DNA of 41,648 bases. It comes from a virus (lineage: Duplodnaviria; Heunggongvirae; Uroviricota; Caudoviricetes). Both the position numbers and the translations under genes were made by a program. Below are positions 1-41,648 of the stretch, one piece after another. Location of the stretch: the IMG/VR virus record IMGVR_UViG_2609459832_000005. One strand, given 5' to 3'. Positions within the stretch are counted from its first letter, which is position 1; each line of letters starts with the position of its first letter. The notes beneath the pieces are model-generated. The model searched no databases, was not told the DNA's origin, and worked only from the letters and a program-made list of their open reading frames with translations.

Positions 1-101
1 TGCTGTTACGTTTTGCTTTCAGCTGGATTGTGCAGTTCTGTACCGGTTTTCCTGTGCCGTCTTTCAGTACACCTGAAATCTTTACTGCCATATTCACCCC
101 A

Positions 102-129
102 CAAAAAAGCCCGCCTGAACCGGCGGGCT
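102..129 (-). terminator. Rho-independent terminator downstream of lom
   Basis: 8-bp stem AGCCCGCC/GGCGGGCT (108-115 / 122-129) with 6-nt loop; on the minus strand it is followed by a U-run (plus-strand A-run 103-108), directly 3' of the lom stop. Confidence 0.6.
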
Positions 130-155
130 GTCATAACACTGTGTTACCTGGCTAA

Positions 156-755
156 TCAGAATTTATAACCGACACCCACGATGAAACCGTCAGTGCGCCA
201 GTCACCACTGCCGGAGCCTTCATAAGCAATATCAATGGCCACGGATTCGGTCGGGTTAAACTGCACGCCAGCCCCCCACGCCAGAGACGTGTTGCTGTGG
301 CGACCGTCATCACTTCCGGTCAGCACATCGTGCTTTTTCCCCTTGTTGTCAGTTACGCGAAGATAATCCCCGGAGAAAGTCGACACACGGCTGTAAGCTA
401 CACCCGCCATCGCATACGCGCTGAACCATTCATTCACGGGCACAGACGGCCCCGCCATTACGCTGAACCAGCGGTTACGAACGGAATCTTCATGCCAGCG
501 GGTATCGCTGTAACGGGTCAGCTGGCGATTCTTGTCTCCTGCATAGCTGAATGACGTCACCAGCCCCAGTGTGTCCGTAAACTCATAACGGTATTTCACG
601 TTAATCCCGTTCAGATCATCACTGCCGGGGACGTTCGTCGAGGCATGAAGATACCCCGCGCTCAGCGTGGACTGATGTTCAGACGCCCATGCAGGCGCAC
701 CGGATACGGCCAGACAAATGGCTGCGGACAAAATTGCTGCACAAACTTTACGCAT
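156..755 (-). CDS. lom: Lom/Ail/PagC-family outer-membrane beta-barrel protein (lambda Lom-like)
   Basis: 199-aa ORF with N-terminal signal peptide (MRKVCAAILSAAICLAVSGAPAWA), C-terminal aromatic residue (..GYKF) typical of OMP barrels; sits immediately downstream of J as lom does in lambda. Confidence 0.85.
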   Translation of the reverse strand: MRKVCAAILSAAICLAVSGAPAWASEHQSTLSAGYLHASTNVPGSDDLNGINVKYRYEFTDTLGLVTSFSYAGDKNRQLTRYSDTRWHEDSVRNRWFSVMAGPSVPVNEWFSAYAMAGVAYSRVSTFSGDYLRVTDNKGKKHDVLTGSDDGRHSNTSLAWGAGVQFNPTESVAIDIAYEGSGSGDWRTDGFIVGVGYKF

Positions 756-825
756 AATTACCTCTCGCTTTTCTGCAATAAAAAAGGCGTCATTCCTGAC
801 GCCCTTTATTGGGGTTATAAATATT

Positions 826-3800
826 TCAACGAATACTGATGCCGGAAGCGGCTTTTTTGGTCACAATCACCGTACAGTCGGTGATATTGCCTGCCCCCTG
901 ATTGCCTTTCTGGAAAATCTTAAACTCCAGAGTGACGCTTCCCCTGCCACTCGGCATATCAATAACTGCACTGTAACTACCGGGAATGGCCCCTTTAGTT
1001 TCTCTGGATGCGATTAATACGCCGTTTTTGCGAACTTCAAAACCATAACCCGTGTATCGCGTGCCTCCTGGGTTATTTCCGCTCCCCGGATCGTCATACG
1101 CTATACCGTTAAAAATAATGGGCGGAATAATAATCTGGCGGTCAAAGTTATGATCATCGCTGATGGTGACTGTAACCGTACCGTTTGGTGTTTCCGTGTT
1201 ACCCCACGTACCGACTTTTTTCGGGAAGGCTTTTGATACAGCTTTAACGAAATCTCCTCTGACCTGGGTCGCCTCCAGCATGCCCTTAATCGTACAGTTC
1301 TGGTTAATCGTGACATTGTTGAGCGTTCCTGAGTTCGCATTCACACTGCCACTGATATCCGCATTTTTCGCCGTCAGTCTCCCGTCTGATGTCAGGGAAA
1401 ATGCCGGAGGATTACCGCCGCTGGTAATGGTGGGGGCCGTCAGGCGTTTCAGGAACACTTCATTCATGAATATCTGATCGCCCTGACCAACAAACATCGG
1501 CTTTGTGTTGCCATTCGCAGGATTAATCATCGCAATCCTGTCTGCTGCCAGCAGCACCTGACTCTGCATGCCGTCAGGGGTGTTCTCAATACCGGCACCG
1601 ATACCCGCAATATAAAGGCGTCCGTCCTGCATCTGCTGCAGCTTCACTGCCCACATGCTGTTCAGGTTATTATTTGTATCAACCTGAACCTTCTGTATCT
1701 GCTGGATCGCTGCACTCTGGTCTTCCAGTTTCTTATTGACGGTCTGTGTTATTTCATTGCTGACATCCGTTATGGACGTCCTGATTTCAGTCAGGTCAGG
1801 CGCAAGCTGACCGTTATCAATCTGCGTCCACAGCTCCTGAGCCAGATGGGTTTTCCCTATCTCGCCTTTGAAAAAATCCAGATAGCCTGATGCATCATCA
1901 CTCGGCTGACCGACAGCCTCCACGAATGCCGATTTGCCAACGGTGTTCACACTGCGAACGTAAAAATAATAATCATGGCCCGGTTTGATATTGATACTGG
2001 CGGCTATCCAGTACAGTGCCGTACCAAGATAACGCGCGCTGGTTTCAACCTGCCTGATATCCGCAATCCGTTTTTCCGAGAACCAGAACTCAAACTGTAC
2101 CGTCGGGTCATAAACCGCAAGATGCGGCGTGGCGGTTATCTGAAAATAGCCCGGCGTCAGCTCAATCCGCGACGGCGCTGCCGGTGCGGCAATCCGGAAC
2201 GATACCGACGCCGGATCGCCCTGCTGCCCCCACGCATTTACTGCCCGGACTGTCAGCCTGTAGTTCCCCAGAGCCAGTTGTGTGAAGCGGTAAGTGGTTT
2301 CTGTCGTCCGGGCCGTGCTGACCAGCCGCTCACTGCCGTCATCCGCTGTTACGGTCAGACGGAGCAGGAAGCTCACGCCCTTCACCACCTTCGGCGTGTC
2401 CCAGTGCGCCAGCACCTGATATTCCCCGCTGTCTGCGGTGACTTCTGCGGTCAGATGCTGCACTGCTGGCGGCGTGACACCATTCACCGTGCCGCTCTGG
2501 TCGCCGTCAAAGTGCGCCCCGTTATCCACGATGGCCTCTTTTTCCGGTACATGCTGCACGGCAGTGATGGCATACGTGCCGTCATCGTTCTCACGGATAC
2601 TCACGCAGCGGAACAGGCGCTGGCGCAACGTCGGCAACTTCAGCCCCCACAGGCTGTATTCTGCAACGCCGTCAGGAACACGGCTCACTTTTACCTTCAC
2701 GCCGTCGGTGACGGACTGGACCTCCACGCTGACCGGACTCCCCTGCCCGTCAACCAGGCTTATCAGCGTGGTGCCGGAGGCTGGCAGCGTGATTTCACGG
2801 TCGAGCGTCAGTGTCCGCGTCTGGCTGTTCACCGCCAGCACGCGCCCGCCGATGCTGATGCCCGCATAGTCATCATCGCAGATTTCAATGACATCGCCCG
2901 GTACATGGCGAAGCCCTTCTGCGCCCACGCTGAAGTCCACGGTCTGCGTTTCCAGCAGCTCCGTTTTAATCAGCCACAGCCCGGCGCGGTGTGCCTGCCC
3001 CCGGCTGGTACAGCCAAAAGCATCCATCTTCGTGACGTTACGACCGTAACGGGCAATGGCCTGCATGTCCTCCACAAGCTCTGTCGCCGTCTCCCAGCCG
3101 TTATTCGGGTCAATCCAGTTCACCTCAACGGCATTATGGCGGTCTTTCAGGGCGCTGAAGCTGTAGCGGAACGGCGCGCCATCATCCGGCATCACCACAT
3201 TACTGCGGTTATAGGTCCACACCTTATCTGATGGTCGGTCCTGCACGAACGTCAGCGTCTGCCCGTTCCATACCGGCATACAGCGCATCGCCGAGCAGAA
3301 ATCACTGAGCACATCCCACGCCTTGCGCTGTGTGGTCAGGTACGCATTACAGGTGATGCGCGGCTCCGTGCCGCCAAAGCCGTCCGGCACTGACTGGTCG
3401 CAGTACTGGCCGATGACATACAGCGCCCATTTGTCCACATCCGCCGCACCAAGACGTTTCCCCATGCCGTAGCGCGGATGGGTCAGCATATCCCACAGAC
3501 ACCAGGCCATGTTGTTGCTGTATGCCGGTTTAAACGTTCCGTCCCAGATACCGCTGTATTGCCGCGTCTGCGGGTTATAGTTCGACGGCACCTGCAGAAT
3601 GCGCCCGCGCAGATGATAATTACGGCTCACCTGCTGGCTGCCGAACTGCTCCGAATCCACCTGCACGCCGACCAGTGCCGTGTTCGGGTAGCCCTGTTTC
3701 ACATCGATGATTTCGGTGTATGACGACCAGAGCGTTTTGTTCTGCAGCTGGTCTGTGGTGCTGTCCGGCGTCATCCTGCGCATCCGGATATTGAACGGGC

Positions 3801-4323
3801 GCGGCGGCAGGTTACCCACCACCACCGAGGCCAGATACTGCGAGGTGGTTTTGCCCTTAATGGTGATGTCTTTTTCCGTCACCCAGCCACCATTACGCTG
3901 GATCTGAACCAGCAGGCGGACTTCCGACGGATTCCTGTCCCCCTTTGAGGTGGTTTCCACCAGTGCCTGCACGCCGAAGGTAAAACGCAGTCGGTCAATG
4001 TTTGCCGACGTGATGGTCCGGGTGATCGGCGTGTCGTATTTCACTTCCGTACCCAGCACCGTCTCGGAGCCGGAGGATTCAAATCCCTCCGGCGGTGTCT
4101 GCTCCTGCTCACCGGCCCGGAACACCACCGTGACGCCGGAGATATTGGTATTCCCCTCACTGTCCAGCACTGGCGTACTGTTCAGCAGCACGCTTTTTAA
4201 TCCATCCACCGGACCTTCAACCGGCCCTTCGCTGATGGCATCGATCACACTCAGCAACTGCGTGGACTTCAGGTTGTCCTTCGCTTCGCGCGGGGTATGC
4301 CCCTTACTGCTGCCTTTACCCAT
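826..4323 (-). CDS. J: Tail tip / host-specificity protein J (central tail fibre)
   Basis: 1165-aa ORF in the lambda J position after I; size and recalled N-terminal/central similarity to lambda J; C-terminal ~150 aa appear divergent from lambda J. Confidence 0.9.
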
Positions 4324-4383
4324 TCGTCATGCTCCATAAACGACAAAACCGCCCGGAGGCGGTTTCACATAAAACATTTTGCA

Positions 4384-5031
4384 TCAGCGCCCAATCACCA
4401 CAACCTGACCACCGTCCCCTTCGTCTGCCGTGCTGATCTCCTGAGAAACCACCCGCGACCCCACACGCATTTCACCGTACAGAACAGGCAAAACATTGCC
4501 CTGAGCAACCATGTTATCCAGTGAGGAAAAATAGGTGTTCTGTTTGCCGTTATCTGTACTGGCTGCCGTGGACGTCCTGGCTTTCGGTGCCAGCATCTGC
4601 GCCACACCGCCCAGGATCATACTGGCCCCTGCCGCATACATGCCCGATACAGCCGCGGCACCCAGCCAGCCCACAGGGTTCCACCATGCCACCGCAATCA
4701 ACGCCGCCCCCAGCACCACCTGAAATACACCGCCACTTTTAGCTCCCGCCAGACGCGGCACGATATGGATCACGGCACCATTTGCCAGCGGCTCATTAAG
4801 ACGGGCAGATAATTCGGTTTCACCTGCATCACGCCCGGCAATGCGCACCTGATACCAGCCGTCATTCAGTTTCTGACGAAACGCCGGGAGCTGTGTGGCC
4901 AGCGCCCGGATGGCTTCGGCCCCCGTTTTCACACGAAGGTCGATGCGGCGGCCAAATCGTTGCAAATCCCCGTAAAGGCAGATGCGTGCCATGCCCGGTG
5001 ACGCCAGAGGGAGTGTGTGCGTCGCTGCCAT
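4384..5031 (-). CDS. I: Tail assembly protein I
   Basis: 215-aa ORF; N-terminus MAATHTLPLASPGMARICLYGDLQRFGRRIDLRV and C-terminus ..VSQEISTADEGDGGQVVVIGR match my recollection of lambda gpI; position between K and J. Confidence 0.85.
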   Translation of the reverse strand: MAATHTLPLASPGMARICLYGDLQRFGRRIDLRVKTGAEAIRALATQLPAFRQKLNDGWYQVRIAGRDAGETELSARLNEPLANGAVIHIVPRLAGAKSGGVFQVVLGAALIAVAWWNPVGWLGAAAVSGMYAAGASMILGGVAQMLAPKARTSTAASTDNGKQNTYFSSLDNMVAQGNVLPVLYGEMRVGSRVVSQEISTADEGDGGQVVVIGR

Positions 5032-5672
5032 TTGTCGGTATACCTCTCTCGTTTGCTCAGTTGTTCAGGAATATGGTGCAGCAGCTCGCCGTCACCACAG
5101 TAAATGGCGGCATGATTCGGCACCGATGAACCAAAACAGCACAGCAGCACATCGCCCGGCTGCGCCGCTGACAACGGCACCTGATACAGCCCTGTGGCCT
5201 CCAGATTATCCAGATAGAGATTCTGACCGTGACGCCACCAGTCATCCCCGCGATGAAAATCCGGCATCTCAATCCCCGCCAGATGATAAGCATCCCGGAA
5301 CAGCGTGTAACAGTCCGTCACCCCGTGCTCAAAGCGCCGCCCGGTAAGATGCGGCACACTGCGGAATTTATGAATCTCACCCCGGCAGACCAGCCACCAA
5401 GGCAAATCGCTCTGCACCTGCAGCCGCCTGTCAGCCTCACTCAGCCAGGGCAGACCACCGGGGTGGCTGTGGACCAGCGCCACAATCTCACCCTGCATCT
5501 CTGACCGCAGCCAGTCCTCCGGCGACATCCGGAAATACGCCTCCGGCTCACCGGAGATATTCACGCTGGGAAAATATCTTTCCCCCTCCGGCGTTCTCAC
5601 CACGAAGCCGCACGATTCCGCTGGCGCACATCGCCGGGCGTGCGCCAGAATCGCTGATTCTGTCTGTGTCAT
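4929..5672 (-). CDS. K: Tail assembly protein K (MPN/JAB plus NlpC/P60-like domains)
   Basis: ORF track gives 272 aa from an upstream start; likely true start MTQTESAILAHARRCAP (247 aa) just after the L stop; HSHP motif (JAB-type) and C..H residues as in lambda gpK. Confidence 0.8.
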   Translation of the reverse strand: MTQTESAILAHARRCAPAESCGFVVRTPEGERYFPSVNISGEPEAYFRMSPEDWLRSEMQGEIVALVHSHPGGLPWLSEADRRLQVQSDLPWWLVCRGEIHKFRSVPHLTGRRFEHGVTDCYTLFRDAYHLAGIEMPDFHRGDDWWRHGQNLYLDNLEATGLYQVPLSAAQPGDVLLCCFGSSVPNHAAIYCGDGELLHHIPEQLSKRERYTDKWQRRTHSLWRHRAWHASAFTGICNDLAAASTFV

Positions 5673-5676
5673 GGGA

Positions 5677-6375
5677 TTACTGCGAAAGTTTGTTAATGGA
5701 AAGGAAGCCGCCAAAGTTGCCGACGTTATTGCGAAACTTACAGCCACTCAGGCATTTGCTGCATTTATCCTTCGTGATATCGGACGTCGGCTGGTCATAT
5801 TCATCAGCGACAGCCGGACCGCTATAACCGCACTCATCACCGCGATAGGTCCAGGTGCAGGTGTTGGCCAGCATGATGCGCCCCGGAAAAACAGCACCAT
5901 CCGTTTCCGTCGGTGTGGAGAGCACAAAGGAGGCACTGACCGCACTCAGTTCGCTACACTGCTCGATGCGCCAGCGGCTGATCACCTCCTGCTCCGGATC
6001 GGCGTCGCTGTTTCCGTTGACGAAGTTCACCGCATCCAGAAAACGGGCGTAAACCTTACGCCTGACCACCGTTCCGCCGACCAGACTCTGCAGGTCTTCC
6101 GCCATCCCGGTGACCATGCCGTGCAGGTTAGAGACCGTCAGTGTCGGACGGGCAGCACTGCCCTTACCGTTCAGTTCAAATCCCGTCCCCTGAATGGGGT
6201 ATGCCTGATACTGCCGCCCCTGCCAGGTGACCGGCTCACCTTTTTCGTTCTGCTCATTACAGAAAAAATAACGTTCACCACCGACCTCTGTCAGATCGAT
6301 TTCCCAGAGCACCACCTGGGCTGACTGAGTAAGGCGTGTCGTCTCATGATGTGTTTCCTGTGGAATATCCTGCAT
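5677..6375 (-). CDS. L: Minor tail protein L
   Basis: 232-aa ORF (same length as lambda gpL), cysteine-rich C-terminus, located between M and K. Confidence 0.8.
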   Translation of the reverse strand: MQDIPQETHHETTRLTQSAQVVLWEIDLTEVGGERYFFCNEQNEKGEPVTWQGRQYQAYPIQGTGFELNGKGSAARPTLTVSNLHGMVTGMAEDLQSLVGGTVVRRKVYARFLDAVNFVNGNSDADPEQEVISRWRIEQCSELSAVSASFVLSTPTETDGAVFPGRIMLANTCTWTYRGDECGYSGPAVADEYDQPTSDITKDKCSKCLSGCKFRNNVGNFGGFLSINKLSQ

Positions 6376-6384
6376 CAGGGCCTC

Positions 6385-6714
6385 CTATGCCACGACCTGT
6401 TCAAAATCTGCCGTTATGGTTACCCACAGCGCCCCCACGCTTGCCGACCATTTACGACAAACCACCCTAATCGGCTTCCAGTCATAAGGTGGCGTCCACT
6501 GAAATGCGCGGACGCCACCGTGCCGTTCCAGAAAGGCTTTCAAAGATGGGTGTTCACATTTACGAACACGTATCGTCACGCTGTAAGTCGACAACTGGTT
6601 ATTCAGTCCCACCGCACGACGCTGTTCATAACCATCGCCCAGCTTCACTGTCACCACTTTCGGCTCTGATACCACATTCATATCCGGGCGCACTTTCCAG
6701 TGAAACGTCTCCAT
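6385..6714 (-). CDS. M: Minor tail protein M
   Basis: 109-aa ORF (same length as lambda gpM) immediately after the tape measure gene. Confidence 0.8.
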   Translation of the reverse strand: METFHWKVRPDMNVVSEPKVVTVKLGDGYEQRRAVGLNNQLSTYSVTIRVRKCEHPSLKAFLERHGGVRAFQWTPPYDWKPIRVVCRKWSASVGALWVTITADFEQVVA

Positions 6715-9700
6715 TACCGATATGCTCCACTTAACCGACCACCATCACGGGCCTGCTGTTGCATAAAGTCCGCTGCCGCTTTTTTCCCGAGGTCATAAAC
6801 CACCTTCAGGGCAGCCGGACCTATCTGCCCGTTCGTGCCATCGTTATTGATCTCGATGTTGTACTGCGGGGCAAACATCGCCATACCTGAACCACCAATA
6901 TCCGCCACAACCCCCAGCTTACCGTCAGCACCACGACGCAGAGGCAGAATGGCTTCAGGCCCAGCTTCCCCCATCACACCTGCACCTTTTGCAAAAGCAA
7001 AAAACGTCGGACGGTTAACCACCGTGCCACTGTAGCGACTCAAATCAGCAGACTGATAAACACCACCATCAGCATTGGGCGTCACACTGGCAGTTGCTGC
7101 ACTCCCCCAGCCAAACGCCGAACCAATCCCCTTAACTGCCTGCATCATGGACATCTGAGCCATGATTTTTGCCAGATCAGAAAGGAGCGAGGCGGTAAAA
7201 GATTTGAAGTTCAGTTTTCCGGTGGTACAGAATGTTGCCAGTGCATTACCTGCACTATTAAATGCCGCTGTAAGCATCTGCTCCGCAGTGCCTGCCGCAT
7301 TATCCGCATCTGCCGTGAAATTCTGAAACGCCCGCATGGCACCGTTTTTCCAGTTACCCTGAGCAATTTCAAGCTGTTGCCAGTAACGGCGATTCTCATT
7401 CAGTTGCCTGTTCAGGCTCTCCGTCAGCGCCTGCTCGGCCTTTCTGTAGTCATCCGTGTTATATGTCCCTTTCTGCTCACTATCCCGCCTCAACTGCTCC
7501 AGCTGTTGCTGGTATTTCTGGCGAAGGCTCAGTTGTACCTGATATCGCTGCCGCTGCTGATCACCCATACCCACCGTGGCGATATCCAGGTCATGTTGCT
7601 GACGCTGAGCGCGCTCTTCTTCAGCCAGTTGACTGGTCAGCTGAATTGTTTTTTTCTTCAGATCGTTGAGTGCCGTCTGTTTCTGAAGCTCCTGCTGTTT
7701 TACATCCAGCAGCGTCAGTGCCTGAATCAGTTCATCTTTACGGGCCAGCACACTCTTTTCATCTGCCGTCAGCTTTTTCCCGTCCAGGTCGCTGATGCGC
7801 TGCTGCAGAGCCAGAAGCTGTTTATGCGCTTCTGTCATCCTGTCAGTGGCAATGCCTGCTGACTGTCTGGCAGCAGCAATCTGCCCTTCCACCTGTGCCT
7901 GTTGCTGGCTGTACTGCAGCAATAACCGGGTGGCCTCATCATTACGGGTTTCGCGTGTTTTTTTCTTACCGGATGCCAGGGCTTTCTCGTAACGTTCATT
8001 TTCACGTTGTATCGCCGCATCCCTGACAGCCTGATCGGCGTACTGCATGGCATTAATACGCGCAATTTCACGCTGATGTCGTGCTGCTTCCGTTTCATTC
8101 ATCCGGTTCAGTGCAGCATTTTCAGCATTACGGCGTTTCTGTTGCTCCTGATAATTCCGCTCTGCCTGCTCTTTTGCATCCTGCAAATCCTTCTGGCGTT
8201 TTTTCTCCTGAAGCTCGTTAAGACGCTGCTGATCGTATTCAACCTGAGAAGATGATGCCGTCCAGGGGAGTCTTTTCGCCCGCGATACTTTCTCCTGCAA
8301 AGTGGCAATCTGCGCATCCAGCGAATCTTCACGACCAATATTCATGGCCGCATCCCAGAACTGCTTCCACCAGTCAGACAAGGTTTGCAGCGTACTACCC
8401 AGCGCATTGAGGTTATTATCAATATCCGCAGTACGCCGACCGGTTTCCTCTGCCAGTGCAGACATGGCTATCCGTGCCGCATCACTGGAGCGCCCCTGCT
8501 CTCCAAGGACGCGTATCTGCTCAAGCTGAGTGGCAGTAAGAAAATGCAGCTCATTGTCCAGAGCCTTCGCGGCATTTACAGGATCATCCTTCAGCCGCTT
8601 AAACTGATTTATGGTATCGCTGACCGACTGGCCAACCGATCGCTCCATCTGTGCGGCAGCTCTCGCCACCATACCGATATCGTTTCCACGAAATGCACCA
8701 CTCCCCACCACCTGAGCCAGCGCACCGGCTGCAACATGTTGCGTGATACCATTCCCGGAAATAGCACGACTGAGCGTCCACAGCTGCCCGGCAGTGACTC
8801 CGGCATAATGCCCCGTCAGCGACAGCTGGCGGTTAAATTCTTCCCCCTCCTTCTGACCGTCATACCAGGCTTTACCCAGACCATAGACGGCCGCGGTAAT
8901 ACCGCCAATAACCCCGCCCAGCATCATGCCTTTCGGTGACATCAGTGTGTCTATCCATCCGGCACGGTTAGCCAGCGTTATCCCGGATCCCCTCAGCGCC
9001 CCTAAATTGCCGCGGGCCAGTTCACCTATCAGAACGCCTATCTCCTGGCGGGCCGCTGCACTTTTCAGACCCAGCGAATGCGTGGCTTTTCCTGCCCGCT
9101 CCATTTTGCGGATATACACTTCTGCAGCACTGCTTACCCCCAGCTGGGCAGCCCTGGCACGAAGCAACTCAGAAGAAGAAAGATTCTGGCGGGTTGCCTG
9201 CTCTTTAAGCTGACGGATAAACGCCACTTTCTGTCGGGTAGCCTCTGCCTCAGCCTGCGTAAGAACACGGGTTTTCGCCGTAACCTCAGAAATCAGCGCC
9301 AGATAATCCTGCTGACCAATCCCGCCACTGTTTCTGGCCTGTCGGATCTGCTGCTGAATACGCTGTAACTCCTGCAACCCCGCACTGGCCTGTTTCACAC
9401 TGTCAATCTGACGATAAAACGCGGCAGCCGCTTTATCCTGAGCCTCCGCCAGAGCCATGGCCTGTGCCTGTTCCTCGCGCATTTTCTGGCTCAGTGCCTC
9501 CATACGCTGGCGGGTTTGCTCCACCTCGCGGGCCATGCGTTCATGAGCCTGTGCGCTCTTCTCCACCGTCTGCGCATGGACGGATGCGGCTGTTGCAGCC
9601 GAAGAAGCCGCCTGCATTGTCTGCCGGGCGGCCTGAGTCTGACGCTCCATAAAACGCTGCATACGGGCAGAAGACCGTTCTGCATCGCTGGCTGCACCAT

Positions 9701-9788
9701 TCAGAAGGTTTTTGATACGGGGAATTTCATTTTTAAACTCTGCCGCATCAATCCCCAAATCAATGACCAGGTTGGCTATCTGGTCCAT
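6714..9788 (-). CDS. H: Tail tape measure protein H
   Basis: ~1024-aa largely alpha-helical, Q/R/E/A-rich protein; likely start MDQIANLVIDLGID (internal to the 1034-aa track ORF); C-terminal ..NNDGTNGQIGPAALK.. resembles lambda gpH. Confidence 0.9.
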   Translation of the reverse strand: MDQIANLVIDLGIDAAEFKNEIPRIKNLLNGAASDAERSSARMQRFMERQTQAARQTMQAASSAATAASVHAQTVEKSAQAHERMAREVEQTRQRMEALSQKMREEQAQAMALAEAQDKAAAAFYRQIDSVKQASAGLQELQRIQQQIRQARNSGGIGQQDYLALISEVTAKTRVLTQAEAEATRQKVAFIRQLKEQATRQNLSSSELLRARAAQLGVSSAAEVYIRKMERAGKATHSLGLKSAAARQEIGVLIGELARGNLGALRGSGITLANRAGWIDTLMSPKGMMLGGVIGGITAAVYGLGKAWYDGQKEGEEFNRQLSLTGHYAGVTAGQLWTLSRAISGNGITQHVAAGALAQVVGSGAFRGNDIGMVARAAAQMERSVGQSVSDTINQFKRLKDDPVNAAKALDNELHFLTATQLEQIRVLGEQGRSSDAARIAMSALAEETGRRTADIDNNLNALGSTLQTLSDWWKQFWDAAMNIGREDSLDAQIATLQEKVSRAKRLPWTASSSQVEYDQQRLNELQEKKRQKDLQDAKEQAERNYQEQQKRRNAENAALNRMNETEAARHQREIARINAMQYADQAVRDAAIQRENERYEKALASGKKKTRETRNDEATRLLLQYSQQQAQVEGQIAAARQSAGIATDRMTEAHKQLLALQQRISDLDGKKLTADEKSVLARKDELIQALTLLDVKQQELQKQTALNDLKKKTIQLTSQLAEEERAQRQQHDLDIATVGMGDQQRQRYQVQLSLRQKYQQQLEQLRRDSEQKGTYNTDDYRKAEQALTESLNRQLNENRRYWQQLEIAQGNWKNGAMRAFQNFTADADNAAGTAEQMLTAAFNSAGNALATFCTTGKLNFKSFTASLLSDLAKIMAQMSMMQAVKGIGSAFGWGSAATASVTPNADGGVYQSADLSRYSGTVVNRPTFFAFAKGAGVMGEAGPEAILPLRRGADGKLGVVADIGGSGMAMFAPQYNIEINNDGTNGQIGPAALKVVYDLGKKAAADFMQQQARDGGRLSGAYR

Positions 9789-10089
9789 AACGCACACCTC
9801 CGGAAATACCTTCCCCAAGATGCATCAGTTCTTCGTCCGTTCGCTCCGGTATCCCGTTCTCTTCCGGTAAAAGGCTGAAATCAGCCACCGCAGCATCACT
9901 GCTGCCGGACACCATTCTCACGATCAATGCCTTCAGCGAGGCAAACTGCGCATCCATCCACACATCACTGAAGCTCTGCATCCGGAAATAATCGCCCCAC
10001 TCACCAAGCTCAGTGGCCGACATTTCCGACAGCATCCGCCGCCAGTCTGCCCGCCGGAACTCCCGGGCAAGCCGCATGACAAACTGCAT
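9760..10089 (-). CDS. T: Tail assembly chaperone T segment (expressed as G-T fusion by -1 frameshift)
   Basis: ORF in the -1 frame relative to G, overlapping the G 3' end and the H start; the T frame stays open for ~8 codons upstream of the G stop, consistent with the conserved G/GT programmed frameshift. Confidence 0.65.
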   Translation of the reverse strand: MQFVMRLAREFRRADWRRMLSEMSATELGEWGDYFRMQSFSDVWMDAQFASLKALIVRMVSGSSDAAVADFSLLPEENGIPERTDEELMHLGEGISGGVRYGPDSQPGH

Positions 10090-10097
10090 TTCCCGCG

Positions 10098-10526
10098 TCA
10101 GGACTTTTCCGGCGTCAGCACCTCATGCTCCAAATCCCCGGCATTCTCAATGGCTCCCATACCGCTCAGCGACAGAACCATCTCCGCCCCCGCTCCCAGG
10201 GCATCATACGACCATGTTGTAATAACGGATGCGCAAAGCGTCTCAACATCCTGAGACTGTTCCGCATTCCACAGTGAGCGGGAAACCAGCCAGGCATTGA
10301 TATCCATCCCCATCCGCAGAAAAGCAATCTGTCGTTCAGCCTCCGGCAGTTCTCCCTCTTCGGCATCAAACTTTGCCGTTCGCTGCTGAACAAACGCCAG
10401 ATATTCAATTCTCTGCAGCCCGGACAGCTCACTGAGCACCACGGACTGCTTTTCATAATTAAACGTGCCCTGTTTCAGAAACATCATGTTCTCCACCTGC
10501 AAAAAAGCCCCGGATAATCGGGGCAA
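10098..10526 (-). CDS. G: Tail assembly chaperone G
   Basis: 142-aa ORF between V and T/H (lambda gpG is ~140 aa); acidic protein; synteny. Confidence 0.75.
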   Translation of the reverse strand: MPRLSGAFLQVENMMFLKQGTFNYEKQSVVLSELSGLQRIEYLAFVQQRTAKFDAEEGELPEAERQIAFLRMGMDINAWLVSRSLWNAEQSQDVETLCASVITTWSYDALGAGAEMVLSLSGMGAIENAGDLEHEVLTPEKS

Positions 10527-10544
10527 ATGATGAGTATCGTCCTG

Positions 10545-11288
10545 TTAACCTGCGGCGCTGACGGCCACCGTAGCCACTGCCACAAAATCGCCGTCAGAAG
10601 TCATGCCCACAATGCTGACACTGCCCTGCTTCACGCCTTTCACCGTGGCCACAAGCCCGTTCAGGGTCACCGTGGCAGTCTGTGGATCTGTCGAATGCAC
10701 ACTGATCGCTTTGTCACTGGCTCCGTCAGGTTTTACTGTAAAGGTCAGCGTGGTGGTTGCTCCCACTTTTACACTGGCAGATGCCGGTGCCACCGTCAGC
10801 CCGGTAACGCCCACGGTTTCAGTGCCTTCTTCTGCCAGATACGGACGCCCCACACCGCTGATTTTCACTGTGCGGGTCATCACGTCTTTTGAGGCAATGG
10901 TTTTACCCAGTGAACTCAGCCAGCCACGGAAAACATCAACAGTACCGTTGGGATATTTGATACGAAACGCGCAGACTTCACCGGAGTCGAACAACTGAAC
11001 CAGTTTTTTCTGCCCGCTGTCACCCGGACGCCAGGCCAGCGTCGCCGAAGTATCACCGACGGATTTCTGCCCCTGGGTTGTCGTTTTCCAGTCTGCATCT
11101 TCATCATCGAGATAAGTGTCATCTTCTGCATCAGCGGTCATTTCGCCAGGCTGCAGATCCTTCACCATCGCAAGACGCAGCCAGTCAGTGTCCGATAAAG
11201 GGTTCGCAAACGCATCGCCCTTGCCGGTGTACATCCAGAACGTCGTTCCCGCACCTTTCGTTTTTGCCAGTGGATTTGGTGTGGTCAT
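10545..11288 (-). CDS. V: Major tail tube protein V with C-terminal Ig-like domain
   Basis: Likely start MTTPNPLAKTKGAGTTFWMY.. (247 aa); recalled similarity to lambda gpV (..KGAGTT.W.Y.G.GD..ANPLSD.DW.RLA.VKDL.PGE.TA); T/S/V-rich C-terminal Ig-like region. Confidence 0.85.
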   Translation of the reverse strand: MTTPNPLAKTKGAGTTFWMYTGKGDAFANPLSDTDWLRLAMVKDLQPGEMTADAEDDTYLDDEDADWKTTTQGQKSVGDTSATLAWRPGDSGQKKLVQLFDSGEVCAFRIKYPNGTVDVFRGWLSSLGKTIASKDVMTRTVKISGVGRPYLAEEGTETVGVTGLTVAPASASVKVGATTTLTFTVKPDGASDKAISVHSTDPQTATVTLNGLVATVKGVKQGSVSIVGMTSDGDFVAVATVAVSAAG

Positions 11289-11298
11289 TGCCACCTCC

Positions 11299-11712
11299 TT
11301 AATTCGTGTACGTGATCTGGTACGTGATTTCCGCCATCGCCCAGGTGGCCATCTCATTATCACGTTGATAGTTAAAACCGAGTGGGATCAGGGTGTCGAT
11401 GAGTCCGGAAAGTGCCGGTACATCATTCAGGGCCGGGAAAATGGTGCTCTCCATCCACATATCCAGCTCTGAATCCGGTACCTGTGCCCGGATGAAGACG
11501 GCAATATGCAGAACAGCCTGCCAGTCATCTTCATCCGTCATTTTTCCGGTGTACTGAGCATCACTCAGCCACACCGCCACGGCAGGCAGTTCCTGCGCAT
11601 CAATAAATGCCGGAAGCCCGTCAAAAAATGTGGCGCTGTCTCCACACTGTTCCCGAAGGCGTGCCAGTACGGCCTGGCGGATTTGTGTATGTCGGTTCAT
11701 CGGGTCAGCCAT
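11299..11712 (-). CDS. U: Tail terminator protein U
   Basis: 137-aa ORF between Z and V (lambda gpU 131 aa); synteny and size. Confidence 0.75.
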   Translation of the reverse strand: MADPMNRHTQIRQAVLARLREQCGDSATFFDGLPAFIDAQELPAVAVWLSDAQYTGKMTDEDDWQAVLHIAVFIRAQVPDSELDMWMESTIFPALNDVPALSGLIDTLIPLGFNYQRDNEMATWAMAEITYQITYTN

Positions 11713-12275
11713 AACCTCAGTTGTTGTTTCAGTGCATACCCCAGCTGTTTCGGCATTTCCGCAGCAATGATGCGATCGCGGGCATCTTCAAATGCCTGTG
11801 TCAGCGGTCCGGACAGCGGGATTTTCACCACATCAATGGGGTAACGATTTTTGCCATCAATACGCCGCATCACATGCCAGCGACCATTCGCCAGTTGCTG
11901 AATAAACGCATCCCGGAAAAGATATTTACCCACCTTCAGCACGCTGCCACGGTACTGCAGTTTTCCACCACGCCGGGCCAGTCTGACCCGGGCTGTCCCC
12001 AGCTTAATGGCGGGCAGATTGCCCCGGTTAACGCGGATCCTGGCCGTCATTTTTCCTGACGGACTGGCTTTAAACACCCGGACACGCTGACGTACCAGTT
12101 TCAGGGGGATCCCTTTCACCTGGTTATCTCCCGCAACGGTATTCCCGGCAACCTGCCGGGTGGCAACCGAGACCGCTTTCTGTGCCACACGGTTTATCGC
12201 CCATGCGCTGGCCTGTGGCACCATACGGGTATCAAGGCTGTTCAGATTGCGGATGGCATTCTCAAGCCCCTTCAT
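11697..12275 (-). CDS. Z: Tail completion protein Z
   Basis: 192-aa basic ORF, same length as lambda gpZ, upstream of U. Confidence 0.7.
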   Translation of the reverse strand: MKGLENAIRNLNSLDTRMVPQASAWAINRVAQKAVSVATRQVAGNTVAGDNQVKGIPLKLVRQRVRVFKASPSGKMTARIRVNRGNLPAIKLGTARVRLARRGGKLQYRGSVLKVGKYLFRDAFIQQLANGRWHVMRRIDGKNRYPIDVVKIPLSGPLTQAFEDARDRIIAAEMPKQLGYALKQQLRLWLTR

Positions 12276-12286
12276 CCCACACCTCT

Positions 12287-12562
12287 TTACTCAATAAAGA
12301 TCATTGGCTTACCGTTAAAGCGTTCATGCCGTGTGACCGTCCATTGTTGTCCGTCATAAACAACGCGATCCCCGCGCCGTGGGCGGTATCCCGAAGAAAA
12401 CACCACCAGAGAGACCGCAGGTCCGGACAGAGCATTCAGCTCTGCCAGTGTTTCTCCCGGGATCACGGTCATATCGACATCATTAATCGAGGCTGTCTTT
12501 CCCATCTTTCTGACCGTGATAGCATCCATACGCGCTGCCAGCCGGGAAAAGGGATCAGACAT
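12287..12562 (-). CDS. Head-tail connector / head completion protein (FII-position)
   Basis: 91-aa ORF between the capsid-associated genes and Z; synteny only, no motif recognised. Confidence 0.45.
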   Translation of the reverse strand: MSDPFSRLAARMDAITVRKMGKTASINDVDMTVIPGETLAELNALSGPAVSLVVFSSGYRPRRGDRVVYDGQQWTVTRHERFNGKPMIFIE

Positions 12563-12890
12563 TGAGTTTTACCGGCACTTCTTCTGCACTGGTTCCGGCA
12601 TCTGCCCAGACAACCCCGACCAGCGGATCAGAGCCGCTGTTAGTCAGCTGAACTTTTCCGGACTTCAGATAAACCTTCTTACCCGTTTTCATGTCATCCG
12701 TTTTCAGCTTAGGCAGCATAAACACACCTTCGGTCATACCGTCGCCTGTTTCACCCTGTGGAATATCGGTCAGCGCCACCGCAAAAACATCACCCACCTG
12801 CACCAGATCTCCGCTGCTGATGGCTGCACTGGCAACAATCGCCACCGTTTTTCCTTCTTCTACAAAATTCTTTGCCATAACTGTCTCCAC
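12555..12890 (-). CDS. Small capsid-associated protein (DUF2190-like, possible decoration/completion protein)
   Basis: 111-aa ORF immediately downstream of the major capsid gene; Gly/Val-rich beta-type sequence; family assignment from memory only. Confidence 0.4.
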   Translation of the reverse strand: METVMAKNFVEEGKTVAIVASAAISSGDLVQVGDVFAVALTDIPQGETGDGMTEGVFMLPKLKTDDMKTGKKVYLKSGKVQLTNSGSDPLVGVVWADAGTSAEEVPVKLNV

Positions 12891-12964
12891 TCAGCCCCGT
12901 TCAGGGGCTGATTTCAGGTACAAAAAAAGCCCTTACGGGCCATCAGAGTTGTTGTCTGCGACGT

Positions 12965-14923
12965 TTACGCCGTACATTTCACCAGACCGCGGTGATCAAC
13001 GGGCGCGACACCGGCGTCAATACGCACTTTCGTTGTCACGCCATCCACACTGAAGCCTTCCATCTGATCAATATATGGCGTATCCACACCGTTGAGATAA
13101 GCCACTTCAATCGTATCGGAGCCTTTTGACGCAGCCAGGTAGAAGGTGGTCTGGCTGTTATCATCAAGACGGGGCTCTGCAATAACGGTCGCAAAATCTT
13201 TCACCGGGTTAATAATACCGGCGTTAATGTCAGCCCCCTTGACACTTGAGGAGCGAATGACCTGGTTAGCAACAGACTCCATCGCCGTCGGTACCAGTAC
13301 GAACGCAGGACGAATATTCAGATGACGCTCCCCCTCTTTCTGAACGCGCATCAACTGGCGGGCTTTATCCAGCGATGCCACGTCCATTGCAGCGCTCTCC
13401 AGTACGTTTGCATGTTTCGCTTTATCGAACAGACTTACATTATCTGTGGAGATTTTCGGGTTAGACGTCAGAATGGCATAAACCAGATCGGCAATAGTGG
13501 ATTTCGCCGCACGGCCCAGTTTCATCGGGACATCGGTCAGCATATTCAGATCATCATTGATAATGGCCTGACGGGTGATACTGAACAGCTCGCCATAGGT
13601 CGCCAGTGCAATAGTGGCCTGTTTATCTCCGGTGGTGACGTATTTATATTCCGCCCCTTCACGCACCTGACGCAGAGCACTGAAGCCCCCCATACCCACA
13701 CGATGGGCAATTTTAAAATCAGACAACTGACCTTTCCGCGTCCACTGTTCATAGGTTTCAGGGGCATCTTCCCAGCCCTGCAGAATGGCTTTGTTCGCAA
13801 CATCCAGCAGAATATTACCGAAGTCAGACGTACTGTGTGTGAACGCCGCACCGACCATCTGCATCGGGTTATAACTGGAAACCCCAATACCCCGTTCAGT
13901 CAGTGACATACGGGCATATTCACGCAGGGTCATCCCGTTGTAGACATTATCACGTTCGTTTTTTTCAAATCCGGCACGCGCCATCAGCGCCTGGCGGATC
14001 CCGTCCCCCACAAAATTACCGTTTCCGGCATAAATATGAGCCGGGGTATTTTTATTGGATGGCGTGGACTCGCGCCCCATCTCGTTCAACAGCTTTTCGC
14101 GGGCCTGCTCCAGCGAACATTCAGGATCGGCAAGACACTGAGCCTGCAGCGTCTGATAACGCCCGCCAAACATGGCAAACAGATCATTAATACCGTTTAC
14201 ACGCGCTTTTTGCTCTGCCAGTACCTGCGCACGGATACTGTTTTCATCCACCACGGGTGCTGCTGCCTGCACTGGCGTCCGGGAGGCTGCAGGTTCATCA
14301 TCCTGTACGCGTGGAGCACTGTTGCGTGGCGGAGTAATCATGTTTCGAATGGATTCCGGCATCTTTTTAAATTCCTCTGTACGTTTTGACTGAATACATG
14401 CCATTGCCTTAACGGCTGGCGTCACCTGATCAGCAAATCCCTGTGCCAGACATTCGGCACCGGACATCCAGGTCTCATCCGCCAGCATGGCAGCAATTTC
14501 ATCGGTGGTTTTCCCGGTTTTCTGTGCATAAGCGGGTAACAGAACCGCCTCAACCTTATCGAGCAGGTCGGCATAGGTGCGCATGTCCTCCGCATCACCG
14601 CCCGTAAAGCCAAATGGTTTATGAATCATCATGAAGGTGTTTTCCGGCATAATGACCGGGTTTCCCACCATCGCAATGACCGACGCCATTGACGCCGCCA
14701 CACCGTCGACATAAACGGTAATGGACGCACCATGTGTTTTCAGCGCATTAAAAATGGCGATGCCTTCAAAGACATCGCCACCCGGTGAATTAATATGGAG
14801 ATTAATGTGGGTGATATCGCCCAGTGCATTCAGATCACTGATAAACTGCTTCGCTGTAACACCCCAGAAACCAATCTCGTCATAAATATAAATATCCGCG
14901 TCACTCTGGTGACCAGCCTGCAT
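12965..14923 (-). CDS. Prohead protease (ClpP/S14-like) fused to HK97-fold major capsid protein
   Basis: N-terminal region has ClpP-type motifs (INSPGGDV; GVAASMASVI); long C-terminal region in the capsid position; likely start MQAGHQSDADIYIYDEIG.. (652 aa) overlapping the portal stop; track ORF is extended upstream. Confidence 0.75.
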   Translation of the reverse strand: MQAGHQSDADIYIYDEIGFWGVTAKQFISDLNALGDITHINLHINSPGGDVFEGIAIFNALKTHGASITVYVDGVAASMASVIAMVGNPVIMPENTFMMIHKPFGFTGGDAEDMRTYADLLDKVEAVLLPAYAQKTGKTTDEIAAMLADETWMSGAECLAQGFADQVTPAVKAMACIQSKRTEEFKKMPESIRNMITPPRNSAPRVQDDEPAASRTPVQAAAPVVDENSIRAQVLAEQKARVNGINDLFAMFGGRYQTLQAQCLADPECSLEQAREKLLNEMGRESTPSNKNTPAHIYAGNGNFVGDGIRQALMARAGFEKNERDNVYNGMTLREYARMSLTERGIGVSSYNPMQMVGAAFTHSTSDFGNILLDVANKAILQGWEDAPETYEQWTRKGQLSDFKIAHRVGMGGFSALRQVREGAEYKYVTTGDKQATIALATYGELFSITRQAIINDDLNMLTDVPMKLGRAAKSTIADLVYAILTSNPKISTDNVSLFDKAKHANVLESAAMDVASLDKARQLMRVQKEGERHLNIRPAFVLVPTAMESVANQVIRSSSVKGADINAGIINPVKDFATVIAEPRLDDNSQTTFYLAASKGSDTIEVAYLNGVDTPYIDQMEGFSVDGVTTKVRIDAGVAPVDHRGLVKCTA

Positions 14924-14936
14924 CCTGAACCAGGAA

Positions 14937-16445
14937 TTAATCTTCGGACTGGTCGTCGGTGTGCTGCGGCTCCTGTCGTTTCGTTGCGGCACTGCTGCCT
15001 CCTTTATCACTGGCCGGATCGGTATCAAATACCAGATCCAGCTTGCGGTTTTCATCAATTTCGGCCTTGCGCCGACGTTTGACATCATCCGGATTACGAC
15101 CACCAGCACGTACCCAGTCTGATTCTGTCGCCGCTCCACCACGAATCTGGATTTTCCAGGCCTCAGCCTCCTTAACAGGGTCAATCCACGGCATCACTGG
15201 TCCGGAATACACCGCGGTATACAGTGAAGAACGGTCAAGATCGCGGGGTAGCCTGATAACACCGGATGCCACAGCCTGTTTCAGCCATGCACGATACATC
15301 GGGCGGGTGACGGCACCAATAAACCAGTCCTGCAGGATCAGGTAGCCATCAGTGGATTCAACCAGCTCCTGACGCTGGGCGCTGTAAGTGCCGTTATAGT
15401 TGCGCGCCGTACTGGAAAAACTCAGACGACTGCCCGCCGCCACGGCACGCAACTGACCATTACGAAAAGTTTCAAGGTTAGGATTGGGGCGATCCGACTT
15501 CACCATTCCGATTTCTTCGCCGGGTTTCAGATCGTCGTAAATAATGCCTGGCTGAATGGTAAGCTCGCGTTCCTTATCCTTGCTGCCATTACCATCCGGT
15601 TCATAGCTCTGCCCGTCGCCTTTGCGGATGTACATCCCCAGAGCAGCGGCGATCCTTGCTGCAGTCAGCTCATAATCTTCATAATCTTTCAGGGCACTGA
15701 GGCGGATCAGCACACCGGACAACAAAGACGTCCCGCGCATCTGGTGCAGACGGCGAACAAATTTAAGATGCAGCATTCGCTCTGCATCCACTTCTTTGGT
15801 TTCCATCTGCCGTCCGGATACGGGACGGCTTTTATACACCAGATATTTTTCGGGACGCCCCCAGTCATCAACAAACACGCCCTGATTCAGCCTGTTGCTC
15901 TCATCACTGGTCATGGGAATAAAGTCTGGCTCGAGCGCCTCCAGCCAGAAATGAACACCGGCAGAAGGCGTCAGGCTGTTTATGCGCCCGGAAACCATCT
16001 GGGCAAACACCTCACCATCGCGCAGCCAGGTACGCAGCATCAGACGTTCCAGCATCGGACGGGTAAACTGCCCGGTGACTTCCGGGCTGACAGACCATTC
16101 ACTCCATCGGGTGCGAATCTCCGCTGCCAGATCACGGGCAATGGCCCCATTGCGTAATACCGGATGTGGCTCGACAATAATCCCGTTTTTCCCCACCACC
16201 CGTTCTTCCAGCTTGTCAAATACACCAATAACCAGATCGTGGTTGTTATCAAGGTAACGGGCCTGCTCACGTAACGACACGGCCCCGTACTGGCTTAGCT
16301 GGTCGGCAGTTCGGTTCTCCCGTCGGGCTTTGTGTGTCCGCGTCGTTTTTACGGCTTCATAAGCCTGGATCACCGCACGGGAACGCAGCCTTGCCGCTTT
16401 CCATCCAGGTGAAAAAACGCCAATCACATCATCAAGAATTGCCAT
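14937..16445 (-). CDS. Portal protein (lambda gpB family)
   Basis: ~502-aa ORF between W and the protease-capsid gene; likely start MAILDDVIGVF.. whose ATG overlaps the W stop (TGATG arrangement); size and synteny with lambda B. Confidence 0.8.
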   Translation of the reverse strand: MAILDDVIGVFSPGWKAARLRSRAVIQAYEAVKTTRTHKARRENRTADQLSQYGAVSLREQARYLDNNHDLVIGVFDKLEERVVGKNGIIVEPHPVLRNGAIARDLAAEIRTRWSEWSVSPEVTGQFTRPMLERLMLRTWLRDGEVFAQMVSGRINSLTPSAGVHFWLEALEPDFIPMTSDESNRLNQGVFVDDWGRPEKYLVYKSRPVSGRQMETKEVDAERMLHLKFVRRLHQMRGTSLLSGVLIRLSALKDYEDYELTAARIAAALGMYIRKGDGQSYEPDGNGSKDKERELTIQPGIIYDDLKPGEEIGMVKSDRPNPNLETFRNGQLRAVAAGSRLSFSSTARNYNGTYSAQRQELVESTDGYLILQDWFIGAVTRPMYRAWLKQAVASGVIRLPRDLDRSSLYTAVYSGPVMPWIDPVKEAEAWKIQIRGGAATESDWVRAGGRNPDDVKRRRKAEIDENRKLDLVFDTDPASDKGGSSAATKRQEPQHTDDQSED

Positions 16446-16657
16446 CAGAACCTCGCCAGCCGGTACCCGGGATGCCCCCGTCGTCGTGTAATCAGAGCCG
16501 CAAGGCGGCGCTCCCACTCCTGCCGTCCCTGCCGGATCTCAGATAAGTTTTCCATGGTCATCTGCTGACCATTAAAGGTGACGGATTTTCCGTCCAGCAC
16601 CGCCATTTCAGCTTACGTATAACGCTGAATCATGGCTTCGATATCATTCTGGTTCAT
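16445..16657 (-). pseudogene. Head-tail joining protein W-like gene with in-frame TAA at codon 15
   Basis: ATG at 16655-16657 overlaps the terminase stop (ATGA) and is preceded by GGAGG; reads MNQNDIEAMIQRYT-TAA-AEMAVLDGKSVTFNGQQMTMENLSEIRQGRQEWERRLAALITRRRGHPGYRLARF; with the stop this is ~70 codons, close to the 68 aa I recall for lambda gpW. Confidence 0.5.
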
Positions 16658-18756
16658 AACCATCCTCCGGAAGTTAGCCAGGGATTAACATCGTCAGTTA
16701 CTGTTTTCTTCCGTTTTTGTTTTTTAACAGGCGTGGATACCGGTTCCGGTGAGGGTGACGGTTCGGTACTGTCCGGGACACACTCCAGCCAGGTTTCCCT
16801 GCTCGCCCACTCCGGTGCATCCGGCCAGCGGATCTTTTCGTATCCATGCAGAATGACCAGAGCCTCGGCATACACCATCAGGTCAAAAGCTTCGTTGGCA
16901 CCGCGACCCGGCTTACTCCATTTCCCGTCACTGCTCCGCTCTTCATACGTCAGTTCGTCGTAAAACCAGCTCCCCAGCCAGTCAGGGAAATGCACATAGC
17001 CGGGACCTGGCGAGTCACGCCATAACGCGTTATTCACCCGGTCTTTCAGTGCATCCGTCTGAAGAAGCCAGAGCGGCACATCACCTGCGGCCTGCGCCCG
17101 TCGGCCCGTTCGTCCGGTGTTATCAGGGAATGTACGGGTGATCAGTTTTGCGCGCCGGATGCTGTCGCCCTTAAACAGGTAAATACGTTTACCAAGGCCA
17201 TCACGACGGCAACGACGCCAGAATTTATAGGCATTATCAGTGACCCCGTCTTCACCGCCGGAGTCCACCGCCATTGCCATCAGTCGCATTTGTTGAGAAG
17301 GATCGGAGGCCAGCGGCCAGCTTTTATGAAAAACATCCGTCAGCAGGACATCCCAGTCTTCCGGATAGCTGGCCGGATCAATTCGCTGGCTCTCCCCGTC
17401 GCTGTCACCGCGCAATGACTGCGTGATGTTGTAACGATCAATAATCCAGCGTTCGCCACGGCTGCCATAGCCCGTTACCTGAACCACAAAACGGCGATGA
17501 CGTCCCGCCTGCACATCCACTGTCGCCACAAGGAAATTAACGCCATCCGGCACACTGCGGGAAGGAACTGGCTCTGCCCGCTGCTCAAGCAGTTCACTTT
17601 TTCGTTGCTCCATGCTGGCGCGGGGAAGATAAGGTAATCCCCAGTCGGTATTGATAACCGTCTTGAGTGTTTCTTCACTTCCGGTTGTCTCGTATTCCTG
17701 TTCTGCAGTAAGCAGTTTGTAAACGAGTTGCGAGAGTGTCTGGTAAGCAGCTGCCGGACCCTCCATCCAGAATGACGCAATACGTGAGCGTCGGGGATCA
17801 CCATAACGACTGCCATCCGCATTGATGGATTCACCATCCCGCAACCAGACCCCACGTCCGTTCAGCTCACGTTTGTGTTCAGGCATAATCCGTCCTGAAC
17901 AGGAAGGACACTGAATATAAGCCGCCTCACTTGCCAGCACGGGATCGGCAATATCACGGAAACCAGCAACCACATCGCCGCAGGGCTGAAAATACTCACC
18001 ACAGTGTGGACAGGGCCAGTACCAGCGACGGCGATCACCACGGTTATAGAGCGACAGGATCCCCGTGGTTGGTGGAGCCTCATGCGGTGAAGTCCGTCGC
18101 CATTTCACATCCTTCACATCCCTGCCGGGGGAACTCTCCACCAACGTCATACCGCTGGACATAAATGTGGTGGTACGTTTTGAGGCAAGAGAGAAGGCAT
18201 CCCCCTCGCCATCAATATCTTCCGGAAAACGGTCATAATCCGTCAGCGCGACGCATTTATAATCTGATGAGGACATGATATTGACTGACGGCCAGCCGAT
18301 TTTCAGGTAGTTGCCAGCAAGGAATGTTCTGTCATAAACGTTGTTGTCATTTTTGTTCGGACTCAGGCGACTGACCACTTCCGGGCTGACGCGAAACGTT
18401 CTGGCGAGTCGTTTTTTGGAGTGTTCGCGGGCTTTTTCCTCCGTCATCTGAATGATCAGCATATCAGCAGGATCGCAAATCACGTTGTAAATCACCCAGC
18501 CGTCAATCAGGCCGATAGTCTTGCCGGTTCGTGCCGGGCCAACAAATATCACTGCGTCGTATTCACGCGAGGCCAGGCAGTTCATCGGCTCAATAACATA
18601 CGGTGCCACCAGCGGATCCCACGGGACTGAGTTCCCGGCCCCCATGGGCACCCGCATATACTGAGCAACGGCATCAGCAACCCGCATTCGTCTCGGTGCG
18701 CGAAGGATATAACCTGAATCGGTTCGTGCTGCCTTTGCGGTTTCCTGATTCAGCAT
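16654..18756 (-). CDS. Terminase large subunit (lambda gpA family)
   Basis: 700-aa ORF with Walker A-like GPARTGKT near the N-terminus, Cys-rich CPHCG..CPSC segment; located between terminase small subunit and W/portal. Confidence 0.9.
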   Translation of the reverse strand: MLNQETAKAARTDSGYILRAPRRMRVADAVAQYMRVPMGAGNSVPWDPLVAPYVIEPMNCLASREYDAVIFVGPARTGKTIGLIDGWVIYNVICDPADMLIIQMTEEKAREHSKKRLARTFRVSPEVVSRLSPNKNDNNVYDRTFLAGNYLKIGWPSVNIMSSSDYKCVALTDYDRFPEDIDGEGDAFSLASKRTTTFMSSGMTLVESSPGRDVKDVKWRRTSPHEAPPTTGILSLYNRGDRRRWYWPCPHCGEYFQPCGDVVAGFRDIADPVLASEAAYIQCPSCSGRIMPEHKRELNGRGVWLRDGESINADGSRYGDPRRSRIASFWMEGPAAAYQTLSQLVYKLLTAEQEYETTGSEETLKTVINTDWGLPYLPRASMEQRKSELLEQRAEPVPSRSVPDGVNFLVATVDVQAGRHRRFVVQVTGYGSRGERWIIDRYNITQSLRGDSDGESQRIDPASYPEDWDVLLTDVFHKSWPLASDPSQQMRLMAMAVDSGGEDGVTDNAYKFWRRCRRDGLGKRIYLFKGDSIRRAKLITRTFPDNTGRTGRRAQAAGDVPLWLLQTDALKDRVNNALWRDSPGPGYVHFPDWLGSWFYDELTYEERSSDGKWSKPGRGANEAFDLMVYAEALVILHGYEKIRWPDAPEWASRETWLECVPDSTEPSPSPEPVSTPVKKQKRKKTVTDDVNPWLTSGGWL

Positions 18757-19250
18757 TACTCCTCCTGCTGTAATTCCTCCTCATCATCCGCACCTGCTTC
18801 AGTCACCCGCAGGGCTATCTGATCGCGCAGATCATCAATAATGGACTGAACACGGCTCACAGCGGCAGGCTGCAGACCGCAGTCACGTTCAAGAATATCC
18901 GGTAATGTCTCCAGCACCTGCACGACCGCTTTTGCCCAGATGGCAAACTCCCGTCTGACATCACTGGCCGGAATGAGTTGTGCCGTTTCCTGTTCGAACT
19001 TAAGACGCTCACGTTCAGACTGATACCAGGCTTTGCGCTCATGCGCGTCCATTTCGCCTTCTGCAACCGGCGGTGGTAATGCCAGAAATGCCGACACAAT
19101 ATCAACCACCCGATAAAGCTTGAGGTTGCTTTCATGCCCCCCTGCAACGGGTAGATTTTGCAGCCTTGCCGCAGCAGTCTGGCGATGTACACCTGACAGT
19201 GCCGCCAGTTGACTGATATTCAGCGTCAGATTTTTTAACTCTCGATCCAT
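18756..19250 (-). CDS. Terminase small subunit (Nu1-like, HTH)
   Basis: 164-aa ORF with N-terminal helix-turn-helix (LNISQLAALSGVHRQTAAARL), acidic C-terminus, immediately upstream of and overlapping the large subunit, just downstream of a cos-like site. Confidence 0.75.
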   Translation of the reverse strand: MDRELKNLTLNISQLAALSGVHRQTAAARLQNLPVAGGHESNLKLYRVVDIVSAFLALPPPVAEGEMDAHERKAWYQSERERLKFEQETAQLIPASDVRREFAIWAKAVVQVLETLPDILERDCGLQPAAVSRVQSIIDDLRDQIALRVTEAGADDEEELQQEE

Positions 19251-19404
19251 ACCCGCTCCAGAATGTTTTAAACATGCATCTTGCGAACAACTTTAGGCAA
19301 ACGGTGTTAGTGATGAACAAAAAATAATCAAAATCGACACCATAAAAATAAAACCACTGTAATATCAATATATTACGGTAGTGGTGATGACGAATGAAAT
19401 TTCA

Positions 19405-19445
19405 AAAACTAGCCTTTTTCCGCGACGCTCCCGCCCCGTGGCAGG
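19405..19445. other. cos-like cohesive-end site (cosN candidate) upstream of terminase
   Basis: Minus-strand sequence GGGGCGGGAGCGTCGCGG (plus 19421-19438) resembles the lambda cosN region CGGGGCGGCGACCTCGCGGG as I recall it, at the expected position ~170 bp upstream of the terminase small subunit start. Confidence 0.4.
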
Positions 19446-19703
19446 CCACCCCACCGGAAGGACCCGCCAAAATGAGAGTGATTATCACCATTGCTGATGA
19501 ATAAATTGATGAAAATCATTGAAACGCCTTTCAGCAAGATAACGGCGACGGTCGTTGTTGAACTCCGTAACTCTGCTACTAAGGTTAAAAGCATGGCCAT
19601 CTTTTGCCACCGGCAAATCTTCAATGGATTTCCCCTGCCGGTTTTTTATTCCTCACATTATCGCAGCCCCTCAGTGAAGGGCTGCTGTAATGCCTGCTGT
19701 TAC

Positions 19704-20066
19704 TCAGTAACGACCGCGCCTTCCGGTAATTTCATACCGGCAAATACCGGACAGCCCGGGGATCGTTATCTGCAGCTGGTTAGCCAGGGAGTTAATCTCA
19801 GCGACCAACACTGGCTTCGTATAGCGCCATGCCGCCAGCCCTTGTCCACAGAAGCTCGCCATATCTTTTTTCTGATCAAACTCATGACACTTCATATTGA
19901 GCTGCGCACTTAAGCTGTTGCGATGCTGAAGTTCTCCGGTGAAGTAGTCATCCAGGACTTTATAGGCTGCATATTTAAATCCGGGGTTTAGCCATGCTGC
20001 ATAATCATAAGCAACAAACTTCCCGCCATATGTTCCACCGTGTACACCGCGCTCAGTAAAAACCAC
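19704..20066 (-). CDS. KilA-N-like domain protein (possibly N-terminally truncated remnant)
   Basis: GTYGGKFVAYDYAAWLNPGFKYAAYKVL aligns by eye with the KilA-N core of the 265-aa protein in this window ([25 protein letters not shown]); lies between Rz and cos. Confidence 0.4.
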   Translation of the reverse strand: MVFTERGVHGGTYGGKFVAYDYAAWLNPGFKYAAYKVLDDYFTGELQHRNSLSAQLNMKCHEFDQKKDMASFCGQGLAAWRYTKPVLVAEINSLANQLQITIPGLSGICRYEITGRRGRY

Positions 20067-20087
20067 AGATTCGTGTTTTTTCTCCAG

Positions 20088-20555
20088 CTACTTAATGCGC
20101 TGGGTGCGGATATATTCCTGCGCCCCTTCCAGTTGCTTCTGCATCGTCATCAACCGTTCTCTGAGGGTGAAATAATCCCGTTCAGCGGTGTCTGCCAGTC
20201 GGGGGCTGGTTGCATTATCCATGCTGGTGGGTCCGGTGGCTTCACGCACGGCTGCGGAGCAACTGGCATTGACCCGCAGGCGCTTACGACCAGCGGCAAC
20301 ATCAGCGCGCAGAGTTTCATTTTCAGTTTTCGCATCGGCTAACTCCTTCGTGTATTTTGCATCGATCGCAGCAACATCACGCTGACGCTGCTGCATGTCA
20401 GCGATGGTGGCGGTCGCCTGCTTCAGCTCACTGACTTTTTTATCACGCTGTTCTTTGTAGGCGATGGCGTTATCACGGTAATGATTGACCGCCCACGACA
20501 GGCAGACGATGATGCAGATAACCAGAGCGGAGATAATCGCGGTTACTCTGCTCAT
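20088..20555 (-). CDS. Rz: Spanin inner-membrane subunit Rz (i-spanin)
   Basis: Likely start [23 protein letters not shown] (N-terminal TM anchor) then coiled-coil periplasmic domain; directly after the endolysin; contains embedded Rz1. Confidence 0.8.
20150..20335 (-). CDS. Rz1: Spanin outer-membrane lipoprotein Rz1 (o-spanin), embedded in Rz
   Basis: 61-aa ORF wholly inside Rz in another frame; lipoprotein signal with lipobox (LPLVVSAC), proline-rich mature part. Confidence 0.75.
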
Positions 20556-21049
20556 TGTTGCCCCCACAAACAGACTTCACGCTCAATCTCACGACGAGTC
20601 AACAGGCCTTTCCATTGCTTACCGCCAGCGTATGTCCAGCGACGTAGCTGGTCACATGCGCCTTTGATATCGCCCTGGTTTATTTTGCGAAGAAGCGTCG
20701 ATGTTCTGAAATTGCCAGCACCCACGTTGTAGACGAACGAGTAAAGAGCGCCGCGCGTTGTTTCCGGTATATCGACTTTGATGTACGGGTTAATTTGTCT
20801 GGCGACCGTGGCAAGGTCTTTATTCAGGAGGGCTTTGCATTCTGCTTCGGTATACGTTTTACCTAGCATGATGTCTTTTCCGGTGTGTCCGTGACATACA
20901 GTCCATACGCCAACGATATCTTTGTATGGTATGTAGCTGACACCTTCCAGGCCATCGTCACCACTCGGACCAGTGATGAGCACAGACGCTATGGCAACAG
21001 CCCCACCACCAATAGCAGCAGCAACAGCCTTGCGTAATGATGGCGACAT
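20552..21049 (-). CDS. R: SAR endolysin (T4-lysozyme-like muramidase, phage 21 R-type)
   Basis: 165 aa; N-terminal Gly/Ala-rich signal-anchor-release segment ([20 protein letters not shown]) followed by lysozyme catalytic region (..EG..Y.D..G..T..HG..); recalled near-identity to phage 21 R. Confidence 0.9.
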
Positions 21050-21264
21050 TATTCACCTCTCGCAGCCTTACGCTTATCTTCTTTAATCTTGAAATAAAGG
21101 TTTGTCAGATACGTCAGCAAGCCAAATACCAGACTACCCAGCACACCTATTGCCGCCCACTGTGAGGGCGTGACTTTATCGAGCAACTGTAAAAACCAGT
21201 ACCCGGCACTACCTGCTGAGGTGCCATAGGCGACACCCGTTGTTAACTTATCCATGGATTTCAT
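21049..21264 (-). CDS. S: Pinholin (phage 21 S-type holin)
   Basis: 71-aa protein with two TM segments ([24 protein letters not shown].. / [22 protein letters not shown]) and charged C-terminus; recalled close match to S21; preceded by GAGGTGGGG SD. Confidence 0.85.
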
Positions 21265-21301
21265 AACCCCACCTCGCAGATGCGGGTGCTGTGTAATGGA
21301 A

Positions 21302-21326
21302 ATAAAAAGGCCACCTACGTGGCCAC
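21302..21326 (-). terminator. Rho-independent terminator between methyltransferase gene and S
   Basis: Minus-strand hairpin GGCCAC-gtag-GTGGCC (plus 21309-21324) followed by UUUUU (plus A-run 21304-21308). Confidence 0.5.
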
Positions 21327-21330
21327 CAGA

Positions 21331-22383
21331 TTATTTCCCCACCAGCTCGTTTATCTCTTTCACTGTCTGGTTAAACCGCTCTGACTCAAGCTCAACACCT
21401 AAGGCCCGACGCCCCAGCGCCATTGCTGCTTTTATTGTGGAACCGGATCCCATAAAAAAATCAGCAACCAGATCACCAGGTCGACTACTGGCATTGATTA
21501 TTTGCCGGAGCATATCCGCAGGTTTCTCACACGGATGTTTACCCGGGTAGAACTGAACGGGTTTATGCATCCAGACATCGGTATAAGGCACGGAGACTGA
21601 TACGGAGAAATAGCGCCGGAGAGATTTAAACTCATCCAGCAATTCAGAATATTTGCGATTCAGTGAATCATAAGATGCCACCAGCTGGTGGTGTGGTTGT
21701 TCCAGTTGTTGTTCCTGAAACTTCTCTGCCGCTATACGGGAAAACAGTGCCTGTAACTTCCGATAGTCAGCCTCATTCGGCAACTGCCACTGACTGGCAC
21801 CAAACCAGTGGGAAACCATATTTTTCTTACCTGTGGCTTCGGCAATTTGTTTTGCCGTTATACCCAGTTCGGCACGAGCATCCCTGAAATACGATATCAG
21901 CGGTGCCATTATGTGCTGTTTGAGTTCCCTTTCTTTTGCCGCATAGCCGTCACTTTTGCCGCGATATGGCCCCTGGTAATGTTCAGCAAACAGAACGCGC
22001 TCTGTGGCAGGAAAATATGCGCGCAGACTTTCTTTATTACACCCATTCCAACGTCCGGACGGCTTCGCCCAGATGATATGGTTAAGCACGTTGAAACGTT
22101 CACGCATCATGATCTCAATATCAGATGCCAGGCGATGTCCACAGAACAGGTAAAGGCTTCCGGCTGGTTTCAGTACCCGCCAGAACTGGGCCAGACAGTA
22201 GTCCAGCCACTTCAGGTAATCTTCGTCCCCTTTCCACTGATTGTCCCAGCCGTTGGGCTTCACTTTGAAGTACGGCGGATCGGTAACAATCAGATCAATG
22301 GAATCATCAGGCAAGGACTGAATAAAATGCAGGCAATCAGCGTTGATTAAATCAACACTGTTTATTTTTACAGTATTTTTCAT
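21331..22383 (-). CDS. DNA amino-methyltransferase (beta-class N6A/N4C MTase), orphan
   Basis: 350 aa; motif IV TDPPY near the N-terminus and motif I FFMGSGST near the C-terminus (permuted beta-class order); no adjacent restriction endonuclease candidate. Confidence 0.8.
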   Translation of the reverse strand: MKNTVKINSVDLINADCLHFIQSLPDDSIDLIVTDPPYFKVKPNGWDNQWKGDEDYLKWLDYCLAQFWRVLKPAGSLYLFCGHRLASDIEIMMRERFNVLNHIIWAKPSGRWNGCNKESLRAYFPATERVLFAEHYQGPYRGKSDGYAAKERELKQHIMAPLISYFRDARAELGITAKQIAEATGKKNMVSHWFGASQWQLPNEADYRKLQALFSRIAAEKFQEQQLEQPHHQLVASYDSLNRKYSELLDEFKSLRRYFSVSVSVPYTDVWMHKPVQFYPGKHPCEKPADMLRQIINASSRPGDLVADFFMGSGSTIKAAMALGRRALGVELESERFNQTVKEINELVGK

Positions 22384-22533
22384 GGATCAGTAAGCGTAAC
22401 TCTGGTAGGCTCACTCTGCTTTTGCGCTAAAGCAGTGGGCCGTGGTTCGCTTGTGACCAGTAAGCATGAGCGAATGGCTGGCAGGTGCTACCAACACCCA
22501 CCAGCCGCCCATTTTCACAGCAGGAAACCGCCA

Positions 22534-22761
22534 TTACTGGCAGCGTCTGAATTTATTCCCGTACCCGCCGTTATCCTTCGCCAGACCCGCCAGAACTAAC
22601 TGAGTCAGTATTAACTGGCACCGGGCTTCGCTTACTCCGGTAGTTCTCGTCATCATGCGTGGCGTTACCCACTTGTCAGCAGGTAAGAAATGAAGGACTG
22701 CGGCGGCGGTTTCTGTCATATCTTGCTGTTTTAGCATGTCTTTTTCCCTTCTGGTTAACAT
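22534..22761 (-). CDS. Hypothetical small protein (possible winged-helix)
   Basis: 75-aa ORF in the late-operon orientation upstream of the methyltransferase; no recognised motif. Confidence 0.3.
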   Translation of the reverse strand: MLTRREKDMLKQQDMTETAAAVLHFLPADKWVTPRMMTRTTGVSEARCQLILTQLVLAGLAKDNGGYGNKFRRCQ

Positions 22762-22859
22762 GACATACCAATAACTCTTGTCTAAAAAGCCAGCAAGATA
22801 AAAAGTCAGTATTCACGACCACCAGCGTGTTTACTGTACTGCACCAGTTTTACAGGTAC

Positions 22860-22884
22860 AAAAAAACCGCTCGACGGCGGGTTT
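22860..22884 (-). terminator. Candidate intrinsic terminator (tR'-like) on the late strand
   Basis: Minus-strand short GC stem CCGCC..(loop)..GGCGG region (plus 22867-22880) followed by 7 U (plus A-run 22860-22866). Confidence 0.4.
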
Positions 22885-23037
22885 AAGCTGTGTGGCGAAG
22901 TAACCACTCTTAACACAGTAAACGAGAAAATGCGGACCGCGTAAGTTTTTTTTGATAGATTATGCATATGCAACGAACCCAGGATCATTAACAAATCACA
23001 ACCCATTGATTCAAAAGGATAATAAAGGGTAATTTTA

Positions 23038-23970
23038 ATGACTACGACAGCCACTTCCGCGCCACTAACTAAACAAAAAAAAATGCGTATCGGTTTCTTC
23101 CAAAGCTCCTCAGGAACGAAGTCAACTACATCAAATGCACAACTTGCATTTGACAACATGTATACAACCATTGTTACACCTTCGCAAAATTCTTATACCG
23201 CTGAGTTTGATAAGAAAAAATTAAAGATTGTATTCTTAGAAAAAGACGCACAGGCGGAGTTCTATTTTGGTTATCTATCATGCTCTCGTGATGGTTTCCA
23301 CTTACCTTATATTGGTGATGAAAATTGGGATGAGCACAATATTCCGTTAGATGATAAAAAATATATAGTCGAACGCACTTATTTTATTTACTACTATAAG
23401 AAAGACATTCTTGTTTTATCTCAAAATCATTTAGGACCTAAAGTTTCCGATTTAGCATTTCTTTTATTCAATTTTTCTGAAGAAAACAAACCTGTAGCGT
23501 TTGAGGCAATTTGGAAAAAAGAAAGTGTAAAAGAACTACTTGAAACAGGAAGCACTTTACGTAGCTGTGAAATTACACTCGCCGCTCCACGTAATTTTAG
23601 CGCAACGGATTATGACCTTTCGAATTCATTTTCCAAAAGTATGATTGAAATGATGGCTGGGATGGGCGGTTCGCATTTAAAACTATCACTTAGAGGTAGA
23701 GCATCGCAACGTAAATTAATCCGTGGTTATCTCAGTGATGAAGTAAAAAGTGGAATAAAGGAATTAATAGAAAAAGTTCCTCACTTATTACGTAAAGCTA
23801 ATGTCACTGAACCTAAAAATACTCATTCAAGGAGTCTTCTCAATCAAGTTCTGATCAGTGAAAAAAACATTAACACAAAAGATGGCTACGCAAAAGAAAC
23901 AGATGTGCGTACTGCCTTGATCAGTGCTAAAATTGAACATGGTCAGTATTTAAAGCAATATGAAATCTGA
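23038..23970 (+). CDS. AT-rich cargo protein A, 310 aa, soluble; candidate sensor component of a two-gene exclusion/defence cassette
   Basis: Long ORF on the strand opposite to all surrounding phage genes; markedly lower GC than flanks; no NTPase or nuclease motif recognised; weak local resemblance (LGPKVSDLAFLLF) to a lambda RexA segment as I recall it. Confidence 0.6.
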   Translation: MTTTATSAPLTKQKKMRIGFFQSSSGTKSTTSNAQLAFDNMYTTIVTPSQNSYTAEFDKKKLKIVFLEKDAQAEFYFGYLSCSRDGFHLPYIGDENWDEHNIPLDDKKYIVERTYFIYYYKKDILVLSQNHLGPKVSDLAFLLFNFSEENKPVAFEAIWKKESVKELLETGSTLRSCEITLAAPRNFSATDYDLSNSFSKSMIEMMAGMGGSHLKLSLRGRASQRKLIRGYLSDEVKSGIKELIEKVPHLLRKANVTEPKNTHSRSLLNQVLISEKNINTKDGYAKETDVRTALISAKIEHGQYLKQYEI

Positions 23971-23984
23971 TCTTATTTTTAAGG

Positions 23985-24437
23985 ATGATGATTATGCTTA
24001 TTAAAGTTTTAATTAACATAGTTATCAGTGGGCTGTTAGCTTGGGTGCTTGGGAAATACCTAGCGCCTATGGCTCACTCTGATATCTTAAGTACAGCCGG
24101 AGTGTTATCTACGGTGGCAGGCATTTTGTTTGGTTTTGTATTGGCCGCTATTTCCATCTTCAGTTCTGCAAGTTCAAGTACTGATGGAATTATTTTTGCT
24201 TTAAAACAAAACAAGATTTTACCTAAAATTATTCATAACCTGTTATCTACGGGAGTTACCTTAATATTAGCATGTATTTTCCCGCTGATAGCAATGTTTA
24301 TAAATGAAAAAATCACCATTACCTCTGTAAGACTTGATTTCGCCCTAACCTTATATGGTTTCTCGACCCTGATCGTATCAATAGTTTCATTTGCAAGTAC
24401 CTGGAGGAAAATAAACTGGATATTACCCCACATATAA
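23985..24437 (+). CDS. AT-rich cargo protein B, 150-aa integral membrane protein (about 4 TM helices); candidate membrane effector
   Basis: Four hydrophobic stretches (VLINIVISGLLAWVLG; VLSTVAGILFGFVLAAISIF; LLSTGVTLILACIFPLIAMF; LTLYGFSTLIVSIVSFAS); 14 bp downstream of protein A, co-oriented; size and topology like lambda RexB. Confidence 0.65.
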   Translation: MMIMLIKVLINIVISGLLAWVLGKYLAPMAHSDILSTAGVLSTVAGILFGFVLAAISIFSSASSSTDGIIFALKQNKILPKIIHNLLSTGVTLILACIFPLIAMFINEKITITSVRLDFALTLYGFSTLIVSIVSFASTWRKINWILPHI

Positions 24438-24440
24438 TAT

Positions 24441-24466
24441 TAAGCAGGTGCAAGCACACCTGCTTA
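24441..24466. terminator. Hairpin between convergent cassette and Q genes
   Basis: Perfect 9-bp stem AAGCAGGTG / CACCTGCTT with 6-nt loop; no clear U-tract on either strand, so function as terminator is inferred from position only. Confidence 0.35.
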
Positions 24467-24480
24467 TCCAAACCAAGATA

Positions 24481-24843
24481 TTAATCCATATCTAAGCTAA
24501 CATTTAGAATAGCTAGACAACCTTCTATAAATCCCTCAGCCATCTGTATCTCAATGCGTATTATTTTCTCATCCTTTTTACGAGCTTTAGCGAGCTTTCT
24601 TTTAGAGATACCGTATAGGTAATGGGCAACAAGAAGCGAGTGTTCTTCAGGTCTTTTTTGCTTTAGACGAGCAAGACAACCTTCAATAATTAATGCATCA
24701 CTATCTGAACAAGCCTGACGTGTTTTGCTTGTATAGGGAAGAAGCCCTTTAAACCCAGCAGCTATAGGCGAATAGTCTACCCCAGAACTATCACTCGCCG
24801 CCCATGCACCCCAACGATCCAGAACCATCTGAATATCACGCAT
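24481..24843 (-). CDS. Late-gene antiterminator Q (small Q family, QuuD-like)
   Basis: Likely start MRDIQMVLDRWGAWAA.. (120 aa), which matches my recollection of E. coli QuuD; Cys-containing region SDSDALIIEGCLARLK; last gene of the early-right cluster. Confidence 0.75.
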   Translation of the reverse strand: MRDIQMVLDRWGAWAASDSSGVDYSPIAAGFKGLLPYTSKTRQACSDSDALIIEGCLARLKQKRPEEHSLLVAHYLYGISKRKLAKARKKDEKIIRIEIQMAEGFIEGCLAILNVSLDMD

Positions 24844-24860
24844 CAACTTTCTCCACAAAA

Positions 24861-25856
24861 TCAGGCCAGCACGCCAGTTGCCAGCGCGCGATCGATAAAA
24901 CGAAATATCAGCTCCAGCTGGGAGCCATACTTCTCTTCAAATGCCACGGTATCCGCATGCAGCTCGTCGTGATGCTTTCTGCACAAAGGCAGCACGAAGA
25001 GGTCATGCGCTTTTGTACCTATTCCACCCTGACCGTGGCCTATCAGGTGGTGGGGATCATCAGCAGGCTTTCCACAACATGCACACGGCTGCGTCTTAAC
25101 CCAGCGCGTGTACTTTTCGTTAACCCAGCGGCGACGTTTTGGGCGTAACATAAAAGACTCCGGCGACTCCGGATCCACTTTCAGCGCCAGCACCTTTTTC
25201 GCTTTATTCTGGATGATGCTGGTGGCAGGAACCGAAGGCACAAGGTCACTTTCCCGGGTAACAGACGGCACAACAGGCTTCGGTAATCTAAGTGCCTTAC
25301 GGGCTGCACTTTCCGGTAAGGCATCCGCCAGGTCATTACGAATCAGCCACCAGCACAGTTCCGGCATTGTCACAACGTGACTGTCATCAAAACCGAGATC
25401 CCGACGCACAACAGACAACACCCAGCGGGCACAGTTATCCGTTGCCATTGATTCCAGCCGTTCCGTGAACTGATCACGCAGCTGGTTATCGCAGTGCCAG
25501 CACAGACGGATTGCGCCCGGAGCGTGTCGCATTGTGGTTATGTTCTCGCTGTGCCAGTCGGAATGAGGCCACTGGCAGCCTTTTTCACGAAGTAACCAGC
25601 TTTCAAGACATTCCACGCCACCAGCACGACGGATCACTGCCTCATTGCGGAACACGGCCCGAACGGCAGGATCATCCGCCAGCGGTTGTGATGCCGCCGG
25701 AACGGCACCACTGGCGAAAGATGAATAACGTTCCGGCTCAGGCTCCAGCAGGACACGCCCCTGCATAAACAGGGGCATCAGCTCTGAACCTGGCCTGAAC
25801 AATACGATCCCCATACGCGGGGCAATTTCAGGAGTCAGTAGTGCTCTCACGGTCAC
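24861..25856 (-). CDS. DUF968-like protein with C-terminal HNH-like Cys/His motif
   Basis: 331 aa; C-terminal CACCGK..HHLIGHGQGG..CRKHHDELH cluster; nin-region position upstream of Q. Confidence 0.55.
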   Translation of the reverse strand: MTVRALLTPEIAPRMGIVLFRPGSELMPLFMQGRVLLEPEPERYSSFASGAVPAASQPLADDPAVRAVFRNEAVIRRAGGVECLESWLLREKGCQWPHSDWHSENITTMRHAPGAIRLCWHCDNQLRDQFTERLESMATDNCARWVLSVVRRDLGFDDSHVVTMPELCWWLIRNDLADALPESAARKALRLPKPVVPSVTRESDLVPSVPATSIIQNKAKKVLALKVDPESPESFMLRPKRRRWVNEKYTRWVKTQPCACCGKPADDPHHLIGHGQGGIGTKAHDLFVLPLCRKHHDELHADTVAFEEKYGSQLELIFRFIDRALATGVLA

Positions 25857-25857
25857 C

Positions 25858-26655
25858 TCAATGAACGGTATCGAGCAGCTTTAACAGCTCAGGGAATCGG
25901 GATTCGAAGAAATGCGGCTGCGTCTCGCGCGGATTTGCGGGACTGGTGATGTTCTTGCCGAACATGCAGCCTTTCGCTGTCAGCGACCAGAATTTTTTGA
26001 TGTTGTTAATCGCGGTACGGCTGTATCGTTCGCGCTGCTCGACGATCCCCAGCTTCACCATCTGGTGATATGCCTGATTAGCCGTCAGGCGGATACCATA
26101 CTGTTTCAGCAGTGCACTCAGTGACAGTGTCGGGCGACTTGAGCCATCGTGTGCATCAGCAGGAGCATCAATGGCATAGCGCGGTGCCAGATTCGGTAAG
26201 CCAACAGCCTCCTGAAGCTTCTGACAGGCTCCAAGCACTGATGAGTTAGACAGGTTTAATTCCCGGCGCATAAAGTCCAGCAGGATCACGCCAGCCTGCA
26301 TCTTGTCAGCAGCCTGCCCGGATAATTTTTCCGGTGTGCTGGTTACCATATCGAAAGTACGGATCACCTTCAGATGGAATGACGGGCTGATCCACATTGC
26401 ATAGGCATACACCAGTTCTTTGCAGACATACGTCCCCTGGTTATTTCCGCCACGAATAACGTTAACTGGCTCTATATTGACCGAGTTGCAAATCTGCAAC
26501 TCGCTTATTAAACGTTCAGTTTGCTCATTGCGGAGCCAGAATGCAGGCTTATGCTTATCCAGAGAACCGGCAGCCCTGTGTAGATCGTTCAGGCTGTAAC
26601 GCCCATAAGCATCACGACGAACTTCAATACCATCAATGACCATCAGATTATTCAT
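25858..26655 (-). CDS. KilA-N domain protein (antirepressor-like)
   Basis: N-terminal KilA-N signature (..[28 protein letters not shown]..). Confidence 0.7.
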   Translation of the reverse strand: [265 protein letters not shown]

Positions 26656-26674
26656 ACTTCGTTTCTCCTCTTAA

Positions 26675-27064
26675 TCAGGCGGCTGCACCCGCCGGTTTCT
26701 CATACTTACTGATAGTGATCTCGACCTTCCCTTTCGGGATAACCGGTCCCCACTCCACCAGCATTCTTTTCACCTGTCTGTCGTCTTCCCACACACCCGC
26801 ATGGGTCAGGGCGTCAAACAGCGCCTTGTTATAGTTGTCCAGATCGCGGATCCGGTTATCCGGAGGAAACAACACGATCTCCACTGAAGCAGGTGCCGAC
26901 GTTGGTTTCGGCAGACGACGTAACTGCTCAACTATTGCTGCGCACGCCGCGCTCTGAAATTTTCGCCCCGCCTCGCTTATCAGGCTCTTACCTGCAAACG
27001 CCCCTTTGTTGGGGTGTCGCCAGTACGTATTCACGCTGGGCGGGAAAGGCAGGATCAGTTTCAT
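26675..27064 (-). CDS. rusA: Holliday-junction resolvase RusA
   Basis: 129 aa; N-terminal LPFPPSVNTYWRH and acidic catalytic residues (..DLDNY..ALFDAL) typical of RusA. Confidence 0.85.
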   Translation of the reverse strand: MKLILPFPPSVNTYWRHPNKGAFAGKSLISEAGRKFQSAACAAIVEQLRRLPKPTSAPASVEIVLFPPDNRIRDLDNYNKALFDALTHAGVWEDDRQVKRMLVEWGPVIPKGKVEITISKYEKPAGAAA

Positions 27065-27387
27065 ACTTTCAGGCCTCTCTCATGTAGCCAGTGGGTTGCA
27101 CGCAGCCTTGCGTTTTCCTCATCGGCAAGCAGTGCGCGGATAATCCCGACAGCCTCGCTGTCGTCGTCCTTCACCGCGGTATGAAGCGTTATCCCCCGGG
27201 CCACGCCACGCTTTATCGTGATGACGCCTTTTTTCTCCAGTGCGCGAAGATGCTCCACCGCTGCATTCACCGAACGGTATCCCAGCATGGTTGCCACCTC
27301 CTGATTGGTTGGCGGGAAGCCACGTTCTTTCTGGTAAGAAATCAGCATATCCAGCACCTGCTGCTGGCATTGAGTTAACGTCGTCAT
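27061..27387 (-). CDS. LexA N-terminal DNA-binding-domain protein lacking the S24 peptidase domain
   Basis: Likely start MTTLTQCQQQVLDMLISYQKERGFPPTNQEVATMLGYRSVNAAVEHLRALEKKGVITI.. parallels the LexA N-terminus as I recall it ([58 protein letters not shown]); no Ser/Lys peptidase region follows. Confidence 0.65.
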   Translation of the reverse strand: MTTLTQCQQQVLDMLISYQKERGFPPTNQEVATMLGYRSVNAAVEHLRALEKKGVITIKRGVARGITLHTAVKDDDSEAVGIIRALLADEENARLRATHWLHERGLKV

Positions 27388-27881
27388 TAAGCCCCCACGT
27401 AATTCCCTGACAGATACCACTCTTCACCTGATGCAGCCCGCTTACTGCTTTTCCGTAAACACCGTTCACGACGCGCCAGAAAATTGTTTCGTTCTGGCTG
27501 GGAGTGGCTTTCACGGAATGCCGCCATCCACACCGTTGCAGCACGACGGTATAAGCCCCTGGACTCCAGTTCTTCCGCCTGGCGGGTCAGGCACAAAATC
27601 ACCCGCGGGTCGTTAGTGCCGACATAGAAATTGCGCACAGGTCTGGTTTCACGAACTGGTTGTGGTTCCGGCCCCTGCGCTCTCTCAGTCAGGCGCGGGA
27701 AATGTCTGCGTGTATCTCCTTCACAACGGTGAGCCACACGCCCACTCTGACGTAACTTGCTTGCTGACTGCAGAACGCGCTGTCGTGAGTAACCAGCAAA
27801 AGCATCCGCAATGTCTCCGGAAGTGCACCCCGGATGGGCATCAATGAATTTCTGAACGTCATTTAACAGACTCATGATCAC
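27387..27881 (-). CDS. PerC-like transcriptional regulator homologue
   Basis: 164 aa; segment LESRGLYRRAATVWMAAF resembles the PerC-family core motif; assignment from memory. Confidence 0.45.
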   Translation of the reverse strand: MIMSLLNDVQKFIDAHPGCTSGDIADAFAGYSRQRVLQSASKLRQSGRVAHRCEGDTRRHFPRLTERAQGPEPQPVRETRPVRNFYVGTNDPRVILCLTRQAEELESRGLYRRAATVWMAAFRESHSQPERNNFLARRERCLRKSSKRAASGEEWYLSGNYVGA

Positions 27882-28696
27882 CCCCTAAATCCTGCCGGGA
27901 TCTGGCTGTAGTCCACGTTGTCGTAACTGGCTTTGAAGTACGGGTCCTCGCGTCTGGCTGCAGATACCGCAGGAACTTCCCAGGATTCTTCGAAATGACG
28001 ATCCGGACCAAAGAACGTGACAGCCTGTTTCACAAATTGTGTGCCGCTGTTACCCATCGCAGATACCCAGCCCGCGTAGCGTTTCACACCTTCCAGCATG
28101 GTTTCGGGTTTTACCCCCTCATTCAAACGAGCTTTCCAGGCTTTGAAGGCTGCAGATTTTGAATTGCCACCAGCACGTTTGGGGTATGCCAGCCATGCCT
28201 GCTCAAACTCCGGAGAGTATTCCGGTCGGTTTGAACGAACTCGCACGGACTCATCAGCAGATGCACCAACAGCTATTGGTTCATTGACTGGTTCTTTGAC
28301 TGGTTCAAAAGAGTGACTGGTTCTGGGTGAATCTCCTGCACCACCCCCTGGTGCAACTCCTGCACTACCTGGTGAATTTGCTGCACCAGATAGTGAATTA
28401 TTTGCACTACCCCCTAGTGAATCTCCTGCACCATCAAGATGAAGGAGATAGATATTACTTGAGTTACCTTTTTCACCTTTCCGGGTGACTTTTTTTACCA
28501 GCCCGGAATCACAAAGGGCCGCAATATGATTCATCACAGAACGTTTGCTAATCTCGCACTGGTCAGCAATATGCTGGTAGCTGGGCCAGCACTCGCCCTG
28601 ATCGCTGGCATTATCAGCCAGCTTGATCAGAACCAGTTTTCGCAATGGATTACCCACTCGAATTTTCATCGCTTTAACCATCAGCTCCATACTCAT
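27878..28696 (-). CDS. Replication initiator (lambda O-like; N-terminal winged-helix, low-complexity linker)
   Basis: 272 aa; N-terminal HTH (WPSYQHIADQCEISKRSVMNHIAALCDSGLV); Gly/Ser/Ala/Pro-rich linker encoded by tandem DNA repeats (candidate ori iterons inside the gene, as in lambda O). Confidence 0.55.
   Translation of the reverse strand: MSMELMVKAMKIRVGNPLRKLVLIKLADNASDQGECWPSYQHIADQCEISKRSVMNHIAALCDSGLVKKVTRKGEKGNSSNIYLLHLDGAGDSLGGSANNSLSGAANSPGSAGVAPGGGAGDSPRTSHSFEPVKEPVNEPIAVGASADESVRVRSNRPEYSPEFEQAWLAYPKRAGGNSKSAAFKAWKARLNEGVKPETMLEGVKRYAGWVSAMGNSGTQFVKQAVTFFGPDRHFEESWEVPAVSAARREDPYFKASYDNVDYSQIPAGFRG
28327..28433. repeat. Five tandem ~17-bp repeats (period 21-24 bp), candidate origin iterons
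   Basis: GTGAATCTCCTGCACCA (28327), GTGCAACTCCTGCACTA (28351), GTGAATTTGCTGCACCA (28372), GTGAATTATTTGCACTA (28393), GTGAATCTCCTGCACCA (28417); adjacent triplet of TGACTGGTTC at ~28283-28321. Confidence 0.5.
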
Positions 28697-28929
28697 GCTG
28701 CACCTCCGAGATGCTTCATGTTTTTTCCGGAGCGAAAGGCTATAAGCGGCATACTGACGCGGTAATTACGGCCCAGCGGTTCACAAATCACCTTCTGACA
28801 TTCACGGTCAACCAGGCTGACACGTAGAACATGCCCTGCTGGCGTGGTGTACCACTGCCCAACTGTGGGTGTTGATATTTTTTTACGCTGAAATAAACGG
28901 TAAATGTTGAGGAGCAACGGATTAAGCAT
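28693..28929 (-). CDS. Hypothetical protein
   Basis: 78-aa ORF, translationally overlapping neighbours in the early-right operon; no motif recognised. Confidence 0.35.
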   Translation of the reverse strand: MLNPLLLNIYRLFQRKKISTPTVGQWYTTPAGHVLRVSLVDRECQKVICEPLGRNYRVSMPLIAFRSGKNMKHLGGAA

Positions 28930-29758
28930 GACGATGCCCTCCGCTGATATTCAGGAGACGGTGAATATGAAAATTAGCCTTATCCGCCAGACGAATACGT
29001 TCAGCTTGCAAGTTAAGAAGGGTTTCTACCAGAACCTGATGTGCCTGCGGATCCGAAAGAGTTACCTTGCGCAGAGCACGTAGTGCAGTTGTTACATAAC
29101 TGAGTTTATGTAAGTCTTCATCATTCAGACGAGTGAGGGCTGGGACAGTAGCCATGATGGCAGCCTCCTTGATCGGTGAAATACTTCCACCACCGGAAAC
29201 GCCAATTTCGCTGGTGGTGAACTGAACGGGGTTGGCGTAACCGGTGATCAAGGAAACCGGCGCATCTTTCGATGCCCCCGCCCAGCCCACCATAACTTTG
29301 ATGTGAGCAAATGCGGACGATAAAAAAGACGCTGGCGCGTCATATATCGCCTTGATCAATTCCAGGACGCCAATCCCGGCACCCGCTTTATAAGGTGCCT
29401 GAACAGTGTAACGTCCCGGAATGGCAGAATCAATGTGCTGGTGGTCCTTCACACTCAACAAAATCACGCCTGAATTTCCACAAAGGACTAAAGCACTCAT
29501 GCGGGTAGTCTTTGCGAAGATAGATAACGCGCTGTGTTTCTGGCTCCCAACGAATAACATGAACATAAAGTCCTCTTCCGTCACGAAACCAGCGGTTAAG
29601 TTCCTGCACAACTCGCCCCCCACAGTCAGGTAAAGTTCTCTGTGGTTACTTACAGCCAGGTGATTTGGTAATCTGCATTCATGCCGTAACAACAGGTGTT
29701 CAGCGACGCTGACCACCAGCTGTTGCGACAAACGGTTATTTGCCGTTAAACTGTTCAT
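28922..29758 (-). CDS. Hypothetical protein (replication-region gene of unknown function)
   Basis: 278-aa ORF between the CII-like gene and the O-like gene; no Walker motif; function not recognisable. Confidence 0.45.
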   Translation of the reverse strand: MNSLTANNRLSQQLVVSVAEHLLLRHECRLPNHLAVSNHRELYLTVGGELCRNLTAGFVTEEDFMFMLFVGSQKHSALSIFAKTTRMSALVLCGNSGVILLSVKDHQHIDSAIPGRYTVQAPYKAGAGIGVLELIKAIYDAPASFLSSAFAHIKVMVGWAGASKDAPVSLITGYANPVQFTTSEIGVSGGGSISPIKEAAIMATVPALTRLNDEDLHKLSYVTTALRALRKVTLSDPQAHQVLVETLLNLQAERIRLADKANFHIHRLLNISGGHRHA

Positions 29759-30318
29759 GCGTTAGTTTCTCCACAGACACAAAACGCCACGACGCCCGGA
29801 GCTGCACACTCGCGGGCGTCACTCTTTTCTGGAGCGCAAAAGATTTTGTAGACCAGTGCTGCATGCTCCTGGAGCTTCGAAATTGACAGATACAACTCAT
29901 CATTAATTGCTGTCTGCTCGTGTGGCTCCACTACCCCATCTTCGATTGCCGAACGAATCTGCTTTGAGTAACTCCCGATCTGTTCGATGACTTCCAGCAG
30001 GCGCTGGTTTATATCGGCGTTCTCTACTTCCTCAATTTCAGGAAGCGATACAAACACCCCACCAGCAGACTGTGCGACAGCATCCGCAATGTAGTGAGTG
30101 CCAGCCGCGCGCTGTAAAATCATTGCCCATCCCAGCGGGAAAATCTGATCGCCATCTGCACGAAGGCGGTTGAATAAAGCGTTCTCTGTTACATCCAGCC
30201 ACTCAGCAGCTTCAGCGTAACCCCCCGGCAACGCCGCGATAGTTTTTCTGACAGCTTTCACGTACCACTCAGGCTGTTTTTCTACTTTCCAGTGATGCTT
30301 ACCCACGGTTAGCCTCAT
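29755..30318 (-). CDS. CII-like regulatory protein (CP76/YdaT-like position)
   Basis: 187-aa ORF directly downstream of cro; probable HTH around LDVTENALFNRLRADGDQ; assignment by position and weak recollection. Confidence 0.4.
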   Translation of the reverse strand: MRLTVGKHHWKVEKQPEWYVKAVRKTIAALPGGYAEAAEWLDVTENALFNRLRADGDQIFPLGWAMILQRAAGTHYIADAVAQSAGGVFVSLPEIEEVENADINQRLLEVIEQIGSYSKQIRSAIEDGVVEPHEQTAINDELYLSISKLQEHAALVYKIFCAPEKSDARECAAPGVVAFCVCGETNA

Positions 30319-30349
30319 CGTTCTGTGGTTAAAAATTGAAGGTGTTCTG

Positions 30350-30550
30350 TTAATCTTTCGGATAGATATCCGGTCTTAAGTCAGATTTCGTAATTGCACC
30401 TGACGTGCATTGCTCAAGTTTTTTAGCCAGCACAAAACTGGCTTTTTTATAACCATTGAAAACCAGCCGTAAGTAGCCTGGTGTTGAGCCAACTTTTCCG
30501 GCCAACTCGCCCTGCTGTTCTTTGGTTAAAGAGTCCCAATACGCTTTCAT
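30350..30550 (-). CDS. cro: Cro-like repressor (HTH)
   Basis: Likely start MKAYWDSLTKEQQGELAGKVGSTPGYLRLVFNG.. (66 aa) preceded by GGAGG; divergent from cI across an operator-containing intergenic region; the 167-aa track ORF is an upstream extension. Confidence 0.65.
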   Translation of the reverse strand: MKAYWDSLTKEQQGELAGKVGSTPGYLRLVFNGYKKASFVLAKKLEQCTSGAITKSDLRPDIYPKD

Positions 30551-30640
30551 ACAATATGTACCTCCGGTATACATATTACATGATTGAGATGAACCTTCAA
30601 GATACTTGTACCTTATCGGTACAAAGGTTTTAATTTCTTT
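30551..30640. promoter_or_regulatory. Immunity-region operator/promoter interval (PR / PRM with inverted-repeat operators)
   Basis: Perfect inverted repeat TTGTACC-ttatc-GGTACAA (30606-30624); second TGTACC half-site at 30557-30562; candidate PR -35 TTGAAG and -10 TAATAT on the minus strand upstream of cro. Confidence 0.55.
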
Positions 30641-31315
30641 ATGAAAACAGTCCATGACATCCGGCGGTCTAACGCCAGAAAACTGAGAGATGGTGTTGGC
30701 GGGAATTCTTCCTTTGCCACCATGATTGATCGCGAGCCAACCCAGACCAGCAGGTTTATGGGAGATGGTGCTACTAAAAATATCGGTGACAGCATGGCAC
30801 GGCACATCGAAAAATGTTTCGACCTGCCTGTCGGATGGCTTGATCAAGAACACCAGACAACAAACATCACAAAAAAACCTGATGTTTCAATTACTAACAA
30901 ACAAATAACGTTAGTCCCTGTCATATCATGGGTACAGGCCGGAGCATGGAAAGAAGTTGGCTATTCTGAGGTTGATTTGAGCACAGCAGAAACTTATCCC
31001 TGCCCTGTACCCTGTGGCGAAATGACTTATATCTTGCGGGTGATTGGTGATTCAATGATTGATGAGTACCGCCCGGGAGACATGATTTTTGTAGATCCTG
31101 AAGTCCCTGCCTGCCACGGTGACGACGTTATTGCATTGATGCACGATACAGGCGAAACCACCTTTAAGCGGTTGATAGAAGATGGAACACAGCGTTACCT
31201 CAAAGCATTAAACCCAAACTGGCCTGAACCTTACATTAAGATCAACGGTAATTGCTCTATAATTGGCACAGTAATTTTCTCAGGAAAACCAAGAAGATAC
31301 AAAATAAAGGCCTAA
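30641..31315 (+). CDS. cI: CI-type prophage repressor (N-terminal HTH plus C-terminal S24 LexA-like autopeptidase)
   Basis: 224 aa; C-terminal domain with Ser nucleophile motif VIGDSM and Lys in TFKRL; N-terminal HTH; divergent from cro. Confidence 0.85.
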   Translation: MKTVHDIRRSNARKLRDGVGGNSSFATMIDREPTQTSRFMGDGATKNIGDSMARHIEKCFDLPVGWLDQEHQTTNITKKPDVSITNKQITLVPVISWVQAGAWKEVGYSEVDLSTAETYPCPVPCGEMTYILRVIGDSMIDEYRPGDMIFVDPEVPACHGDDVIALMHDTGETTFKRLIEDGTQRYLKALNPNWPEPYIKINGNCSIIGTVIFSGKPRRYKIKA

Positions 31316-31326
31316 TCAATATTTAT

Positions 31327-31349
31327 AACCTGCTTCGGCAGGTTTTTTT
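31327..31349 (+). terminator. Rho-independent terminator after cI
   Basis: Stem AACCTGC / GCAGGTT with TTCG tetraloop followed by T7. Confidence 0.65.
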
Positions 31350-31353
31350 ATAC

Positions 31354-31386
31354 TTGACAATGTACCCTTGAGATACATAATGTATC
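31354..31386 (+). promoter_or_regulatory. pL-like early-left promoter with overlapping operator palindrome
   Basis: -35 TTGACA (31354-31359), 16-bp spacer, -10 CATAAT (31376-31381); TGTACC operator half-site in the spacer and perfect palindrome GATACAT-A-ATGTATC (31372-31386) over the -10. Confidence 0.55.
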
Positions 31387-31807
31387 TAAAAGAAACATGT
31401 CACAGGCAAGATTAAACAAAATTTGGTTGTAACACGGCGTATGGCACATGCGTCGTTAGCGGTCTGGGGACGTTAAAGGGGACAATCCACTCCTTGCTCG
31501 GGCAAACAAACCAGGTAGCCGGAATGTGCAAGTCAATGATGATGCTGATAAGACGCCTAACCAGCGTGGCGATCCGGTTTGACGCCTGGGAAGAGACTAG
31601 GGTGCAACGATGAGGGCATTTATGGAGCCGCGACAAAGTGTGGTGCCGTAACTGGCTAAGTGCTCTCAGCGTTGTGGTGAATACGCAGGCTGATGCGCGA
31701 AAGACATTGCAGCTAATGCGGAAAAGAGCTGTTCGGCGGGGCAATTAAACGCCCGAGAGAGTCTGAAATAACCGCAAGCCGGAGATCAGCACCGGTCACC
31801 ACAACAG

Positions 31808-31864
31808 CCACTGCTTTGGCGGTACCAGTTTGTACACTTGCTTCCGGCTGGTACCGCTCTTTTT
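31808..31864 (+). ncRNA. DicF-like small RNA candidate ending at an intrinsic terminator
   Basis: CTTTGGCGGTACCAGTTTGTAC resembles the Qin-prophage DicF core (GUUUGGCGGUAUCAGUUUUAC) as I recall it; 10-bp stem GCGGTACCAG / CTGGTACCGC (31819-31857) followed by TCTTTTT. Confidence 0.4.
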
Positions 31865-32001
31865 ACAAAACAGAGAAGAGCATCACCGGACGACGGGCTC
31901 ATAACCCAATCCATCCGGGCGGCTGCCACCGCAGGTGTTCTTCTCTGTTTTGTGGAGAAACCAACCGACCTTGCAGGGTCGATATGATGAGGAGCAGCAA
32001 A

Positions 32002-32364
32002 ATGGCTAGCGAACGCAGTACTGATGTGCAGGCATTTATCGGGGAGCTGGACGGCGGCGTATTTGAAACCAAAATCGGCGCAGTTCTCAGTGAAGTCGCT
32101 TCAGGTGTGATGAACACGAAAACCAAAGGTAAGGTCTCACTCAACCTGGAAATCGAACCATTTGATGAGAACCGTGTGAAAATCAAACACAAACTCTCAT
32201 ATGTTCGCCCGACTAACCGCGGGAAAATTTCCGAAGAAGACACCACCGAAACGCCGATGTATGTCAATCGCGGTGGTCGCCTGACTATTCTGCAGGAAGA
32301 CCAGGGACAATTACTGACTCTTGCCGGTGAACCTGACGGAAAACTCCGCGCAGCAGGTCATTAA
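32002..32364 (+). CDS. YfdP-like protein (120 aa)
   Basis: Likely start MASERSTDV.. preceded by GAGGAG; same length and position as yfdP in CPS-53-type prophages; the 182-aa track ORF upstream extension overlaps the sRNA terminator. Confidence 0.5.
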   Translation: MASERSTDVQAFIGELDGGVFETKIGAVLSEVASGVMNTKTKGKVSLNLEIEPFDENRVKIKHKLSYVRPTNRGKISEEDTTETPMYVNRGGRLTILQEDQGQLLTLAGEPDGKLRAAGH

Positions 32365-32429
32365 TACCGTTCTTAATTAACCGATTATTTATCTCATCAC
32401 TGAATATCTTTATATAGTGAGGACTTATT

Positions 32430-33254
32430 ATGTCTCAGAACTTAGACGCAACCGCAATTAATCAAATCCATGCCCTTATTTCTGCTCAGGGTGTTAATGA
32501 AATTATCAGTAAGATTGGTGCCGATGCTGTGGCATTGCCTGAGAATTTCCGCATTCATGATCTGGAAAAATTTAATTTAAATCGCTTCCGTTTCCGTGGT
32601 GCGCTTTCCACTGCCAGCATCGATGACTTTACCCGTTATTCTAAAGATCTTGCAGATGAAGGCACCCGCTGCTTTATCGATGCCGATAATATGCGAGCAG
32701 TCAGTGTGCTTAACCTGGGTACTATTGATGAACCAGGTCACGCAGATAACACCGCCACTCTCAAACTGAAAAAGACAGCACCGTTCTCTGCCCTGTTGTC
32801 TGTTAACGGCGAGCGTAACTCCCAGAAGTCACTGGCAGAATGGATTGAAGACTGGGCCGACTACCTTGTGGGCTTTGATGCTAATGGTGACGCCATTCAG
32901 GCAACCAAAGCGGCTGCGGCGATCCGTAAAATCACAATTGAAGCGAACCAGACCGCTGATTTTGAAGACAATGACTTCAGCGGCAAACGCTCCCTGATGG
33001 AGTCTGTCGAAGCGAAGACCAAAGACATTATGCCAGTGGCATTTGAATTTAAATGCGTTCCGTTTGAAGGCCTGAAAGAACGTCCGTTTAAATTACGCCT
33101 CAGCATTATCACTGGCGATCGTCCTGTACTGGTTCTGCGCATTATTCAGCTGGAAGCGGTGCAGGAAGAAATGGCTAACGAATTTCGTGATCTGCTTGTT
33201 GAGAAATTTAAAGACAGCAAAGTAGAAACCTTTATTGGTACTTTCACCGCCTGA
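32430..33254 (+). CDS. YfdQ-like protein (DUF2303 family, 274 aa)
   Basis: 274-aa ORF in a yfdP-yfdQ-yfdR-yfdS gene order; length equals E. coli YfdQ; assignment from synteny and memory. Confidence 0.55.
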
Positions 33255-33381
33255 TTTCATTACTGCAAATGCCCCTGCGGGGGCATTTATGGAAACATAA
33301 TTTACTCAATAATCGCCGGATGGTGAGGGCTTCCTTTTACCAGAATTCAGCGCGGTGCAGCGCATATACGTGGAGAACAAA

Positions 33382-33918
33382 ATGTCATTTATTAAAACTT
33401 TTTCCGGGAAGCATTTTTATTATGACAAGATAAATAAAGACAACATCGTTATTAACGATATCGCGGTTTCCCTTTCAAATATCTGTCGCTTTGCAGGACA
33501 TCTTTCACACTTCTACAGCGTCGCCCAACATGCGGTGCTTTGCAGCCAACTGGTACCGCAGGAATTTGCTTTTGAAGCGTTAATGCATGATGCAACAGAA
33601 GCGTATTGCCAGGATATTCCCGCTCCACTGAAACGCCTTCTTCCTGACTATAAACGGATGGAAGAAAAAATAGACGCCGTAATCCGTGAGAAATACGGGT
33701 TACCCCCGGTTATGAGCACGCCCGTGAAATATGCCGATCTCATCATGCTGGCAACTGAACGCCGCGATCTCGGGCTTGATGATGGCTCTTTCTGGCCTGT
33801 ACTGGAAGGTATCCCGGCAACAGATATGTTCAAAGTTATTCCACTGGCACCGGGCCATGCCTATGGGATGTTTATGGAACGTTTTAACGAGTTATCGGAG
33901 TTACGCAAATGCGCATGA
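33382..33918 (+). CDS. HD-domain 5'-deoxynucleotidase (YfdR-like)
   Basis: Likely start MSFIKTFSGKHFYYD.. (178 aa); HD-domain His/Asp residues (HFYSVAQHAV, LMHDATEAY). Confidence 0.7.
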   Translation: MSFIKTFSGKHFYYDKINKDNIVINDIAVSLSNICRFAGHLSHFYSVAQHAVLCSQLVPQEFAFEALMHDATEAYCQDIPAPLKRLLPDYKRMEEKIDAVIREKYGLPPVMSTPVKYADLIMLATERRDLGLDDGSFWPVLEGIPATDMFKVIPLAPGHAYGMFMERFNELSELRKCA

Positions 33919-34271
33919 ATGTTTTCGAAATGGAAGGGTTTCTTCGCGGGAAATGTGTACCGCGAGATCTGAAAGTGAACGAAACAAATGCTGAGTACCT
34001 GGTACGTAAATTCGACGCGCTTGAAGCTAAATGTGCGGCACTGGAAAACAAAATAATACCAGTGTCAGCTGAACTGCCACCTGCAAATGAAAGTGTTCTG
34101 TTATTTGATGCTAACGGAGAAGGCTGGCTAATTGGCTGGCGTTCTCTCTGGTACACCTGGGGACAAAAAGAAACCGGAGAATGGCAGTGGACATTTCAGG
34201 TCGGGGACCTTGAAAACGTCAATATCACTCACTGGGCAGTAATGCCGAAAGCACCGGAGAATAAGAAATGA
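33909..34271 (+). CDS. YfdS-like protein (120 aa)
   Basis: 120-aa ORF overlapping the 3' end of the HD-domain gene; Trp-rich C-terminal region; synteny. Confidence 0.45.
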   Translation: MRMNVFEMEGFLRGKCVPRDLKVNETNAEYLVRKFDALEAKCAALENKIIPVSAELPPANESVLLFDANGEGWLIGWRSLWYTWGQKETGEWQWTFQVGDLENVNITHWAVMPKAPENKK

Positions 34272-34483
34272 GCGTGATAAAAACTCATACAGGAATTGTT
34301 ATTACCCGAAACGGTCCGCAGGTAAAAAAACTGCACCAGACAAAGCGGATGTGGGTCGTCGGAAAAAACGAGTTTTACCACAAAGAAACCGGACGCCGCC
34401 ACTTTGCAGAAAATACGCGCCGCCGACTGCTCCTGGACAGCATCAGGCCAATTAAACAGGTAGCAACCAGAGAACAAAATTAA
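34268..34483 (+). CDS. Hypothetical small basic protein
   Basis: 71-aa ORF with ATGA overlap to the upstream gene; no motif recognised. Confidence 0.35.
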   Translation: MSVIKTHTGIVITRNGPQVKKLHQTKRMWVVGKNEFYHKETGRRHFAENTRRRLLLDSIRPIKQVATREQN

Positions 34484-34530
34484 TTATCAGGACTGAAATT
34501 TGATATTACTGCCCGTGTGCAGCGGGCTAA

Positions 34531-34749
34531 GTGGAGAAACATATGCTGAACCTCGATTGTGTTCCTATCTCAACTTATTGCAAAGAAACTGGCGAAACTC
34601 CTGAAGCAATAAACAAACGTGTACAGCGCGGTGTTTGGCGTGAAGGTGTTCAGGTTTTAAAGGTTGAAGGCGTTAAGGAGAGGTGGATTGATCTTAGTGA
34701 GGTTGCAAAATGGGCCAGACAAAACTGCTCAAACTACCGCGCGGCGTAA
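34531..34749 (+). CDS. Excisionase-like small DNA-binding protein
   Basis: 72-aa ORF immediately upstream of and overlapping the integrase gene; probable winged-helix region (INKRVQRGVWREGVQVLKVEG). Confidence 0.5.
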   Translation: MEKHMLNLDCVPISTYCKETGETPEAINKRVQRGVWREGVQVLKVEGVKERWIDLSEVAKWARQNCSNYRAA

Positions 34750-35879
34750 CAATCAGAAAACACCGTCAGGGAGAAACGATCAATATAACTTTCACCTACA
34801 AAGGAGTTAAATGTCGTGAGCCACTTTCCAATCTGGAAGTAACACCAAAGAACATTAAATACGCCGAGCGTACACTCGGCGAAATTCATAATAAGATCGA
34901 AAGGGGAACATTCATTTATGCGGAATATTTTCCCCGTTCTGCTCGTTTGAAAATTTTTGGTAATGCTGCTGCAGGCAAAACGGTAAAAATGTACCTGGAC
35001 GAATACCTTGAAATCTGCGAAACGAGAAAACTTTCACCATCTACGATTGGTGGTTATAAAAAATGCCGTAGTGCGTTAGCCTCACTCCACATTTGCCCTG
35101 CAAGTGAATTAACACCAGCAATCCTGAAAGCGTGGATTCAAAGCCAGAAAACGACCTTAAAAACAATTCGCAACCAGTTATCTTTCCTGCGGTCAGCACT
35201 TGATGAAGCCGTAACCGATGGGGTACTTCAAATTAACCCCGTATCGTTGGTAACTGCTTCGCGCTACCAAAGTGATAAGTCAGAAGCAGAAAGCAGCTAC
35301 ATGGTTGATCCGCTATCACCAGCAGAAGTTGATGCATTACTAGCAGCAGCCGGAAACAAACAATGGGAGAATCTGTTCCGGTTCGCTATACATACAGGCC
35401 TGCGTAGTTCTGAATTATGTGCCCTTCGATGGCGTGATATCGACTTTGTTGGAAAAACTGCCCATGTCCAGAGCGCAAGTGTTGTCGGTGTTATCAAAGG
35501 AACAAAGACAAAAGCCGGTACTCGTAAAGTCGAACTGACAGAAGATGCAATGTTGGCGCTGATAAATCAGAAGCCATTTACATTCATGAAGGATGCTACA
35601 GTCTTTGAAGATCCAAAGACCAATAAGCCTTGGGCAAGTGCTGATGCAATTAGAAAAAAAGCATGGGTGCCAACATTGCGGAAAGCAGGTATTCGTTACA
35701 GAAACCCATATCAAACCAGACATACATTCGCCACCAGCCATATCAGCCGGGGAGCAAACCTGTTTTGGCTTGCGGTTCAAATGGGTCATAAAGGACCAGA
35801 GATGTTATTTAGACATTATGGCTCATACCTCAAAGAATATGATGGAAATACATCTTTAAATAGAAAAAATAGATATTAG
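34710..35879 (+). CDS. Lambda-type tyrosine integrase
   Basis: 389 aa; N-terminal arm-binding-type region (LPRGVTIRKHRQGETINITFTYKGVKCRE), C-terminal catalytic region with R..H..R..Y pattern (RHTFATSHI.. LFRHYGSYL); oriented toward the attachment-site copy at 37357. Confidence 0.85.
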   Translation: MGQTKLLKLPRGVTIRKHRQGETINITFTYKGVKCREPLSNLEVTPKNIKYAERTLGEIHNKIERGTFIYAEYFPRSARLKIFGNAAAGKTVKMYLDEYLEICETRKLSPSTIGGYKKCRSALASLHICPASELTPAILKAWIQSQKTTLKTIRNQLSFLRSALDEAVTDGVLQINPVSLVTASRYQSDKSEAESSYMVDPLSPAEVDALLAAAGNKQWENLFRFAIHTGLRSSELCALRWRDIDFVGKTAHVQSASVVGVIKGTKTKAGTRKVELTEDAMLALINQKPFTFMKDATVFEDPKTNKPWASADAIRKKAWVPTLRKAGIRYRNPYQTRHTFATSHISRGANLFWLAVQMGHKGPEMLFRHYGSYLKEYDGNTSLNRKNRY

Positions 35880-35885
35880 TTTAGA

Positions 35886-35908
35886 TAAAAATGGCCTTTA
35901 CAGGCCAT
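35886..35908 (-). terminator. Terminator hairpin between convergent int and the DarT-like operon
   Basis: Stem ATGGCCT / AGGCCAT with TTAC loop (35891-35908); on the minus strand followed by UUUUA. Confidence 0.45.
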
Positions 35909-35911
35909 TAT

Positions 35912-36601
35912 TCATATCAATGTATGTTGAATAGAATAATTTTCAACACCATAATGAGATGCTAATTTTGATAAAAAACCATCCTTTGAAGATAAAACAT
36001 CATCTAACATATTTCGTCTTACTAAAGAGACAAAAAGTGCAGCTGCTCTGGCTTGGCAATTAATAGATTTCGCTGGATTAAATTCAATATCAGTAAACCC
36101 ATCAAAATTTAATAGATGGAGTGCTAGATTTTTGTTTTGATTGAGCGCACTCAAATATAACCAATCATAAAAAGCAGTCCTGGGGACAATGGGCCATATT
36201 GTATTATAAAATTTGAAGTTAACTAATCCCCCAGATTCCTTTAATCTCATATCTTTTTTTGCTTCTATCGAGCTTTTATCTAAGATATCGACATATGGTC
36301 CTCCCATTTCAAATACTTTACTTGCTTGAAATGCAGATTCAACTGTAAACTCTTTCCCAAGTCTTTTCGTCTTTATTCTTAGATTAAATGCACTAAGTGC
36401 TACCCCCAGCGCATCTTCGGATTTACTAGAAATTTCCAACAAAGAGTTCAATCCCTGCTCATTCGCTGCTGTATGTAACGCCCTGATCGATTTTTGCTTT
36501 TGCGTTTTAGACATACCAGGAGCCCAAGGAAAATCCACATCCTTCGTGATCGATAGTAAGTTCCCTGCGTTTGTAGGGACGAAAACAGGTCTAACAGCCA
36601 T
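35912..36601 (-). CDS. Uncharacterised 229-aa partner of the DarT-like gene (candidate antitoxin/immunity protein)
   Basis: Start codon 3 nt after the DarT-like stop with AGGA SD (translational coupling); AT-rich; no macrodomain or NADAR signature recognised. Confidence 0.6.
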   Translation of the reverse strand: MAVRPVFVPTNAGNLLSITKDVDFPWAPGMSKTQKQKSIRALHTAANEQGLNSLLEISSKSEDALGVALSAFNLRIKTKRLGKEFTVESAFQASKVFEMGGPYVDILDKSSIEAKKDMRLKESGGLVNFKFYNTIWPIVPRTAFYDWLYLSALNQNKNLALHLLNFDGFTDIEFNPAKSINCQARAAALFVSLVRRNMLDDVLSSKDGFLSKLASHYGVENYSIQHTLI

Positions 36602-36604
36602 AAC

Positions 36605-37228
36605 TTATCCTAAATAATAATGCCTCTGAGAATAAAGTGTTCTAGCATTAAGATTATCATAATATCTCTGTATTGTCTGTGGATATAATCTCTTGAAATG
36701 TTCAGCAGATTCTTTGTTAGGGTGAAAAGTGCTTATAATATATGAGGGAGGAATTTTTTCAAATACCAGTATTTCAGCTTGAACATCCGTCGTATACTCA
36801 CTTGGAAGGTTTACATCTCTCTGAATCCCAAAAACATTCTCTGAAAACAAAGCACTAAATGCCTCAGCTCCTTTCATCAAATCAAGATTTATAAAACGAA
36901 CGTTATTCGAAGCTGCGTTGGTAGGATAAAAAGCGCAATCCTTAGCCCAAAGAACAGATGGATTGATTTCTAATATAACCCAGTCCCCAGGCTTTAAACA
37001 TCTATATTTATAAAACATTTTTGCATTAGGGTAACTTACGGACAAACAAATCGCATCTGGATGACCATCAATCCTTTCTTCATCATTACAATTATATTCA
37101 TTATTTTCATTATCAAGTTCTGAACGAGACATAAGGCCATTATCTAAAATGGAAGTTAGATTATCGCTATGTGTAAAATGAAACAAGCTACGAATATTAC
37201 GTTGCTGAATTATTTCCTGTATTGTCAT
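36605..37228 (-). CDS. DarT-like ADP-ribosyltransferase (DUF4433 family) candidate toxin
   Basis: 207 aa; N-terminal signature FHFTHSDNLTSILDNGL (DarT hallmark [YF]H.TH.DNL..IL..G.L) and C-terminal QAEILVF resembling the catalytic-Glu motif (AEFLV) of DarT, both as I recall them. Confidence 0.6.
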   Translation of the reverse strand: MTIQEIIQQRNIRSLFHFTHSDNLTSILDNGLMSRSELDNENNEYNCNDEERIDGHPDAICLSVSYPNAKMFYKYRCLKPGDWVILEINPSVLWAKDCAFYPTNAASNNVRFINLDLMKGAEAFSALFSENVFGIQRDVNLPSEYTTDVQAEILVFEKIPPSYIISTFHPNKESAEHFKRLYPQTIQRYYDNLNARTLYSQRHYYLG

Positions 37229-37253
37229 AAAACATCCATTTACTTCATGTAAA

Positions 37254-37300
37254 TATATGTTTTATATATAACATATACCTCAAGTATCCACAAAGGATAC
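37254..37300. promoter_or_regulatory. Two inverted repeats upstream of the DarT-like operon (candidate operators/promoter)
   Basis: TATATGTT-ttatatat-AACATATA (37254-37277) and GTATCC-acaaa-GGATAC (37284-37300), 26-72 bp upstream of the DarT-like start codon. Confidence 0.35.
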
Positions 37301-37356
37301 GCATGTGATCTACTTCAAATAAAAGCTATAAATTACAGTTATTTACCATTAATAGA

Positions 37357-37386
37357 ACGCGGGTTCAACTCCCGCCAGCTCCACCA
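37357..37386 (+). other. Attachment-site core: copy of the 3'-terminal 30 nt of ssrA (tmRNA), not a complete gene
   Basis: ACGCGGGTTCAACTCCCGCCAGCTCCACCA equals the tmRNA acceptor/T-arm 3' end; upstream sequence does not continue as tmRNA. Confidence 0.65.
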
Positions 37387-37433
37387 AAATTCTCCATCGG
37401 TGATTACCAGAGTCATCCGATGAAGTCCTAAGA

Positions 37434-37465
37434 GCCCGCACGGCGCAAGCCCTGCGGGCTTTTTT
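37434..37465 (+). terminator. Rho-independent terminator (native ssrA terminator)
   Basis: Stem GCCCGCA / TGCGGGC with 12-nt loop followed by T6. Confidence 0.55.
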
Positions 37466-37519
37466 GTGCCCTCAATTTGTCCCGCGAAGTCCGAAGAAAA
37501 CTAATTAAATCCGATCCTT

Positions 37520-37573
37520 TTAGGCACCTTGTTAGGCACCTCATAAAGCTTTATTGTTTTTTGAGGTGCCTAA
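37520..37573. promoter_or_regulatory. Repeated TTAGGCACC motifs upstream of the P4-type integrase gene
   Basis: Direct repeats TTAGGCACCT at 37520-37529 and 37532-37541 plus inverted copy AGGTGCCTAA at 37564-37573, 20-70 bp upstream of the integrase start. Confidence 0.35.
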
Positions 37574-37591
37574 AACTATGGAAACCCGGCA

Positions 37592-38833
37592 ATGGCAAGA
37601 CAAACCAAACCTCTATCCGTTAAAGAAATAGAATCAGCCAAACCCAAGGAGGCGGACTACGTTCTCTATGATGGCGATGGCCTTGAGCTACTCATTAAAT
37701 CCAGCGGGAGTAAAATCTGGCAGTTTCGCTACATTCGCCCTGTCACCAAGAAACGAGCAAAGAAGAGCATAGGCTCCTACCCGTCAGTTACCCTTGCCGA
37801 TGCCAGAAACTACCGTGCAGAGTCCCGCTCACTACTGGCTAAACAGATCGATCCGCAGGAACATCAGCAAGAACAATTGCGCAGTTCGCTGGAAGCCAAA
37901 ACCAACACTTTCCAACTCGTAGCTGAACGTTGGTGGAATGTGAAGAAAGCCAGTGTGACAGAGGACTATGCGGAAGATATCTGGCGCTCTCTTGAAAGAG
38001 ACGTCTTTCCTGCGATTGGCGACGTTAGCGTTACAGATATTAAAGCTCATACACTGGTTCAGGCCGTACAACCGGTTCAGGCCAGAGGAGCACTGGAAAC
38101 TGTTCGTCGCCTGTGCCAACGTATTAATGAGGTCATGATCTATGCCCAGAACACAGGGCTGATTGATGCTGTTCCCAGCGTTAATATCGGTAAAGCCTTC
38201 GAGAAGCCTCAGAAAAAGAACATGCCCAGCATTCGACCGGATCAGCTACCTCAGTTAATGCAGACGATGCGAACAGCCAGCATTAGCCTTTCCACACGCT
38301 GCCTGTTCATGTGGCAACTTCTTACTATTACCCGCCCTGCCGAAGCGGCTGAAGCTCTCTGGGAAGAGGTAGACATAGAAGCGCGAGAGTGGAAGATTCC
38401 TGCAGCACGCATGAAAATGAACCGCGACCATACTGTTCCATTGTCAGATGAAGCAATTGCGATACTAGAGATGATGAAGCCGTTAAGTGGAAATCGAGAA
38501 TTTATCTTTCCCAGCCGCATCAAGCCAAACCAGCCGATGAACAGTCAGACCGTAAACGCATCGCTAAAACGCGCAGGTTTTGGTGGGGTGCTCGTTTCAC
38601 ACGGCCTGCGATCTATCGCCAGTACAGCCCTTAATGAGCAGGGATTTCCACCTGATGTTATTGAGGCTGCACTTGCTCATGTGGATAAGAATGAGGTTCG
38701 TCGTGCGTATAACCGTAGTGATTATCTTGAGCAGCGACGGCCTATGATGCAGTGGTGGGCTGATTTTGTGATGGCTGCAGATCACGGTAGTATGATTGAA
38801 GGAGGGATAAAGGCAATGCGGTTAGTTGGATGA
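37592..38833 (+). CDS. intA: P4-family tyrosine integrase (IntA-like, ssrA-associated)
   Basis: 413 aa; N-terminal KPLSVKEIESAKPKEADYVLYDGDGLELLIKSSGSKIWQFRY typical of P4-type integrases; C-terminal R..H..R..Y catalytic pattern; immediately downstream of the ssrA 3' end copy as in E. coli CP4-57. Confidence 0.9.
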   Translation: MARQTKPLSVKEIESAKPKEADYVLYDGDGLELLIKSSGSKIWQFRYIRPVTKKRAKKSIGSYPSVTLADARNYRAESRSLLAKQIDPQEHQQEQLRSSLEAKTNTFQLVAERWWNVKKASVTEDYAEDIWRSLERDVFPAIGDVSVTDIKAHTLVQAVQPVQARGALETVRRLCQRINEVMIYAQNTGLIDAVPSVNIGKAFEKPQKKNMPSIRPDQLPQLMQTMRTASISLSTRCLFMWQLLTITRPAEAAEALWEEVDIEAREWKIPAARMKMNRDHTVPLSDEAIAILEMMKPLSGNREFIFPSRIKPNQPMNSQTVNASLKRAGFGGVLVSHGLRSIASTALNEQGFPPDVIEAALAHVDKNEVRRAYNRSDYLEQRRPMMQWWADFVMAADHGSMIEGGIKAMRLVG

Positions 38834-38916
38834 CATGTCGTAGCTAAAACCCGTTCTGTTTTTGGGTAGATTAACCTGAAGGTCTGCAATTTTAAATGAC
38901 GCTGAAAGAAGTTAAA

Positions 38917-38940
38917 CCCTGCTCTTAAGCAGGGTTTTTA
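38917..38940 (+). terminator. Rho-independent terminator after the P4-type integrase
   Basis: Stem CCCTGCT / AGCAGGG with CTTA loop followed by TTTTTA. Confidence 0.6.
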
Positions 38941-38971
38941 TGATTTATTCTAATTTTGGTTTTGAATCTTT

Positions 38972-41259
38972 CTATTTTAAATCAGCCTTTGCGGCTCGAA
39001 TATCTGCGTTTTTTGCTGAGTATTCCCATTCGTCAGCGATTCTAAATAGCATTGCAGAAGTACGGACGCAGTGGGGCATTGAATTTGCCCATTCTCGGTA
39101 CTGCTCAGCTAATATCCTTTCTTGGTTTCCACCTTCGTAACGCATACGAGCAAATACCCCCCTTTTATTGTACCTACCAATTTGTATACCTTGCTCTAAC
39201 TCATCAGAAGATAATATTTCAATGATGTGCCGAATTGCTTCATGTGGCCAGGAATTATCTACTGAGCTATTAGGGGCATGTGCCAGAATTTTTCCTATTA
39301 CATGATCAGTGATTTCTTGGCGATGATGCAATTTTGCTAAATGGCGTACATTCTCACACCAATCTTCAAGTTTATCTTGATCAATTTCATTGTCTATCTG
39401 CCCTGGTAGTATTCGTAATTTTTCAAGTAATCTGTATATAGAAGTAGCTCTTTTAACTTCCAACTCCGATGGTTCTGTTTGTTCATCTTCGTCACTACGA
39501 TATACAATACATATTGCTTCTATAAAAACCTCTGGCTTTTTCATCATTAGACGATGCAGGATAAGTGGCTCATCGCTATCCGGAAAACAAGGCAAGTAGG
39601 TCATTTCTTTAAATGCCAAATCTGTTTCAGAAACATCGTTACGTTGTTTGAGTTCATCAAAAACTTTTTTTACATAGTACGATAGCATTGTATCAAATTG
39701 GATATCCTGGCTATTTATTTCTTTAACGACTATATCTAGAAGATATAAAAGTGTTGTAGATGGAATCTCAGAAAGGCGTTGATTTGCTGATATAATAGCA
39801 GCAAGACCCCGGCCCCTTTCTATATATTTATCCATAAGAACAAATAAATCCGAAGTTTTACCCATCATTGCAATGGGTTGTTTTTGCAACCAATATTTTT
39901 CGTTGATGTTATCTTCAAACCCTTCAATAATGCTCCATATCTCTTGTGAGTCTCTTAACGATGCTAAGATTTTCCCAGCCCTATCAGGGGTAATTTTAAA
40001 CTGTTTAAAATACACTTTTATTTTATTAAGCCATTCAGCACCAAAGCATTCAACACCATATTGCATTAACAACCCACAAACTTCATCAATATTTTTTTTG
40101 TTGTTAATAAGCATTACAAACAAATCATTTAATTTTTCTTCATCCAACGAGAGTGCTGATATATGCCTTGCTGCAATAAAAACATTATTAACTTGTTGAA
40201 AAAGGTCTTTCACCCCAGACAAACCTAAAGTAAAGTATATTTCCCTAAGTTTTTCACTTCGCATTTCTTCGACAGAAGAAAAAATTCCGCCAGCATTTTC
40301 AATTGACTCTTCAATATCAGAATCCCAATCATTGAAAATCCATAAACTGGCTCTAACCATGTCAATTGGTTTATAATTATCAAGTATTTTCGCTATTTTT
40401 TCCATAGACTCAAATTTAAATGCCCAGTTCGCATCTGAATATTTTTTATGGCGAGAATACTCATGACGCAAAGCCTCCCATACGATGAACTGATCCTCTT
40501 CAGTTTGTTGAGAAAGGCAAAGTTCAAGATGAGAAAGTGTTTCATCTATTGCATTCTCAGGGAATGAGCTTAAATGAGAGATTAGGATTTCCCATCTTGT
40601 TAGGAGTATACCTGCAAGTTTAATTGCTTCTTGGATAATAAAGATTTGCCCCTCCCAAACAACGCCCCACGTTAGTTTTTCTACATCTTTATCCGACTCT
40701 CTGAACTTCATTTTTTGGTTTTGATCAGAGGTATCATGGGAGCGAGGAAGGAGATTTTGTAACAAACTCCACCCAATACTAGGAACAATAGTGATAATTT
40801 TTTTTATAATTGCATTTCTAACTTTTACTGGTGCCCATGTATTAGGAGACCATGCCAGAAAAATGGTTCTTAAACTATTAAGAGGGCGATCTGAGTAAGT
40901 TCCTCCGGGATCTATTACAGCGAGTTTTGCAAGACAGATTGCAGCGCGTAATAGATATGTTTGTTCCCAAGCCAAGGCTTCCAATGCCCATTTTAATCCA
41001 TGATAATGACTTCGAGGAGTTAACAGCCCTTTATCTTCATTGAATATTGGAGCAATCATTTCCCCATTGCCCTTAAGCAATTGCTCAAGGGCATCAAGGA
41101 AAGGGCCAGGGGCAGCTTCTGCCAGCAGCGGAAGTTGATCTCGCAAACTAACAAATAGTCGATGGTCGTTAGCAAGTCCCGGAATACTCTGAACTATTTT
41201 GTTAACAAAATCTTGGGGTGTCATACCAGTAACCCGGAATTCGGCCTGTTCATGTAATA
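38972..41259 (-). CDS. Large AT-rich orphan protein (>=750 aa, helical-repeat-like), 5' end abutting IS3
   Basis: 767-aa track ORF whose first ~5 codons are read from the IS3 terminal repeat; first native ATG at 41222-41224 (MTPQDFVNKIV..) lies 35 bp from the IS3 end; no P-loop or nuclease motif recognised. Confidence 0.6.
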
Positions 41260-41648
41260 TGATCTTACCCAGCAATAGTGGACACGCGGCTAAGTGAGTA
41301 AACTCTCAGTCAGAGGTGACTCACATGACAAAAACAGTATCAACCAGTAAAAAACCCCGTAAACAGCATTCGCCTGAATTTCGCAGTGAAGCCCTGAAGC
41401 TTGCTGAACGCATCGGTGTTACTGCCGCAGCCCGTGAACTCAGCCTGTATGAATCACAGCTCTACAACTGGCGCAGTAAACAGCAAAATCAGCAGACGTC
41501 TTCTGAACGTGAACTGGAGATGTCTACCGAGATTGCACGTCTCAAACGCCAGCTGGCAGAACGGGATGAAGAGCTGGCTATCCTCCAAAAGGCCGCGACA
41601 TACTTCGCGAAGCGCCTGAAATGAAGTATGTCTTTATTGAAAAACATC
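41260..41648 (+). mobile_element. IS3 (left end, partial; continues beyond the window)
   Basis: Terminal sequence TGATCTTACCCAGCAATAGTGGACACGCGG.. followed by the IS3 orfA matches my recollection of IS3; orfB start (ATGAAGTATGTC..) overlaps the orfA stop at 41633. Confidence 0.8.
41316..41624 (+). CDS. IS3 transposase OrfA (HTH subunit)
   Basis: 102-aa ORF (track) with HTH and leucine-zipper-like C-terminus (EIARLKRQLAERDEELAILQKA), typical IS3-family OrfA. Confidence 0.85.
   Translation: MTHMTKTVSTSKKPRKQHSPEFRSEALKLAERIGVTAAARELSLYESQLYNWRSKQQNQQTSSERELEMSTEIARLKRQLAERDEELAILQKAATYFAKRLK

Follow-up and report, generated by a model that had tools for sequence, protein, structure and literature searches.

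An apparently strain-private ochre codon that probably inactivates the head-tail adaptor gene of an otherwise intact lambdoid prophage of Escherichia coli

We conclude that a recent G-to-T change, seemingly confined to one strain, has probably converted the Glu15 codon (GAA) of a small head-tail adaptor gene into an ochre stop and inactivated the gene, which would leave the prophage that carries it with no working adaptor and at the earliest stage of prophage decay. The window, by which we mean the whole 41,648-nt stretch of DNA that was analyzed, is one entire draft contig, JHDP01000033.1, of E. coli assembly GCA_000601275.1, and it is the only place in which we found the TAA allele. Judged from its sequence, the prophage is an mEp460/cdtI-like lambdoid E. 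coli prophage that is otherwise intact. The adaptor gene has the attributes of a pseudogene, that is, an in-frame stop where intact homologs under selection have a sense codon, and no conserved alternative start.

The interrupted frame and its neighbors

The minus strand around the start of the gene reads ...CCGGAGGATGGTTATGAACCAG..., and translation of 16657-16445 on that strand gives MNQNDIEAMIQRYT, the ochre stop, AEMAVLDGKSVTFNGQQMTMENLSEIRQGRQEWERRLAALITRRRGHPGYRLARF and a terminal stop, which is to say 14 sense codons, TAA and then 55 further codons in the same frame (Table 1). The large-terminase stop (TGA, 16656-16654) and the start of the W-like frame (ATG, 16657-16655) overlap as ATGA, and the frame ends in a TGA (16447-16445) whose final A doubles as the A of the portal ATG. 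When we re-read and re-translated the window, the coordinates given in the original prediction were right in every case; GGAGG is the Shine-Dalgarno (SD) sequence of the frame. A mechanical list of open reading frames (ORFs) contains only the 53-aa remnant (16445-16606) at this location.

That the W-like frame is not a product of chance follows from the four E. coli genomes we fetched, because all four carry the same 213-nt CDS, annotated as the 70-aa protein WP_001072975.1 and labeled either "hypothetical protein" or, in RefSeq for some genomes, "DUF6148 family protein"; it is within this annotated frame that the TAA reported at codon 15 lies. In the alignment all four CDSs read GAA at codon 15, where the window reads TAA, and in three of the four comparisons the first base of that codon is the only one that differs, which implies a G>T transversion that produced the ochre codon. 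The proposal that the stop was a point nonsense mutation is thus borne out, as a GAA>TAA change within an otherwise conserved 70-codon CDS. Furthermore, the comparison with homologs that had been suggested as a check gave a sense codon at this position throughout: Glu in the fetched relatives, and Glu, Asp, Gln, Asn or Ala in 34 close homologs.

Table 1. Coordinates of the adaptor gene, its translation signals and the neighboring neck genes in the window
Feature	Coordinates	Strand	Remarks
W-like head-tail adaptor gene (DUF6148 / PHROG 118)	16445..16657	-	70 codons + stop; ochre-interrupted; pseudogene
TAA (codon 15)	16613..16615	-	GAA (Glu) in relatives; G>T on the coding strand, C>A on the + strand, position 16615
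Shine-Dalgarno GGAGG	16664..16668	-	6 nt 5' of ATG 16657-16655; anti-SD duplex -9.5 kcal/mol
In-frame ATG (codon 18)	16604..16606	-	6 nt past the TAA; possible reinitiation, giving a 53-aa fragment without residues 1-17
Large terminase subunit (GpA type, 700 aa)	16654..18756	-	Intact; TGA overlaps the W-like ATG
Portal protein (lambda gpB type, Phage_portal_2, 502 aa)	14937..16445	-	Intact; ATG 16445-16443; own SD, -7.1 kcal/mol
91-aa Gifsy-2-family protein	12287..12562	-	Intact; PF13856 1.8e-17, weak gpFII (Phage_attach) PF05354 0.0018

The genes in this part of the window run in the order DUF1441 small-terminase-like gene, GpA-type large terminase, 70-codon gene and Phage_portal_2 portal, and the order in lambda is nu1-A-W-B, in which W overlaps A by ATGA and B overlaps W. 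The same synteny (Nu1-like / GpA / DUF6148 / Phage_portal_2) is found in a metagenomic member of the family with 42% identity. Four genes downstream of the adaptor lies the gene for the 91-aa Gifsy-2-family protein, which is probably its partner in head closure, and the combination of an adaptor with a gpFII-like gene downstream fits a neck of the lambda type, where a small adaptor of non-Ad1 type is followed by an Hc1 (gpFII-like) protein (PMC4362835).

Two other features of this neighborhood were observed. A gene for a fusion of a ClpP-like prohead protease and the major capsid protein (12965-14992, minus strand, 675 aa) shares 56 nt with the 3' end of the portal gene, an overlap also annotated in relatives; unlike in lambda, scaffold and major capsid protein have no genes of their own. 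On the 5' side of the small terminase gene, 19243-19485 (minus strand) has a weak match (56% identity) to a small hypothetical protein of PhiR40_1 and contains a stop; it is probably a non-coding cos region or a remnant, and no gene is annotated there in the close relative PapRG-04-4.

Relationship of the adaptor to lambda gpW

The original prediction called this gene W, and its position and size agree with that name, as it occupies the slot between a GpA-type terminase and a Phage_portal_2 portal with overlaps at both ends and encodes 70 residues, compared with 68 in lambda gpW. Membership of the gpW family, by contrast, did not stand. BLASTP gave no alignment between the adaptor and lambda gpW, a Pfam scan of the adaptor gave no match to PF02831 (gpW) at E<=1, HMMER against the PDB returned nothing significant linking the two, and hhalign gave non-significant probabilities of 6.6%, 4.8% and 0.8% (two alignments); direct homology to gpW was rejected on these grounds. 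The hhalign alignments are nevertheless in register, including a shared C-terminal RRRG-x-PG-[FY]. Fold searches did not retrieve gpW and were uninformative.

The affiliations of the protein lie elsewhere. Its match to phrog_118 ("head-tail adaptor") has an E value of 8.5e-37 and places residues 1-70 on positions 3-72 of the 76 in the profile; lambda gpW belongs to phrog_75 and grazes phrog_118 (E 0.031). Against Pfam DUF6148 (PF19645) the repaired protein scores 19.3 bits, below the 27-bit cut-off, so that the E. coli subfamily itself sits under the Pfam threshold, and 26 of 59 aligned distant relatives match DUF6148 at E<=0.01, the best at 1.4e-10. AlphaFold2 models (pLDDT 73.8 and 80.9) predict a helix (residues 3-21), a beta-hairpin (26-33), a second helix (35-60) and an extended, basic C-terminal arm, the same order of elements as in gpW within the virion, where the corresponding segments are helix 4-22, hairpin 23-36, helix 37-54 and C-arm 55-68, subunits of the 12-mer ring contact one another through the two-helix bundle, and attachment to the portal is by the C-arm (PMC10721106).

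That the adaptor works like W has good probability, inferred from its position, its PHROG annotation and the predicted secondary structure; no significant sequence similarity links the two proteins. The adaptor cannot be shown to belong to the gpW family, and the name "W" expresses a positional, and probably a structural, analogy.

The stop codon and alternative readings of it

If the adaptor gene has been inactivated, is it the only casualty in this prophage? The late region of the window is 98% identical to prophages of many E. coli genomes. The full 213-nt gene is present in the related viable phages mEp460, Ayreon, phi458, cdtI and PhiR40_1; WP_001072975.1, which occurs in these phages and in many E. 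coli prophages, is identical to the translation from the window at 69 of 70 residues and has the same neighborhood, the TAA at codon 15 being found in the copy of the window alone. When 21 late proteins of a close relative were compared with the window by tblastn, 20 were full-length and free of stops and frameshifts, and the deviations consisted of an in-frame 6-codon indel in the tape-measure gene and the stop in the W-like gene, with no others. Early genes with recognizable homologs are full-length relative to PhiR40_1 and to the same-site prophage of LT2-3. Across the late and the recognizable early genes (about 50), we found no further lesion that would mark the prophage as already dead. 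The ochre codon is therefore the sole detectable lesion and would, on this evidence, be the first inactivating change in this prophage and, to date, the only one.

Several additional features of the prophage and its surroundings deserve mention. The tape-measure gene (6714-9788, minus strand), with its in-frame length difference of six codons and 94.7% identity to the closest relative in a complete genome, shows ordinary variation. The left end of the window (1-155) breaks inside a side-tail-fiber gene, probably an assembly break at repeated tail-fiber sequence. A pair of genes for DarT (an ssDNA thymidine ADP-ribosyltransferase) and a DarG-like NADAR antitoxin (35912-37228, minus strand) lies between the prophage integrase (34710-35879, plus strand) and a second integrase (37592-38833, plus strand), and both proteins are 100% identical to the pair in the CP4-57/ypjA region of E. 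coli LT2-3. Adjoining the second integrase is a 750-aa ORF (38975-41224, minus strand) that has no Pfam match and is 99.7% identical to an LT2-3 hypothetical protein. A low-GC (~41%) insert of two genes on the opposite strand (23038-24437, plus strand), which encode a 310-aa DUF6731 / phrog_7651 protein and a 150-aa phrog_8552 protein, is located between the Q antiterminator gene (24484-24846) and a Dam-like methylase gene (21331-22383) and may be a moron or defense cassette.

How widespread is the TAA allele? Of 5,426 complete E. coli genomes, 1,920 gave matches to the region by megablast, at 2,079 places in all and with one to five copies per gene-carrying genome (median 1). A 61-nt probe centered on the TAA matched 1,864 of the complete genomes at 2,012 places, none of them identical and the best at 98.4% (one mismatch). 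Exact 45- and 26-mers containing the TAA were absent from the GTDB representatives (one genome per species), and the 26-mer had no match in 2.9 million IMG/VR contigs; its GAA version was found in at least 120 IMG/VR contigs. From these searches the allele looks private to the strain. A shared or recurrent TAA allele was ruled out by its absence from the complete genomes, IMG/VR and the GTDB representatives.

Disruption of the gene as such is not rare. The same 53-aa ORF has been called on other public contigs, and alignment revealed a different lesion in each: a +A frameshift (L013), another +A frameshift (L015), a -A frameshift (L016), GAA>TAA at codon 17 (L017), TAT>TAG at codon 13 (L018), an IS insertion (L011), and deletions or rearrangements (L010, L012, L019). 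Because the lesions differ from contig to contig, the stop in the window is, as far as these alignments tell, private and sporadic, one among many independent inactivations of the adaptor gene and no conserved feature. It also follows from the independent disruption of the 17 N-terminal codons in L010-L019 that database records of a 53-aa "hypothetical protein" from this gene represent pieces of disrupted copies and not a natural short isoform.

Did the TAA arise in the sequencing or assembly of a draft contig, and does the real prophage have GAA and a fully functional adaptor? In favor of such an error, the allele is a singleton, JHDP01000033.1 standing alone among thousands of copies, and GCA_000601275.1 is a fragmented draft in which the window is one whole contig. 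However, the other ~40 kb of the window has no frameshift or stop in about 50 recognizable genes, which indicates that the assembly is not generally error-prone and that its consensus quality looks good, and consensus-level substitution errors are rare in short-read assemblies. The independent nonsense and frameshift lesions of the adaptor gene in other assemblies also argue that decay of this kind is real, and the contig is listed under two samples, albeit samples that are not necessarily independent. We therefore consider an error in base-calling or assembly unlikely.

Another possibility is that the mutation is real and null but has no effect on phage production, either because the DUF6148 protein is dispensable or because a co-resident copy complements it in trans. 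WP_001072975.1 is common to many different prophages, a single genome can carry up to five copies, and a literature search returned no paper on DUF6148, nor any on the source accession JHDP01. Dispensability is, however, difficult to reconcile with the conservation of the gene. All 34 close Enterobacteriaceae homologs (73-99% identity) start at the upstream Met, and in a broader alignment of 59 representatives extending down to 33% identity, E17 is the sole invariant residue, with conservation of 90% or more at Y13, A16 and L21. Among the copies in IMG/VR, 116 of 117 are intact and 112 of 117 encode an identical protein, and there are 17 distinct synonymous codon variants as opposed to four single nonsynonymous ones, all four in the C-terminal arm, codons 11-19 being fixed in this comparison by the search pattern. 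On the strength of these comparisons, the adaptor gene, N-terminus included, is under clear purifying selection, and this and its conserved synteny beside lambda-type portals argue against dispensability; as for complementation, the median copy number per genome is 1. A real mutation without consequence for the phage is accordingly, in our opinion, improbable.

Could the mutation be real but leaky, with reinitiation at codon 18 giving enough of the 53-aa product for some infectious phage? The in-frame ATG is close to the stop and 12 adaptor copies per virion suffice, and, according to a passage of PMC5972666 that refers to Adhin and van Duin (1990), bacterial ribosomes can scan more than 40 nt after termination and reinitiate. 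In the AlphaFold2 model the fragment would retain the hairpin, helix 2 and the C-arm. Nonetheless, the reinitiation described in that passage occurred at start codons with an SD-like sequence upstream, and the codon-18 ATG has essentially none (anti-SD duplex -1.1 kcal/mol, compared with -9.5 kcal/mol at the true start). The fragment would also lack most of helix 3-21 and with it E17, which is invariant, and Y13 and A16, which nearly are, and the equivalent helix of gpW forms the bundle and contacts between subunits of the ring (PMC10721106). Nor does Met18 have the marks of a start: the residue is Met, Ile, Leu or Thr in the 34 close homologs, and no natural short form is present among the 270 cluster representatives of the family that an exhaustive profile search produced. 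Homologs that begin at the downstream ATG, which the original prediction had named as the observation that would count against it, are absent from the 34 close and 59 distant sequences. The reinitiation it had proposed is thus possible in principle, but would take place at a start codon with no SD and yield a product deprived of most of helix 1, and we think it very unlikely that enough adaptor is made in this way. A natural 53-aa isoform was rejected as well, since all homologs start upstream, Met18 is unconserved and the 53-aa ORFs elsewhere stem from other lesions.

Programmed or conserved recoding (readthrough, or a deliberately split gene), for which there is the in-frame continuation of the reading frame and nothing else, is in effect refuted because the stop is not conserved in any other copy examined; moreover, the other disrupted copies have different lesions at different positions, the RNA around the stop and the portal start does not exceed shuffled sequence in the stability of its fold (z = -0.35), and the window lacks tRNA genes.

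Consequences for the phage

Inactivation of the adaptor by a recent, strain-private mutation remains the reading we prefer, and under it ribosomes would start at the ATG with the strong SD, make a 14-residue peptide and terminate at the TAA; in E. coli, a UAA with G as the next base terminates translation efficiently. Reinitiation 6 nt downstream, independent of any SD, would yield at most a trace of the 53-aa fragment, which would lack nearly all of helix 1 and the most conserved residues of the family. A suppressor tRNA carried by the prophage was considered and rejected, as the window, having no tRNA gene, contains no suppressor. We found neither a promoter on either strand nor a minus-strand terminator in the region, and no strong polarity on the portal gene is expected, given that this gene has its own SD and that a Q-like gene is present, the late operon presumably being Q-antiterminated.

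What would become of the virion? Lambda cannot do without W (PMC10695390), on which retention of the DNA and addition of gpFII depend (PMC10721106, PMC4362835), and by analogy heads and tails would fail to join in the absence of the adaptor. We would expect the mutation in the window to behave as W nonsense mutations do in lambda, with induction giving DNA-filled heads and free tails that remain unjoined and few or no infectious particles. The earlier suggestion that this prophage may be unable to make infectious particles consequently gains support as a likely outcome, from the analogy with lambda and the truncation of an adaptor in the W slot. An intact copy may be present in another prophage of the same genome, and a co-resident prophage with an identical protein could supply the adaptor in trans.

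The biology is that of ordinary early prophage decay. As in other lambdoid prophages of E. coli undergoing decay, a single inactivating point mutation has, in our reading, struck an essential-looking structural gene, and independent frameshifts, nonsense codons, IS insertions and deletions strike the same gene elsewhere; what differs is that the remainder of the prophage looks intact here, which would put it at a very early stage. A prophage that automated tools would score as intact thus probably cannot yield infectious particles without help, which is relevant to anyone inducing the strain or counting "intact" prophages, and has little bearing beyond annotation. For the family, it is reasonable to annotate DUF6148 as the head-tail adaptor that takes the place of gpW beside lambda-type portals, as PHROGs already does. 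We also put forward, as a tentative idea with a small chance of being correct, that the allele is real and that the prophage is a natural "W-minus" mutant, one that either depends on a co-resident adaptor as a helper or yields only DNA-filled, tailless heads. If this were true, such a "W-minus" prophage would be a natural genetic handle on DUF6148 as the gpW-equivalent adaptor for lambda-type portals.

Follow-up and report, generated by a model that had tools for sequence, protein, structure and literature searches.

Predicted late promoter and a recurrent cargo slot downstream of the antiterminator gene Q in an Escherichia coli lambdoid prophage

The window analysed here, the whole stretch of 41,648 nt in IMG/VR record IMGVR_UViG_2609459832_000005, includes the late-control region of an E. 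coli lambdoid prophage, in which a two-gene cassette of opposite orientation stands between the antiterminator gene Q and the lysis genes. This raises the question of where late transcription starts and whether Q can still control it. An initial annotation had considered the layout unusual, with three inserted units and two terminators between Q and the holin gene S, and had offered, as the first of two alternatives, a late promoter near position 23,000, about 1.5 kb from Q. The gene layout that it described was present at the same coordinates, and ARAGORN found no tRNA genes in the whole window, in agreement with it. Read along the minus strand, the order starts with Q, a hairpin and a low-GC plus-strand cassette. 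Past an A/T-rich spacer and an intrinsic terminator come the 75-aa ORF and the gene for a beta-class adenine methyltransferase; a second terminator then precedes the genes for holin, endolysin and spanins:

24481–24858, minus: Q ORF, called mechanically from TTG 24858 (PF06530, E 3.7e-52; phrog_79)
24481–24843, minus: Q from its likely ATG at 24843, 120 aa, matching the cdtI annotation (orthologue of 363 bp)
24441–24466, no strand: hairpin with a perfect 11-bp stem and without a T-run, between the convergent Q and cassette
23985–24437, plus: membrane protein ORF, 150 aa, four long helices (phrog_8552)
23038–23970, plus: DUF6731 protein, 310 aa (PF20505, E 2.6e-11)
22954–23037, no strand: cargo-side A/T-rich spacer, unconserved between cargo types
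22902–22953, minus: conserved PR' unit, homologous to PR' of 933W and Sakai Sp5
22859–22884, minus: tR'-type intrinsic terminator
22534–22761, minus: 75-aa ORF (phrog_331), predicted first gene of the late transcript
21331–22383, minus: orphan N6-adenine DNA methyltransferase (PF01555, E 5e-42; PADLOC MTase_II, E 8e-152)
21302–21326, minus: second intrinsic terminator, GGCCAC GTAG GTGGCC TTTTTATTT, directly upstream of the holin gene
20088–21264, minus: lysis cassette (PF04971, E 2e-35; PF00959, E 1.5e-45)
21049–21264, minus: P21-type holin
20552–21049, minus: lysozyme
20088–20567, minus: Rz
20150–20335, minus: Rz1

Linkage of Q and the PR' unit in relatives

By sequence, Q is a late antiterminator of the 933W/DLP12 branch of the Q21/Q933W family, with 55% identity to Q of an E. 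coli O104:H4 prophage, 51% to QuuD, 48% to Q933W and 23% to Q21, the last of which was also its PDB match (E 4e-4). The linkage between this Q and the PR' unit held in both directions. A Q-first scan covered 80 IMG/VR loci encoding a Q 74–99% identical to that of the window; the conserved core GTTAAGAGTGGTT was found downstream of Q on the same strand in approximately 72 of the 75 loci with enough sequence, and the PR' unit lay 27–46 nt past the Q stop codon in 14 loci and 719–1709 nt past it in 58. Conversely, all 104 loci of a motif-first scan with enough upstream DNA carried this Q upstream, 34 of them cargo-less, with the unit again 27–46 nt past the Q stop codon, and 70 with cargo (approximately 0.7–1.7 kb). 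In cargo-less relatives the PR' unit directly abuts the Q stop codon, and in the others cargo displaces it. The cargo was antisense to Q in 58/58 Q-first and 67/70 motif-first loci, formed at least 13 clusters, and opened in each type with its own GC hairpin 1–15 nt past the Q stop codon. Judging from these loci, the slot between the Q stop codon and the cognate late promoter is a recurrent cargo site.

The layout can hence not be called unusual: it recurs in cdtI, mEp390, SfIV, vB_EcoS-716R3, the DLP12 qsr' region, the O104:H4 prophage, a 434 isolate with a DLP12 substitution (quuD, reversed nmpC, essD), and most of the related IMG/VR contigs examined. Nor are there three inserted units, since relative to cargo-less relatives only the cassette is inserted.

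An insertion of this kind might have uncoupled Q from PR', leaving a crippled or Q-independent late operon and an effectively defective prophage. Lambda Q is reported to act preferentially in cis, which counts for such a loss of control, as does the occurrence of the same layout in the defective DLP12. We nevertheless regard it as very unlikely, because cdtI, mEp390, SfIV and 716R3, with the same layout, were deposited as complete phage genomes, the DLP12 module functions within the 434 isolate, the window keeps full lysis and virion modules, and the region is present in 17 complete E. coli genomes at ≥98.6% identity.

The predicted late promoter and the module beyond it

The PR' unit, which is composed of CGCGGTCCGCA, 10 nt, TAnnnT, GTTAAGAGTGGTT and the terminator, occurs once in the window (0 expected by chance). 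Its elements, all on the minus strand, are:

22946–22953: A-tract, UP-like, about −38 to −45
22939–22944: TTACGC, weak −35, with an 18-bp spacer
22931–22941: GC palindrome CGCGGTCCGCA, candidate Q-binding element, about −33 to −23
22915–22920: −10 hexamer TACTGT
22902–22914: conserved core GTTAAGAGTGGTT, holding the predicted start at 22908–22910

The same anatomy of A-tract, invariant GC palindrome, 10 variable nucleotides and hexamer was seen across the motif-first loci, in which the −10 hexamer conformed to nAnnnT in 118/118 cases with a variable interior. The palindrome, which is allele-specific, is the best candidate for the Q-binding element. No clear sigma-dependent pause element was identified 3' of the predicted start. 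Evidence for the position of the start comes from homologous phages: the 933W record annotates pR' as TTTACG, 16 nt and TATCAT directly 5' of GATAAGAGTGGTTAC, and in Sakai, dRNA-seq and Term-seq placed the start 257 nt 5' of the tR' 3' end (PMC7547250), which back-calculates to the AAGA of the core. By this homology, late transcription in the window is predicted to start at approximately 22908–22910, ±2 nt at best and some 49 nt before the end of tR'. We consider it likely, as part of the overall explanation given below, that the late promoter PR' corresponds to 22902–22953 on the minus strand, beyond the cassette from Q. The initial annotation was thus supported in placing the promoter on the far side of the cassette and not in its exact site, as the conserved unit falls outside its interval of 22960–23030, yet inside the 22860–23037 fragment suggested for reporter fusions.

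Two other positions were weighed. The elements originally proposed, TTGAAT (23014–23009) and, 17 nt on, TTAATG (22991–22986), do exist on the minus strand, but in the unconserved cargo-side spacer. If these or another cargo-side site were the late promoter, the conserved unit would be a leader or attenuator. The region is indeed A/T-rich (GC 0.37) and holds several −10-like strings, e.g., CATAAT at 22964–22969; however, the −7 T is missing from TTAATG and the pair was absent from the consensus scan, the DNA 5' of the A-tract bears no relation from one cargo type to the next and, where cargo is absent, belongs to the Q reading frame, and the homologous Sakai start falls in the core. This makes a cargo-side promoter improbable. 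The consensus scan itself yielded 9 promoter-like sites in the region, compared to 7.6 expected by chance.

Equally improbable in our view is a PR' right after Q or within its 3' end (24440–24500), from which Q-modified polymerase would pass the hairpin and the whole cassette antisense, as had been envisaged alternatively for a start at 24440–24480. Canonical Q cassettes are so arranged (the −35 of phage 21 begins 7 nt past the stop codon, and 933W is alike), −10-like TAATAT and TATTAT flank the hairpin, and a noncontiguous late operon of this kind, with tai, has been proposed for phi80 (PMC11364771). In the window, however, only 43 nt separate the Q and cassette stop codons, 26 of which are hairpin; the consensus scan showed no promoter-like site there, and neither the Q 3' end nor the nucleotides after it are conserved among the window, cdtI and other alleles. 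Moreover, what lies next to Q in relatives without cargo sits here at 22902–22953. A point against the conserved unit is that the "+1" published for the RpoE-linked promoter of the DLP12 lysis operon falls, by back-calculation, approximately 350 nt upstream of the core, so that other promoters can feed such operons.

The tR'-like terminator proposed at 22860–22884 was borne out by a hairpin (22866–22878) followed by a T-run. Phages in which Q is a different protein of 250 aa (SfV, Ayreon and mEp460) share homology with the window only from this point on, and the terminator segment was present in 3740/5426 complete E. coli genomes. The annotated 75-aa ORF was likewise found, flanked by fully conserved non-coding DNA with Chi sites at 22819 and 22498. 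The methyltransferase is, as described, an orphan enzyme with the beta-class motif order (N-terminal DPPY, C-terminal FMGSGS); it is 82% identical to a 349-aa enzyme of the O104:H4 prophage with the same architecture and by sequence is of the M.EcoGI/GII type. The second terminator, which had been placed just before S, was located at 21309–21324 followed by TTTTTATTT (−12.3 kcal/mol, z −2.4); equivalent sites in SfV and Ayreon are annotated as terminators. In SfV, Ayreon and mEp460, and also in cdtI and the O104:H4 prophage, the same module of terminator, small ORF, methyltransferase and second terminator is found past tR', and the methyltransferase, counted earlier as an inserted unit, is therefore a common late-operon component. 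A promoter of its own, which would have spoken against its membership in the late operon, was not found in the consensus scan. The closely related M.EcoGI/GII are reported to be silent in lysogens (PMC5778455), and the window enzyme is probably made only from the Q-antiterminated late transcript.

The cassette

The cassette has a GC content of approximately 0.29–0.40, compared to about 0.5 in its flanks. The hairpin at 24441–24466, which the initial annotation had missed, folded at −17.4 kcal/mol (z −3.5) on one strand and at −15.5 kcal/mol (z −5.0) on the other, and its counterpart in cdtI and mEp390 is a bidirectional intrinsic terminator. It is probably a two-way insulator or terminator and the left edge of the cargo module. 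At the other end, a plus-strand promoter-like site (22995–23023) in the spacer could serve the cassette.

The DUF6731 protein is 62% identical to cdtI orf54. Its structural model (pLDDT 79) returned lambda RexA as the first Foldseek match in the PDB (8twq, E 3.6e-5, prob 1.0), followed by RdgC (2owl) and then CENP-N; the similarity to RexA is at fold level only (TM 0.35–0.39). On the basis of this predicted fold, it is a candidate sensor or DNA-binding partner of the RexA/RdgC type. The membrane protein is 54% identical to cdtI orf53; since most homologues have 147 aa, its suggested start is 23994. It had no Pfam match, and its AlphaFold model (pLDDT 85) consisted of four long helices. The top BFVD match was a protein of the same uncultured siphovirus that supplied the top match of the DUF6731 protein, and the next was a 165-aa protein of Mycobacterium phage Sbash (prob 0.99), making it a candidate RexB-like effector. 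Comparison of both proteins with RexA and RexB sequences by hhalign was negative. A RexAB-type system in P. putida was found at a similar level of similarity and then validated experimentally (PMC12894663).

From the predicted folds, the cassette is most likely a RexAB-type exclusion (abortive-infection) module protecting the lysogen. Somewhat doubtful, but to be taken seriously, is a function as RexA-like modulator of the lysis-lysogeny switch or in another form of lysogenic conversion: lambda RexA also tips the bistable switch without requiring RexB (PMC11077077), and PADLOC had no model matching the cassette or either of its proteins. Against this, the two genes stay together in Enterobacterales at large and in a siphovirus that is unrelated, and elsewhere several cargo types in the slot match candidate defence models, the clusters including PDC-S20 KAP NTPase (E 1e-175), PDC-S42, PDC-M68A HNH, NYN, and TIR-TM (E 2e-57; Pfam TIR_2, 3.7e-07).

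Proposed mechanism and comparison with known systems

Our overall explanation, which we hold to be probable, is that the slot between the Q stop codon and its cognate PR', which recurrently takes up cargo, is filled here by a foreign cassette of two antisense genes. In the lysogen, PR' would fire constitutively on the minus strand and stop approximately 49 nt on at tR', while the cassette, most likely guarding the lysogen by RexAB-type exclusion, would have a transcript of its own, running on the plus strand from the spacer to the hairpin at 24441–24466, and would therefore neither feed the late operon nor run antisense into Q. Upon induction, Q from the early-right transcript would act in trans over 1.5 kb and load onto RNA polymerase at PR'; the modified polymerase would then ignore both tR' and the second terminator, transcribing the 75-aa ORF and the methyltransferase gene between them and, beyond, the genes for holin, endolysin, spanins and virion. 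The methyltransferase probably resembles M.EcoGII in being an adenine enzyme of little or no specificity; its synthesis would be confined to the late phase, where it would modify progeny DNA and so guard it against restriction. The late region is thus ordinary and modular, and it is the cargo slot that is modestly interesting.

Among known systems, PR'-tR' of 933W and Sakai Sp5 (Q933W; source of the StxS RNA) shares with the window the core TAAGAGTGGTTAC..GCCAC..AACCCGCC..GGTTTTTTTGTACC, an nAnnnT −10 directly upstream of it, a palindrome that overlaps the −35 region and a PF06530 Q, and its start was mapped experimentally in Sakai. In 933W, however, the unit begins within Q or right behind it, and the palindrome reads TTTACGATCGTAAA, compared to ACGCGGTCCGCA in the window. 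With the RNA 3' end mapped 258 nt downstream, at the effective tR' that yields StxS, the first terminator-like hairpin of 933W (+27 to +49) must evidently be leaky, whereas the window has the proximal terminator only and lacks the StxS segment, tRNAs and stx genes.

Phage 21 (Q21/PR'21; 6P18, 6P19, 6JNX) likewise has a PF06530 Q, and its Q stop, −10, start and terminator are spaced in the same way: from the Q stop to the end of the −10, phage 21 measures 35 nt and locus L073 38 nt, and start to terminator end is approximately 46–49 nt in both. The short transcript is about 50 nt, and the phage 21 terminator spans +3 to +50. Q21, in contrast, is distant from the window Q and abuts its own promoter, which has a consensus −35 (TTGACA), and binds a direct repeat, ATTGAGCA AATGAGCA, at −27 to −12; in the window family −22 to −13 is variable and the invariant element is the palindrome at −33 to −23.

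The DLP12 qsr' region (K-12/B; quuD, nmpC, essD) and the lambda/434 qsr' substitution resemble the window in their small Q, terminator hairpins, reversed cargo gene, core and terminator, P21-type holin and endolysin. There, the cargo is the IS-interrupted porin gene nmpC instead of a Rex-like pair, an extra stretch of A/T-rich DNA, approximately 400 nt long, separates nmpC from the core, the palindrome is TTTACGTACGTAAA, and the methyltransferase module is missing. The layout of cdtI orf52–orf58 is orthologous throughout, with Q, terminator, reversed membrane-protein and DUF6731 pair, PR' unit, 75-aa ORF, methyltransferase, holin and endolysin, and its flanks are 97% identical to those in the window; its cassette is a diverged allele, and its post-Q hairpin is, unlike that of the window, a classic bidirectional terminator with T-runs.

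The methyltransferase resembles M.EcoGII/M.EcoGI of E. coli O104:H4 prophages (349–350 aa, beta-class, DPPY ... FxGxG), and the O104:H4 enzyme lies in the same place, past PR' and a small ORF; the 18% divergence could alter target recognition. Lambda RexAB, P. putida RexABpp and Sbash gp30/31 share with the cassette a succession of two proteins, the first cytoplasmic, approximately 300 aa long and of the RexA/RdgC-type fold, the second a membrane protein of about 145 aa with four helices, and likewise carriage by prophages and an orientation for expression independent of lytic operons. Sequence similarity to RexA and RexB was not detectable, and the cassette occupies the Q-PR' slot, whereas Rex genes lie next to cI. 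Finally, the tai/ati noncontiguous operon of phi80 also has a defence gene of opposite orientation in a Q-controlled late region, where the proposal is that the antisense gene breaks up the operon; the window cassette, in contrast, lies upstream of the predicted PR', so that PR' transcripts would never cross it.

Gene order and modules of the late region

ORF calling and Pfam searches placed the genes, read 5′ to 3′ on the minus strand, in the order KilA-N, DUF968/HNH, Q (the late antiterminator gene), a plus-strand pair (the cassette), a 75-aa ORF, a methyltransferase, holin, lysozyme and Rz/Rz1.

Genes of the late region (window coordinates)
25858-26655, minus strand: KilA-N protein (ORF call and Pfam)
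24861-25856, minus strand: DUF968/HNH protein (ORF call and Pfam)
24481-24858, minus strand: Q (PF06530, E 3.7e-52; ATG at 24843 in agreement with the 120-aa annotation in phage cdtI)
23985-24437, plus strand: 150-aa ORF, no Pfam family (ORF call)
23038-23970, plus strand: DUF6731 protein, 310 aa (ORF call and Pfam)
22534-22761, minus strand: 75-aa ORF (ORF call)
21331-22383, minus strand: PF01555 methyltransferase (Pfam, E 5e-42)
21049-21264, minus strand: P21-type holin (ORF call and Pfam)
20552-21049, minus strand: lysozyme, followed by Rz/Rz1

The initial annotation had described this layout from Q to holin and was largely right: the genes were present, ARAGORN likewise found no tRNA genes in the window, and both terminators it had named were recovered in a consensus scan with stems spanning 22866-22878 and 21309-21324 and a T-run after each. 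Where Q and the cassette converge, the scan also detected a hairpin with an 11-bp stem (24441-24466); it was absent from that annotation and folded far better than shuffled sequence on both strands. The GC content of the plus-strand pair was 0.29-0.40 vs. approximately 0.5 on both sides. Searching the whole window against Rfam at gathering thresholds gave no match inside the region under study (21265-24480). Elsewhere, between the immunity region and the Q gene, a C4 antisense RNA (29210-29297, minus strand; 82 bits) and an adjoining IsrK Hfq-binding RNA (29322-29398, minus strand; 64 bits) scored above gathering. Between the spanin genes and the small terminase lies an ORF of 120 aa (19704-20066, minus strand) whose matches to Rha/KilA-type regulator families were confined to their C-terminal part (phrog_10441, E 5e-74; positions 69-175 of 273 in phrog_129); it may be a late-operon gene that is truncated or encodes a stand-alone domain.

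Although the layout had been called unusual, it is a common modular design that recurs in many relatives. The whole 4-kb region was present at ≥98.6% identity in 17 complete E. coli genomes, and E. coli NS-NP030 carried the region at 99.2%. Phage cdtI shows the gene order of the window, with a cassette allele that has diverged (62% and 54% amino-acid identity). A similar small Q is followed by different reverse-strand genes in mEp390, SfIV and vB_EcoS-716R3, and by reverse-strand nmpC and then essD in DLP12 (there quuD), a module also present in a sequenced phage 434 isolate. An O104:H4 prophage carries KilA-N, DUF968, a small Q, two reverse ORFs, a small ORF, a methyltransferase and tRNAs. 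SfV, Ayreon and mEp460 encode an unrelated 250-aa Q, and their homology to the window starts only at the terminator at 22884-22860, spanning the 75-aa ORF, the methyltransferase and the second terminator. Because phages with a different Q share DNA only from there on, this terminator is a module boundary. The methyltransferase, initially counted among the inserted units, belongs with the small ORF and second terminator to a common late-operon module that is not peculiar to this phage.

Chi sites (GCTGGTGG) were strongly enriched in the window (18 vs. 1.5 expected; 0 of 100 shuffles reached 18), with 13 on the late-sense strand. Those inside the region lay at 21339, 21678, 22498 and 22819 on the minus strand and at 21684 on the plus strand, and two occurred in fully conserved non-coding DNA beside the 75-aa ORF. 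This enrichment fits the "Chi-rich lambdoid phages" described previously (PMC12315714) and may help explain the module boundaries here. IS insertions between Q and the methyltransferase were seen in some E. coli genomes (NZ_CP123332.1, NZ_CP042336.1), namely ISEc53 with a ClbS/DfsB gene, and IS2; the slot also gathers transposable elements, like DLP12 with IS1/IS5 in nmpC.

The methyltransferase showed the beta-class order, with DPPY at residues 35-38 (a motif of the N6-adenine type), a central target-recognition domain and FMGSGS at approximately 310-315. With the 349-aa methyltransferase that occupies this position in the O104:H4 prophage it shared 82% identity. M.EcoGI and M.EcoGII of O104:H4 (349 aa each) are prophage-borne, adenine non-specific enzymes, toxic if constitutively expressed and silent in the lysogen (PMC5778455). 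For the window enzyme, an M.EcoGII-type, any-context adenine specificity is only putative. The consensus scan detected no promoter of its own; its location behind tR′, the terminator just after the late promoter PR′, would explain the silence in the lysogen and predicts expression only under Q.

Predicted position and anatomy of PR′

Q matched PF06530 over profile positions 1-118 of 118, aligned with QuuD, Q933W and Q21, and its gene closes the nin/early-right region, ahead of the lysis genes (KilA-N, DUF968/HNH, Q, holin). When five small-Q phages were aligned over the stretch from reverse cargo to terminator, a conserved core emerged that was independent of both the cargo and the downstream genes. 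In the window, the core (TAAGAGTGGTTAC..GCCAC) with an nAnnnT hexamer directly upstream occupied 22902-22920, and the core was identical in 933W, Sakai Sp5, DLP12 and the O104:H4 prophage. Common to every core-aligned locus were an A-tract, ~6 nt, CGCGGTCCGCA, 10 variable nt, the hexamer, the core, aCTtcGCCAC and an intrinsic terminator, in this order.

The linkage to Q was found in both directions. Among 80 viral contigs chosen by Q homology (74-99% identical to the window Q), GTTAAGAGTGGTT lay downstream of Q on the same strand in approximately 72 of the 75 loci with enough sequence, 27-46 nt from the Q stop in 14 loci and 719-1709 nt from it in 58. The distance from the Q stop to the core in the window was 1,566 nt, unlike in cargo-less relatives (27-46 nt) or in a canonical Q cassette with PR′ directly at the Q stop. 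In the reverse test, viral contigs scanned for the PR′ motif yielded 118 loci; 104 of them had enough upstream DNA, and every one of the 104 carried this Q there in the same orientation (34 cargo-less, 70 with cargo). The hexamer conformed to nAnnnT in 118 of 118 motif-first loci (T first in 89, CAGTAT in 29), and its variable interior is the pattern of a −10 element, as which it was assigned.

The annotated late promoter of phage 21 served for calibration.

PR′21 elements in the phage 21 record annotation (locus positions)
1332: Q stop
1339-1344: −35
1347-1362: Q-binding element
1362-1367: −10
1374: PR′21 start
1375-1381: pause element
1376-1423: terminator

The Q stop and the end of the −10 were 35 nt apart in phage 21 and 38 nt apart in L073, a cargo-less locus, and the start and the terminator end were separated by a similar distance in the two (~46-49 nt). 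A more direct match was the unit of 933W and Sakai Sp5 (TTTACG, 16 nt, TATCAT, then GATAAGAGTGGTTACATTGCCAC...AACCCGCC..GCGGGTTTTTTTGTACC), which is plainly homologous to that of the window; TTTACG to TATCAT is annotated as pR′ in the 933W record. In Sakai, the PR′ start and the tR′ 3′ end were mapped by dRNA-seq and Term-seq, respectively, 257 nt apart (Sy et al., PMC7547250). The 257-nt distance was used because the published Sakai coordinates misfit NC_002695.2, and counting back from the U-tract of the Sakai terminator led into the AAGA of the core (A744-A746 in the numbering of the Sakai locus). The start, mapped only in Sakai, would by homology and this back-count fall inside the core in the window as well, giving a predicted PR′ that we consider precise for this Q subfamily.

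Predicted PR′ elements of the window, transferred from 933W/Sakai
22946-22953, minus strand: UP-like A-tract
22939-22944, minus strand: weak −35 TTACGC, 18-bp spacer
22931-22941, minus strand: GC palindrome
22915-22920, minus strand: −10 TACTGT
22908-22910, minus strand: predicted start

Without induction, the PR′ transcript would be approximately 49 nt long and end at 22860. The tR′ stem (22866-22878) is followed by T7, and the fold of the whole 57-nt transcript was no better than shuffles (z −0.97), so that tR′ is supported by its pattern and conservation, not by energy. A search of the initial transcribed region for a sigma-dependent pause element gave no convincing one. In 933W and Sp5 (L094 and L095), the homologue of the window tR′ lies at +27 to +49 (L094 727-749), and the published Term-seq 3′ end is at a second terminator 258 nt downstream. 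Their proximal hairpin may therefore be leaky, or its short product went undetected, which bears on the tightness of tR′ in the window.

The first of the alternatives in the initial annotation, a late promoter beyond the cassette, held in substance but with the wrong hexamers. The proposed string (TTGAAT, 17 nt, TTAATG) exists at 23014-22986 and was not listed by the consensus scan, in which promoter-like sites in the region occurred at chance frequency (9 vs. 7.6 expected). Reading TAnnnT as a pause element, with the promoter further upstream, was rejected since the 10 nt upstream are unconserved and since only unrelated cargo or the coding sequence of Q precedes the A-tract. The idea that the initial transcribed region forms a conserved RNA hairpin (GUGG..CCAC) was likewise discarded, as variants in L063, L067, L075 and L052 (all IMG/VR loci) break pairs without compensation. 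For the DLP12 lysis operon, a regulatory fragment from −121 to +650 has been published (primer in PMC7918800, Table S1). It implies a "+1" that lies just past the nmpC start (L008 3032-3153, DLP12 in BL21) and precedes the PR′ core by approximately 350 nt; the reverse primer had no match in BL21. We rejected this "+1" as PR′ and assign it to another promoter, linked to RpoE. That work apparently did not place the Q-dependent PR′ of DLP12 at the core.

Four Q alleles shared the same core and differed in the palindrome over −35 to −22: TTTACGATCGTAAA in 933W, TTTACGTACGTAAA in DLP12, ACGCGTACGCA in O104:H4 and Stx2a_WGPS2, and ACGCGGTCCGCA in the window type. The predicted helix-turn-helix regions co-varied with the palindromes, being alike in 933W and DLP12 (IGKRLH/QKAEGI) and each distinct in O104 (IRKELQTALGF) and the window type (IRIEIQMAEGF). 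Within the window type, the equivalent of the Q21-binding element (−22 to −13) was variable and the helix-turn-helix nearly invariant. Q might alternatively bind within the core that all four alleles share; the co-variation, together with the variable −22 to −13 stretch, makes the palindrome at 22931-22941 the best candidate for the Q-binding element, as judged from four alleles.

Antisense cargo and the DUF6731 pair

Cargo ORFs were antisense to Q in 58 of 58 cargo-bearing Q-first loci, as was the longest cargo ORF in 67 of 70 motif-first loci. Each cargo opened with its own GC hairpin 1-15 nt past the Q stop and closed at the PR′ A-tract. The ORFs formed 16 clusters, representing at least 13 cargo types.

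Cargo types identified between Q and PR′ (examples)
KAP P-loop NTPase: PADLOC PDC-S20, E 1e-175
TIR-domain protein: Pfam TIR_2, 3.7e-07; top PADLOC match the TIR-TM model, 2e-57
Three-gene set: matches PDC-S42
HNH protein: PDC-M68A
NYN nuclease
ClpP-like SDH protease
DUF6731 pair: 17 of 58 loci

With these types and nmpC of DLP12, the Q-PR′ junction is a recurrent antisense cargo slot, much of whose cargo is defence-like. The position of nmpC in qsr′ has been known for decades. An incomplete literature search found no report that describes the stretch from Q to the lysis genes of lambdoid phages as a hotspot for defence genes. Among the IMG/VR loci (L012-L091 and L096-L213), a 339-aa protein, a 256-aa protein, a 356-aa membrane coiled-coil protein and a 93+98-aa pair had no Pfam or PADLOC match; these are candidate new defence genes.

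In a word-indexed search, homologues of the DUF6731 protein were confined to Enterobacterales and all unnamed, and nothing specific on DUF6731 was found in the literature. Its AlphaFold model (27 sequences, pLDDT 79) had lambda RexA (8twq) as the sole Foldseek match in the PDB below E 1e-3 (E 3.6e-5, prob 1.0), followed by RdgC (2.5e-3) and CENP-N (0.03), both of them relatives reported for the RexA fold (Adams et al., PMC11077077). The alignment with RexA covered the full length at a TM of only 0.35-0.39, a value that suits two domains joined by a mobile hinge yet limits confidence. As modelled, the first cassette protein probably has the RexA/RdgC two-domain fold. The co-oriented partner ORF (147/150 aa) begins 15 nt downstream, and its model consisted of four long helices (pLDDT 85). 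Its best matches in the viral structure library BFVD were a protein of the uncultured siphovirus from which the top DUF6731 match also came, so the two genes travel together, and a Mycobacterium phage Sbash protein of 165 aa (prob 0.99). In Sbash, gp30/31 has been published as a Rex-like system.

Alignments of the DUF6731 and membrane proteins compared by hhalign with the lambda RexA and RexB sequences were negative, with probabilities of 0.4% and 0.2%, and PADLOC returned no matches for either the cassette or the 75-aa ORF. In P. putida, a pair picked out by comparable evidence proved in experiments to be a RexAB-type defence (PMC12894663). On the structural models, we slightly favour a predicted function as a RexAB-type exclusion system for DUF6731 and its membrane partner. 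Of the features of a moron, the cassette had the GC drop and the terminal hairpin; its putative promoter was only a 9/12 consensus match at 22995-23023 (plus strand).

The arrangement is not a noncontiguous operon, as the cassette lies upstream of the predicted PR′ start, and early-right read-through past Q is the only transcription that could cross it. The broadest reading is tentative, and we hold it to be rather doubtful as a whole: that the Q-PR′ junction of the QuuD/933W branch is a dedicated dock for antisense, terminator-insulated defence cassettes, that the DUF6731 pair is an unrecognised, sequence-divergent RexAB-type abortive-infection system, and that the antisense orientation is functional, with antiterminated early-right transcription past Q silencing the cassette after induction and so sparing the lytic growth of the phage itself.

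Relation to known systems

In this large Q subfamily, PR′ cannot be assumed to come next after Q, which matters for late-gene prediction and, in Stx relatives with the same layout, for the prediction of toxin expression. Antisense cargo lay upstream of the same PR′ core in the O104:H4 prophage and Stx2a_WGPS2, and named phages with the contiguous, cargo-less form included several Stx2a phages, 1720a-02 and PhiR5_1. A survey of pR′ regions listed several non-933W types without a recognised pR′ site (PMC6266700). The predicted fold link of DUF6731 to RexA/RdgC and its RexB-like partner provide a testable role for a family of unknown function, and this RexAB-like assignment, predicted from models, is worth keeping. 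The current understanding of Q antitermination is not overturned; also worth keeping is the recognition of the Q-PR′ junction as an antisense cargo slot. Marked by two short, conserved landmarks, the Q stop codon and CGCGGTCCGCA..GTTAAGAGTGG, the slot could be subjected to systematic mining for new anti-phage genes, as has already been done for the P2 and P4 hotspots.

Follow-up and report, generated by a model that had tools for sequence, protein, structure and literature searches.

The window analysed here, a 41,648-nucleotide stretch of DNA from a Caudoviricetes virus (IMG/VR record IMGVR_UViG_2609459832_000005), contains a lambdoid late region on the minus strand that is interrupted by a plus-strand insert of two genes, ORF A and ORF B. 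Every larger ORF between 20088 and 27881 other than this pair is on the minus strand, in agreement with the first-pass annotation of this DNA, and the minus-strand gene order over ~20.1-27.9 kb comprises Rz, lysozyme, holin, a DNA methylase, a 75-aa protein, the antiterminator Q, DUF968, KilA-N, RusA and others. The cassette is also visibly lower in GC, as first noted (0.354, as opposed to 0.498 over the whole window and to 0.484 and 0.535 in the left and right flanks), and the 3' half of the Q gene is GC-poor as well (0.368). A DarT island at ~35.8 kb has a GC of 0.341, below that of the cassette, which is not the GC minimum of the window. The locus is composed of the following features:

22860..22950, minus strand: conserved late-leader block, left boundary of the variable insert
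22942-22930 and 22878-22866, minus strand: hairpin plus T-run elements within the late-leader block, terminator-like in the scan
22955..23037, plus strand: cassette-specific upstream region, the sequences of the loci starting to diverge at ~22955
23038..23970, plus strand: ORF A, 310 aa, soluble, DUF6731, very probably a remote homolog of lambda RexA
23981..23985, plus strand: ribosome-binding site AAGGA of ORF B, 8 nt before the ATG at 23994, read from the sequence
23994..24437, plus strand: ORF B, 147 aa, predicted four-helix inner-membrane protein matching phrog_8552
24441..24466, no strand assigned: stable hairpin separating ORF B from Q, which are convergent
24481..24858, minus strand: antiterminator Q (Pfam Phage_antitermQ, E 3.7e-52), right boundary of the insert

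ORF A is present exactly as initially described (310 aa, plus strand, 23038-23970) and is preceded by a plus-strand ribosome-binding site, AAGGG, at 23025-23029. The description of ORF B needs a correction: there is indeed a plus-strand ORF ending at 24437, but the proposed product of 150 aa, starting at 23985 after a gap of 14 bp, is probably too long. Nearly all of the 97 ORF B homologs measure 147-149 aa and an almost identical prophage has the 147-aa form in its RefSeq annotation, so that the start is most likely the ATG at 23994 and the gap 23 nt rather than 14. The A/T-rich promoter-like region that was said to precede the cassette holds up weakly. The sole plus-strand sigma-70-like match in the promoter scan (22995-23023) has 9/12 consensus positions, and it is a weak promoter candidate because transcription would begin at or beyond the ribosome-binding site; the consensus scan upstream of ORF A thus yielded no convincing cassette promoter. 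On the other side, the reported hairpin at 24441-24466 is real: its fold is stable (-15.5 kcal/mol, z = -4.95 on the plus strand) and 0/200 shuffles fold as well. It is flagged as terminator-like for the minus (Q) strand only, its 3' stem lacking a U-tract on the plus strand.

ORF A belongs to an uncharacterised protein family. It matches Pfam DUF6731 (PF20505) over residues 12-273 of 310 with 44 bits, above the gathering threshold (cut-off 27), RefSeq names the protein 'DUF6731 family protein', and its PHROG, phrog_7651, is uncharacterised. Neither DUF6731 nor the RefSeq accessions of the protein are mentioned in the searchable literature. No hydrophobic transmembrane segment is present. The models of the RexA family gave no match to ORF A in Pfam (E <= 1) or PADLOC (E <= 10), when the lambda RexA positive control scored E 1e-97 and 9e-110, respectively; ORF A therefore falls outside the RexA family as these models draw it. 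A stray, sub-threshold NCBIfam match to Lart1 was dismissed.

The structural comparison points in one direction. An AlphaFold2 model of ORF A, computed from 38 homologs (mean pLDDT 81.6), was compared with solved structures by Foldseek, and lambda RexA (8twq_B) came first with E 2.1e-7 and probability 1.0, at a structure-based identity of ~10-12%. RdgC and CENP-N followed in that order, RexA being the only strong match. The model predicts a seven-stranded outer domain into which a four-stranded, helix-containing middle domain is inserted, as in RexA, where a split globular domain is combined with a dimerisation domain (PMC11077077). At the level of the fold, ORF A is thus predicted to have the split seven-stranded domain of the RexA superfamily, with 8TWQ as its nearest structure. 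Membership in the RdgC family was considered and rejected: RdgC, like the kinetochore proteins CENP-L/N (IML3/CHL4), has structural scores far below those of RexA, lacks a membrane partner and belongs to a different biology.

The relationship to RexA can also be approached through profiles. A likeness to RexA had been noted at first reading for one short segment of ORF A, LGPKVSDLAFLLF, and hhalign does pair this segment with FGPTTSDLTDFLIG of RexA. When single sequences or the narrow family profile are used against RexA, the GPxxSDL segment alone aligns; against the PDB, nothing significant was found by phmmer with single ORF A-type sequences or by hmmsearch with a broad DUF6731 profile, which missed the 8TWQ sequence. 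The broad profile consists of 132 full-length sequences drawn from the 196 clusters (at 50% identity) that were returned by an exhaustive HMM search for ORF A relatives; by Pfam, 119/132 are DUF6731 and 0/132 are RexA. Aligned by hhalign to a RexA profile of five sequences, taken from rexA genes adjoining diverged rexB genes, it gave a probability of 78%, E 1.8e-5 and 251 columns, and the alignment (query 9-288 to RexA 2-270) spans the full length. The profile evidence may thus be called moderate rather than overwhelming. Because RexA is the top structural match and because the profile-profile alignment covers the full length, the remote-homology check that the first-pass annotation had proposed comes out in favour of RexA, and we consider ORF A to be, very probably, a remote RexA homolog.

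ORF B resembles RexB in size, topology and position. It has four hydrophobic segments, placed much as in lambda RexB (144 aa, four segments), and its AlphaFold2 model (pLDDT 81.5) has four long helices (2-22, 28-61, 75-102 and 114-143) and a short helix in the central loop, so the prediction of four transmembrane helices in the second protein was well founded. Its layout is that of a RexB-like effector, i.e. a protein of ~140-190 aa with four transmembrane segments encoded directly downstream, here after 23 nt. At the family level, the only PHROG match is the uncharacterised phrog_8552, and the Pfam and PADLOC models gave no RexB match, with E 8.5e-92 (Pfam) and 8.6e-61 (PADLOC) for the lambda RexB positive control. 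A Pfam match to MotA_ExbB (E 0.13) is noise, being absent in three other members of the family. Among predicted viral structures (BFVD), the match at rank 2 is a 165-aa protein of mycobacteriophage Sbash with a Foldseek probability of 0.99, but with E 0.037 and TM 0.43-0.47; BFVD E-values reach only 0.02-0.04 in this comparison and four-helix bundles match easily by chance. Gene 31 is the sole 165-aa CDS in the Sbash record KP027201, which identifies the match as gp31, validated by experiment as the RexB-like membrane component in the gp30/gp31 defence (PMC6426596).

Whether this resemblance reflects common descent was approached with hhalign against a RexB profile. The E-value moved from 0.13 (narrow profile) to 0.016 and then to 0.0033 as distant partners from DUF6731 loci were added, with a probability below 10% for every profile and E 0.1 for a reversed-sequence control. 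The alignments were always colinear, through an HxDxL motif, TM2 (AG...AA..S/T) and the following loop, and the similarity of the distant partners to RexB covers TM1, TM2 and the loop after them, again colinearly. By BLASTP, four distant partners score above all 200 RexB shuffles and the partner in phage AUS531phi matches lambda RexB with E 8e-4 (42 residues aligned at 33% identity); ORF B of the window itself fails to exceed the shuffled controls (200 shuffles). Homology between ORF B and RexB is thus suggestive and unproven. The conserved positions of the ORF B family include an invariant H28, G43-I-L-F-G-F, K71 and W137.

The insert occupies a slot whose limits were defined by aligning six loci sharing Q and the late leader. 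On the Q side, conservation starts exactly at the Q stop codon; on the leader side, it stops at ~22950, after a 95-bp block with two minus-strand hairpin plus T-run elements. This block is unchanged in 6/6 aligned loci, including one with different downstream late genes (L006), and the equivalent site carries a 'terminator' annotation in phage Ayreon; it matched no family in Rfam. A Q-dependent late promoter was located neither by consensus scan nor by alignment of the loci, and the cargo either comes between Q and the site at which Q acts, or is crossed antisense by late transcription. In other E. coli prophages, the plus-strand cargo of the slot is a 287-289-aa protein, matching PDC-S42, a candidate defence family of PADLOC (E 1e-32), with a small protein of 140-143 aa, or else a single protein of 339 aa. 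Because different plus-strand cargo is found between the same boundaries, the slot is a cargo hotspot in which candidate defence genes recur, in line with the moron hotspot initially pointed out between Q and the lysis genes. To the extent that the literature is searchable, Rex-like genes have not been described at this Q/late-leader position.

The diversity of this cargo is also what could be expected if the pair were a moron with another membrane-linked role, such as superinfection exclusion by a block of DNA entry or a contribution to host fitness, in which the RexA fold had been reused. The Q-to-lysis interval hosts varied genes, unrelated proteins fill the slot in other prophages, a Klebsiella copy of the pair has a gene of the Imm_superinfect family as its neighbour, and the RexA/RdgC/CENP fold serves several DNA-related functions (PMC11077077). 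We nevertheless regard this possibility as quite unlikely.

The two genes of the pair have remained together over a large evolutionary distance, since they are coupled at every locus examined, whether the identity is as high as 88% or as low as about 20%. These loci belong to E. coli, Yersinia, Pectobacterium, Klebsiella, Aeromonas, Vibrio, a marine contig and a Pseudomonas phage. A contig scan with the narrow ORF A profile returned three loci. Among 5426 complete E. coli genomes, 18, 72 and 25 have one of three alleles of the pair in the slot beside Q (~2% in total). The pairs with 47-88% identity come from prophages of E. coli, Yersinia and Pectobacterium and from cdtI, an inducible phage, and share one position, on the opposite strand, convergent with a PF06530-type Q and upstream of the holin/late genes; the head and tail modules vary among the prophages having the pair at this position. 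More distant pairs have other neighbours. In an Aeromonas hydrophila prophage (33% identity, 318 + 155 aa), the pair lies directly downstream of a cI-like repressor gene (HTH_3 + Peptidase_S24) and divergent from cro, and the 'Cro/CI family' repressor of Pseudomonas phage AUS531phi is likewise followed by a DUF6731-like protein (298 aa) and a small membrane protein. The layout of these two loci is the lambda cI-rexA-rexB arrangement. The pair adjoins an integrase in the marine contig and in a Vibrio element, a primase is encoded near the Klebsiella pair, which belongs to a different element, and a metagenomic contig encodes a 21%-identical DUF6731 protein with an overlapping 144-aa membrane protein downstream.

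These genomic contexts bear on two readings that link the cassette to the prophage itself. The main rival to a defence role is that the pair works for the life cycle of the prophage itself, controlling the lysogeny-lytic decision or the late genes, with ORF B as a membrane partner. It holds this rank because of an activity of lambda RexA and because the enterobacterial pairs travel with Q: lambda RexA pushes the bistable switch toward lytic growth independently of RexB (PMC11077077), the Enterobacterales cassette is always beside a PF06530-type Q, and the GC-poor stretch, which includes the 3' half of the Q gene, may point to a shared module. RexB is also said to have a role in stabilising lambda functions. 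Yet the pair does without Q when it lies beside cI (Aeromonas, AUS531phi), beside an integrase (marine contig, Vibrio) or in the primase-bearing Klebsiella element; Q is unchanged when the slot holds unrelated cargo, which argues that the cassette is dispensable for Q function; and the strict pairing with a membrane protein would better suit an effector role. While plausible, a role in the life cycle of the prophage is thus, in our opinion, unlikely. That ORF B could be a holin- or antiholin-like protein controlling the timing of lysis, regulated by ORF A, might be suggested by its small size, its polytopic nature and its position 1.7 kb from the holin gene. We consider this highly improbable: ORF B is encoded opposite in strand to the late operon and has no holin-family match in Pfam or PHROGs, the prophage is already equipped with a holin, a lysozyme and Rz, and in other elements the homologous pairs are beside cI or an integrase, distant from the lysis genes.

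Among known systems, the cassette is best compared with three that combine a RexA-type protein and a membrane partner. (i), lambda RexA/RexB (PF15969/PF15968; PDB 8TWQ) is a known exclusion system, the cassette a putative one; the family models match the lambda proteins and miss both cassette proteins, and whereas lambda rexAB is part of the cI operon, the cassette has Q and the late leader as neighbours and is convergent with Q. (ii), in Pseudomonas putida, PP_5643/PP_5644 (RexABpp) was found by the same criteria and provides phage defence through RexB-dependent membrane damage (PMC12894663). RexABpp lies near a cI-like repressor and its function is experimentally supported; its components (RexApp, 37.5 kDa with a His tag, and RexBpp, at least 181 residues) compare with 310 + 147 aa for the cassette. 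(iii), Sbash gp30/gp31 and Gordonia phage CarolAnn gp44/gp43 are two-gene prophage defences that, like the cassette, combine a RexA-like soluble protein with a four-TM partner, proposed in these phages to depolarise the membrane (PMC6426596, PMC6426606). Their hosts are actinobacteria and Sbash gp30 (372 aa) is longer than ORF A (310 aa); in hhalign, neither DUF6731 with gp30 nor ORF B with gp31 gave any profile match.

A fourth comparison, with the Kiwa system (a membrane sensor, KwaA, and a DUF4868 effector, KwaB), had also been proposed. The likeness is superficial, a ~310-aa soluble protein and a four-TM protein. PADLOC, whose models cover known and candidate defence systems, found no match even at E <= 10, Pfam found no DUF4868 and the top structural matches in the PDB contain no Kiwa chain. 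The gene order of Kiwa, with the membrane protein first, is moreover the reverse of that of the cassette. Kiwa is effectively refuted by these comparisons and we give it almost no credence.

We thus propose that the cassette is probably a divergent, RexAB-type two-component abortive-infection moron of a lambdoid prophage, carried at an odd location. This proposal, which the first-pass annotation had anticipated as a sensor coupled to a membrane effector of the RexA/RexB type, is supported by the RexA fold and homology of ORF A, by the four-helix ORF B encoded downstream, by the tight coupling of the two genes, by the rexAB-like positions of the distant pairs and by the defence-rich slot. With lambda RexAB, Sbash gp30/gp31 and P. 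putida RexABpp taken as models (PMC11077077, PMC6426596, PMC12894663), ORF A would be a cytoplasmic dimeric sensor that binds DNA non-specifically and, upon infection by a second phage, switches on ORF B. Oligomers of ORF B would then act as a channel or pore of the inner membrane, either collapsing the membrane potential or making the membrane leaky; ATP would drop and the infected cell would cease to support phage growth ahead of progeny release.

Such a mechanism would require the cassette to be expressed in the lysogen. The pair of the window, flanked by Q and the late leader, is outside the immunity region and away from any co-transcription with cI, a cI-like gene being located ~6 kb from the cassette by comparison with another locus (L002). 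Because of this distance from the repressor and this position outside the immunity operon, lysogenic expression has to be assumed. It would presumably depend on a promoter of the cassette itself, given that the cassette opposes the late operon and that hairpins insulate both of its sides.

It is also tempting to speculate further, although we regard this as a long shot, that DUF6731 and its four-helix partner form a large, hitherto unnoticed sister branch of the Rex superfamily across phages of Gammaproteobacteria. In enterobacterial lambdoids, the pair would have left the immunity operon for the interval separating Q and the late leader, and its RexA-like protein, beyond triggering a membrane effector, might sense or modulate Q-dependent late transcription or replication. 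In that case, the targets would be incoming lambdoid phages or the resident prophage itself, and exclusion would be tied to the late-gene switch.

RexAB is the oldest known phage-exclusion system. To our knowledge, its trigger and the way in which RexA activates RexB are still unsettled, in part because the recognised family is tiny and nearly invariant; a RexB search returned 23 clusters only, with 46-100% identity. RexAB-type systems are already known as a kind, and what is new here is the connection of the uncharacterised Pfam family DUF6731 to Rex. The cassette is outside the families recognised by current tools, and the RexA/RexB models of PADLOC 2.0 overlook pairs of the DUF6731 type. 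In lambdoid prophages with a PF06530-type Q, the interval from Q to the late leader is a place to seek new defence genes. The link between DUF6731 and Rex brings at least 196 clusters at 50% identity, and the conserved positions of ORF B, together with the GPxxSDL segment that ORF A has in common with RexA, can guide mutagenesis.

The late-leader block downstream of the antiterminator gene Q contains two minus-strand elements, each a hairpin followed by a T-run, and was unchanged in all six loci aligned, even where the downstream late genes differed. The block appears to travel with Q despite the variable cargo lying between them. Neither a consensus scan nor the locus alignment found a Q-dependent late promoter. 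The first small ORF of the late operon matched phrog_331, a family of unknown function, and gave a weak match to the Ren-like exclusion protein phrog_142 (E 0.04). Further E. coli prophages whose slot is flanked by the same Q and late-leader sequences have other genes there: two of them (L021 and L022) carry a protein of 287-289 aa that matches PDC-S42, a PADLOC candidate (E 1e-32), accompanied by a small protein of 140-143 aa, and in a third (L023) a 339-aa protein stands alone.

Features of the late-leader region and the cargo slot
22534-22761, minus strand: first small late-operon ORF, 75 aa (67 aa in RefSeq), phrog_331
22860-22950, minus-strand elements: late-leader block of about 95 bp, defined by alignment
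L021 2014-3553 and L022 2007-3561: alternative cargo, in the slot equivalent to window 22955-24480

In two phage genome records (ON470608.1, 30259-31176; ON470622.1, 15476-16393), a DUF6731 homolog with 61% identity to ORF A, the RexA-like protein, bears the name 'portal (connector) protein', almost certainly a mis-annotation. Several RexB-family proteins (P0313, P0318 and P0320, retrieved in the RexB search) carry the NCBI name 'biopolymer transporter ExbB'; ORF B, the four-helix membrane protein, gave a sub-threshold match to Pfam MotA_ExbB (E 0.13), which was not reproduced in three other members of ORF B's family searched against Pfam.

Elsewhere in the window, a second low-GC islet (0.34) lies directly past the prophage integrase. 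Its products are the ssDNA ADP-ribosyltransferase DarT (Pfam E 6.8e-24; DarT in PADLOC) and a DarT1-associated NADAR antitoxin (E 1.4e-89), a toxin-antitoxin pair of the DarTG defence type. Next comes a second integrase gene, and adjoining it is a 767-aa ORF with no match at E <= 0.001 in Pfam or PADLOC, possibly more island cargo. In the early region, Rfam detected a C4 antisense RNA (RF01695, 82 bits) adjoined by the Hfq-binding sRNA isrK (RF01394, 64 bits), both above the gathering score.

Features outside the slot
29210-29398, minus strand: Rfam RNA pair of the prophage early region
35912-37228, minus strand: DarT/NADAR islet (low GC, Pfam/PADLOC), listed with 34710-35879 and 37592-38833
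38972-41275, minus strand: 767-aa ORF

The base composition of Q is itself uneven, its 3' half (24481-24670) having a GC content of 0.368 versus 0.457 in the 5' half. The low GC of the 3' half suggests that the cargo slot may have a foreign origin in common with Q, or that the two may recombine as one unit.

Follow-up and report, generated by a model that had tools for sequence, protein, structure and literature searches.

Direct repeats at regular spacing within a protein-coding gene raise the question of whether they serve the encoded protein or the DNA itself. Such an array lies in a stretch of 41,648 nucleotides (the window) from a virus of the Caudoviricetes (IMG/VR record IMGVR_UViG_2609459832_000005), inside the gene of a 272-aa helix-turn-helix protein. 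The repeats are very probably the origin iterons of the prophage, and the protein that would bind them is encoded by the very gene in which they lie. We consider this interval, lying within the initiator's own gene, the likely origin of vegetative replication of a lambdoid prophage. The features of the locus are as follows.

27878..28696, minus strand: putative replication initiator gene, 272 aa, containing the candidate origin (ORF; HTH_36; phrog_270)
28430..28696, minus strand: N-terminal winged helix-turn-helix domain, aa 1-89, presumed to bind the iterons (AF2 model)
28511..28549, minus strand: predicted recognition helix, aa 50-62, KRSVMNHIAALCD (AF2 model)
28437..28496, no strand assigned: AT-rich patch on the other flank of the iterons, coding for the wing, 60-70% AT in the window gene
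28327..28431, no strand assigned: iteron array, five 15-bp dyad cores GTGMA-N5-TKCAC (plus-strand sense)
28327-28341, 28351-28365, 28372-28386, 28393-28407 and 28417-28431, plus strand: the five iteron cores
28277..28326, no strand assigned: conserved junction, in coding sense CC-AGAACCAGTCAC-TCTTTT-GAACCAGTCAAA-GAACCAGTCAAT-GAACCA, candidate unwinding or loading element
28285-28294, 28297-28306 and 28314-28323: three exact copies of the decamer TGACTGGTTC (GAACCAGTCA in coding sense)
28277-28282: partial fourth decamer copy, TGGTTC
27947..28234, minus strand: C-terminal domain, about aa 155-250, presumed link to the helicase machinery (AF2, PHROG)
27881..27973, minus strand: C-terminal tail, aa 242-272, ..DYSQIPAGFRG (tblastn)

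A sequence-only reading of the window had described five direct repeats of about 17 bp at 21-24-bp spacing. The copies, their spacing and their coordinates stand, and the unit is better described as a 15-bp imperfect palindrome with the core consensus GTG[A/C]A-N5-T[G/T]CAC; in copy 2, GTGCA-ACTCC-TGCAC, the 5-bp dyad is perfect. The start-to-start distances are 24, 21, 21 and 24 bp. The pattern GTGMANNNNNTKCAC occurs six times in the 41.6 kb of the window, where 0.23 occurrences would be expected, a number of matches reached in 0 of 100 shuffles, and five of the six are the iteron array. The sixth match (7241-7255) lies inside a 1034-aa ORF and was judged to be due to chance. No second repeat array of similar size was found within the window, and the DnaA boxes in the window number 3 against 4.1 expected, with none close to the initiator gene. 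Within the 272-aa protein the array codes for aa 89-124, which come after the winged helix-turn-helix domain (aa 1-89) and before the C-terminal domain (aa 160 onward). Iterons and decamers together occupy the segment coding for aa 89-140, predicted by AlphaFold2 to be disordered (pLDDT ~30), in agreement with the earlier placement of the array in the linker-coding region. The same reading had three decamer copies preceding the iterons; three exact copies are present, but the gene is on the minus strand and the decamers follow the iterons along transcription. The decamer GAACCAGTCA alone shows no window-wide enrichment at 1 mismatch; its significance comes from the comparative data and not from the count in the window.

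The protein matches Pfam PF13730 HTH_36 over aa 17-67 (43.5 bits, cut-off 25), a domain present in all listed database homologues, and the families phrog_270 'replication initiation protein' (E=1.5e-88, aa 3-271) and phrog_8540 'replication initiation O-like' (E=2.8e-61, aa 1-149), these PHROG labels being annotation-level names and not tested functions. It is 98-99% identical to its counterparts in SfV (orf39), mEp460, 2H10, Stx2c phages and Stx2a_WGPS2. The family comprises 5,587 database proteins, and among 5,426 complete E. coli genomes about 2,700 carry at least a fragment of the gene and about 900 most of it. No NCBIfam family covers the initiator, no Rep_3-type Pfam match was found in it, and the sole match in a sequence search of solved structures, a keratinase, was a spurious low-complexity one. 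In the AF2 model the N-terminal domain has helices at 3-10, 16-28, 39-46 and 50-62 and strands at 66-72 and 78-84, with pLDDT of 79-91 over most of aa 1-70 and 66-75 over aa 71-90; the recognition helix is the variable stretch within an otherwise near-invariant domain. The C-terminal domain is modelled as three helices at 161-213 (pLDDT 66-75) and matches the PHROG families 'DnaD-like helicase loader' and 'primosomal protein'. This domain is shared with PhiR49_2, where genes annotated as DnaC and DNA helicase come next, and with Stx1_14040, where 'DNA helicase' and 'replication protein' genes come next. A Foldseek search of the model against the PDB returned generic winged-helix matches only, none at E<=0.001, and the C-terminal domain was too small or of too low confidence to be placed; the DnaD-N structure 2v79 ranked 20 (E=0.03), and DnaD_N PF21984 scored 23.2 bits, under its cut-off of 27.

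The neighbours of the initiator gene are PerC/YfdN-like, LexA-DBD, RusA, KilA-N and DUF968 genes, and Pfam revealed no gene for a helicase, loader or primase among the ORFs between cI and Q and most of the larger ORFs elsewhere in the window. By the ORFs scanned, the module is of the initiator-only ('O-only') lambdoid type. The modules of mEp460_4F5 and 569R4 were inspected and are also initiator-only; a yfdN-like gene lies downstream of the initiator in both, as it does in the window. Phage cdtI is without yfdN. Matches by tblastn limited to the tail (aa 242-272) occur in mEp460_4F5, 569R4 and SKA5, whose initiators are otherwise different, and the last 76 nt of the gene match CPS-53-type prophages. 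As a host-recruiting peptide the tail is a lead only, because its 76-99 nt of shared sequence could simply reflect mosaic joining to the module on the yfdN side.

Beside the array, the junction carries the decamers. Its core, CCAGAACCAGTCAC-TCTTTT-GAACCAGTCAAWGAACC, is conserved at the nucleotide level from Pseudomonas to Vibrio, and 88 of 92 homologues contain the junction when up to 2 mismatches are allowed. Its third-codon positions are 97% conserved (1.85 bits) versus 50-55% (0.33-0.59 bits) in equally conserved codons of the N-terminal domain, a conservation biased somewhat upward since the junctions were picked by fuzzy matching. The junction is wholly frame-shifted in three loci (L155, L158 and L159), Shewanella-group loci read it in another frame, and GAACCAGTCA is translated both as RTSH and as EPVK inside one gene. 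Sequence analysis places the junction under nucleotide-level constraint. In 64 of 68 loci its start lies 2 nt past the final iteron, and it is the AT-richest segment of the gene, at 10-14% over the gene mean across 84 loci; the window junction has 60% AT versus a gene mean of 50%, which is moderate next to the 70-85% of the lambda block. The counterpart of the AT-rich patch on the opposite flank is 7-9% over the gene mean in the 84 loci and weaker there than the junction. Because the junction is only moderately AT-rich and an equally AT-rich patch lies across the iterons, the unwinding site is uncertain, and the junction is regarded as a candidate unwinding or loading element.

In the mechanism that we propose, the N-terminal winged-helix domain would bind the five dyad iterons as dimers, and since the iterons are about two helical turns apart, the dimers would lie on one face of the DNA in an O-some-like complex. 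The DNA would most likely be opened, and the helicase loaded, at the AT-richer GAACCAGTCA 12-mer block 2 nt past the last iteron. As a phage helicase or loader gene is absent, the C-terminal domain and tail would recruit host DnaB-DnaC directly. Binding, dimer stoichiometry, the unwinding site, recruitment of the host helicase and origin activity are all steps that we infer. The earlier call of initiator and origin agrees with every sequence-level test run and with the PHROG replication-initiator match, with binding and firing as predictions. A more speculative suggestion, which we put forward tentatively and think rather doubtful, is that the GAACCAGTCA 12-mer block is a sequence-specific 'loading pad' common to thousands of gammaproteobacterial prophages and recognised by the near-invariant initiator residues 1-47 or by a conserved host protein. 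If so, host DnaB would be loaded and the DNA melted without a phage-encoded loader, and the block would be an unrecognised portable origin core that explains the replication of 'O-only' lambdoid phages.

The repeats could also be real initiator sites that act mainly in autoregulation, copy control or as a transcriptional roadblock, with initiation taking place elsewhere in the prophage or depending on recombination. The fixed 2-nt phasing to a conserved, AT-richer block resembles an origin core and not an operator, the position between N- and C-terminal domains parallels that in lambda, P22 and L (PMC8022706), and the window has no second array of comparable size. We therefore hold this alternative to be improbable, although local AT-richness is modest, helicase and loader genes are missing from the module, and an O-only lambdoid phage grows better with host RecBCD-promoted recombination (PMC12315714). 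A control role would also have a precedent in plasmid iterons, which are established to double as control sites (review PMC4980987).

For the junction only, a role as a recombination joint, at which modules of N-terminal domain plus iterons are swapped onto other C-terminal or helicase modules, would account for C-terminal domains and tails that switch right past it and match the downstream partner gene. The junction moves with the N-domain module and is missing from homologues that share the C-terminal domain alone, and mosaic joints are seen at other points of the gene. Against this, the junction is nearly identical in elements of Pseudomonas, Shewanella, Vibrio and E. coli, and such conservation, despite saturated synonymous sites in the N-terminal domains, needs direct purifying selection on the junction. 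Its place as the AT-richest part of the gene, in rigid phase to the last iteron, also speaks against a mere joint, and we regard that explanation as unlikely. The joint role and the unwinding or loading role can coexist.

At least three iteron units are present in 83 of 84 non-redundant gammaproteobacterial homologues, a sample covering Pseudomonas, Enterobacter, Aeromonas, Shewanella, Xenorhabdus, Marinomonas, Vibrio phages and others, and nearly all spacings are 21-24 bp. Over 68 loci, spacings of 21, 22, 23 and 24 bp occur 87, 44, 47 and 72 times. On the proposed check against helical periodicity, the arrays of the 83 of 84 diverse homologues keep a spacing of roughly two helical turns. Between 4 and 8 iteron copies occur, with corresponding changes in protein length. 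The outer positions of the core (1-3 and 13-15) are 97-99% self-complementary, and of 34 unique consensus sequences 33 have the same inner half-site class left and right, a concordance reached by 0 of 10,000 permutations; such permutation counts overstate the significance because the loci are related. Arg52 accompanies GTG..CAC arrays in 66 of 66 loci. By helix, the iterons are GTG[CA]A for S[KR]RSVMNHI, GTGAC..GTCAC for ..MRHI and GTGTA..TACAC for RTTAINHI; loci with SRSTVKSHI, SKSAV..HI or DRSTVRKHI have repeat units of non-GTG type, and two of these units are clear dyads (GGGCAG-GAG-CTGCCC and TGCCA-N5-TGGCA). At the sequence level the half-sites show symmetry, and their changes go with those of the predicted recognition helix, a covariation that comprises few independent events (about three classes within GTG..CAC and about four outside).

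That the repeats are merely a low-complexity Gly/Ser/Ala/Pro linker grown by slippage, with no function as DNA, is very unlikely. The segment is predicted to be disordered, the number of units differs among alleles, and the five copies in the window all share one reading frame, as such a linker would have it. In 51 of 83 homologues, however, a recurrent 23+22 spacing puts the copies into two reading frames, so that the 15-mers are kept while coding for unrelated peptides: the identical GTGCAGGAGATTCAC is VQEIH in one copy and SAGDSL in another at locus L096, and GTGACACAGAGTCAC codes for VTQSH and also for GDTESP at L139. Nucleotides stay constant where the amino acids differ (GGT/AGT, TCA/GCA, CTA/CCA). 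Among close relatives, diversity is 0.0014-0.0034 in the cores versus 0.026 in the spacers, i.e. 8-18 times lower, and polymorphism among 59 close alleles affects 6 of 75 sites in cores versus 9 of 33 in spacers (Fisher p=0.014). Neither the dyads, nor the covariation with the helix, nor the low core diversity has a rationale at the protein level. The sequence-only reading would have been contradicted by homologues that keep the protein repeat and lose the DNA repeat, and the opposite is seen, the DNA being kept while peptide and frame change. Selection thus appears to act on the DNA of the array and not on the encoded peptide, and under the origin reading the 'linker' would largely be a by-product of translating the origin.

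Least probable of all is an action of the dyads in mRNA, as hairpins for translation or stability or as a frameshift signal for an N-domain-only protein, since, although each core is able to form a short hairpin and an alternative-frame ORF (28273-28407) is open through the array with its stop just past the junction, in exactly the frame of the truncated L115 and L145, the array RNA folds with z = -0.92 (33 of 200 shuffles fold equally well), pairing is possible at positions 4/12 in 44% of the copies and at 6/10 in 24%, which would leave 3-bp stems, Rfam gives sub-threshold noise only, and no canonical slippery heptamer was seen by eye. An RNA structure or known RNA family for the array was rejected on the fold and Rfam results.

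Reports on Shiga toxin phages have touched on this gene. The Eru6 reference phage Stx2a_WGPS2 carries the window gene at 98.3% identity, and the Eru papers describe its product merely as an HTH (PF13730) protein (PMC8951638). The Eru5/Eru6 papers treat these replication units as 'non-lambdoid' and without O and P and report no origin, and the term 'iteron' is absent from PMC8044961. In the literature searched (the Eru papers, the lambda-type Stx ori paper and general literature, with the SfV/ST64B genome papers covering orf39/sb42 outside this scope), this array is undescribed, and no report was found of binding or origin activity for any member of the initiator family. The present analysis indicates that the HTH protein is the likely O analogue of the Eru phages and carries their putative origin. 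An origin and an initiator can thereby be assigned to a very common prophage replication module, one held in the Stx phage literature to be 'non-lambdoid' with unknown replication proteins. Because Stx phage replication drives toxin production, the candidate origin and initiator of Eru5/Eru6 type are concrete experimental targets. The family-wide data also form a natural specificity table of recognition helix versus iteron type, and the sharply bounded, frame-independent DNA block beside the iterons makes helicase recruitment by initiator-only lambdoid phages directly testable. For annotation, caution is needed in that the 'low-complexity linker' of these initiators would be translated origin DNA. 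The initiator family is distinct from that of lambda, experimentally unstudied and without an adjacent helicase-loader gene.

Iteron plasmids (RepA, RepE, TrfA, pi) have initiator sites about 22 bp apart that adjoin an unwinding element of 12-13-mer repeats (review PMC4980987). The window resembles them in its array at ~22 bp and its neighbouring short-repeat element. Plasmid iterons, however, lie outside the rep gene, whereas those of the window lie inside the initiator gene, and the binding of Rep as a monomer on the iteron, its two WH domains and the usual DnaA boxes do not apply to the window. Among phages, the origins in gene 18 of P22 and gene 18 of phage L have been assigned from sequence and module-swap genetics (PMC8022706). 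These are likewise internal, being lineage-specific repeats within a distantly related or unrelated initiator gene, but the repeats differ in sequence and length from those of the window (in L, the 11-bp TGTCCAACGGA), and a DnaB-type helicase gene (gene 12) adjoins the initiator, unlike in the window. 'O-only' modules have been reported in phage LLS and 34 of 314 enterobacterial lambdoid phages, with no experimental study and a replication that is not understood (PMC12315714). As in the window, a lone initiator gene is followed by genes of the nin-region type, with no helicase or loader, but the LLS-type initiator has N- and C-terminal domains unlike those of the window protein and matches it over the last ~30 aa only.

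The closest likeness is to lambda, and the earlier term 'O-like' fits the architecture but not the protein. Lambda O belongs to Phage_rep_O and the window protein to HTH_36, a different family; the window protein has no match to Phage_rep_O PF04492 at E<=0.01 (lambda O itself scores 123 bits), and BLASTP gave no significant similarity to lambda O. The window module also differs in having no P-type loader gene, a 15-bp core, GTG-N9-CAC, unlike the 18-bp repeats of lambda, and a less AT-rich block whose sequence is conserved over many genera as GAACCAGTCA 12-mers. The lambda ori also lies inside its initiator gene, O, directly past the part coding for the N-terminal DNA-binding domain, with four dyad iterons at spacings of 20, 24 and 23 bp in different frames followed by an AT-rich block; the window has the same order of N-terminal domain, iterons and a moderately AT-richer block, in line with the lambda-like layout proposed earlier. 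Lambda-type origins, including those of 933W and P27, have 4-6 imperfectly palindromic repeats (18 bp in lambda) placed 20-24 bp apart, and in lambda-type Stx phages the iteron copy number varies and the protein length with it (PMC7466680). Lambda-type origins and the window are alike in a flexible-linker peptide encoded by the iterons, in a protein length that changes with the iteron number, and in the lack of a DnaA box.

The repeats lie inside the gene for the initiator, the 272-aa HTH_36 protein of the window, and the comparisons support the reading that the window holds the lambda solution, a predicted origin embedded in the initiator gene, in a different, widespread initiator family without a loader gene. 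The sequence-only reading had named this protein the initiator and this interval the origin; both are supported by conservation of the DNA in two reading frames, by covariation between recognition helix and iteron, and by a lambda-like layout. The main features are listed here, the cores and decamers as recovered by repeat finders.

27878-28696, minus strand: initiator ORF, 272 aa, location of the repeats
28327, 28351, 28372, 28393 and 28417 (starts, plus-strand coordinates): 15-bp iteron cores
28285, 28297 and 28314, plus strand: three exact TGACTGGTTC decamers

The core starts are spaced 24, 21, 21 and 24 bp apart. The array as such was borne out, as the core pattern GTGMANNNNNTKCAC is matched six times in the 41.6-kb window versus 0.23 expected, a count reached in 0 of 100 shuffles, and five of the six matches form the array. 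The sixth, isolated match (GTGCATTACCTGCAC, 7241-7255, plus strand, within a 1034-aa minus-strand ORF of the tail region) is most likely chance, given 0.23 matches expected per window. Five repeated units had been described as ~17-bp direct repeats; the units are better described as imperfect palindromes with a 15-bp core, [A/G]GTGCA-N5-T[T/G]CAC in coding sense, and in one of them, GTGCA-GGAGT-TGCAC, the 5-bp dyad is perfect. The three decamers do adjoin the array, but they follow the iterons in the direction of transcription rather than preceding them. They code for R-T-S-H and then E-P-V-K/E-P-V-N, so that identical ten nucleotides are used in two frames of one gene. A 44-aa alternative-frame ORF (28273-28407, minus strand; ..VVQEIHPEPVTLLNQ..) also crosses the array and is iteron DNA in another frame, the one used for one iteron copy in many homologues. 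Two genomic homologues (L115 and L145) are truncated in exactly this frame and would thus be either pseudogenes or N-domain-only variants.

Residues 17-67 of the initiator match Pfam HTH_36. PHROG profiles assign the protein as a whole to 'replication initiation protein' families; its N-half matches families named 'O-like', and its C-half families named 'DnaD-like helicase loader' or 'primosomal'. The AlphaFold2 model consists of a confident winged helix-turn-helix (aa 1-89; recognition helix 50-62, beta-hairpin wing 66-84), a disordered segment (aa 90-155, pLDDT about 30) that coincides with the iterons and decamer block, and a small C-terminal three-helix domain; Foldseek with this model returned generic winged-helix relatives only. 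The initiator gene shares 98-99% identity with SfV orf39, mEp460, 2H10 and a large number of Stx2c/Stx2a phages, among them the 'Eru6' reference phage Stx2a_WGPS2, and 88% with ST64B sb42. Out of 5,426 E. coli genomes that are complete, about 2,700 carry at least part of it. A published description of this iteron array was not found in the literature covered, outside which the SfV and ST64B genome papers lie.

Among homologues, aa 1-47 of the N-domain are almost invariant and variation falls mostly at aa 49-85, the recognition helix and wing of the AlphaFold2 model. Iteron class tracks the recognition-helix sequence as follows.

Recognition helices and the iterons found with them
S[KR]RSVMNHI: GTG[C/A]A...T[G/T]CAC
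..MRHI: GTGAC...GTCAC
RTTAINHI: GTGTA...TACAC
SRSTVKSHI: GGGCAG-GAG-CTGCCC
SKSAV..HI: TGCCA-N5-TGGCA
DRSTVRKHI: another repeat type

All 66 loci with Arg52 carry GTG..CAC arrays, and 16 of the 18 with Ser or Thr at this position carry an array of another type. The outer three core base pairs are 97-99% self-complementary, and the inner half-site class changes on both sides together in 33 of 34 unique consensus sequences (reached by 0 of 10,000 permutations). Dyad symmetry and half-site/helix covariation would be the signature of a dimeric winged-helix protein on a palindromic site; since the loci are related and independent evolutionary events few, the counts are supportive, not proof.

Right after the last iteron stands a conserved decamer-containing block, the junction (28277-28326 in the window): CC-AGAACCAGTCAC-TCTTTT-GAACCAGTCAAW-GAACC. 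In 64 of 68 loci exactly 2 nt separate it from the last iteron, and 88 of 92 genes match the junction with at most two mismatches. Its third-codon positions are 97% conserved (1.85 bits) versus 50-55% (0.33-0.59 bits) for N-domain codons of equal conservation in these genes, and the third position of its Arg codon AGA, a rare codon in E. coli, is invariant in the 71 junctions analysed. Shewanella-group loci carry the junction in another frame, with peptide HPEPVTLEPVNE in place of PRTSHSFEPVNE, and a shorter T-rich spacer restores the frame. Across 84 loci no part of the gene is richer in AT than the junction, which exceeds the gene mean by 10-14%, and a weaker AT patch lies on the opposite flank of the iterons. 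The 12-mer unit of the junction is present in 2 to 5 copies in close relatives. This frame-independent, cross-genus conservation of the GAACCAGTCA block is the most interesting by-product of the analysis. The junction would be the common origin core, at which DNA opening and helicase entry would occur. It may, non-exclusively, be a recombination joint between modules: it travels with the N-domain-plus-iteron module and was not found in homologues with the C-domain only in common (Stx1_14040 and Vibrio phage 252E42.2). Such homologues, with other N-domains, have arrays of their own at the same domain boundary (1451-1495 in L014, 1761-1879 in L015): Stx1_14040 has tandem CAGAGAATAC 12-mers, and Vibrio phage 252E42.2 has GGTGACAGAGAGTCAC five times. 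A less likely alternative, iterons acting as control-only binding sites with initiation elsewhere or driven by recombination, fits less well with the rigid phasing of the iterons to the conserved AT-richer block.

Selection on DNA and on peptide was compared in 15 phage homologues, 80 near-identical IMG/VR copies and 80 diverse genomic homologues, the latter including Pseudomonas, Enterobacter, Aeromonas, Shewanella, Xenorhabdus, Marinomonas, Providencia and Avibacterium. At least three copies of a 15-mer (a copy being counted when at least 11 of 15 positions match) lie 3' of the winged-helix segment in 83 of 84 non-redundant genes, spaced 21-24 bp in nearly all cases. Close relatives have 4 to 7 copies and phage cdtI has 8, and initiator length shifts along with copy number. 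In a set of 59 close alleles free of indels, spacers have a nucleotide diversity of 0.026, cores one of 0.0014-0.0034 and the junction one of 0.004, with 9/33 segregating sites in spacers versus 6/75 in cores (Fisher p=0.014). An RNA-level role of the array is unsupported, as its fold gives z = -0.92, no Rfam family falls on it, and inner core positions are without complementarity. Homologues that keep the protein repeat and lose the DNA repeat would have spoken against an origin, and the reverse was observed. A recurrent 23+22 spacing places iteron copies in two reading frames in 51 loci; identical GTGCAGGAGATTCAC copies code for VQEIH and for SAGDSL (L096), GTGACACAGAGTCAC codes both VTQSH and GDTESP (L139), and the window's own copies keep bases despite residue changes at GGT/AGT, TCA/GCA and CTA/CCA. 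A pure protein linker is therefore contradicted by iteron sequences kept in two frames.

The initiator gene is located within a lambdoid early-right operon, which reads, in transcription direction, cI, cro, CII-like, Ash-like, 78-aa ORF, initiator, PerC(YfdN)-like, LexA-DBD, RusA, KilA-N, DUF968 and Q. No helicase, loader or primase gene was found among the window ORFs scanned. The genes directly after the initiator are these.

27387-27881, minus strand: PerC/YfdN-like gene, its start overlapping the initiator stop codon (27878-27881 common to both)
27061-27420, minus strand: LexA DNA-binding-domain-only protein, directly after the PerC/YfdN-like gene

This pair also lies 3' of initiator-only modules in SfV, mEp460_4F5 and 569R4; YfdN is missing in phage cdtI. 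Just upstream of the initiator gene, Rfam matches to C4 antisense RNA (29210-29297, minus strand, 82 bits, E=1e-15) and isrK (29322-29398, minus strand, 64 bits) fall inside the 278-aa 'Ash-like' ORF (28922-29758). The region resembles an antisense-RNA immunity unit of the P1 immI type, and the N-terminal half of the ORF, with part of its Pfam Ash match, may code for RNA and not for protein. At the prophage end, genes for a DarT ssDNA ADP-ribosyltransferase and a NADAR antitoxin (a DarTG toxin-antitoxin/defence pair; 35912-37228, minus strand) are flanked by two tyrosine integrase genes (34710-35879 and 37592-38833, both plus strand), which suggests a small defence island or second integrated element beside the attachment site. 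Two plus-strand ORFs at 23038-24437 (DUF6731, 310 aa, and an unknown of 150 aa), opposed to the surrounding late/Q-region genes and adjoining an N6/N4 DNA methylase (21331-22383), may be moron or defence cargo.

The C-terminal domain of the initiator recurs in PhiR49_2 and Stx1_14040, where the two genes downstream are annotated DnaC and DNA helicase in the former and 'DNA helicase' and 'replication protein' in the latter. Across the family, C-terminal tails vary in step with the downstream partner gene. The window's tail (last ~30 aa, ..DYSQIPAGFRG; 27881-27973, minus strand) is common to otherwise different initiators of initiator-only modules (mEp460_4F5 and 569R4; loci L177 and L178), and over its last 76 nt the gene matches the yfdO/yfdN joint of CPS-53-type prophages. 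Similar tails (..IPAGFRG and ..VPPGFRG) in the Enterobacter homologues L098 and L102 are followed by a putatively DnaC-like gene, which may resemble E. coli DnaC at its N-terminus. The common tail may be a peptide that recruits the host helicase or, equally, a mosaic joint. Most economically, the C-terminal part of the initiator would recruit host DnaB-DnaC directly.

Iterons within lambda O and within gene 18 of both P22 and L are recognised as origins (PMC8022706). O proteins of the lambda type bind in dimeric form, are longer where iterons are more numerous, and touch ssDNA in the AT-rich region (PMC7466680). For 34 of 314 enterobacterial lambdoid phages an O-only module is reported, described as 'not yet understood' and as having 'not been studied experimentally' (PMC12315714). 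In Pfam, lambda O matches Phage_rep_O and the window initiator HTH_36, and BLASTP between the two gave nothing meaningful; relatedness is not detectable. In lambda (read from NC_001416), four 18-bp dyad iterons, spaced 20, 24 and 23 and lying in reading frames 0, 2, 2 and 1, begin at O residue 117, just past the N-domain; a block of 70-85% AT comes next. The order and orientation of N-domain, iterons and AT-richer block are the same in the window, and the resemblance to lambda first proposed for this array holds at that level.

Follow-up and report, generated by a model that had tools for sequence, protein, structure and literature searches.

The stretch of phage DNA analysed here (41,648 nt; hereafter the window) carries a repressor gene at positions 30641-31315, a ymfK-like gene for a LexA-family protein according to the PGAP annotation of a 99.6% identical genome. 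A terminator scan and the sequence itself place the intrinsic terminator of this gene at 31327-31344 (plus strand). Directly behind it, the promoter scan finds a pL-type sigma-70 promoter of the form TTGACA-16-CATAAT (11/12; 31354-31381, plus strand), which is identical in SfV and from which transcription would start at about position 31388. The -10 hexamer is overlapped by a perfect 15-bp palindrome, GATACATAATGTATC (31372-31386), a candidate operator. This is the one perfect copy returned by the motif search; a second, with 3 mismatches, lies in the divergent-promoter region (30548-30562), and the four matches in the window are not significant by themselves, as 3 of 100 shuffles reach that number. 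The first protein-coding gene of the operon, recognized from the ORF list and the PGAP annotation of the same near-identical genome, is yfdP (32002-32364, plus strand). Just 5' of its ribosome binding site (GAGGAG, 31990-31995) is a small hairpin, ACCGACCUUGCAGGGUCGAU (31964-31983, plus strand), an inverted repeat that the scan called on the minus strand. The untranslated leader between promoter and yfdP thus measures about 614 nt. Its plus strand contains ORFs of 39 and 36 aa and no others, a TTG-started ORF of 182 aa (31816-32364) being an in-frame upstream extension of yfdP. The original prediction, made from the sequence alone, had described a pL-like promoter followed by some 600 nt with only very short ORFs, and this layout is what is found. 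It had further described about 450 nt of the interval as a non-coding leader; non-coding it is, but it proved to be more than a leader, consisting of a mosaic of structured RNA modules common to P1, phiV10-type and other phages.

At the gathering threshold, the Rfam models matched the whole window at a C4 antisense RNA and an isrK RNA alone, both about 2 kb away and on the opposite strand. A search of the interval 31300-32050 at E<=10 with permissive filters returned no tRNA and no family matching the module described next, and ARAGORN identified zero tRNA genes in the whole window. The K-12 prophage CPS-53 was considered as a source of experimental data and set aside: it is without the leader and has in common with the window only the yfdP ribosome binding site and coding part.

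The promoter-proximal portion of the leader is a conserved structured RNA of about 190 nt, the core (31418-31607, plus strand), delineated by alignment, RNAalifold, pair counts and a covariance model named R1. It comprises a 5' hairpin, a multi-helix junction and two further hairpins whose loops read YUMACCA and GGAAGAG. Both loops are invariant, as are the junctions CAGGUAGCCGGAAUGUGCAAG and UGGCGAUYCGGUKUGAC, and the alignment contains about 75 invariant columns. Across the first 190 nt, the 64 different versions could be aligned without difficulty; given 24 representatives, RNAalifold found two covarying hairpins unaided. The core model has 39 pairs, with 97.8% of the cells paired, compared with 34-43% in slid registers; 10 pairs have changed on both sides (1-3 when the partner is slid), and the covariation score, 0.209 versus <=0.060 in slid registers, was reached by none of 500 shuffles. 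A pseudoknot between GCACAU and AUGUGC is possible. Its columns, like those of a GCCGGA/UYCGGU helix, never vary and so carry no covariation signal either way, and for some of the bases involved in the two RNAalifold offers a different long-range partner. By-eye likenesses to 4.5S RNA domain IV, to the rrn boxA and to integron attC core sites were dropped for want of support from any tool, as was a T-loop in the YUMACCA hairpin; the idea of a CsrA sponge presenting GGA hairpins was abandoned since the GGA count does not exceed expectation.

Covariance model R1 finds a single core copy in the window (31418-31607, 210 bits) and one copy in each of two P1 records, in the trnI-ban spacer (202 bits). 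It has no match in the put region of HK022 (24000-33000), in Qin or in SfV, from which it follows that the core is not put and that it is separable from the hairpin described below. Rfam at E<=10 assigned the P1 core to no family, and an exact-sequence literature search retrieved no paper with the core sequence. Among species-representative genomes the core motif is restricted to Enterobacterales; it is present in hundreds of P1-like plasmids. The core may represent an undescribed class of structured phage RNA, conserved at the level of riboswitches and ribozymes. Its target could conceivably be a conserved host machine, or the polymerase in the act of transcription. As to its spread, the core occurs in P1-like plasmid prophages, in lambdoid prophages and in epsilon15/phiV10-type phages of Enterobacterales.

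The 3' boundary of the core overlaps a long imperfect stem with a variable apex, CAACGAUGAGGGCAUU...AAGUGCUCUCAGCGUUG (31602-31678, plus strand), a putative RNase III-type site. The stem folds with z = -3.3 (-5.9 for its phiV10-type equivalent, -3.7 for the equivalent in Qin, which stands ahead of the pre-DicF block) and has undergone a compensatory replacement in one pair of related loci (L026/L039). Next comes a domain that will be called the slot, filled in the window by a sequence designated block B (31672-31806, plus strand). The fold and the census below define it as a multi-branched structure with a predicted closing helix, GUUGUGGUGA/UCACCACAAC, although its fold is weakly better than shuffles (z = -2.1). 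The slot is followed by a hairpin and the U-tract UCUUUUU (31818-31864, plus strand). Ten Watson-Crick pairs (31819-31828 with 31848-31857) and flanking wobble pairs, 13 pairs in total, enclose a 15-nt loop, with a fold energy of -21.2 kcal/mol (z = -4.1). A GC-rich stem followed by a U-tract has the form of an intrinsic terminator, and the fold, the family census and the position point to this element as the probable 3' end of a stable RNA. The terminator scanner passes over it for the sole reason that its loop is longer than 8 nt, and does flag the phiV10-type homologue as terminator-like. Directly 3' of the hairpin stands a very stable long stem with 21 basal pairs (31864-31954, plus strand; -47.3 kcal/mol, z = -7.7, as against z = -4.4 for its long-range Qin counterpart, located between DicF and dicB). 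It is kept despite changed sequence in another pair of relatives (L057/L076). By analogy with Qin, this stem would be an RNase III site separating the non-coding RNA from the yfdP mRNA. The strong terminator hairpin of the original prediction, with a 10-bp stem within 31819-31857 and TCTTTTT behind it, is therefore present in every particular, and the RNA structure prediction suggested as a check came out in favour of the hairpin (z = -4.1).

A search of phage genomes revealed that the leader is a mosaic, separate blocks of which recur in P1, D6, TL-2011b/phiV10, SfV, IME207 and Klebsiella phages. Scanning IMG/VR with an 18-nt core motif yielded about 120 copies, and 132 copies entered a census of architecture. 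The order of parts in these is core, long stem ending in ...CGUUG, and slot starting with GUGG.... The slot contains a Qin-type block in 42 copies, a B-type block in about 28 and a tRNA-Arg(UCU) in 26-27, the rest having other modules or nothing; where the tRNA is present, its +1 base is in register with the GUGG of the slot. Ninety of the 132 copies terminate in a hairpin at the position of DicF. The lambdoid copies of the core are promoter-proximal: in 29 copies the core starts 105-107 nt past the stop codon of a repressor gene of the window's type, and in 58 copies yfdP lies 470-548 nt 3' of the core motif. P1-like elements have tRNA-Ile ahead of the core, and block B occurs just behind tRNA-Thr in one P1 isolate and in Klebsiella phages. 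Phages of the phiV10 type have a self-contained unit between late operons, made up of a TTGACA -35 element, core, stem, tRNA-Arg and the hairpin as its end. SfV is without the core but keeps stem, slot and hairpin, its slot filler resembling the module found 3' of DicF in Qin. The SfV gene in place of the core, orf33, was inspected as a functional clue and proved uninformative, encoding a small protein of no evident kind that is not Arg-rich. These sequence comparisons show the leader to be a mosaic cassette, the modules of which are conserved structured RNAs.

The relationship of the hairpin to DicF becomes apparent in cdtI-type phages. In these, a block about 90% identical to the Qin pre-DicF block replaces block B and is followed by exactly the window's hairpin, implying that this hairpin occupies DicF's position. 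The hairpins of the family, DicF among them, have a conserved base, UUGGCGGU...ACCGCCCUUUUU, while the upper stem shows compensatory changes (GGUACC/GGUACC, GGUGCC/GGCACC, GGUGAU/AUCACC, GGUGG/CCACC). Across the family 94.6% of cells are paired, 3 pairs have changed on both sides, and 0/500 shuffles reach the covariation score; DicF is the member with an open upper stem. By sequence, the window's hairpin is thus a diverged relative of the DicF terminator hairpin in the same position. The hairpin-plus-stem block by itself is present in 2493 of 5426 complete E. coli genomes, and P1 has the cassette. Among close relatives, the loop of the hairpin varies more than its stem does.

Together, these data suggest that the interval is the untranslated head of a repressor-controlled leftward (pL-type) operon and gives rise to a processed non-coding RNA precursor, a reading to which we assign a probability of about 0.6. 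The cassette would be of the same kind as those of the Qin ydfC-dicF-dicB locus and the P1 ban leader. Upon derepression, RNA polymerase would transcribe the core, the long stem, the slot closed by GUUGUGGUGA/UCACCACAAC, the hairpin with its U-tract, the second stem and yfdP. The hairpin at the DicF position would act as a leaky intrinsic terminator, as its analogy with Qin suggests. Transcripts ending there, together with read-through transcripts cut within the long stems, presumably by RNase III as in Qin, would supply stable RNAs. One would be the core, and the other would comprise slot and hairpin and, at about 190-200 nt, correspond to the 190-nt precursor of DicF. Read-through would also serve to express yfdP and the genes beyond. 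Partial termination and its efficiency, the processing sites and the stability of the products are modelled on the Qin locus, where RNase III yields the 72-nt DicF (PMC5069750) and an RNase III-dependent 190-nt DicF species has been described (PMC10448788). When these species are mapped onto the Qin stems from fragment lengths rather than from published coordinates, the 5' end of the 190-nt RNA would lie some 137 nt ahead of DicF, within the 3' strand of the first stem, and the 72-nt DicF would come from cleavage about 19 nt beyond the terminator, within the second stem.

The main rival, as far as the core is concerned, is that the leader is purely cis-regulatory and releases no trans-acting RNA. 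The core would then be a put-like antiterminator or a riboswitch-like sensor that controls read-through into yfdP, either by modifying RNA polymerase or by switching between competing CAAC...GUUG and GUUGUGG...CCACAAC helices. Several features of the locus are in line with this. No N-like gene adjoins pL, where the annotation of the near-identical genome gives yfdP as the first gene; the core begins about 30 nt past the presumed start site and ahead of a strong terminator; its loops and junctions are conserved to the degree commonly seen in macromolecule- or ligand-binding RNAs; and the GUUG at 31672-31675 is common to two alternative helices. The case is weakened, however, by the failure of R1 to match the early region of HK022 that holds put, and by the core being single in the window and missing from the rightward operon, HK022 carrying both putL and putR. 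Further difficulties come from the other contexts of the core. In P1 it lies 2.3 kb from the promoter and directly before ban, with no terminator between, and in the phiV10-type phages it is the first part of a tRNA unit of which the hairpin is the last. A cis-regulatory role of this kind therefore seems to us unlikely, if clearly better placed than the explanations that follow.

Considerably less probable is that the conserved blocks act as DNA, as recombination boundaries for mosaic exchange or as protein-binding sites, and that the RNA folds are incidental. It is true that the mosaic junctions fall on two short conserved strings, GUUGUGG and CCACAAC (GTTGTGG and CCACAAC in the DNA), and that the blocks recur in unrelated phage backbones. 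Yet compensatory changes keep the pairing, G-U pairs included, and the pattern is strand-specific: the terminator has a U-tract, the modules are co-oriented with tRNA genes, and they always lie in the sense direction behind promoters. Moreover, a role as boundaries would leave the invariant loop sequences unexplained.

A similarly low, marginally lower, likelihood attaches to the hairpin being a functional orthologue of DicF, that is, an sRNA cut from the pL transcript which pairs with the ribosome binding site of ftsZ and blocks division. The original prediction had noted a close resemblance between the 5' flank of the terminator and the core of DicF and had proposed a DicF-like RNA. When the real K-12 DicF from the Qin prophage was used as comparison sequence, the sole stretch that could be aligned was TTTGGCGGTA[C/T]CAGTTT[G]TAC, at 31815-31835, which corresponds to DicF nt 13-32 at 19 identical positions, with a single mismatch and a single gap. 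At the scale of the leader, the score of this match (30) exceeds those of all 500 shuffles (15.5 +/- 2.1, maximum 27); against both strands of the whole window, shuffled DicF reaches 33, so that the 19/21 match alone is not significant. What makes the resemblance convincing is the existence of related loci that bridge it, not the match score. Sequence common to the window and Qin is limited to these 21 nt and the GUUGUGG/CAAC helix strings, whereas the closest relatives of the window carry the full pre-DicF block. Position also speaks for DicF. Its operon setting and flanking architecture are those of the window, with a repressor-controlled operon, a structured non-coding block before, a long stem after, and then the first ORF, and the hairpin loop is pyrimidine-rich and contains CUUCC. 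In this respect the Qin-like context that had been proposed is borne out by the repressor-controlled promoter, the homologous arrangement, the cdtI-type bridge and the stems before and after the unit.

Against orthology, the Rfam DicF model RF00039 (threshold 48 bits) has no match in the window, nor at E<=10 on 31300-32050, while the Qin DicF used as positive control scores 76.7 bits; the alignment to Rfam put forward as a check of the prediction thus turned out negative. Seven related loci have a variant hairpin, and the same model calls none of these. DicF pairs with xylR through its 5' end and with ftsZ through its 3' region (loop and 3' arm), the 3' region also pairing with pykA (PMC5069750). 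In a three-way alignment of the window, cdtI and Qin, the 12-nt single-stranded 5' end of DicF, UUUCUGGUGACG, sits in a 19-nt insertion specific to Qin and is missing from the other two; in addition, the loop and 3' arm of the window's hairpin differ from those of DicF. The 21 nt in common form the 5' arm of the terminator stem and belong to neither the xylR- nor the ftsZ-pairing part. Cofolding with ftsZ (-70..+30) gave a gain of -1.7 kcal/mol for 31808-31864 and of -5.2 kcal/mol for 31795-31864; of 100 shuffled targets, 92 did at least as well in the first case and 45 in the second. The gain for the DicF control was -14.5 kcal/mol, equalled by 0 of 100. Having neither the 5' seed nor the ftsZ-pairing sequence of DicF, an RNA ending in the window's hairpin should not inhibit division via ftsZ; if it acted in trans at all, its targets would be expected to differ from those of DicF. 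Candidate targets of the loop or linker within the window are limited to self-antisense, other matches being at the null level. With most of the hairpin hidden in the perfect 10-bp upper stem, only the variable loop is left exposed, which is as compatible with a purely structural terminator as with an sRNA. In sum, the window has two of the defining features of DicF, the operon context and the terminator form (a hairpin with a GGCGG/CCGCC base and a U-tract), and is without three, the model score, the 5' seed and the ftsZ complementarity. Of the proposed DicF-like RNA there remains a DicF-family hairpin at the DicF position, and this hairpin is classified here not as DicF but as a diverged member of a wider dicF-locus family.

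Finally, that the leader encodes small proteins is very improbable: the 39- and 36-aa plus-strand ORFs and a 110-aa minus-strand ORF exist, and hypothetical proteins are annotated here in several records, those of mEp460 and cdtI included, but the minus-strand ORF is not conserved among relatives, no reading frame is kept across sequence types (the longest open frame switching strand and frame from type to type), tblastn matches fragment into different frames, length differences in the hairpin loop are not multiples of three, and PGAP annotates no gene in the leader region of the 99.6% identical chromosome.

A broader proposal joins two linked ideas, which, taken jointly, we offer as tentative and rather less than probable: that the core is an undescribed class of structured RNA, and that DicF-type sRNAs arose as the 3' trailer and terminator of a mobile cassette. 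If this were true, such sRNAs would have begun in a unit of the form promoter, core, stem, tRNA or tRNA-like cargo, terminator, the cargo of which is swapped among phages. DicF, usually seen as a single oddity of Qin, appears in the present comparison as belonging to a large, diversifying family of terminator hairpins, each closing off a modular non-coding cassette. The members do not agree in loop and seed sequence, so that different prophages may target different host genes, or none. That one slot can be filled by real tRNAs and by non-tRNA modules suggests a route by which tRNA transcription units may give rise to phage sRNAs. The core itself, with which the early transcript opens in common E. 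coli prophages, Stx2c phages among them, is a testable candidate for a new phage regulatory RNA.

Among known systems, the Qin dicF locus is the closest. There, too, the cassette lies downstream of a repressor-controlled promoter and its parts come in the order found in the window: long stem, multi-hairpin block closed by a GUUGUGG-type helix, GGCGG...CCGCC terminator hairpin with U-tract, second stem, first ORF. The 5' arm of the DicF hairpin is nearly identical to that of the window, which differs in being without the DicF 5' tail and in having another loop and 3' arm and a perfect upper stem. Qin, for its part, is without the 190-nt core; its slot contains the Qin block in place of block B, and its first ORF is dicB, not yfdP. 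Prophage sequences of a "dicF-like" kind were reportedly described by Faubladier and Bouche in 1994, and the family is said to have been known in outline since then.

Next in likeness is the leader of the P1 ban operon, a C1-controlled early operon with a long non-coding head like that of the window and with the same core in the trnI-ban spacer. P1 also has an annotated "dicF-like region", which is the Qin-type pre-DicF block, as well as annotated trnA, trnT and trnI genes. It differs from the window in that its modules take up 2.5 kb and have tRNA and tci genes between them, and in that the core, standing directly before ban, has no DicF-position hairpin behind it. A third parallel is offered by tRNA operons, which can yield sRNAs from the 3' trailer or terminator, an example being 3'ETS-leuZ of E. 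coli. The phiV10-type cassette is alike in that a DicF-family hairpin constitutes the trailer and terminator of tRNA-Arg(UCU). The window's own slot, by contrast, holds no tRNA detectable by ARAGORN or Rfam, and its likeness is confined to a closing helix in the register of an acceptor stem. In HK022, put is likewise a structured RNA near the 5' end of the pL transcript, with a terminator behind it and no N gene at pL; it matches the core in neither sequence nor structure, the core being much larger, single-copy and present also in contexts other than pL. Two further sets of published work were considered as parallels and put aside, the mEpimmI paper because it deals with a different phage group and the papers on the sRNAs Pas, EcOnc and HnrS because they concern the moron site at PR'. 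With the Qin dicF locus and the P1 ban leader as its nearest counterparts, what appears to be new is the explicit cassette with an exchangeable slot able to hold a tRNA, and the 190-nt core RNA at its head.

The tetranucleotide GUUG at 31672-31675 of the window is common to two mutually exclusive helices. It forms part of the end of the long stem that follows the conserved core of the leader (CAACG/CGUUG), and it also begins the closing helix of the slot domain (GUUGUGGUGA/UCACCACAAC). Sharing of these nucleotides could reflect a conformational switch; alternatively, the closing helix could form only once the long stem has been cut.

The second-best match in the window to R1, the covariance model of the core, lies at 2539-2628 on the plus strand (12.4 bits; rough E = 0.006). 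This match compresses the whole model into 90 nt and was judged to be noise. One IMG/VR variant (L046) contains short tandem hairpins on both sides of the core, those on the downstream side at a distance of approximately 300-500 nt. These hairpins present both core loop motifs again, as NNNN-CUGACCA-NNNN and GGAAAGA-loop hairpins, with several per locus, as if the two core hairpin types constituted a repeated binding unit. T-arm-like strings (GGTTCGATTCC, GGTTCAATTCC) occur in this and some other variants (L098, L124), either at the variable apex of the long stem or in the slot. No tRNA is called at these positions, and the strings may represent tRNA fragments or tRNA-like inserts.

In phage P1 (NC_005856), the interval between the core and the ban ribosome binding site includes, immediately past the core (3190-3215 of the P1 locus), the string AUUUUCUGGUGAUGAC, which by eye is very similar to the 5' end of DicF (AAUUUUCUGGUGACG), the portion of DicF that is absent from the window. 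Material that fills the slot of phage SfV (positions 1355-1485 of its locus; GUGGUGAAUGCGGCUCAGCGCACGCGGG...GGGAGGCACCCGGCACC) resembles a module found at 3460-3580 of the Qin locus, where it lies 3' of DicF, within the long stem preceding dicB. Thus, the same modules appear in a different order in different prophages. In the K-12 prophage CPS-53, the region between yfdO and yfdP bears no relation to the leader (5240-5612 of this locus compared with 31640-32010 of the window). Homology starts precisely at AUGAUGAGGAGCAGCAAAAUG, 20 nt ahead of the yfdP start, and therefore the entire leader has been replaced or lost in CPS-53.

Rfam identifies a tandem pair of RNAs on the minus strand of the window (29210-29398), namely a C4 antisense RNA (29210-29297; 82.3 bits) and isrK RNA (29322-29398; 64.2 bits). 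Both are crossed, on the same strand, by coding sequences that PGAP annotates in a 99.6% identical genome, an "ash family protein" (28922-29467 in the window, minus strand) and a DUF4222 protein. Either the start of the coding sequence is misplaced or the C4 and isrK RNAs overlap coding sequence. The pair looks like an RNA-controlled module in the rightward operon, of the type represented by P1 immI and Gifsy-1 IsrK.

Follow-up and report, generated by a model that had tools for sequence, protein, structure and literature searches.

Operon anatomy

Two genes on the minus strand, darT1 (36605–37228), which encodes a 207-amino acid toxin, and directly behind it the gene of a 229-amino acid NADAR antitoxin, or DarG1 (35912–36601), form a bicistronic operon at positions 35912–37228 of the window, by which we mean the whole stretch of 41,648 nucleotides that was analysed. 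The toxin gene comes first and the antitoxin gene follows on the same strand, as is characteristic of DarTG1. The junction between them on the coding strand is TTAGGATAAGTTATG, in which the TAA stop codon of darT1 is separated by three nucleotides from the ATG of the NADAR gene, and an AGGA sequence just 5′ of this ATG overlaps the end of darT1. The original prediction had described both open reading frames and their translational coupling through an AGGA Shine-Dalgarno sequence in the same terms, and both were recovered at these coordinates.

The gene pair has a GC content of 34.7%, compared to 43.2% for the adjoining integrase gene and 49.8% for the window. Directly 3′ of the NADAR stop codon, where the NADAR and integrase genes converge, and common to both genes, lies a terminator-like hairpin (35890–35909, minus strand) with an 8-bp stem, a 4-nt loop and a T-rich tail (TTTATCT), which coincides with an inverted repeat (35887–35897/35902–35912). 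At the other end of the operon, inverted repeats overlap the darT1 start codon and extend upstream of it (37227–37277, minus strand). The AT-rich composition, the operon's own terminator, the upstream palindromes and the position of the operon between a prophage integrase gene (34710–35879) and an attachment site (37361–37386) had all been predicted, and all four were confirmed. The promoter was not located: a sigma-70 scan gave no above-threshold hit on the minus strand 5′ of darT1, and the number of sites in this region equals that expected from shuffled sequence.

The toxin is DarT1

The 207-residue protein contains the motifs FHFTHSDNLTSILDNGL and QAEILVF, the glutamate of the latter being residue 152. 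A profile search matched residues 16–182 to the Pfam family PF14487 (DarT, DUF4433) with E = 6.8e-24 and a score of 85.2 bits (cut-off 22.5), which bears out the assignment of this protein as a DarT-type ADP-ribosyltransferase in the original prediction. The PADLOC DarT model was matched with E = 2.1e-13. The protein also matches the Protein Data Bank entries 8BAQ, 8BAR and 8BAS of Escherichia coli C7 DarT1 (E = 8e-142), from which it differs solely by the engineered E152A substitution of the crystallized protein, and a comparison of translated genes shows 100% identity to the DarT1 of E. coli C7 (WP_032219799.1). Residues F18, D49, R52, D54, S63, M71, F72, N104 and E152, which Schuller et al. 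mutated (PMC11543638), are all present. We thus annotate the darT1 product as a guanine-specific ssDNA ADP-ribosyltransferase with Glu152 as its catalytic residue.

The partner is a NADAR antitoxin

The 229-residue protein matches Pfam PF22397, 'DarT1-associated NADAR antitoxin', over profile positions 1–210 of 212 with E = 1.4e-89. This is the sole Pfam family found on the protein at E ≤ 1, a threshold at which no macrodomain match was returned either. Residues 1–212 align to the structure of the Geobacter lovleyi NADAR (8BAT, E = 3.5e-71), and the full protein is 100% identical to the NADAR of E. coli C7 (WP_032219797.1). The positions mutated in the NADAR by Schuller et al. (PMC11543638), namely E88, K95, K115, K116, R119, K121, D171, E173 and K178, all carry the expected residues. 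We annotate it as a hydrolase that takes ADP-ribose off guanine.

The original prediction, in which neither a macrodomain nor a NADAR signature had been recognized in the partner, was mistaken with regard to NADAR, and the possibly new class of antidote that it had proposed is a known one. It had itself named a clear NADAR match as the outcome that would make the pair a conventional DarTG system, and such a match is what the profile search returned. As the partner is a known NADAR, the pair is a conventional DarTG1 and the finding is an ordinary one.

A prophage integrated at ssrA

The operon is part of a lambdoid prophage, whose tail tip protein J, tape measure, portal, terminase, lysis and LexA-family repressor genes were identified from the RefSeq annotation of near-identical regions. 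The tyrosine integrase gene (34710–35879, plus strand) is convergent with the operon, and its product carries the Pfam domains Arm-DNA-bind_2 (5e-23) and Phage_integrase (1.1e-15); the equivalent gene is labelled 'site-specific integrase' in RefSeq. The start of this gene is overlapped by an excisionase gene (34543–34749, plus strand), an annotation transferred through a 99.9% alignment from the RefSeq 'excisionase' of C7 (positions 4664–4870 of the C7 locus).

The right boundary of the prophage is an att core (37361–37386, plus strand) that duplicates the 3′ end of ssrA, the tmRNA gene. This 26-nt core, GGGTTCAACTCCCGCCAGCTCCACCA, is found once in the window, with 0 occurrences expected by chance. 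ARAGORN detected neither a tmRNA nor a tRNA in the window, which contains no more of ssrA than its final ~26 nt. Since there is no full tmRNA gene, the att site was assigned by combining (i) an exact-match search, (ii) a partial Rfam tmRNA match, which ends at 37386, and (iii) the homology breakpoint, as the similarity to the C7 prophage breaks off at precisely this position. Phage records of Salmonella, Klebsiella and Cronobacter have the same 32–44 nt at their ends. Beyond the att core, the ssrA terminator (37447–37461) is followed by a second integrase gene, which is intact and of the CP4-57 type (37592–38833). In strain LT2-3, the ssrA terminator and the CP4-57-type integrase gene are followed by ypjA and the gab region, which we take to be the gene order expected downstream of ssrA on the K-12 map.

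Several other elements of the window deserve mention. Next to the CP4-57-type integrase gene, in an integrase-adjacent island position, there is a large, uncharacterised open reading frame of 767 amino acids (38972–41275, minus strand), for which no Pfam match at E ≤ 0.01 and no PADLOC match at E ≤ 0.1 was found, and whose LT2-3 counterpart is named 'hypothetical protein'. Inside the prophage, Rfam matches above the gathering score place a C4 antisense RNA (29210–29297, minus strand, 82.3 bits) beside the Hfq-binding RNA isrK (29322–29398, minus strand, 64.2 bits), a pairing that presumably resembles the antirepressor immunity region of the P1/P7 type. The prophage early region also contains a YfdR-type gene (33355–33918, plus strand), annotated in RefSeq as a 5′-deoxynucleotidase, which is an ordinary accessory gene; its Pfam matches are weak and fall below the curated cut-offs (YfbR-like, 3e-05, 24.2 vs 25.9 bits; HD_3, 0.0064, 16.9 vs 22.5 bits).

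Occurrence of the operon and its cargo slot

A megablast search at a minimum coverage of 80% found the operon in 29 of 5426 complete E. coli genomes, C7 included. In C7, LT2-3 and others, RefSeq names the two genes 'DarT1-associated NADAR antitoxin family protein' and 'DarT ssDNA thymidine ADP-ribosyltransferase family protein'. At the DNA level, positions 29880–37386 of the window are 99.9% identical to positions 1–7507 of the extracted C7 locus. The phage record collection contained the att core only and no copy of the operon.

The integrase is far more common than the operon, being carried by about 396 E. coli genomes, but only 28 records contain it at an identity of at least 99%, a number near that of the genomes with DarTG1. 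We inspected the region between the integrase gene and the att site in four related prophages whose integrases are 94–97% identical to that of the window. An AAA ATPase and a Dam-type DNA adenine methylase are encoded there in JJ1887 and Ec-042-T5-MAC (5726–8438 in each locus), three genes including one for a STAS-like protein in IHE3034 (locus positions 5665–7535), and a ParA-family protein together with two hypothetical proteins in FWSEC0007 (locus positions 5927–7849). The int-att slot of this family of ssrA-integrating prophages is an exchangeable cargo site.

Inverted repeats over the darT1 start codon

The repeats at the 5′ end of the operon comprise an inverted repeat with 17-nt arms and 88% complementarity (37227–37243/37249–37265) and a 12-nt palindrome upstream of darT1 (37254–37277). 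The strongest of them has 15 matched pairs, a value that only 1 of 1000 shuffles attained when the dinucleotide composition of this stretch (74% A+T) was kept, and the repeat is thus non-random. When folded as RNA, the segment 37285–37215 of the minus strand yields a predicted hairpin of −16 kcal/mol (z = −3.24), with 3 of 200 shuffled sequences folding equally well. This hairpin pairs the GGA upstream of the start, that is the weak Shine-Dalgarno sequence, and the darT1 AUG itself, which lies inside the stem. The available copies of the operon show little sequence diversity, all being ~99.9% identical.

Because the toxin gene is first and translation of the antitoxin gene is coupled to it, reduced initiation at darT1 imposed by such a structure would be a plausible way of keeping expression low. 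Toxin synthesis may be held down relative to that of the coupled antitoxin by the hairpin or palindrome, which spans the ribosome-binding site and start codon of darT1. The same repeat could alternatively serve as an operator. To our knowledge, the question of how DarTG1 senses infection is not settled. A more ambitious proposal is that 37227–37277, as an RNA hairpin or an operator, is an undescribed cis-regulatory element that sets the toxin to antitoxin ratio or couples the release of DarT1 to infection by a phage or to induction of the prophage; we consider this rather unlikely.

Relation to characterised systems

The closest relative of the window operon is the DarTG1 of E. coli C7, which has the same gene order, the same 3-nt junction and the same neighbouring integrase, and encodes both proteins with 100% identity. 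The C7 locus differs only in the host chromosome beyond the att core at 37386, where it has a disrupted integrase gene instead of the ssrA terminator and intact CP4-57-type integrase gene of the window. At its far end, the C7 prophage carries the effector genes NleG and EspJ and abuts torT, not ssrA. A full ssrA was searched for at this end and was not found, and C7 thus cannot show attL. These flanks suggest a prophage-mediated rearrangement in C7.

The DarT1–NADAR pair of G. lovleyi belongs to the same family and has the same architecture but is a diverged orthologue; the C7 NADAR is 48–57% identical to the NADARs of selected species (PMC11543638). The DarTG2 systems (DarT2–DarG of Thermus aquaticus, Mycobacterium tuberculosis and EPEC) resemble DarTG1 in combining a DarT-fold ssDNA ADP-ribosyltransferase with an antitoxin that enzymatically reverses the modification, and in acting in phage defence. 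DarTG2, however, targets thymidine and has an antitoxin composed of a macrodomain and a DarT-binding domain, whereas the DarTG1 found in the window targets guanine N2 and has an antitoxin with a single NADAR domain (PMC11543638). Like the window antitoxin, the phage T4 protein AdfN (gp30.3) has a NADAR fold and removes the guanine-ADP-ribose produced by DarT1 (PMC11825919), but AdfN is not a cognate antitoxin: it is encoded by lytic phages that lack the toxin and is used by them against DarTG1.

Mechanism of toxicity and phage defence

For precisely these protein sequences, the literature already covers the two-gene system together with its chemistry, its structures and its part in defence against phage. 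DarT1 of E. coli C7 kills E. coli unless it is counteracted by its own NADAR (Schuller et al. 2023, Mol Cell 83:2303, PMC11543638). In ssDNA it ADP-ribosylates guanosine bases, which the crystal shows to be modified through the N2 amino group of guanine, and the resulting guanine-ADP-ribose is hydrolysed by NADAR but not by the DarG macrodomain (PMC11543638). The C7 NADAR was studied further in PMC11125620. E. coli C7 is also the representative that was used to show phage defence by DarTG1, in which DarT activity on phage DNA prevents the production of mature phage and the infected cell does not recover (PMC11543638). Under its native promoter, darTG1 blocks RB69 about 10^5-fold, and T-even phages counter DarTG1 with the orphan NADAR AdfN and with AdfA (Johannesman et al., PMC11825919 / PMC11257639).

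Toxicity, rescue by NADAR, guanine N2 modification and phage protection would be expected of the window operon on the strength of these publications, which concern proteins of identical sequence. In the mechanism documented for those proteins, DarT1 transfers ADP-ribose from NAD+ onto guanine N2 in ssDNA, which blocks DNA replication with a bacteriostatic or lethal outcome. In uninfected cells, the co-transcribed NADAR hydrolase strips the ADP-ribose from guanine and so neutralises the toxin. When RB69 or another sensitive phage infects, DarT1 activity gains the upper hand and the phage DNA becomes ADP-ribosylated; infectious progeny are not released, in the manner of an abortive infection system. 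The operon is probably expressed from the lysogen and would then protect it against superinfection.

Identity of the system and alternative readings

On the predicted protein sequences, every feature that defines DarTG1 and can be read from sequence is present, and the macrodomain antitoxin that defines DarTG2 is not. No sequence evidence against a DarTG1 identity was found, and neither protein differs from its C7 counterpart at a catalytic residue. We therefore conclude, with a probability of about 97%, that the operon at 35912–37228 is a DarTG1 (DarT1–NADAR) toxin–antitoxin and anti-phage system, the same allele as that of the E. coli C7 model system, which a lambdoid prophage carries as accessory cargo in the interval from its integrase gene to the ssrA att site. 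In this broader respect the original prediction, a toxin–antitoxin or anti-phage module held as int-att prophage cargo, was right.

Two other identities were considered. A DarT-type toxin paired with a new antidote that is neither a macrodomain nor a NADAR protein would be in keeping with PADLOC-DB v2.0 and NCBIfam, neither of which returns a family for the 229-residue protein, but this is refuted by the full-length PF22397 match, by the 212-residue alignment to the solved NADAR 8BAT, and by the complete identity, catalytic residues included, to the biochemically characterised C7 NADAR (PMC11543638); we give this reading practically no credence. The product name 'ssDNA thymidine ADP-ribosyltransferase' in RefSeq and Pfam and a weak match of the toxin to the DarT2–DarG fusion chain 7OMU (E = 7e-4) could instead be taken to indicate a conventional, thymidine-specific system of the DarTG2 type. 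The lack of a macrodomain match on the partner at E ≤ 1 argues against this, and the toxin scores only 29.2 bits with the NCBIfam DarT equivalog NF048013, thereby missing the cut-off of 150. Such an identity, whose likelihood is likewise negligible, is refuted by the published biochemistry of the identical protein, which is guanine-specific and whose product is not reversed by DarG (PMC11543638). The thymidine in the product name is misleading for the guanine-specific DarT1 (PMC11543638).

With the DarTG1 identity retained, the function of the module may be weighed differently, in that it could mainly be an addiction system which stabilises the prophage by penalising loss of the element, phage defence being a by-product. 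Its location inside a prophage, beside int/xis and the att site, fits such a role, as does the documented toxicity with rescue by the antitoxin (PMC11543638). Addiction would require an antitoxin less stable than the toxin, however, whereas the antitoxin here is an enzyme that reverses the damage and we have seen no evidence of its lower stability. Furthermore, the C7 system has been shown directly to exclude phage strongly (PMC11825919 / PMC11257639), and related prophages hold unrelated cargo in the same int-att slot, as expected of an exchangeable accessory locus. We regard a mainly stabilising function as improbable, and note that roles in addiction and in phage defence are not mutually exclusive.

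Implications

The variable cargo slot and the non-random hairpin over the darT1 start codon are only small additions to a known system. DarTG1 may be taken for an orphan DarT with a mystery partner when examined by eye or with PADLOC-DB v2.0 or NCBIfam, a matter that Pfam PF22397 resolves at once. In other strains, the int-att slot of these prophages holds other, less well annotated modules. Should the regulatory reading of 37227–37277 be true, the exchangeable slot would make the operon a tractable natural lysogen model.

Follow-up and report, generated by a model that had tools for sequence, protein, structure and literature searches.

A displaced ssrA 3' end as the junction of a lambdoid prophage and a CP4-57-type island

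What is the last 30 nt of a tmRNA gene doing between two integrase genes, with the rest of the gene missing? The question is raised by a stretch of 41,648 nucleotides of Caudoviricetes DNA (IMG/VR record IMGVR_UViG_2609459832_000005), referred to here as the window. An earlier note, made from the sequence alone, had read the fragment as the sign of two elements in tandem at the tmRNA attachment site. We consider it very probable that the 30-mer is the junction left when two elements integrated site-specifically, one after the other, at the 3' end of ssrA, an island having entered first and a phage of the phiNP type later.

The orphan core and the genes on either side

The tmRNA 3' tail, ACGCGGGTTCAACTCCCGCCAGCTCCACCA, has its sole match in the window at 37357-37386 on the plus strand. 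It is single even when three mismatches are allowed, and none of 100 dinucleotide-preserving shuffles, used as control, contained a match. No second core or any other ssrA remnant was found in the window at 3-5 errors, and no tmRNA gene was found anywhere in it by ARAGORN (zero tRNA, zero tmRNA) or by a Rfam scan at gathering thresholds. Because ACGCGGGTTCAACTCCCGCCAGCTCCACCA is single and neither program detects a tmRNA, the window holds the 3' end of ssrA without its gene, as the earlier note had described. The window is the whole of draft contig JHDP01000033.1 (assembly GCA_000601275.1), which breaks off within a repeat on both sides, in a lambdoid tail-fibre gene at its left end and in IS3 at its right; this is why it lacks ssrA and the remaining part of the island. 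The window's own ssrA is on another contig, and the left end of the arrangement is shown by proxy in relatives.

The left limit of the fragment was placed by alignment with the intact ssrA locus of E. coli strain GE3, where ssrA is directly joined to the same integrase as the right-hand one of the window. From 37357 rightward the window equals GE3 base for base, and left of 37357 it has no ssrA similarity. The 30-mer has the orientation of ssrA in relatives and consists of the T-arm, the 3' acceptor strand and CCA, the T-arm hairpin folding at 37359-37375. Identity between attL and attR is 31 nt, the 30-mer and the next A, and this core is at once the attR core of the prophage and the attL core of the island. 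For annotation, the right-hand boundary of the prophage is thereby set at 37386/37387 and the start of the island is located. A simple scan of 37100-37700 found no sigma-70-like promoter. The features of the window are as follows.

1 to 34542, no strand given: lambdoid prophage body (annotated counterparts, 97-98% identical, in complete genomes; genes and Pfam matches of the 99.96% identical ENA locus L011)
34543 to 34749, plus strand: candidate Xis (93% identical to phiNP Xis; phrog_2917 'excisionase', E=8e-44)
34710 to 35879, plus strand: prophage tyrosine integrase of the phiNP type (Pfam Arm-DNA-bind_2, Phage_int_SAM_5 and Phage_integrase)
35912 to 36601, minus strand: NADAR antitoxin of a predicted DarT1-NADAR pair (Pfam PF22397, E=1e-89)
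36605 to 37228, minus strand: DarT-family ADP-ribosyltransferase toxin, predicted (Pfam PF14487, E=7e-24)
37229 to 37356, plus strand: phage-derived P arm of attR (last 38 nt identical in 10 contigs, no ssrA similarity)
37357 to 37387, plus strand: core, the displaced last 30 nt of ssrA and one A (sequence match, GE3 alignment, contig comparison)
37388 to 37591, plus strand: left arm of a CP4-57-family island, not host DNA (709 of 5426 genomes; ~94% identity to the K-12 CP4-57 arm)
37592 to 38833, plus strand: IntA-type (P4-type) integrase of the island (Pfam Arm-DNA-bind_3, Phage_int_M and Phage_integrase; NCBIfam PRK09692, 931 bits)
38972 to 41275, minus strand: island cargo ORF (hypothetical in LT2-3, GE3 and WAT annotation)
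41325 to 41648, plus strand: 5' portion of an IS3-like transposase gene (placed through its offset from the IS3 CDS annotated in loci L001 of LT2-3 and L004 of WAT)

The prophage body carries lom, J, tape measure, head, capsid, portal, terminase and lysis genes, the Q region, and replication and immunity genes. Its left end lies off the contig, with tail fibres, GIY-YIG, EcoRII R-M, the phage-borne ssrA flank and attL. The Xis candidate overlaps the start of int, which points toward the 30-mer and encodes a protein with 92% amino acid identity to phiNP Int. PF14487 and PF22397 on adjacent same-strand ORFs predict a DarT1-NADAR toxin-antitoxin pair, which fills a cargo slot separating int from attR. 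The Pfam matches of int and of these two ORFs agree with the earlier description of a lambdoid prophage with int directed at the 30-mer and DarT-like cargo between them. The corresponding slot holds two hypothetical genes in WAT (L004:43557-44627, against window 35912-37228), and an AAA ATPase and another unannotated ORF in phiNP (L009:6171-9000); the position between int and the att core appears to be one where cargo is swapped. The P arm that follows is AT-rich and contains palindromes, and its final 38 nt are invariant across 10 independent contigs, whatever comes after the core. The only Rfam matches in the window, near 29.2-29.4 kb, are a C4 antisense RNA (82 bits) and the Hfq-binding RNA isrK (64 bits), side by side on the minus strand at 29210-29398 in the prophage early region.

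The integrase to the right of the core is 85% identical to K-12 IntA, that of CP4-57, across all 413 aa. IntA is classed as P4-type (PMC10107115, Table 1). Pairwise similarity between the island and prophage integrases is not detectable, both being tyrosine recombinases; a P4-type integrase on the right, different from the one on the left, had been correctly recognized. The cargo ORF beside it has no Pfam match and no NCBIfam match, is 767 aa long as an ORF and 750 aa as annotated in relatives, and adjoins the IntA-type integrase in GE3, WAT and LT2-3 as well. An HTH gene of 79 aa, outside the window, is annotated in the WAT and GE3 islands. Integrases 96-97% identical to the window's IntA-type protein occur in the Klebsiella phages Kp4865-2 and Kp4866-6 (OK490418.1, OK490421.1), which may be predicted prophages with an adjacent island included.

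Upstream of the island int, TTAGGCACCT stands twice in direct orientation (37520-37529 and 37532-37541) and once inverted (37564-37573). A comparison of window 37520-37573 with K-12 (L006, ~1630-1690) and the arms L017, L020 and L022 found, at the same position, one int-proximal repeat per island type, in two direct and one or two inverted copies. The motif is TTAGGCACCT in the window, TAGGCCCA in K-12, and ATGGCACCC/ATGGGACCC in types b and c. In the arm alignment, all copies within one island type change together. The pattern fits putative integrase- or regulator-specific binding sites, of which each island type would have its own.

The terminator and the native flank of ssrA

The earlier note took the hairpin to the right of the 30-mer for the native ssrA terminator. 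The hairpin is real: the island left arm forms two hairpins, one at 37392-37425 and the other, that of the terminator, at 37430-37459 with a T-run after it at 37460-37465 (fold and terminator scan; fold z = -4.5). Of 5426 complete E. coli genomes, though, 709 contain the 205 nt after the 30-mer (37387-37591), as against all 5426 for ssrA, and the hairpin and T-run at 37430-37465 thus belong to the island. K-12 is among the 709; its copy of the segment, 93.6% identical over 173 nt, makes up the left end of CP4-57. The two other island types found beside the same phage end have homologous hairpins in the same place. A host origin for the hairpin is ruled out by these counts together with the true empty site.

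That site was recovered from K-12. The right end of CP4-57 in K-12 is an imperfect repeat of the core, CGCCAGC-CCACCA, then a 155-nt segment ending in AAAGCCCACAGATGTGGGCTTTTT, then the ypjA 3' end; the native flank thus directly follows the CP4-57 attR. The imperfect repeat is the known deltaT357 (PMC10107115). A synthetic empty site composed of ssrA, the 155-nt segment and the ypjA end was used as query, and ssrA, flank and ypjA were found uninterrupted in 1385 of 5426 genomes. The 155-nt segment is therefore the native flank with the native terminator. The terminator that textbook K-12 uses for ssrA comes from a mobile element. Across the same 5426 genomes, ssrA is contiguous with a CP4-57-type arm in ~636, against 709 that carry the arm, so that ~70 complete genomes have something between ssrA and the arm.

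The native-like flank reappears at the other end of the prophage. In the ENA contig ERZ28750589:contig_5056, LT2-3 and WAT, the prophage left end has the 155-nt flank directly after the intact ssrA or core, and divergent phage cargo comes next. This flank could be taken for leftover host DNA, an origin that GE3 rules out. The GE3 island is that of WAT (99.97% over 17.4 kb, with the same IS3-family/ypjA truncation) and is prophage-free, and no copy of the 155-nt flank was found within 30 kb of ssrA in GE3. Since the same island in GE3 has no flank, the flank in the lysogens was imported in attP. The copies at the prophage left end (L003:17131-17290, L005:3101-3258 and L011:22218-22375) include the hairpin terminator and fall into two alleles among the prophages, ~93% identical to each other. 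Against an empty site, attP/attB identity would be ~186 nt and not 31 nt. Mobile elements at the ssrA site each bring a replacement terminator for an RNA of essential function.

The far end of the prophage and the order of integration

The left end of the array is visible in a 4.5-Mb relative of the window, ERZ28750589:contig_5056, which matches it at 99.96% over 1-14323 and 99.98% over 26605-41648, with identical J and DarT proteins. Leftward of window position 1 it carries lom, tail-fibre and tail-fibre assembly genes, GIY-YIG and an EcoRII-type R-M system, followed by an intact tmRNA gene (ARAGORN tag ANDENYALAA) and smpB, the ssrA 3' end lying 8.05 kb left of window position 1. The contig has two core copies 45.4 kb apart, the downstream one in a 30-mer junction identical to that of the window. 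In the chromosome-level LT2-3, the junction from int through DarTG and the 30-mer to the integrase is 100% identical over 2.5 kb, and an intact ssrA lies 40.5 kb to its left. Through these close relatives, the tandem occupation of the tmRNA site proposed in the earlier note holds, as do, by proxy, the intact ssrA beyond the left end of the prophage and the second core copy at its far end.

The window could in principle be an assembly artefact in which a draft contig misjoins a prophage end to the ssrA downstream region, for it is a short-read draft contig with repeats at both ends. The identical junction occurs, however, in at least 10 independent assemblies, including LT2-3 and the 4.5-Mb ENA contig, and we give a misjoin practically no credence.

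The prophages at this junction are not all alike. The body of the LT2-3 prophage differs from window 1-31800 (L001/L003), with baseplate J/gp47-type tail genes and not the lambda J type, and aligns well with the window only over 31818-41648 (98.7%). On these alignments, the integration module is evidently one that moves between phage backbones. In WAT an extra prophage, which has a tyrosine integrase of its own, lies left of the syntenic lambdoid one (L005:1769-3100, L004), and another ssrA 3'-end core separates the two; WAT would be a triple array if ssrA lies at the far end of the leftmost prophage.

Ten independent contigs share an identical phage arm (...TTATTTACCATTAATAGA) and core, after which come at least four different right-hand sequences. 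One is the window's CP4-57-type arm, which leads into different island cargo in different strains; a second is the arm of an island whose P4-type integrase has 409 aa; the third is an arm that adjoins decayed remnants; and the fourth (locus L016) has no island. At least four flanks behind one phage end are what is expected from site-specific integration into different recipients. They also bear on the idea that prophage and island move as one composite unit through the outermost ssrA repeats. Accretion of neighbouring elements has been discussed for tandem ssrA islands (PMC3146451), which lends the idea some precedent, but a unit of this kind would not be found with one phage end beside at least four neighbours, nor as a phage-free island in GE3, and neither WAT nor LT2-3 has an outer repeat to the right of the island. 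We regard a composite element as very unlikely.

We thus favor two successive integrations. As the comparisons show, an IntA-type island of the CP4-57 family integrated first, its own arm replacing the native downstream flank and bringing a terminator hairpin and the int-proximal repeat sites. An IS3-family element then deleted the island right end, the native flank and the ypjA 3' end, and with them attR, a deletion seen in GE3, WAT and LT2-3 that we infer for the window's genome. Next, as near-identical and related genomes show, a lambdoid phage of the phiNP type integrated through an attP composed of the P arm, the 31-nt ssrA 3'-end core and ~155 nt of ssrA-downstream-like sequence with a terminator, predicted to read ...TTATTTACCATTAATAGA-ACGCGGG...CCACCAA-TCATGATTGG.... 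Intact ssrA was rebuilt at attL, now with a phage-borne flank and terminator, and the old 3' end moved ~45 kb off, to 37357-37386, with the phage P arm on one side of it and the island arm on the other. The order of these events rests on parsimony, and precise prophage loss from GE3-like strains would give the same pattern.

The same final arrangement would also arise in the reverse order, the lambdoid phage entering an empty ssrA and the IntA-type island later entering the displaced 30-nt fragment. The fragment keeps the T-loop and the 3' acceptor strand and could in principle act as attB, and the inferred IntA crossover, just left of T357 (PMC10107115, Table 1), falls inside it. The distribution of the island argues otherwise. 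An identical island with the identical IS3/ypjA truncation sits directly beside ssrA in GE3, CP4-57-type arms are contiguous with ssrA in ~636 genomes, the prophages in front of the same island differ between WAT, LT2-3 and the ENA contig, and recent movement is not possible for an island deprived of its attR. A late arrival of the island is accordingly improbable, and we retain the order of island first, phage second.

Variants in two of the compared loci bracket the phage crossover, which would fall between positions 4 and 23 of the 30-mer: a phage-side A variant in WAT gives one limit and a recipient-side deltaT in locus L016 the other. Within this interval, the most likely site is the 7-nt T-loop, with the GCGGG/CCCGC stem halves as putative core-type sites.

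Mobility, tmRNA integrity and comparison with known systems

In WAT and GE3 the island extends for ~16 kb up to an IS3-family element to which a truncated ypjA is fused, a fusion that LT2-3 has too. A search rightward of the island in WAT and LT2-3 gave neither a second core nor the native flank, both of which it finds in K-12 as a control, and a deltaT357-type attR is absent in WAT, GE3 and LT2-3. LT2-3 had suggested that the island is a stump of int plus one gene, a picture softened by the ~16 kb of cargo past the first IS3 in WAT, GE3 and the ENA contig, in which the right end is still missing; the gene order of the ENA contig equals that of WAT as far as the region was retrieved. The island right end is probably lost in the window's genome too, and the island is most probably fixed in place and can no longer excise. 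The prophage Int and Xis could excise the prophage, restoring the ssrA-island arrangement, with a predicted attB of ssrA followed by AAATTCTCC.... Because the island right end is probably lost, the PCR for separate excision of each element that the earlier note proposed is expected to work for the prophage alone; we predict that nothing but the prophage, together with the DarT1-NADAR cargo, can be excised.

The loss of attR also has consequences for tmRNA. In K-12, excision of CP4-57 by IntA and AlpA leaves ssrA with deltaT357, and ribosome rescue shifts to ArfA (PMC10107115). Because the island right end and attR are deleted (in the relatives), this 'regulatory switch', by which excision switches off tmRNA, cannot operate here and is predicted to be unavailable in this arrangement. 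A prophage between ssrA and a CP4-57-type island might, more generally, uncouple island excision from tmRNA inactivation, or repair it, a suggestion that we put forward only tentatively and think rather doubtful. If it were true, the deltaT357 lesion would fall in the orphan 30-mer and spare the gene, and a phage entering ssrA(deltaT357) would restore the wild-type 3' end from attP. One relative, ENA ERZ28603658 scaffold_4 (L016:9844-9872, the counterpart of 37357-37386), has behind the same phage arm an orphan core that reads CGCCAGC-CCACCA, the scar of CP4-57 excision in K-12 and just the product that the suggestion predicts. To the right of this deltaT core lie a different hairpin and then glaH, and the locus is island-free; the ~255 nt flank beside the core has matches in 0 of 5426 complete genomes. 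Repair of a damaged ssrA by the phage, excision of an island after the phage had arrived, and chance loss of the T all fit this locus.

Tandem arrays at tDNAs are a defined category of the Islander database, with 125 in 2168 genomes and the tmRNA gene as the most enriched target (PMC4383910), and in E. coli and Salmonella its site is one of a pair of hotspots with extreme diversity (PMC3603311). The array described here is an ordinary new instance of this well-described stacking at ssrA. Like an Islander tandem array, it has the intact target gene at one end (beyond the window, in the ENA contig and LT2-3), a same-orientation displaced 3' fragment that marks the boundary, and for each element its own tyrosine integrase next to the fragment. 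It differs in that not every member has a displaced fragment of its own: in WAT and LT2-3 the prophage has one and the island none. By the strict Islander rule, only the prophage would count as an island, the distal member being without attR in the complete-genome relatives.

The phage member most resembles phiNP of Citrobacter rodentium (OR565852.1), in a comparison that covered Int, Xis, the cargo slot and the att region of a record that may be delimited from prophage coordinates and not from packaged DNA. Besides the Int and Xis identities given above, the two share a cargo slot between int and core and an attP that joins the ssrA 3' end to a terminator-bearing flank resembling the DNA downstream of ssrA; Int, Xis and the core are in the window, and the flank is at attL in the relatives and in the phiNP record. 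The phages differ in cargo, an AAA ATPase and an unannotated ORF in phiNP against DarT1-NADAR here, and in phiNP the ssrA similarity is longer on the left (36 nt with one mismatch) and the flank is diverged and Citrobacter-like.

The island member is of the CP4-57 type, having an IntA-like integrase beside the core and a homologous, island-borne left arm. As in K-12 CP4-57, with which it shares the integrase (85% identity), the left arm (~94%), the hairpins and the terminator, it sits right after the ssrA 3'-end core. In contrast to CP4-57, it carries different cargo and a different repeat motif (TAGGCCCA there, TTAGGCACCT here), has a 45-kb prophage between itself and the functional ssrA, and has lost, in relatives of the window's island, the right end with the deltaT357-type attR. 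Stacked ssrA islands bounded by 3'-end repeats, some of them fixed, are also known from Dehalococcoides (PMC3146451). Those islands are of one family, with serine recombinases and a 20-bp repeat, whereas here two unrelated tyrosine integrases share a 30-nt fragment.
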